Assembly: GCA_041483195.1 (NCBI GenBank)
Contig: JBGPFC010000056.1
Span: 1-17,812, forward strand
Source of the DNA: Candidatus Eiseniibacteriota bacterium
GTDB lineage: Bacteria; Eisenbacteria; RBG-16-71-46
DNA: 17,812 bases
Direction: 5' to 3'
Within the stretch, counting starts at the first letter, position 1; each line of letters starts with the position of its first letter. This document shows positions 1 to 17,812 of this stretch, piece by piece. Under the pieces are notes generated by a model, which saw nothing but the letters and a program-made list of their open reading frames with translations, was not told the origin of the DNA and searched no databases. The position numbers and the translations under genes are program-made.

Positions 1-1911
1 CACTACGCGGCGCGGCTGGTGCCGAAGGTGTGGACGCTGACGCTGATCCGGCAGAGCCGGATCTTCCAGAACAAGAGCACGCCGGAGATCCTGAAGGCGG
101 TGCTGGAGAAGGCGGGGATCCCGGCGGACCAGTACAAGCAGTCGCTGAAGGGGGACTATCCGCCGCGCAAGTACTGCGTGCAGTACCGGGAGTCGGACTT
201 CGACTTCATCTCGCGGCTGATGGAGGAGGAGGGGATCTGGTACTGCTTCGAGCACGACGAGGAGCAGTGCGTGATGGTGATGGGGGACGACGCCTCGACG
301 CCGGCGGTGATCGAGGGCGAGGAGGCGGTGGTGTTCCGGGAGGGCGAGGGTGGGATGGCGGGGGGCGAGTCGGTGAACGGCTTCCGCTACGGGCGCTCGA
401 TGGAGACCGGGGCGGTGGTGCTGCAGGAGTACGACTTCAAGAAGCCGAAGCAGAAGCTGAAGGTGGAGGCGAAGGCGGAGACGGATTCGCACCTGCAGTC
501 GTACGACTATCCGGGGGAGTATCCGGACGCGACGCTGGGGAAGCGGATGGCGCAGGTGCGGCTGGAGGAGCATCAGGCGGAGCGGGAGCTGGGGGTGGGG
601 GAGAGCAACTGCCGGCGGCTGATCTCGGGCTACCGGTTCAAGCTGGACGAGCACCCGGTGGAGGAGCTGAACCAGGAGTACCTGCTGCTACGCCTCGAGC
701 ACTGGGGGGAGCAGGGCCAGGGCGGGCAGGAGGGCGGCGGCGGGGGGATGGGGGGCCGGGTGTACGAGAACGTGTTCGAGTGCATTCCATCGGCGATCGC
801 GTGGCGGCCGCCGCGGGTGACGCCGCGGCCGCGGGTGGAGGGGCCGCAGACGGCGATGGTGACGGGCCCATCGGGTGAAGAGATCCACGTCGACGAGTTC
901 GGGCGGGTGAAGGTGCGCTTCCACTGGGACCTCGAGGGACCCGAGGACGACAAGAGCTCCTGCTGGGTGCGGGTGAGTCAGGGTTACAGCGCGGGGTGGG
1001 TATTCCTGCCGCGCGTCGGCCAGGAGGCGATCGTCGAGTTTCTCGAGGGCGATCCCGACCGGCCGCTGATCACCGGCCGCTCGTACAACGGCACGAACAT
1101 CCACCCCTACGCGCTGCCGGGCTCGAAGACCAAGAGTTCGATCCAGTCGCAGACCTCGCCGGGCGGCGGAAGCTCGAACGAGGTCCGCTTCGAGGACCGG
1201 GCGGGCTCCGAGGAGATGTTCATGAACGCCTCGAAGGACATGAGCATCGACGTCGCGAACAACAAGACGAAGAGCGTCGTATCCAACGAGATGTGGACAG
1301 TGGGCTCGGACCAGACCTGGAGCATCGGTTCCAACCAGGACTTGAAAATCGACGAGAACGCCCAGCTCACGGTGGGCGGCAACGAAATCCTGAACGTGGA
1401 CGGCGACCAGCGCGAGGAGATCACCGGGAACCAGAGCATCACCATCGGCGGGATGAAGCTGGAGCGCGTCAAGGGCAACATGAACGAGGCCGTGGGCGGG
1501 TCGAAGAGCGAGACGATCGGATTGGCCTCCGCGCTGCTCGTCAAGGGGGACATGACGGAGGAATCCGAAAGCACCTGGCTGACCAAGGTCGGCGCCCTGC
1601 AGCTCATCAAGGTCAAGGGCGACGCCAAGCTCGATTCGAAAGGCAAGGTCTCGACGGTCTGCACGGCCGTGCGGCGAAAGGTCACCGGCGACATCGAGGT
1701 CGAAGCCAAGGCCCTGCACGTGACCATCGTCGGCGGCACTTACCAGGTCAAGGGCTCCGAGATCACCATCAAGGCGGACGCCATCATGCTCACGGTCGGG
1801 GGCAGCCTCATCAAGCTCGCGAGCGGCAACGTGAGCATCGAGTCGTCCGACATCGAGATGAAGTGCAGCGGATCGCTCGAGGACAAGGGATCCGTCATTC
1901 CGAAGAACTAG
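1..1911 (+). CDS. vgrG: T6SS spike protein VgrG/TssI, 5'-truncated by the window edge
   Basis: Frame open from base 1 (HYAARLVPKVW...). VgrG motifs YCVQYRESDFDFISRLMEEEGIWY, GPQTAMVTGPSGEEIHVDEFGRVKVRFHWD, SSCWVRVSQ, PRVGQEAIVEFLEGDPDRPLITGRSYN, NEVRFED. C-terminal gp5-like beta-helix repeats (TVGSDQ, TVGGNE, TIGG); no C-terminal effector extension. Confidence 0.97.
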   Translation, partial: HYAARLVPKVWTLTLIRQSRIFQNKSTPEILKAVLEKAGIPADQYKQSLKGDYPPRKYCVQYRESDFDFISRLMEEEGIWYCFEHDEEQCVMVMGDDASTPAVIEGEEAVVFREGEGGMAGGESVNGFRYGRSMETGAVVLQEYDFKKPKQKLKVEAKAETDSHLQSYDYPGEYPDATLGKRMAQVRLEEHQAERELGVGESNCRRLISGYRFKLDEHPVEELNQEYLLLRLEHWGEQGQGGQEGGGGGMGGRVYENVFECIPSAIAWRPPRVTPRPRVEGPQTAMVTGPSGEEIHVDEFGRVKVRFHWDLEGPEDDKSSCWVRVSQGYSAGWVFLPRVGQEAIVEFLEGDPDRPLITGRSYNGTNIHPYALPGSKTKSSIQSQTSPGGGSSNEVRFEDRAGSEEMFMNASKDMSIDVANNKTKSVVSNEMWTVGSDQTWSIGSNQDLKIDENAQLTVGGNEILNVDGDQREEITGNQSITIGGMKLERVKGNMNEAVGGSKSETIGLASALLVKGDMTEESESTWLTKVGALQLIKVKGDAKLDSKGKVSTVCTAVRRKVTGDIEVEAKALHVTIVGGTYQVKGSEITIKADAIMLTVGGSLIKLASGNVSIESSDIEMKCSGSLEDKGSVIPKN

Positions 1912-1957
1912 ACAGACCCGCGATTCAGAGGCCCATTCATCCCCCGGGATCCCGCCC

Positions 1958-3253
1958 ATGTTCTGGACCGACATCATCGAGGAGCACGTCGAAGAAGCGG
2001 CGTTCTGCTACGAGCAACGCCGCGCGGCGTTCGCCTCGAGGCAGTACCGCATCGAGACGCTGGCCGAGCTCGACGCGCGGCTCGTCGCGCACCTCGATGC
2101 CCTGCTGCTCTCCGAAGCCGAGGGCTGGGCGCAATCCGTCGCCGGGCTGGAATCCGAAAACGATGGGCCGGCCTTCGTCGCGGGATGGGTGGCGCTCGCG
2201 TCCGGGAGCGTGGAGTGGATCGGCGCGCTGGCGAAGGCGCTCGCCGCGCCGAAGGCGCTCCGCGGCCTGAGCGCAGCCTTGCGCCTCGCTCCGGGGGATG
2301 GCGTCGTGCCGGCGCTCGAGAAGTTTGCGGCGGCCGATCCGCTCGGTCCGCGCGCCCTCGCGCTCGACGCGCTCGCTTATCGCGGCCGCCCGGTCGAGCC
2401 GCGCGCGGTTCAGGCGCTGCTCGACGCCGCGAAGACCGCGGCGATCGGCGCGGGCCTCGCGATCATCGGGCGCCGGCGCATCGCGGCGCTCGCGGGCGGC
2501 GTGACCCGCGCGCTCGAGCATCCGCATCCCGCCGTGGCGCTCGCCGCGCTGCGTGCGGCACTGCGCCTGGAATTGCCGGGGGCGTTGCCCGCGCTGCGGG
2601 CGCGCGCCGCCGTAGACGATCCGCCCGGCGCCGAAGCGGTCCAGCTGCTGGGACTCGCGGGCGATGCCTCTGACATGAAGCTGTTGAGCCAGGCGGCGCG
2701 CACCGAAGCTCGCGGCCGCGCGGGGGTCGTCGCGCTCGGCCGGCTCGGGCACGCGGGGGGCGTGGAGACCTTGATCGCCGCGACCGAGAACGCGAAGCTC
2801 GCGCGCGTCGCGGGCCTCGCGCTCGAGACGCTGTTGGGCGTGGACCTGGTCGCCGCGAAGCTCGCGGCGCCGAAGCCGCCGGCGGCGGAAGGCGAGGAGG
2901 CGCTCGCGCTCGATCCAGACGTGGACCTGCCGACGCCGGATCCCAAGCGGATCCGCGCGTGGTGGAGCGAGCGCAAGACGCAACCCGACCGCGACGCGCG
3001 ACTGCGGCACGGCCAGCCCTTCGCGTGGGACGCCGTGGCGGGCGAAGCGCGCGACGGATTGCTGCCCGATCGCGACGCGGCGCTCCAGGAGATCGCGCTG
3101 CGGCTTCCGGCCGTGGCGTTCGTCGAGCGGAGCGACTGGGCCGCGCGCCAGCGCGACGCGACGGCGGGCCTCGCGGCCGAGGTGGCGGGCGCGACCCGCA
3201 AGCACACGCCGGGATCATGGACATCGTCGCCGGCCCAGCCGGGCCGGTCGTGA
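1958..3253 (+). CDS. TIGR02270-family HEAT/ARM-repeat-like T6SS accessory protein
   Basis: N-terminal IIEEHVEEAAF...LDARLVAHLDALL, Ala/Leu helical repeats, C-terminal DPDVDLPTPDP..RAWW..RLRHGQP. Lies between vgrG and DUF2169 as usual for this family. Confidence 0.8.
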   Translation: MFWTDIIEEHVEEAAFCYEQRRAAFASRQYRIETLAELDARLVAHLDALLLSEAEGWAQSVAGLESENDGPAFVAGWVALASGSVEWIGALAKALAAPKALRGLSAALRLAPGDGVVPALEKFAAADPLGPRALALDALAYRGRPVEPRAVQALLDAAKTAAIGAGLAIIGRRRIAALAGGVTRALEHPHPAVALAALRAALRLELPGALPALRARAAVDDPPGAEAVQLLGLAGDASDMKLLSQAARTEARGRAGVVALGRLGHAGGVETLIAATENAKLARVAGLALETLLGVDLVAAKLAAPKPPAAEGEEALALDPDVDLPTPDPKRIRAWWSERKTQPDRDARLRHGQPFAWDAVAGEARDGLLPDRDAALQEIALRLPAVAFVERSDWAARQRDATAGLAAEVAGATRKHTPGSWTSSPAQPGRS

Positions 3254-3273
3254 ATCAACCTGGGAGGCATCGC

Positions 3274-3753
3274 ATGTTGCTGGATCAACGTCGTCACAAG
3301 CCCGCGCCGTCCGCCGCGAAGCCGGAGCGCATCGGCGGCGCCCAGATCGGACGGGTCGTCGCGCTCGATGGAGCCGGCGCGCCGCTCGTGGACTATCCGG
3401 GCGCGCCCGCCGGCGCACGCCCCGCGGTGCTCGCGGCGCGCTGCCCGTGGGGCCTGCTCGAAGCCGGCATCGGGCATCACGTGGTGATGCTGTTCGAGAA
3501 CGGCGATCCGGCGCGGCCCCTGATCGTCGCGTGGGTCGAAGAGCCGGCCTCGGCGGCGGTCGGCACGCCGCGCAACCTCCGCGTGGATGGCGATCGCTTC
3601 GTGATCGAGGCGTCGCGCACCATCGAGTTGCGATGCGGCGAGGCGAGCCTCACGCTCACCGCCGACGGCAAGATCATGCTGAAGGGGCGAAACCTGCTCT
3701 CGCACGCGAAGCAGCTGAACCGGATTCGCGGCGCAGCGGTGCGGATCAACTGA
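3274..3753 (+). CDS. DUF6484-like T6SS-associated small protein (OB-fold/gp5-like)
   Basis: GGAGG at 3263-3267 before ATG 3274. Motifs GAPLVDYPG, VVMLFENGDPARPLIV, IELRCGEASLTLTADGKIMLKG, NRIRGAAVRIN. The ORF-track start at 2959 overlaps the upstream gene. Confidence 0.75.
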   Translation: MLLDQRRHKPAPSAAKPERIGGAQIGRVVALDGAGAPLVDYPGAPAGARPAVLAARCPWGLLEAGIGHHVVMLFENGDPARPLIVAWVEEPASAAVGTPRNLRVDGDRFVIEASRTIELRCGEASLTLTADGKIMLKGRNLLSHAKQLNRIRGAAVRIN

Positions 3754-3812
3754 TGGGCCGTCGCGGCGTTCGCAGCGCCCGGCATTCGCGCCGGTTCGCG
3801 GGGAGCTGAGCG

Positions 3813-4820
3813 TTGGAGCTCGCGAATCGCACCCCGTTTCCGGGCCAGCTCATCGTGGTCCCAGACCGCGACGGGTACGAGACGCTGGTCTCGGTGCTCA
3901 AGGGCACGTTCACGGTCGGTTCCGGCGCGTGTGAGCCCGCCGAAGAGCAGGCCGCGATCGTGGCCGCCGACGAGCCGTGGGGCGAGCCGGGCGCCTCGAG
4001 CACGCGTTACGAGTCGGACCTCGCGATCTTCAAGCCCGCGACCGACGTCGTGATGATCGGGCACGCGCATGCGCCGAAGAAGGGCACGCGCCAGATGGAC
4101 GTCTCGCTGCGGGTGGGCACGCTCGGACTCAAGGCGCGCGTGAGCGGCGATCGACACTGGGGCTACTTCCTCACGCTGCCCCGCATGTCGGCGCCCAAGC
4201 CGTTCGAGAAGATCCCGCTGGTGTTCGAGCGCGCGTTCGGCGGCGCCCAGCCCACGAAAGACGGAAAGGAAATCGAGTTCCTCGACGAGCGCAATCCCGT
4301 GGGGACCGGTTATGTGCGGAAGGGACGGCGCAAGTTCATCAACGGGCTCGCGGTGCCCAACATCGAGGACCCGCGCCGCCCGCTCAAGCGCCTCGGGCAG
4401 AAGCCGCCGCCCCTGGGTTTCGGCTATCTCGGCCGGCACTGGCTGGCGCGGCGCCAGTATCTCGGCACCTACGACAAGGCGTGGGAGGCGAATCGCCTGC
4501 CGCTCCTGCCGGAGGATTTCGACGAGCGCGCGTTCTGCGGCGCACCGGCCGCTCTGCAGGCGCTGCCGCACCTGGTGGGCGGCGAGCCGGTCCGCGCGAT
4601 CGGCGTGACCCCCGGCAAACCGCTGCGCTTCGATCTTCCCACCTACCGCCCCGCGATGGATGCCTACTTCGAGGGCAAGTGGGTCGCGCTCGAGCCCCTG
4701 CTCGACACCGTGGTGATCGAGCCGGACGTCCCGCGCGTCTGCCTCACGTGGCGCGCGCGGCTCCGCATCCACACCCGCGTGCGCGGGCTGCGCGGCGTGC
4801 GCATCCGGGAGGCGCGCTGA
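3813..4820 (+). CDS. DUF2169-family T6SS adaptor/chaperone
   Basis: TTG start with upstream GGAG. Motifs NRTPF, VLKGTF, YESDLAIFKPATDV, FERAFGG, NPVGTGY, GTYDKAW..LPEDFD, LDTVVIEPD..LTWR. Confidence 0.93.
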   Translation: MELANRTPFPGQLIVVPDRDGYETLVSVLKGTFTVGSGACEPAEEQAAIVAADEPWGEPGASSTRYESDLAIFKPATDVVMIGHAHAPKKGTRQMDVSLRVGTLGLKARVSGDRHWGYFLTLPRMSAPKPFEKIPLVFERAFGGAQPTKDGKEIEFLDERNPVGTGYVRKGRRKFINGLAVPNIEDPRRPLKRLGQKPPPLGFGYLGRHWLARRQYLGTYDKAWEANRLPLLPEDFDERAFCGAPAALQALPHLVGGEPVRAIGVTPGKPLRFDLPTYRPAMDAYFEGKWVALEPLLDTVVIEPDVPRVCLTWRARLRIHTRVRGLRGVRIREAR

Positions 4821-4822
4821 CC

Positions 4823-5902
4823 ATGGCGGCGGCAGGACGGCTCGGCATCGTGGGGGTGGGCAGCACGACCTCGCTCGGCGCGAGCACCAGGCAGCTGTGC
4901 GCGGCCCTGCGTGCGGGGCTCTCGCGCTTCGGCGAGAGCGAGGACTTTTCGTGCATGCCGCTCGACGACGTGGGCGGCGATCTGGAGCCCGCGCTGGTCG
5001 CGCCCGCGCGCAACGTGGATCCCGCGGCGAGCGGTCTCGATCGGCTGCTGGCCCTCACCGCGCCGGCGCTGGCCGAGGCGGCGCTCGATGCCGCGCTCAG
5101 GCGCGAGGACTTCGCGCGCGCGACGCTGCATCTCGTGCTCCCCGCAGCTTCGCGCCCCGGCCTCGCCGGGATCGAGGAGAAGTTCGTGCCCGAGCTGTGC
5201 AAGCGTGCCGCGCTGCCCGCGCCCGCCGCCGCCACCGCCTCGCGTGCCGGCAACAGCGGGTTCGCCGAGGCGCTGCGCGCCGCGCTGCGCGCGACCGCGG
5301 ACGACGAGGCCGCGCTCGCGATCGTGATCGGCGTCGATTCGCTGCTCGACAGCGCGACGATGAAGTGGCTGGATGCCGCGGGGCGGCTCAAGAGCTCGCG
5401 CAGCCCGGAGGGCGTCATCGCCGGCGAGGCGGCCGCGGTGTGCGTGCTCGAGCGGCGGCGCGCCGCGGAGTCGCGCGGTGCGAAGCCACGCGCCATGCTC
5501 GATGCCGTCGGCGTTGGCCAGGATCCCGCGACGGTCGCGAACCGGAAGCCGTGGACCGGCGACGGCATGTGCGCTGCGATGAGGAGCGCGTCCGCGCGGC
5601 TCGAACCGCCCAGGCCGCCCTGGGTGCTCACCGACATGAATGGCGACCGCTCGCGTGGGCAGGACTGGGGTTACGTCACCTCCCGCATGCACGAGCTGTT
5701 GCGCGGCCTGCGCGACACGTGGTACATCGCGGACATGCTCGGCGACGTGGGCGTCGCGGCCGGCGGGATCCTCGCGGCACGGGCGGCCGCGGCGTTCGAG
5801 CGCGAATACGCACCGTCGAGCGCGGCCTACCTGCTCCTGAGCTCCGACGACGGCGGCCGCGGGGCGATCGTGCTTTCTTCACCCAGGGGCGGAGGTGCCT
5901 GA
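4823..5902 (+). CDS. Thiolase/beta-ketoacyl-synthase-like T6SS accessory protein (PRK06147-like), probably non-catalytic
   Basis: ATG 2 nt after the DUF2169 stop, GGAGG upstream. KAS-like segments IVGVGSTTSLG..AALRAGLSRF, IVIGVDS, EGVIAGEAAA, DMNGD, LGDVGVAAG. The usual catalytic Cys and His positions read GNSG and LGDVG. Confidence 0.85.
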   Translation: MAAAGRLGIVGVGSTTSLGASTRQLCAALRAGLSRFGESEDFSCMPLDDVGGDLEPALVAPARNVDPAASGLDRLLALTAPALAEAALDAALRREDFARATLHLVLPAASRPGLAGIEEKFVPELCKRAALPAPAAATASRAGNSGFAEALRAALRATADDEAALAIVIGVDSLLDSATMKWLDAAGRLKSSRSPEGVIAGEAAAVCVLERRRAAESRGAKPRAMLDAVGVGQDPATVANRKPWTGDGMCAAMRSASARLEPPRPPWVLTDMNGDRSRGQDWGYVTSRMHELLRGLRDTWYIADMLGDVGVAAGGILAARAAAAFEREYAPSSAAYLLLSSDDGGRGAIVLSSPRGGGA

Positions 5903-6384
5903 TGCCGGCGACGGTGGTGGTGAACATGATGACGGTGGTGCACGCCAGCAGCAGCGGCATGGCGATGTTCATGCCCGACGTATGCCTCACGCCCGCGCCG
6001 CCCGCGCCGCCGATCCCGATTCCATACCCCAACATCGCGCAATCGAGCCAGATCTCGGATGGCAGCACCACGGTGAAGTGTGATGGCAATCCGGTCATGG
6101 TCCAGGACTCGAAGTTCAGCACCAGCAGCGGCGACGAGGCGGGCAGCGCGGGCGGAGGCGTGGTGACGCACACCCAGAAGGGCAAGGCCGAGTTCGTGAA
6201 CTTCTCGTTCGACGTGAAGTTCGACGGCAAGATGGTGGGCCGGCTGCTCGATCCGATGCTCGGGAACGAGATGTCGGCCAAGCCGCCCAACACGCCGCCC
6301 TCGCCCGAAATGCAGGCGCCAGCGGTCGCCGTGCCGATGCCGGAGCCGCCCTCCGGCGACTGGTCCATCGCGAGCTCGGGGTAG
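5902..6384 (+). CDS. DUF4150 (PIPY / PAAR-like) spike-tip protein, stand-alone
   Basis: TGATG overlap with the previous gene and GGAGG at 5891-5895. Motifs PDVCLTP, PIPIPYPN, STTVKCDG, SSGDEAGS, FSFDVKFDGKMVGRLLD. Short Pro-rich tail. Confidence 0.92.
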   Translation: MPATVVVNMMTVVHASSSGMAMFMPDVCLTPAPPAPPIPIPYPNIAQSSQISDGSTTVKCDGNPVMVQDSKFSTSSGDEAGSAGGGVVTHTQKGKAEFVNFSFDVKFDGKMVGRLLDPMLGNEMSAKPPNTPPSPEMQAPAVAVPMPEPPSGDWSIASSG

Positions 6385-6393
6385 GACGCCTTC

Positions 6394-7788
6394 ATGTCCA
6401 AGCAGTACGTGAATCTCAATCCCACCGCGGAGAACCCGCCGCGCGACGAGTACGGGCAGACGGTGAAGCTCAAGGCGTCGATCGCCGAGACCAAGCCCGG
6501 CGCCGCCGACACCGCGAAGGCGTTCTTCTTCATCGAGCCCGGCGGGAAGAACATGGACTTCAAGTACCTTCCCAAGAGCGGTCGGCCGGCGGCCTTCTAC
6601 CAGGATCCCAAGTACATCGTGCCGGCCGACGTGATCGACAAGAACGCGGTGGCCCAGGCGCAGATCTCGATCGCGGGCGGCGACACGTTCACGTTCAAGC
6701 GCGGGAAGGAGCGCGACAAGTCCGACTCCGCGAGCTACGGCAGCCTCGAGGCCGTCGTGTGGCGCAAGGTGATCGTGCGGCTCGGCCACATGAAGGGCTG
6801 CACGCCGATCGATCCCACGACGCTCACCAAGGATTTCGACCCGGTGTTCATCGAGGTCGAGAAGGACGGGGCCGATCACGAGCTCACCCACGCTTCGTTC
6901 GTCCAGGACGAGAACGCGGTTCTGGTCGAGCTCGCCGGCAAGTACGGCGCGCCCCCGACCCAGCCTTTCTGCACCGTTCCCACCGTATTCGTGGACCGCA
7001 TCGCATCGCCGGGGCAGCTCGACGTTCACGAGTTCTACATTCCCGAGGAGTTCGAGCGCACCAAGATTCAGTACGTCGAGTTCGATGGCCTGACGTGGCC
7101 GATGGGGAACGAGTGGCTCGTGAGCGGAGAGATCGAGGCGAGGGACAAGGACAACAAGGTGCGCGCGACCTGGAGCGATCTGCTGAAGCACGTGTCGCCC
7201 CGCACCTCGGGCGATGGTCTGCACTTCAAGCACCCGGAAGGGGGATACGCCTCGAGCCAGCTGAAACTCGACGCCGGCACGCTCGGCACCGCGTTCGACG
7301 ATTGGCTGAAGGCGGGCGAGGGGAAGCTCAAGATCACCGCGAAGATCAACATCCTCTCGGACGTCGCGAACGGCTTCTCCGCCAACGACAAGCCGCTGGT
7401 CGTGGTCGCGGTCCGCGATCCCTGGAGCGGGGCGGACCGCACCAAGATGGATCGGACCGTCGTCCACGAGTTCGGGCACGCGTTCGGGCTGGGCCACAAG
7501 GAGGTCCCCCTGTTCGACGCGGACAAGGGCGATCCCGCCGGCACCGAGAAGAACGGCTTGTGGTACGTGCAGAAGGGCGGCCAGGGCCCGCACTGCCATA
7601 CCGGCGCGACCGACAACGCCACCTCCGGCAATTGGGAGGACGGCTCCTGCGTCATGTTGGGATACGCTGCGACTACGCGGAAGACCTACTGCGAGAAGTG
7701 CATCTCGATCCTGAAACGAGCGCCGCTGAACAAGCTCGGACTGGTGACGATCAACAAGGAGGAATGGTGGAACATGACCAACACTTGA
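6394..7788 (+). CDS. Metzincin-type zinc metallopeptidase, candidate T6SS cargo effector
   Basis: HEFGHAFGLGH (HExxHxxGxxH) at 7465-7497, downstream CVM Met-turn and YCEKC. No signal peptide. Directly follows the PAAR-like gene. Confidence 0.75.
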   Translation: MSKQYVNLNPTAENPPRDEYGQTVKLKASIAETKPGAADTAKAFFFIEPGGKNMDFKYLPKSGRPAAFYQDPKYIVPADVIDKNAVAQAQISIAGGDTFTFKRGKERDKSDSASYGSLEAVVWRKVIVRLGHMKGCTPIDPTTLTKDFDPVFIEVEKDGADHELTHASFVQDENAVLVELAGKYGAPPTQPFCTVPTVFVDRIASPGQLDVHEFYIPEEFERTKIQYVEFDGLTWPMGNEWLVSGEIEARDKDNKVRATWSDLLKHVSPRTSGDGLHFKHPEGGYASSQLKLDAGTLGTAFDDWLKAGEGKLKITAKINILSDVANGFSANDKPLVVVAVRDPWSGADRTKMDRTVVHEFGHAFGLGHKEVPLFDADKGDPAGTEKNGLWYVQKGGQGPHCHTGATDNATSGNWEDGSCVMLGYAATTRKTYCEKCISILKRAPLNKLGLVTINKEEWWNMTNT

Positions 7789-7885
7789 GCGCGAGGGGCC
7801 AGGCCCGCGTTCTCGCGGCGCTTCACGCGCCCCGCCGGCGAACCGGCTGGCGTGCGGCCGGCCGAATCGACCCGGGGAGCGCCGC

Positions 7886-8419
7886 GTGAACACCCCGGAT
7901 GCGGCGGGCGGCGACCTCGCGTTTCTCGGCATCACGCTGCCATCGCGCGCGCCCTGCGAGGCGACGCCCGCCATGGCGGAAGATGGCCGCGGCTTTCGAA
8001 TCGCGGCCCCGCGGCGCGTGAACGCCGGCGATGGCGTGAGGCTTCCCATCTGCGGCGTGTGGCAGTTCGGGCCGGAACGGCGCGAGCTGGCGTTCGAGCT
8101 GTGGGAGGCGTGCGTGCTGGTACTGGTCGACGTGACGCACAATCGCGCGCGTGCCGTGACCCTGCGCGATCCCTCGCGCACCCCGGTGGAGCCGCTCCCG
8201 AAGCCGCCCGACTCCGATCCGGGCGCGGGCGGCCGAGCGGCTCCGTCCGACGGGCCGGTGAAGCGGGCGTCGCTCACTGCGGGCTACTACAATTTCGATC
8301 TCACCCGGTTCATCCCGCTGCCCCCTGCGCCCGCCGTGTACTACGTGTTTCTCACCCAGGCTCAGTACCACTCCAACACCGTCCGGGTGGAAGCGGTCGC
8401 GCCACCTGAGGAGAAGTGA
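7886..8419 (+). CDS. Hypothetical protein, candidate immunity/accessory protein A
   Basis: GGGGAG SD at 7874-7879 before GTG, protein-like composition, GTGA overlap with the next gene, C-terminal motif shared with the next gene. Confidence 0.65.
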   Translation: MNTPDAAGGDLAFLGITLPSRAPCEATPAMAEDGRGFRIAAPRRVNAGDGVRLPICGVWQFGPERRELAFELWEACVLVLVDVTHNRARAVTLRDPSRTPVEPLPKPPDSDPGAGGRAAPSDGPVKRASLTAGYYNFDLTRFIPLPPAPAVYYVFLTQAQYHSNTVRVEAVAPPEEK

Positions 8420-8835
8420 CCGTGAGCGAGCAGTTTCCGAACTTCGCGCGGAACGACGCATCGCCAAAGCTGCAGCCGGAGATCGGAGGCATCGCGGTGT
8501 CGGCGGGCGACGGCCGGATCGCCGAGGTCGTGCTGCGCGGCGCGTTCCGCGTGCTGCCGGGCGACCGCGGCGAATTGAAGAACGCCGCGCTGCGGGCGCA
8601 GGCGTGGGTGGTCGCGGTCGAGCGCGGGTCGCGCTCGATCCATCTCGGACAACCGGGCGCGGCCGCGGTGGTGTTCGATGGCGAGGAGGCGAAGACCGGC
8701 GCGGTCGATGGTTGGTTCAACGTGGGCCTCGCCGAGTGCTGCAAGCTGCCGAAGTCCGGTGCCGGGCTCTACGACGTGACCGCGGTGATCGGTCCATACA
8801 AGTCGCCCCCGATCGCTGTGAAACTGCGCGCGTGA
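8416..8835 (+). CDS. Hypothetical protein, candidate immunity/accessory protein B (start may be GTG 8422)
   Basis: GAGGAG at 8408-8413, overlap with the upstream stop, motif GWFNVGL...LP...YDV...YKS similar to the upstream gene. Confidence 0.7.
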   Translation: MTVSEQFPNFARNDASPKLQPEIGGIAVSAGDGRIAEVVLRGAFRVLPGDRGELKNAALRAQAWVVAVERGSRSIHLGQPGAAAVVFDGEEAKTGAVDGWFNVGLAECCKLPKSGAGLYDVTAVIGPYKSPPIAVKLRA

Positions 8836-8889
8836 TCGCGCGCGCCGGGCGGGCCGGCCCGCGACGCGTGCGCGCTCGGACCCGCGGCG

Positions 8890-10239
8890 CTAGCCGGCGC
8901 CGAGCGGCAGCATGAAGCCGAAGTCGATCGCCTTGGTCTCGAGGGTGATCGCCGGTTTGATGCGCACCTCGGCCATCGGCACCTTCTCGCCGTCGACCAG
9001 CTGCTCGCGCACCGTGACCGACACCGCGTCCTCGGGTTTCTCCCCGGCCAGCGTTCCCAGATGGCCGGTCAGCTCCTCGCGGAAGAACGCGGCCACCTGC
9101 TCTGGCGATCCCGCCGGCATCGCGTCCAGCAGCTGCCCGCAGAACTGGGCGAGGCGCGCGGCCGCGATCTGGTAGGCGATCGTCGCCTCGACCGTGAGCT
9201 TGCCGGGCGCGAGGCGGAACACCGTCACCGCCATCGGGATGATCGCGACGTTCGAGCGCAGCGGTCCCACCACCGGCGTGAACGCCGCGCGGTGCAGCTC
9301 GAGCATCTGCGTCTCGCTCATCGCGACCTCGGTCGCGAGCGGCGCCGTGACGTTGGCCTTGGTGGGGAACTCGCGCGTCGCGAGGCCCTCGAAGCGGCCG
9401 CCCTGCGGGCCGGCGATCGAGTAGGCGTGCCCGTGCTCGCGCACGCTGCGCGCGATCGCGGCGCCCACCAGCCACGCGCTGCGCCCCCACAGGTAGCTGT
9501 CGGGGTTGGACTCGCCAGCGGTCTCGGCGTGTCCGTTCGCGGCGGAGTAGGGGGCGCGCTGGAGGTAGCGATTGATGGCGAGCGCGATCCAGCGTGCGGG
9601 CTCGGTCGCCTGGAAATTGCGGAAGTTCGCGTGCGGCGGATCCCCGAGCTTCGTGAGCAGCTCCGGAAGCGCTGCGGCCTGGATCATGAAGCGGAAGTCG
9701 AAGAACCCGGCGGAGGCCGCGGCCACGATCGGCGCCTGCAGCACCTTCGCCATGCCCGCGAGATCGTTCAGGATCGCGAGATCCTCCGGCTTGTGGCTGA
9801 ACTCGAAATCGGCGATCACCAGCGAGAGCGGGGAGCCGCTCTCGAGCTCCGGCTTGAACACCGATTCACGGAAGCGCGCGGCGAGCGACTTGCGCGGCAC
9901 CGACATCACCTGGACCTCGACCGCGCCCGCCGCGTGCTGGAGCAGGAGCTTGAGCCCGCGCCAGGCGGACTCGACGCGCTGGAGCCCGGGGTGATGGAGC
10001 GCCGCGTCGATCGCGGCGGGCGAAGCCGCGCCGCCGAGGCGGGCCGCGATCGACTGCGGCGTGAAAGCCGAGGGATCGCGCAGCTCGATGCGCGCGGCCG
10101 GCGCCCCGGCCGCTGCGGGAATCTCGACCGAAGCGCCGAGCGAGCCGAGCCACGCATCGGCATCGGTCACGGCCGCGGGACGCGGCGACTCGACGCCGGC
10201 GTCGGTGATGACCAGTATTCTCCAGGCCAGGGGCTTCAT
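8890..10239 (-). CDS. Short TssB-TssC (VipA-VipB-like) fused contractile sheath protein, 449 aa
   Basis: ATG at 10239 with GAGAGGAG SD. TssB-like N-terminus (LAWRILVITD...IELRDPSAFTPQSI) then TssC motifs ALHHPGLQRVESAWRGLKLL, LVIADFEF, NRYLQRAPY, SYLWG, and C-terminal VRIKP. Confidence 0.85.
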   Translation of the reverse strand: MKPLAWRILVITDAGVESPRPAAVTDADAWLGSLGASVEIPAAAGAPAARIELRDPSAFTPQSIAARLGGAASPAAIDAALHHPGLQRVESAWRGLKLLLQHAAGAVEVQVMSVPRKSLAARFRESVFKPELESGSPLSLVIADFEFSHKPEDLAILNDLAGMAKVLQAPIVAAASAGFFDFRFMIQAAALPELLTKLGDPPHANFRNFQATEPARWIALAINRYLQRAPYSAANGHAETAGESNPDSYLWGRSAWLVGAAIARSVREHGHAYSIAGPQGGRFEGLATREFPTKANVTAPLATEVAMSETQMLELHRAAFTPVVGPLRSNVAIIPMAVTVFRLAPGKLTVEATIAYQIAAARLAQFCGQLLDAMPAGSPEQVAAFFREELTGHLGTLAGEKPEDAVSVTVREQLVDGEKVPMAEVRIKPAITLETKAIDFGFMLPLGAG

Positions 10240-10298
10240 GCGAGCTGCTCCTCTCGATCGTGGGGTGATGCGGATCGGCGCGATGGCCGCGATGGTTC

Positions 10299-12140
10299 TC
10301 AGGCGCCGAGCGGTATCTCGAACGCCACGTCGGGTAGCCCGCGCAACGGCCCCGCGACCGGCGAGACCCGCAGCGCGACGGCTTCGGCGCTCGCACCCTC
10401 GACCGTGACGCGCACCAGCTCGCCTTCGCGGGCCGTGGTCAGGAACGCGAGTCCCTTCGCCAGCGTGCTCGCGACTTCGTCCGGCCCGCGGGTGCGGTCC
10501 ATCCAGGCCACGAGGTGCGCGACCAGCGCGCCGATCTGCGCGAGGAACAGCTGGAACGGCAGCGACGCGCGGCGCGCGTCCGCCACGTTCGGCCGCTGGC
10601 CCTCGGCGGTGGCCGGACGATGCAGCGTCGGCGCGCTCGCCACGAATGCCGCGTCGGCGTTGCGCCGGCAGGCGAGCGCGAGGATGCCGCCCTGCGACAG
10701 CTCGAGCACGCGCCGTTCGGAGAGCAGCGCCTCGAGCGGGGCCTGCACCACCTCGGTGGTGCGGAGCCTGAGCGGCCGCACCGGCAGATCGCCGATCACG
10801 CCGCGGTCGTCGGGGCCGACGATCTCGGTGCCCCAGCCGGTGCGCTCGAAGCTCGCGGCCACCAGCACCGCGATCGCCCACGGCGGGCCGCACCACAGAT
10901 AGGAGGCGTCCGCGCCGATCGGATTCTCCTCGAACGCGAAGTCCTTCACCTTCTCCTGCTCGGCGCCGTATGGCGCGCGCAGCAAGAAGCGGTTGATGGT
11001 GAGCGTGATCCAGCGCGAGGCTTCGAGCGCGCGCAGCACGTTCCATCGCATGTGATCGTCGTCGCTCAGCAGGGTGGAGAGATCGTCGAGCCCGTCGGTC
11101 TGCGCGAGCGATGGCACCCCGAGCACGGTGGGGGAGAGCCCCGCGATCACCGGCAGCTGCACCGCCTCGGCCTCGCCGGCGAGCGCCGCCACGTCGTCGA
11201 AGTCGCCGGAGTCCGGGCCGAGGTCGAACGCGTGATCGAGCACGAGCAGCGGCACGCGCCCTTCGGTCCGCACGCTCGCGGCGAGCGGCGCGACCACCTC
11301 GCCGAAGGCGGCGAGCAGATCGGAACGCGCCGCGATCACGACGTGCAGGCGCACGCCGGTGCGGAAGTCGACGCGCCGGGTGAGCCAGCGGAGCGCGGTC
11401 CACACGCGCTCGAGCGCCTGAAAGCGCGGATGGTGGAGCGCGGCCCGCACCGTGCCGGCGATCGCGCCATCCAGCGCATCGCCGATCTGACGCAACGTCG
11501 CGGTCGGCACCGTGCCCTGCGTCCGCACCGCTCCGACGAACTCGCCGACCAGCGCGTCGAATACGCGCTGCGTCCGCGCGGTCTCGGAGGGTGAAGGCGT
11601 CTCGCTCGCGGCGGAGCCGCCCACATCCACCATGTCGAACAACGCGTCGATGCCGCCGCCGCTCGCGGGACGCGGCGTGACGGGTGGCCTGGTGGTCGCG
11701 ACCGGCGGCGGTGGAGCCGCCGCGGGCCGCGGCGGGGCCTGAGCGCCGCGATCGCCATCGAGCACCCGGCGCAGGGCCTCCACCAGCTCGGGCGGCTCGT
11801 GGATGGTCTCGATCGCCGCGCGCAATCCCGCGGCATCCGGCGCGCGCTCGCCGATGGCGCGCTTCAGCGCGAACAGCCCGCGCGTCGCGGGCAGCGCGGC
11901 GGCGAGGCCCTCGGGCCGGAACGCGCGAAAGTCGGGGAACTCGAGCCGCACCCGAAACGGCGAGCCGTCGGCTGCGGCGCCGGATGGCAGCTCGAGCGCG
12001 GCGCCCGCCTGCTTCATGAACTCGGCGAGATTCTCGCGATCGACGCGATGCGCGCGGCCGCGCAGGTCCTCGCCGGCGCTTCCGGGCGGAAGCAGATCGG
12101 CCACGACGATGAGATCCAGCGGCAGATCCGTGCGCTCCAT
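10299..12140 (-). CDS. Long TssB-TssC (VipA-VipB-like) fused contractile sheath protein, 613 aa
   Basis: ATG at 12140 with GGAGGT SD at 12144-12149. TssB-like LPLDLIVVADL..VDRENL..LEFPDFRAFRPEGL..LFALKR, Pro-rich linker, then TssC motifs ALHHPRFQALERVWTALRWL, NRFLLRAPYG, FAFEE, YLWC, GDLP. Confidence 0.88.
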   Translation of the reverse strand: MERTDLPLDLIVVADLLPPGSAGEDLRGRAHRVDRENLAEFMKQAGAALELPSGAAADGSPFRVRLEFPDFRAFRPEGLAAALPATRGLFALKRAIGERAPDAAGLRAAIETIHEPPELVEALRRVLDGDRGAQAPPRPAAAPPPPVATTRPPVTPRPASGGGIDALFDMVDVGGSAASETPSPSETARTQRVFDALVGEFVGAVRTQGTVPTATLRQIGDALDGAIAGTVRAALHHPRFQALERVWTALRWLTRRVDFRTGVRLHVVIAARSDLLAAFGEVVAPLAASVRTEGRVPLLVLDHAFDLGPDSGDFDDVAALAGEAEAVQLPVIAGLSPTVLGVPSLAQTDGLDDLSTLLSDDDHMRWNVLRALEASRWITLTINRFLLRAPYGAEQEKVKDFAFEENPIGADASYLWCGPPWAIAVLVAASFERTGWGTEIVGPDDRGVIGDLPVRPLRLRTTEVVQAPLEALLSERRVLELSQGGILALACRRNADAAFVASAPTLHRPATAEGQRPNVADARRASLPFQLFLAQIGALVAHLVAWMDRTRGPDEVASTLAKGLAFLTTAREGELVRVTVEGASAEAVALRVSPVAGPLRGLPDVAFEIPLGA

Positions 12141-12213
12141 GCGACCTCCGGGTTCGGCGCGACGCAGGGCGCCAGCCTGCGCCCGACGGGGCGCGCGGCA
12201 CCATGAGCCGCAC

Positions 12214-12242
12214 ACACTAGTCGCGCCGGCGCCGCGGGGCAA
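12214..12242 (-). promoter_or_regulatory. Putative sigma70-type promoter for the sheath genes
   Basis: Minus strand TTGCCC (12242-12237), 17 bp spacer, TAGTGT (12219-12214), about 70 bp upstream of ATG 12140. Confidence 0.5.
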
Positions 12243-12323
12243 CCGCCCCGATTCGGGCGCGAGCGGAGCCTCTCGGCGGCTCCCGGCCGGGCGCCGCGGC
12301 GCACGCGGGACGTGGCGGGGCGG

Positions 12324-12353
12324 TTGACATGGGCGGCGGGCGCTCCATAGATT
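12324..12353 (+). promoter_or_regulatory. Putative sigma70-type promoter for the MOSC-HK-RR-cdaR operon
   Basis: TTGACA (12324-12329), 18 bp spacer, TAGATT (12348-12353). GAGGAG SD at 12385-12390 before ATG 12399. Confidence 0.6.
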
Positions 12354-12398
12354 TCGGCGAAGCTGGCCAGCCGCGCCCCGTTCCGAGGAGACCTCGCC

Positions 12399-12827
12399 AT
12401 GCCCCCCACCGTGGTCGCACTCCATCTCACCCCCGCCCGCCGCGAGGCGCTGGTGCCGGTCGAGCACGTCACCGCGTTGCTCGAGACCGGTCTCGACGGG
12501 GACCGCCACGCCCGGCGCGACAGCCGGCGACAGGTGCTGCTCGTCGAGCAGGAAGTGCTCGACGGCTTCGGGCTCGCGCCGGGCGCCATTCGCGAACAGG
12601 TCACGGTGCGCGGCCTCGACCTGAACGCACTCCCCTTCGGCGCGCGCATCCGGGTGGGCGGCGCGACGCTCGAGATGGCGGGGCCGTGCGCGCCGTGCGC
12701 GCGCATGGACGAGATCCGGCCGGGACTGCAGGGCGAGCTCGAGGGCCGGCGCGGGCGCTTCGCCCGAGTGACCGGCGCCGGTACCTTTGCGGTCGGCGAC
12801 GTGCTCAGGGTCGAGCCGCCGGCCTGA
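12399..12827 (+). CDS. MOSC-domain protein
   Basis: Motifs GLDGDRH, RQVLL, PGAIREQVTVRGLDL, RIRVGGATLE, PCAPCARM, GTFAVGD. Good SD. Confidence 0.88.
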   Translation: MPPTVVALHLTPARREALVPVEHVTALLETGLDGDRHARRDSRRQVLLVEQEVLDGFGLAPGAIREQVTVRGLDLNALPFGARIRVGGATLEMAGPCAPCARMDEIRPGLQGELEGRRGRFARVTGAGTFAVGDVLRVEPPA

Positions 12828-12874
12828 CGCCTTCGAACACCCGGCCCGGTCGGCGCGGCGCAAGGGAGGATCGA

Positions 12875-14172
12875 CTGCAGCGCACCATCTCCGGCACCGT
12901 GCTGCTCGCCGCGGTCGCGATCCTCGCGACCTGCGCGCTCTCGTGGTACTCGTATCGAGGGGTGCGCACCGCGCTCGATGACGAGTTCGCGCGCCGCCTC
13001 GCCAACGTGTCGAGCGCGACCGCCGCGCAGATCAGCGCAGACGATATCGGGGACGCGGAGCGTCTCGGCGACGAGGGCGCGGGCTTCGCGAATCTCCAGG
13101 TGCAGCTCGAAGCGCTGCGCACCACGACCGGGCTCGCGAACGCCTCGTTGTTCGATTCGCTCGGTCTCACCATCTACGACTGCCGCGGCCCGGAGTACCA
13201 GCACGAGACCACGCGCCTCGACACGCTCGCGCACGCGGCGGTCGAGACCGCGCTGCGCGGACGCGCGGTGGTCACTCCCACGTTCGTCCTCGCGGGCCGG
13301 GAGGCCCGGGCTGGTCTCGCGCCGGTGATGGGGCGGAGCGGCAGCGTCGCGGGCGTGGTCGCGGTCGAGGGCCGGCTCGAATACCTGCCGGTGCTCGCCC
13401 GGTTCCGGCGCGGGCTCCTGCTCTCGGCGCTGGTGATCGCGCTCACGCTGGTGGTGCTGGTGGTGCTCCGCATTCGCATGGCGCTCGCCGCCGAGCGGCT
13501 CGAGCGGCGGCTGAGCCGCGCCGAGAATCTCGCGGCGATGGGCCGCCTCACCGCCACGCTCGCGCACGAGATCAAGAACCCGCTCGCGATCATCCGCGGC
13601 TCCGCGCAGCGACTCGGCAAGCTCGAGCCCGAGGCGGAGCGCATGGCGGCGTTCATCGTGGAGGAGAGCGACCGGCTCAGTCACACGGTCGCGCGCTACC
13701 TGCAGTTCGCGCGCGCCGAGGCGGGGACCGGAGAGCATGGCGACGCGGCGGGGGCGCTCGCCGCCACCCTCGACCTGCTCGATGGCGAATGCCGCGAGCG
13801 GCGGGTCGATGTGGCGCGCGGCGAGGCCGGAGCGCCCGCCATCGTCTCGCTCGATCACGAGTCGCTCAAGCAGGTCTACCTCAACCTGATCCTGAACGCG
13901 CTCGAGGCGATGCCCGAGGGGGGCAGGCTCACGGTCACACGCGTGGAGCACGGGGCGCGCATCGAGTTCACGATCGCCGACACCGGATCGGGCATCGCCC
14001 CCGAGGCGGTCGGCCGGGCCGGGGACCCGTTCTTCACCACCAAGGCGAAGGGCTCGGGCCTGGGTCTCTTTCTCGCGCGAAGGCTGGTACAGTCCGCGGG
14101 CGGCGACCTGGAGATGCGAAGCGAAGCCGGCCGCGGTACGACGGCCATCGTGCGGTTCCCACGCGTGAAAGG

Positions 14173-14176
<4 letters not shown>
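12875..14176 (+). CDS. Membrane sensor histidine kinase (NtrB-like); start uncertain, CTG 12875 preferred, GTG 12899 alternative
   Basis: Two hydrophobic TM segments. H-box LAHEIKNPL, N-box NLILNALEAM, G1 DTGSGI, F-box PFFTTK, G2 GSGLGL. ATGA overlap with the regulator. Confidence 0.93.
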
Positions 14177-15650
<1,474 letters not shown>

Positions 15651-15654
<4 letters not shown>

Positions 15655-16313
15655 ACGTGATCCGCGGGCTGCTGCTCGACAACCTGGGGCTCAAGCTGGT
15701 GGCGCTGCTCATGGCGCTGCTGGTCTACCTGAACGTCTACACCGACCGGCCCGCCACCATGATCGTGAGCTTCCCGCTCCAGCTCGCGGACCTGCCGGAT
15801 TCGATATCGCTCTCGGGGCCGGTTCCCGCCGCGGTGCAGGCCGAGATCCGCGGCACCGGCAAGCAGCTCATCCGGCTTCGCCTCACCGAGCCGCATCTCA
15901 GCGTCTCGCTCGCCGGGGTCGCGACCGGGCGCTTCGAGCGCGCGTTCAGCGCGGCGGATCTTCCGCTCAGCGAAGGCCTCGAGGTCGAGCGCATGGTCGG
16001 CCCGCGCATGCTCGAGATCGACCTCGATCGCAAGCGTGTATTGCGCATCCCGGTCGCGGCACGAGTCGAGGGCGCGCCCGCGGCCGGCGTCGCGCACAGC
16101 GGGGCCGTCGTCGTGGATCCCGCGCGGGTGACGCTCACCGGACCCGCGAAGGTCATCGCGAAGCTCGACAGCATCGCGCTCGCGACGGTGCGCATCGACG
16201 GCCGGCGCGACACGGTGCGCGTGCAGGTCGGACCGGACGCGCTGCCCGACTGGTGCACCATGACGCCGGCGACGGTCACGGTGACGGTGCCGCTCAAGCG
16301 CGGCCCGGGCTGA
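15651..16313 (+). CDS. CdaR/YbbR-like domain membrane-anchored protein
   Basis: GTGA overlap with the regulator stop, GGAGG at 15637-15641. N-terminal DNLGLKLVALLMALLVYLNV anchor typical of YbbR; two beta-rich repeats (AEIRGT, PARVTLTGP). Confidence 0.75.
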
Positions 16314-16325
16314 GCGCGAGGGCGC

Positions 16326-16362
16326 GAAACAGCACGCGCCCGGCCGCGTGAGACCGGGCGCG
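16326..16362 (-). terminator. GC-rich terminator-like hairpin with an imperfect U-tract
   Basis: Minus strand CGCGCCCGGUC-UCACGC-GGCCGGGCGCG (11 bp, one G-U) then UGCUGUUUC. It may also stop the convergent cdaR transcript. Confidence 0.55.
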
Positions 16363-16482
16363 AACGAGGAATCGGAAGCGCTCGAGAGGCCGATGCGCTC
16401 CGGGCCAAGATGTTAGCGGGGTCGGTGGCCGCGCTGGAGATGGCAGGCATGGAGGTAGGACGCGACTCCGCCCCCCGCTGGC
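16326..16482 (-). ncRNA. Candidate sigma54-dependent small RNA with three stem-loops
   Basis: Starts at the predicted +1 of the sigma54 promoter. SL1 16415-16479, SL2 16373-16402, SL3 16335-16362 followed by UGCUGUUU. G-U pairs favour the minus strand. Confidence 0.6.
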
Positions 16483-16493
16483 CGTGACGGACC

Positions 16494-16508
16494 GCAAGCC
16501 ATGTGCCA
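16494..16508 (-). promoter_or_regulatory. Sigma54 (RpoN) -24/-12 promoter
   Basis: Minus strand TGGCAC-ATGGC-TTGC matches the TGGCAC-N5-TTGC consensus; intergenic, next to a sigma54 activator operon. Confidence 0.75.
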
Positions 16509-16800
16509 CCCGATCGTGCATCTCACGATCCCGCACAGAAGGCCCAACGGCGCGGCTTTGAGCTGCGTTGCGATCCGCGGTGGGGAAAATGCCGCGCACC
16601 GGGAGCCTGCGAAGCGCACGCCGCGGATGACGCTCTGCAAGGCGCGGCGTTCCATCGCCTCCATCCGTCCGCCGCCTCCGCCGCGCCCGTCGCGCCCGCC
16701 GCGCCGCCCTCGAAGCCGGGCTCAAGCCCCGCGGGTGCGGGGTCGATACACGTCTCGACGCGCGCGTGCGCGAAGGATCGGAACCGCGCTCTCCTGGCCC

Positions 16801-16829
16801 TTGACACTGCCGAGCGCCGCGCCTAGAGT
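16801..16829 (+). promoter_or_regulatory. Sigma70 promoter of rho
   Basis: TTGACA (16801-16806), 17 bp spacer, TAGAGT (16824-16829), followed by an AT-rich TTTATT. Confidence 0.75.
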
Positions 16830-17160
16830 TTTATTCGTTGGCCGACCCGATGTGGCGCCTCCAGGCGCTCGGGCGGCTCAGATCCGGCGACCGGTCCCAC
16901 GCGAAACCTCGGGCGCGCCGGCCTTCTCAGAGCCCATCCGTTCGAATCCCGCCGCTCCGCGGCTTTCGTTCACTCGCTCCACCATTCATGAGGAACCCGT
17001 TCGCGGCCTTTCCGAAGCCCGAACTCACACACCACCCGAACCCCTGATCCGACGGCCTGCGGGCCGCTGACGACCCGCATCCACGGCCCAACCGTCACGG
17101 CCCGCGCTTTCGGCGTGCGGTGAGACGGCAACGCCAAACCCTCGCGAAGGCGAACCCACG

Positions 17161-17812
17161 ATGGAAACCACCGAGACCACGTCCACTCCCACGCCCACCC
17201 CGCCCCCGAGCCAGGCCCAAACCCTCGAGCTCACCCAGCTCAAGGGCAAGACCATGGCGGAGCTCCTGCACCTCTGCCAGGAGCTCAACGTTCAGGGCCT
17301 GAGTGGCCTGCGCAAGCAGGAACTGATCTTCAAGATCCTCGAGGCGCAGACCGAGAAGAACGGTCTGATCTTCGCAGAGGGCGTGCTCGAGATCCTGCCC
17401 GAGGGTTACGGCTTCCTGCGTTCGCCGACCTACAACTACCTGCCGGGCCCTGACGACATCTACGTCTCGCCCTCACAGATCAAGCGCTTCGACCTGCACA
17501 CCGGCGACACCGTGTCGGGACAGGTGCGCCCTCCCAAGGAAGGCGAGCGCTACTTCGCGCTGCTGCGCGTCGAGGCTGTGAACTTCGAGAGCCCGGAGGC
17601 GGCGAAGGACAAGATCCTCTTCGACAACCTCACGCCGCTCTACCCGGTGGACAAGATCAACCTCGAGAGCAAGGACCGCTGCATCGAGACCCGCATCATC
17701 GACCTGCTGTGCCCGTTCGGAAAAGGCCAGCGGGCGCTCATCACCTCGCCGCCCAAGGCGGGCAAGACCATCCTGCTCCAGAAGATCGCGAACGCGATCA
17801 GCGAGAACCACC
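17161..17812 (+). CDS. rho: Transcription termination factor Rho, 3'-truncated by the window edge (absent from the ORF track)
   Basis: Manual translation from ATG 17161: [101 protein letters not shown]. Confidence 0.98.

Follow-up and report, generated by a model that had tools for sequence, protein, structure and literature searches.

A consensus sigma-54 promoter that faces into DNA with no recognisable gene raises the question of what it transcribes and, at this locus, whether the two-component system encoded beside it controls that transcript. The window analysed here is the whole stretch of 17,812 nucleotides from a genome of Candidatus Eisenbacteria, with a GC content of 70.8%. The genes that frame the question are the following, all positions being those of the window.

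12899..14176, plus strand: sensor histidine kinase gene (Pfam HisKA and HATPase_c)
14173..15654, plus strand: gene for an NtrC-type response regulator, the candidate activator (Pfam REC, sigma-54 AAA+ and HTH_8)
15642..16313, plus strand: gene for a YbbR-domain protein (Pfam PF07949), the last in the regulator operon and convergent with the putative small RNA (sRNA) gene
16801..16829, plus strand: sigma-70-type promoter TTGACA-17-TAGAGT for rho (promoter scan, 10 of 12 matches)
17161..17811, plus strand: 5' part of rho (Pfam Rho_N and Rho_RNA_bind), the divergent neighbour of the sRNA gene

The Pfam domains of the first two genes agree with the original prediction that a pair of histidine kinase and NtrC-like regulator genes lies adjacent to an RNA. 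The kinase is AtoS/ZraS-like and falls under all NCBIfam cut-offs, and the regulator is of a generic AtoC/NtrC/ZraR-like type that reaches no NCBIfam equivalog cut-off. The spacer between ybbR and rho measures 847 nt, and the GTCTTGAC motif of the sigma-70-type promoter assigned to rho is seen again in relatives. The putative RNA, on the minus strand, is convergent with the kinase/regulator/ybbR operon and divergent from rho. GC3 frame analysis found no coding signal in the spacer (16314-17160), Pfam returned no match for the two long ORFs that span the RNA region, and a search of that region against Rfam 15 (4227 models) gave nothing at the gathering thresholds; at E <= 10 the only Rfam matches were two chance hits to microRNAs, both lying outside the RNA. 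The proposal of an unannotated, non-coding minus-strand unit that belongs to no recognised RNA family is upheld.

The promoter and the transcription start that it implies are as follows.

16494..16508, minus strand: sigma-54 -24/-12 promoter TGGCAC-ATGGC-TTGC (TGGCACATGGCTTGC), an exact match to TGGCAC-N5-TTGC
16482, minus strand: predicted transcription start, 12 nt past the C of the -12 GC, the spacing usual for sigma-54

This element, which had been proposed as a consensus -24/-12 promoter at 16508-16494, is the sole promoter match in the window, even allowing one mismatch. At one mismatch, 0.85 promoter-like matches per window are expected by chance, and it could be argued on this ground that the match is accidental and the hairpins beside it are those that any GC-rich spacer forms. 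The exact motif is nevertheless rare genome-wide: TGGCA[CT]-N5-TTGC occurs at 13 sites on the two strands of the 4.17-Mb genome. Twelve of these 13 sites are outside ORFs (the ORFs being crude GC3-based calls), and eight lie 37-174 nt ahead of a called start. In all 47 distinct homologs described below, TGGCA[CT]-N5-[TC]TGC is found 5-10 nt upstream of the start of the covariance model. This count takes in 30 loci from a promoter-blind search with the model, in 19 of which the promoter was examined directly, the other 11 being places already in the set; the model begins about 10 nt past the promoter and therefore carries no promoter information. Sigma-54 promoters require an ATP-driven enhancer-binding protein. 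The genome contains rpoN (one Sigma54_DBD match) and about 22 strong enhancer-binding proteins (Sigma54_activat), one of which is encoded 0.7 kb from the RNA. From this promoter, transcription would start near 16482 on the minus strand and run through the elements listed here.

16416..16478, minus strand: SL1, a long interrupted stem with a conserved apical loop (fold)
16435..16459, minus strand: 25-nt apical loop, rich in C and presumed to be the functional part, as seed or binding region (family conservation)
16441..16448, minus strand: invariant octamer GCCUGCCA within the loop, identical in 47 of 47 distinct homologs
16373..16402, minus strand: SL2, homolog of the family terminator hairpin, weakened here (alignment with relatives)
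16326..16362, minus strand: SL3, an extra 11-bp hairpin with a UGCUGUUUC tail, the likely terminator here (terminator scan, fold)

The minus-strand fold from 16482 pairs AGCGGGG with CCCCGCU, CGG with CCG and GUCGCGU with GCGCGGC, enclosing the 25-nt loop at 16459-16435. Folding of both strands reproduced the predicted stems on the minus strand; compared with shuffled sequences, z was -2.03 for the minus strand and -1.03 for the plus strand, which is weakly above chance. A z-score of this size would again suit an accidental promoter followed by accidental hairpins. Because the single-sequence fold is modest, the case rests on comparison with other genomes.

With BLASTN, positions 16300-16560 were compared with 40 related genomes; in 16 of these, all from the same family, the promoter plus SL1 gave a match of 70-86% identity. 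A covariance model, R1, was built from 42 sequences (124 positions, 33 pairs) and used to scan 151 genomes of the phylum. It found the RNA in its own genome and in 46 of the 59 others from that family, with copies spanning 22 genera, and in 0 of 92 genomes from 16 other families of the phylum; the 92 include one genome flagged as unpublished (G026), on which no positive claim rests. A relaxed rescan of five genomes outside the family gave only matches with E = 0.3-0.95, in one genome. The own genome has a single copy (minus strand, 16369-16484), which scores 69 bits. Within the family, genome G014 carries a diverged copy, complete with promoter, that the strict filters passed over, and in three genomes (G024, G132 and G151) the syntenic spacer is without such an RNA. 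A scan of named genome contigs with the loop pattern gave a set with the full architecture, nearly all labelled Candidatus Eisenbacteria; there were two other labels, and several are labelled uncultured bacterium only. Coding DNA of unrelated taxa also gave numerous chance hits in the same scan. As far as searched, and with counts that cover related, partly incomplete metagenome-assembled genomes, the RNA family is confined to one family of Candidatus Eisenbacteria.

The alignment to the model contains 62 matches, 47 of them distinct. Standard pairs fill 86.9% of its 1510 cells, a share that drops to 42-49% once the 3' partners are shifted by 1-3 columns. Changes on both sides occur in 26 of the 33 pairs, and the observed values were reached by 0 of 500 shuffles; SL1 (model helices 1 and 2) has compensatory changes in 12 of its 18 pairs. 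These covariation counts overstate independence, because they come from related genomes and from an alignment fitted to the model. RNAalifold, given a plain MAFFT alignment, predicts both the terminator and the inner stem, and 12 of the 22 pairs that it proposes are compensatory. The arms of the stem also pair better with their cognate partners (-34.5 kcal/mol) than with non-cognate ones (-30.4 kcal/mol), and single-sequence folding gives the same shape in most relatives. G-U pairs make up 212 of the 1510 cells, and pairing falls to 76.8% on the opposite strand, which agrees with the original use of G-U pairs to choose the minus strand; the promoter and the T-tails favour the same strand.

All three stem-loops that had been predicted are found here, at the positions listed above. 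The relatives have two hairpins, and in the family a long interrupted stem, which ends in a loop of 25-30 nt, is joined by a C/A-rich linker to a terminator, so the description as a three-stem-loop RNA holds for this genome and not for the family. Promoter, stems, loop and terminator are kept, with covariation, in dozens of related genomes, and the original proposal survives the check on conservation that had been set for it. Such conservation of the promoter, loop and covarying stems in 47 distinct sequences from 22 genera makes a chance origin of the whole arrangement extremely improbable, and we consider it very probable, from these comparisons, that the locus is a real sigma-54-dependent sRNA gene. 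A small ORF was also considered and rejected: there is no GC3 signal, no Pfam match and no conserved start codon, since relatives read GAG where the loop has ATG here.

The 3' end of the RNA differs between this genome and its relatives. The family terminator is a covarying 15-bp helix, followed by a T-run of at least 3 in 27 of 46 copies and by a weak or absent one in the remainder. SL3 was called independently by the terminator scan (16362-16335 on the minus strand, 11 bp plus TGCTGTTTCG) and lies 13 nt from the stop codon of the ybbR-like gene. No counterpart of SL3 was found in relatives, those of the same genus included. On these alignments, SL3 is evidently a lineage-specific addition, and SL2 a weakened form of the family terminator. 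An end after SL2 would give an RNA of about 115 nt, and an end at SL3 one of about 157 nt.

Linkage to the neighbouring genes was examined at 45 distinct loci. The gene for rho is adjacent in 36 of the 43 loci with enough upstream flank, in 35 of them divergent and in the inverted locus L016 co-oriented. Downstream, ybbR and/or the regulator are present in 36 of the 41 loci with enough flank. The stop codon of ybbR is 15-150 nt from the terminator in 23 loci, and in 12 loci 1.3-3 kb of other genes are inserted between the RNA and ybbR. One locus (L083) has rho and no regulator within 2.9 kb. In four others (L005, L007, L170 and L178) the unit is intact, with its promoter, away from both neighbours, and the relocated unit of L007 retains the upstream palindrome described below; the inverted unit of L016 also keeps its promoter.

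The orientation of the unit, which is the same in all loci that retain the neighbourhood except L016, could mean that it acts in cis. Sigma-54 transcription, heading away from rho and into the end of the operon, would then act by convergent interference or as antisense control of operon read-through towards rho, and the RNA product would be secondary. The short distance from the terminator to the ybbR stop codon in 23 loci fits such a role, and read-through from ybbR to rho is conceivable, given that no T-tail follows the shared hairpin on the plus strand. A purely cis-acting element would, however, leave the invariant loop and the covarying stems unexplained. The unit is moreover intact where it is inverted or relocated, it is kept in the 12 loci where 1.3-3 kb separates it from ybbR, and its terminator is conserved ahead of the neighbouring gene. 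We therefore regard action in cis as improbable.

The insertion at L038 raises a different possibility, that the RNA is the 5' leader or attenuator of downstream genes and not a free sRNA. Here a TetR-like and a peptidase-like gene lie on the same strand as the RNA, about 130 nt past a hairpin whose tail, GUCGUCUCC, has no T-run. This is set against the 23 loci, the window among them, in which the next gene is convergent and 15-150 nt away and no gene follows on the same strand, and a function as leader or riboswitch is accordingly very unlikely.

The DNA upstream of the promoter contains three further elements.

16636..16640, minus strand: distal block of the candidate enhancer, TTGCA here and CGTGCA in most relatives (at least 70% conserved in a MAFFT alignment of 46)
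16608..16618, minus strand: palindrome TGCGCTTCGCA (TGCG-N3-CGCA), candidate site for an enhancer-binding protein, 110 bp before the -24 element (conservation)
16569..16579, minus strand: second, imperfect copy of the palindrome, CGCGGATCGCA (seen in the sequence)

When 46 upstream regions were aligned with MAFFT, two blocks were found to be kept in an otherwise diverged spacer, CGTGCA and, about 20 nt on, TGCG-N-TTCGCA. They form a conserved block, GTGCA-N~20-TGCG-N3-CGCA, about 110 bp ahead of the -24 element. Of 46 relatives, 20 carry a match to TGC[GA]-N3-[CT]GCA at 100-121 bp ahead of the -24 element, and most of the others a degenerate version of it; when the composite pattern is relaxed, 33 of the 46 upstream regions match. 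The palindrome occurs within the 220 bp upstream of this promoter and of none of the other 12 strict sigma-54 sites in the genome. Since its distance and dyad symmetry fit an enhancer-binding site, the block is a candidate enhancer, at which an activator may bind. A relaxed genome scan for enhancer plus promoter, as a search for further members of the regulon, gave 776 noisy hits and no convincing second site.

The best candidate for the activator is the neighbouring NtrC-type regulator, which would act through the GTGCA...TGCG-N3-CGCA block. In its favour are the linkage in 36 of 41 loci and the presence of a conserved block at enhancer distance. Against it, about 22 enhancer-binding proteins are encoded in the genome, the RNA is parted from ybbR by 1.3-3 kb in 12 loci, and comparison of the regulator HTH with the palindrome variants gave no co-variation; the HTH is nearly invariant, hence uninformative, and provides no specific link. 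An ortholog of the regulator (66-83% identity) is present in 60 of 70 family genomes, and several genomes that gave no RNA match also have it; in G024, G132 and G151 both the regulator and ybbR are next to rho, with the RNA absent from the spacer. No regulator ortholog was found at E <= 1e-120 in G008 or G011, whose RNA matches are weak. Because of the many enhancer-binding proteins, and of the genomes with regulator and no RNA or RNA and no regulator, the adjacency is suggestive and not proof. On balance, we think that the adjacent kinase and regulator pair probably activates the RNA, which would make the RNA the output arm of this two-component system.

The unpaired loop is the best conserved part of the RNA, and reads UCC-Y-A-CC..CC-GA-GCCUGCCA-Y-C-UCC. 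Across the family its composition is 53% C and 12% G, with about 6.5 CC dinucleotides in each loop. It had been described as an anti-Shine-Dalgarno loop. The shorter motif CUCC is indeed found in 34 of 47 loops; CCUCC is found in just 8 of 47, and the invariant part is GCCUGCCA, so that this description survives only in a weak form.

The long stem would display a 25-30-nt C-rich, G-poor loop containing GCCUGCCA, with a C/A-rich single-stranded linker and an intrinsic terminator following it. Domains of Hfq and ProQ were not found in the genome, which is 96.8% complete. The RNA is most likely trans-acting and Hfq-independent, and its loop would pair with G-rich stretches of mRNA; we rate base-pairing by the loop as an even chance.

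Targets were sought with RNAduplex, using the 26-nt loop against 2,578 start regions from 2,590 crude GC3-based ORFs. Duplex energies for the real loop were stronger than those for 11 of 12 mononucleotide shuffles, one shuffle being better. The top hits were a membrane protein, a leucyl-aminopeptidase-like gene and pdxS, and are untrustworthy at 71% GC. Exact complements of the 10-mer form of the invariant core occur at 16 sites in the own genome, one of them near a start, and those of the 8-mer are not enriched near gene starts compared with 30 permuted 8-mers. The site upstream of pdxS, which is the best seed-like one, was rejected as a target: the motif is present in its own locus and in one other of 30 orthologous loci. 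In 41 genomes, a 13-nt complement pattern with one mismatch gave counts like those of its reversed control, and exact matches to the pattern were largely the sRNA gene itself. Since a genome of 71% GC pairs with any C-rich probe, the failure of the target search is weak evidence.

The main rival to base-pairing is that the RNA binds a protein, its CC-repeat loop serving to sequester or recruit an RNA-binding protein, as in the mode of action of GlmY or 6S RNA. A typical seed is 6-8 nt long. The loop here is conserved throughout its 25-30 nt, and the octamer together with some 6.5 regularly placed CC dinucleotides is more than a typical seed would need; the searches found no conserved complementary target; and, with Hfq and ProQ not found, some other partner protein is possible. 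Against it, no candidate protein emerged, and the part of it that draws on the failed target search has the weakness just described. CsrA is encoded in the genome; it is reported to bind GGA (PMC13443453), and GGA occurs in 0 of 47 loops, on which ground a CsrA sponge was rejected. We consider a decoy or protein-binding role unlikely.

A further and very doubtful idea concerns Rho. The loop and linker, rich in C and poor in G, resemble a site at which Rho loads; once induced through sigma-54, the RNA may act in trans by binding and titrating Rho, and a two-component signal would then relax Rho-dependent termination genome-wide. It fits that the RNA has rho as its neighbour in 36 of 43 informative loci and that no base-pairing target was found. 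However, a Rho site would be expected to have longer unpaired C-rich stretches, the form of the RNA is kept in the four loci away from rho, and the linkage to rho may reflect conserved gene order alone.

The explanation that we prefer is of a self-contained sRNA gene, activated by the neighbouring regulator, whose RNA would accumulate and act in trans by pairing through its loop. We put the probability of this explanation as a whole at roughly 0.6.

Several known sRNAs are comparable. RsaE/RoxS-type sRNAs of the Firmicutes have C-rich unpaired loops and sigma-70-type promoters. They are like the present RNA in that a C-rich loop could pair with G-rich ribosome-binding regions without Hfq; they differ in phylum, in having no sequence relation to it and in the class of promoter, and here CCUCC is limited to 8 of 47 loops. 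The Qrr RNAs are Hfq-dependent and occur as several paralogs, and in Enterobacteriaceae glmY adjoins the genes for QseE/QseF (GlrK/GlrR). GlmY is transcribed from a sigma-54 promoter activated by a response regulator via upstream activating sequences, in the accounts cited (PMC6075780, PMC3045617), and is described as a decoy for the protein RapZ (PMC7073468). The likeness to the present locus is a sigma-54 promoter activated by a two-component regulator, the regulator being here a candidate. The differences are that the RNA has no Rfam match, and that the regulator scores 311 bits against the NCBIfam GlrR model, where the cut-off is 763. The Qrr sRNAs of Vibrio are reported to be sigma-54-dependent and activated by enhancer-binding proteins including LuxO (PMC10162802). 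Unlike them, the present RNA is found as one copy, with no Rfam match, in a genome where Hfq was not found, and the LuxO model gives the regulator 287 bits against a cut-off of 800.

The closest system, as far as the cited accounts describe it, is Pxr with PxrK/PxrR of Myxococcus xanthus and other myxobacteria, a sigma-54 sRNA linked to a kinase and an NtrC-like regulator. Pxr is described as having a predicted sigma-54 promoter, an upstream enhancer-binding region and several stem-loops, and pxr lies directly downstream of pxrR (PMC5684412); its direct binding targets are stated to be unknown (PMC11928866). The comparison with the Eisenbacteria RNA is by gene layout alone (PMC5684412): in the present locus the RNA is convergent and is separated from the regulator by a ybbR-like gene, the family has two hairpins compared with the three of Pxr, and the phylum is different.

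A full-text literature search for 'Eisenbacteria' together with 'small RNA' returned only unrelated work on CsrA. To our knowledge, the Eisenbacteria are known solely from metagenome-assembled genomes. The kind of system proposed is already familiar and the organisms are uncultured, so that the surprise to a specialist should be moderate. The R1 covariance model can be used to annotate the RNA family. The recurring design of a sigma-54 promoter, an NtrC-type regulator and an sRNA, as in GlmY, Qrr and Pxr, would be extended to a distant phylum, and would be present there in a genome in which Hfq and ProQ were not found. The RNA would be the first well-supported riboregulator for the phylum Eisenbacteria, one for which the class of promoter is defined and the functional loop sharply delimited, and for which an enhancer and a dedicated two-component system can be proposed.

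Altered layouts are found among the homologous sRNA loci of related genomes. In one locus (L016), the sRNA unit has been inverted as a whole, so that it points at rho, whose start lies 363 nt downstream of the sRNA, while the distance from ybbR to the sRNA following it is 253 nt. In a set of other loci, an insertion of 1.3-3 kb separates the sRNA terminator from ybbR, as exemplified by L038, where the insert carries TetR-like and peptidase-like genes on the same strand as the sRNA, and where the sRNA tail lacks a T-run. Insertions of the size seen in L038 are present in L076, L054, L101, L050, L058, L072, L158, L002, L010, L150 and L151.

G016:C1, about 465766-465889: sRNA unit, inverted as a whole (L016)
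L038, 3235-5036, plus strand: insertion between sRNA terminator and ybbR

The pattern derived from the C-rich loop of the sRNA was also found in several picocyanobacterial contigs, in a stretch that is identical among them. The contigs matched are L043, L048, L055, L063, L075, L096, L108 and L137, all labelled Synechococcus or Cyanobium except for L048 (Candidatus Sulfopaludibacter). The stretch has no sigma-54 promoter, looks like conserved coding sequence and has no relation to the sRNA.

On the other side of the sRNA, rho has its own sigma-70-type promoter, followed by roughly 330 nt of untranslated leader. The GTCTTGAC motif of this promoter region is found again in relatives, and the arrangement of promoter and leader may reflect autoregulation of rho by attenuation.

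Window 16801-17160, plus strand: rho promoter (TTGACA-17-TAGAGT) and leader region
Window 16951-16963: short terminator-like hairpin with T-tail in the rho leader

Elsewhere in the window, a type VI secretion-like gene cluster occupies 19-12827.

19-1911: VgrG
3813-4820: DUF2169
4897-6384: protein with PAAR-like toxin domain
8890-10299, minus strand: VipB/TssC-like sheath gene, one of two in tandem
10299-~11900, minus strand: VipB/TssC-like sheath gene, the other of the pair
12399-12827: MOSC-domain gene, after the sheath genes

The strict sigma-54 motif TGGCA[CT]-N5-TTGC has 13 matches on both strands of the 4.17 Mb genome to which the window belongs (G000), which encodes about 22 enhancer-binding proteins. 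Because 12 of the 13 fall outside ORFs (placed using crude calls) and eight lie 37-174 nt ahead of a predicted start, the motif predicts this genome's sigma-54 promoters almost cleanly.

Another strict match, TGGCATGTGAGTTGC, is located at L185, immediately 3' of a different enhancer-binding-protein gene (PF00158 match, C8:71466-71963).

G000 contig C8, about 72607-72860, plus strand: strict sigma-54 motif, spacer, hairpin with T-tail (L185)

The motif is followed by ~230 nt without coding signal and then by a strong hairpin and T-tail. A search of L185 against Rfam returned asX1 as its sole match, below threshold. Over the 3' 110 nt, identity is 77-84% in 7 of 18 further genomes from the family. 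Judged from these sequence features, L185 may be a second sigma-54-dependent sRNA adjoining its activator.
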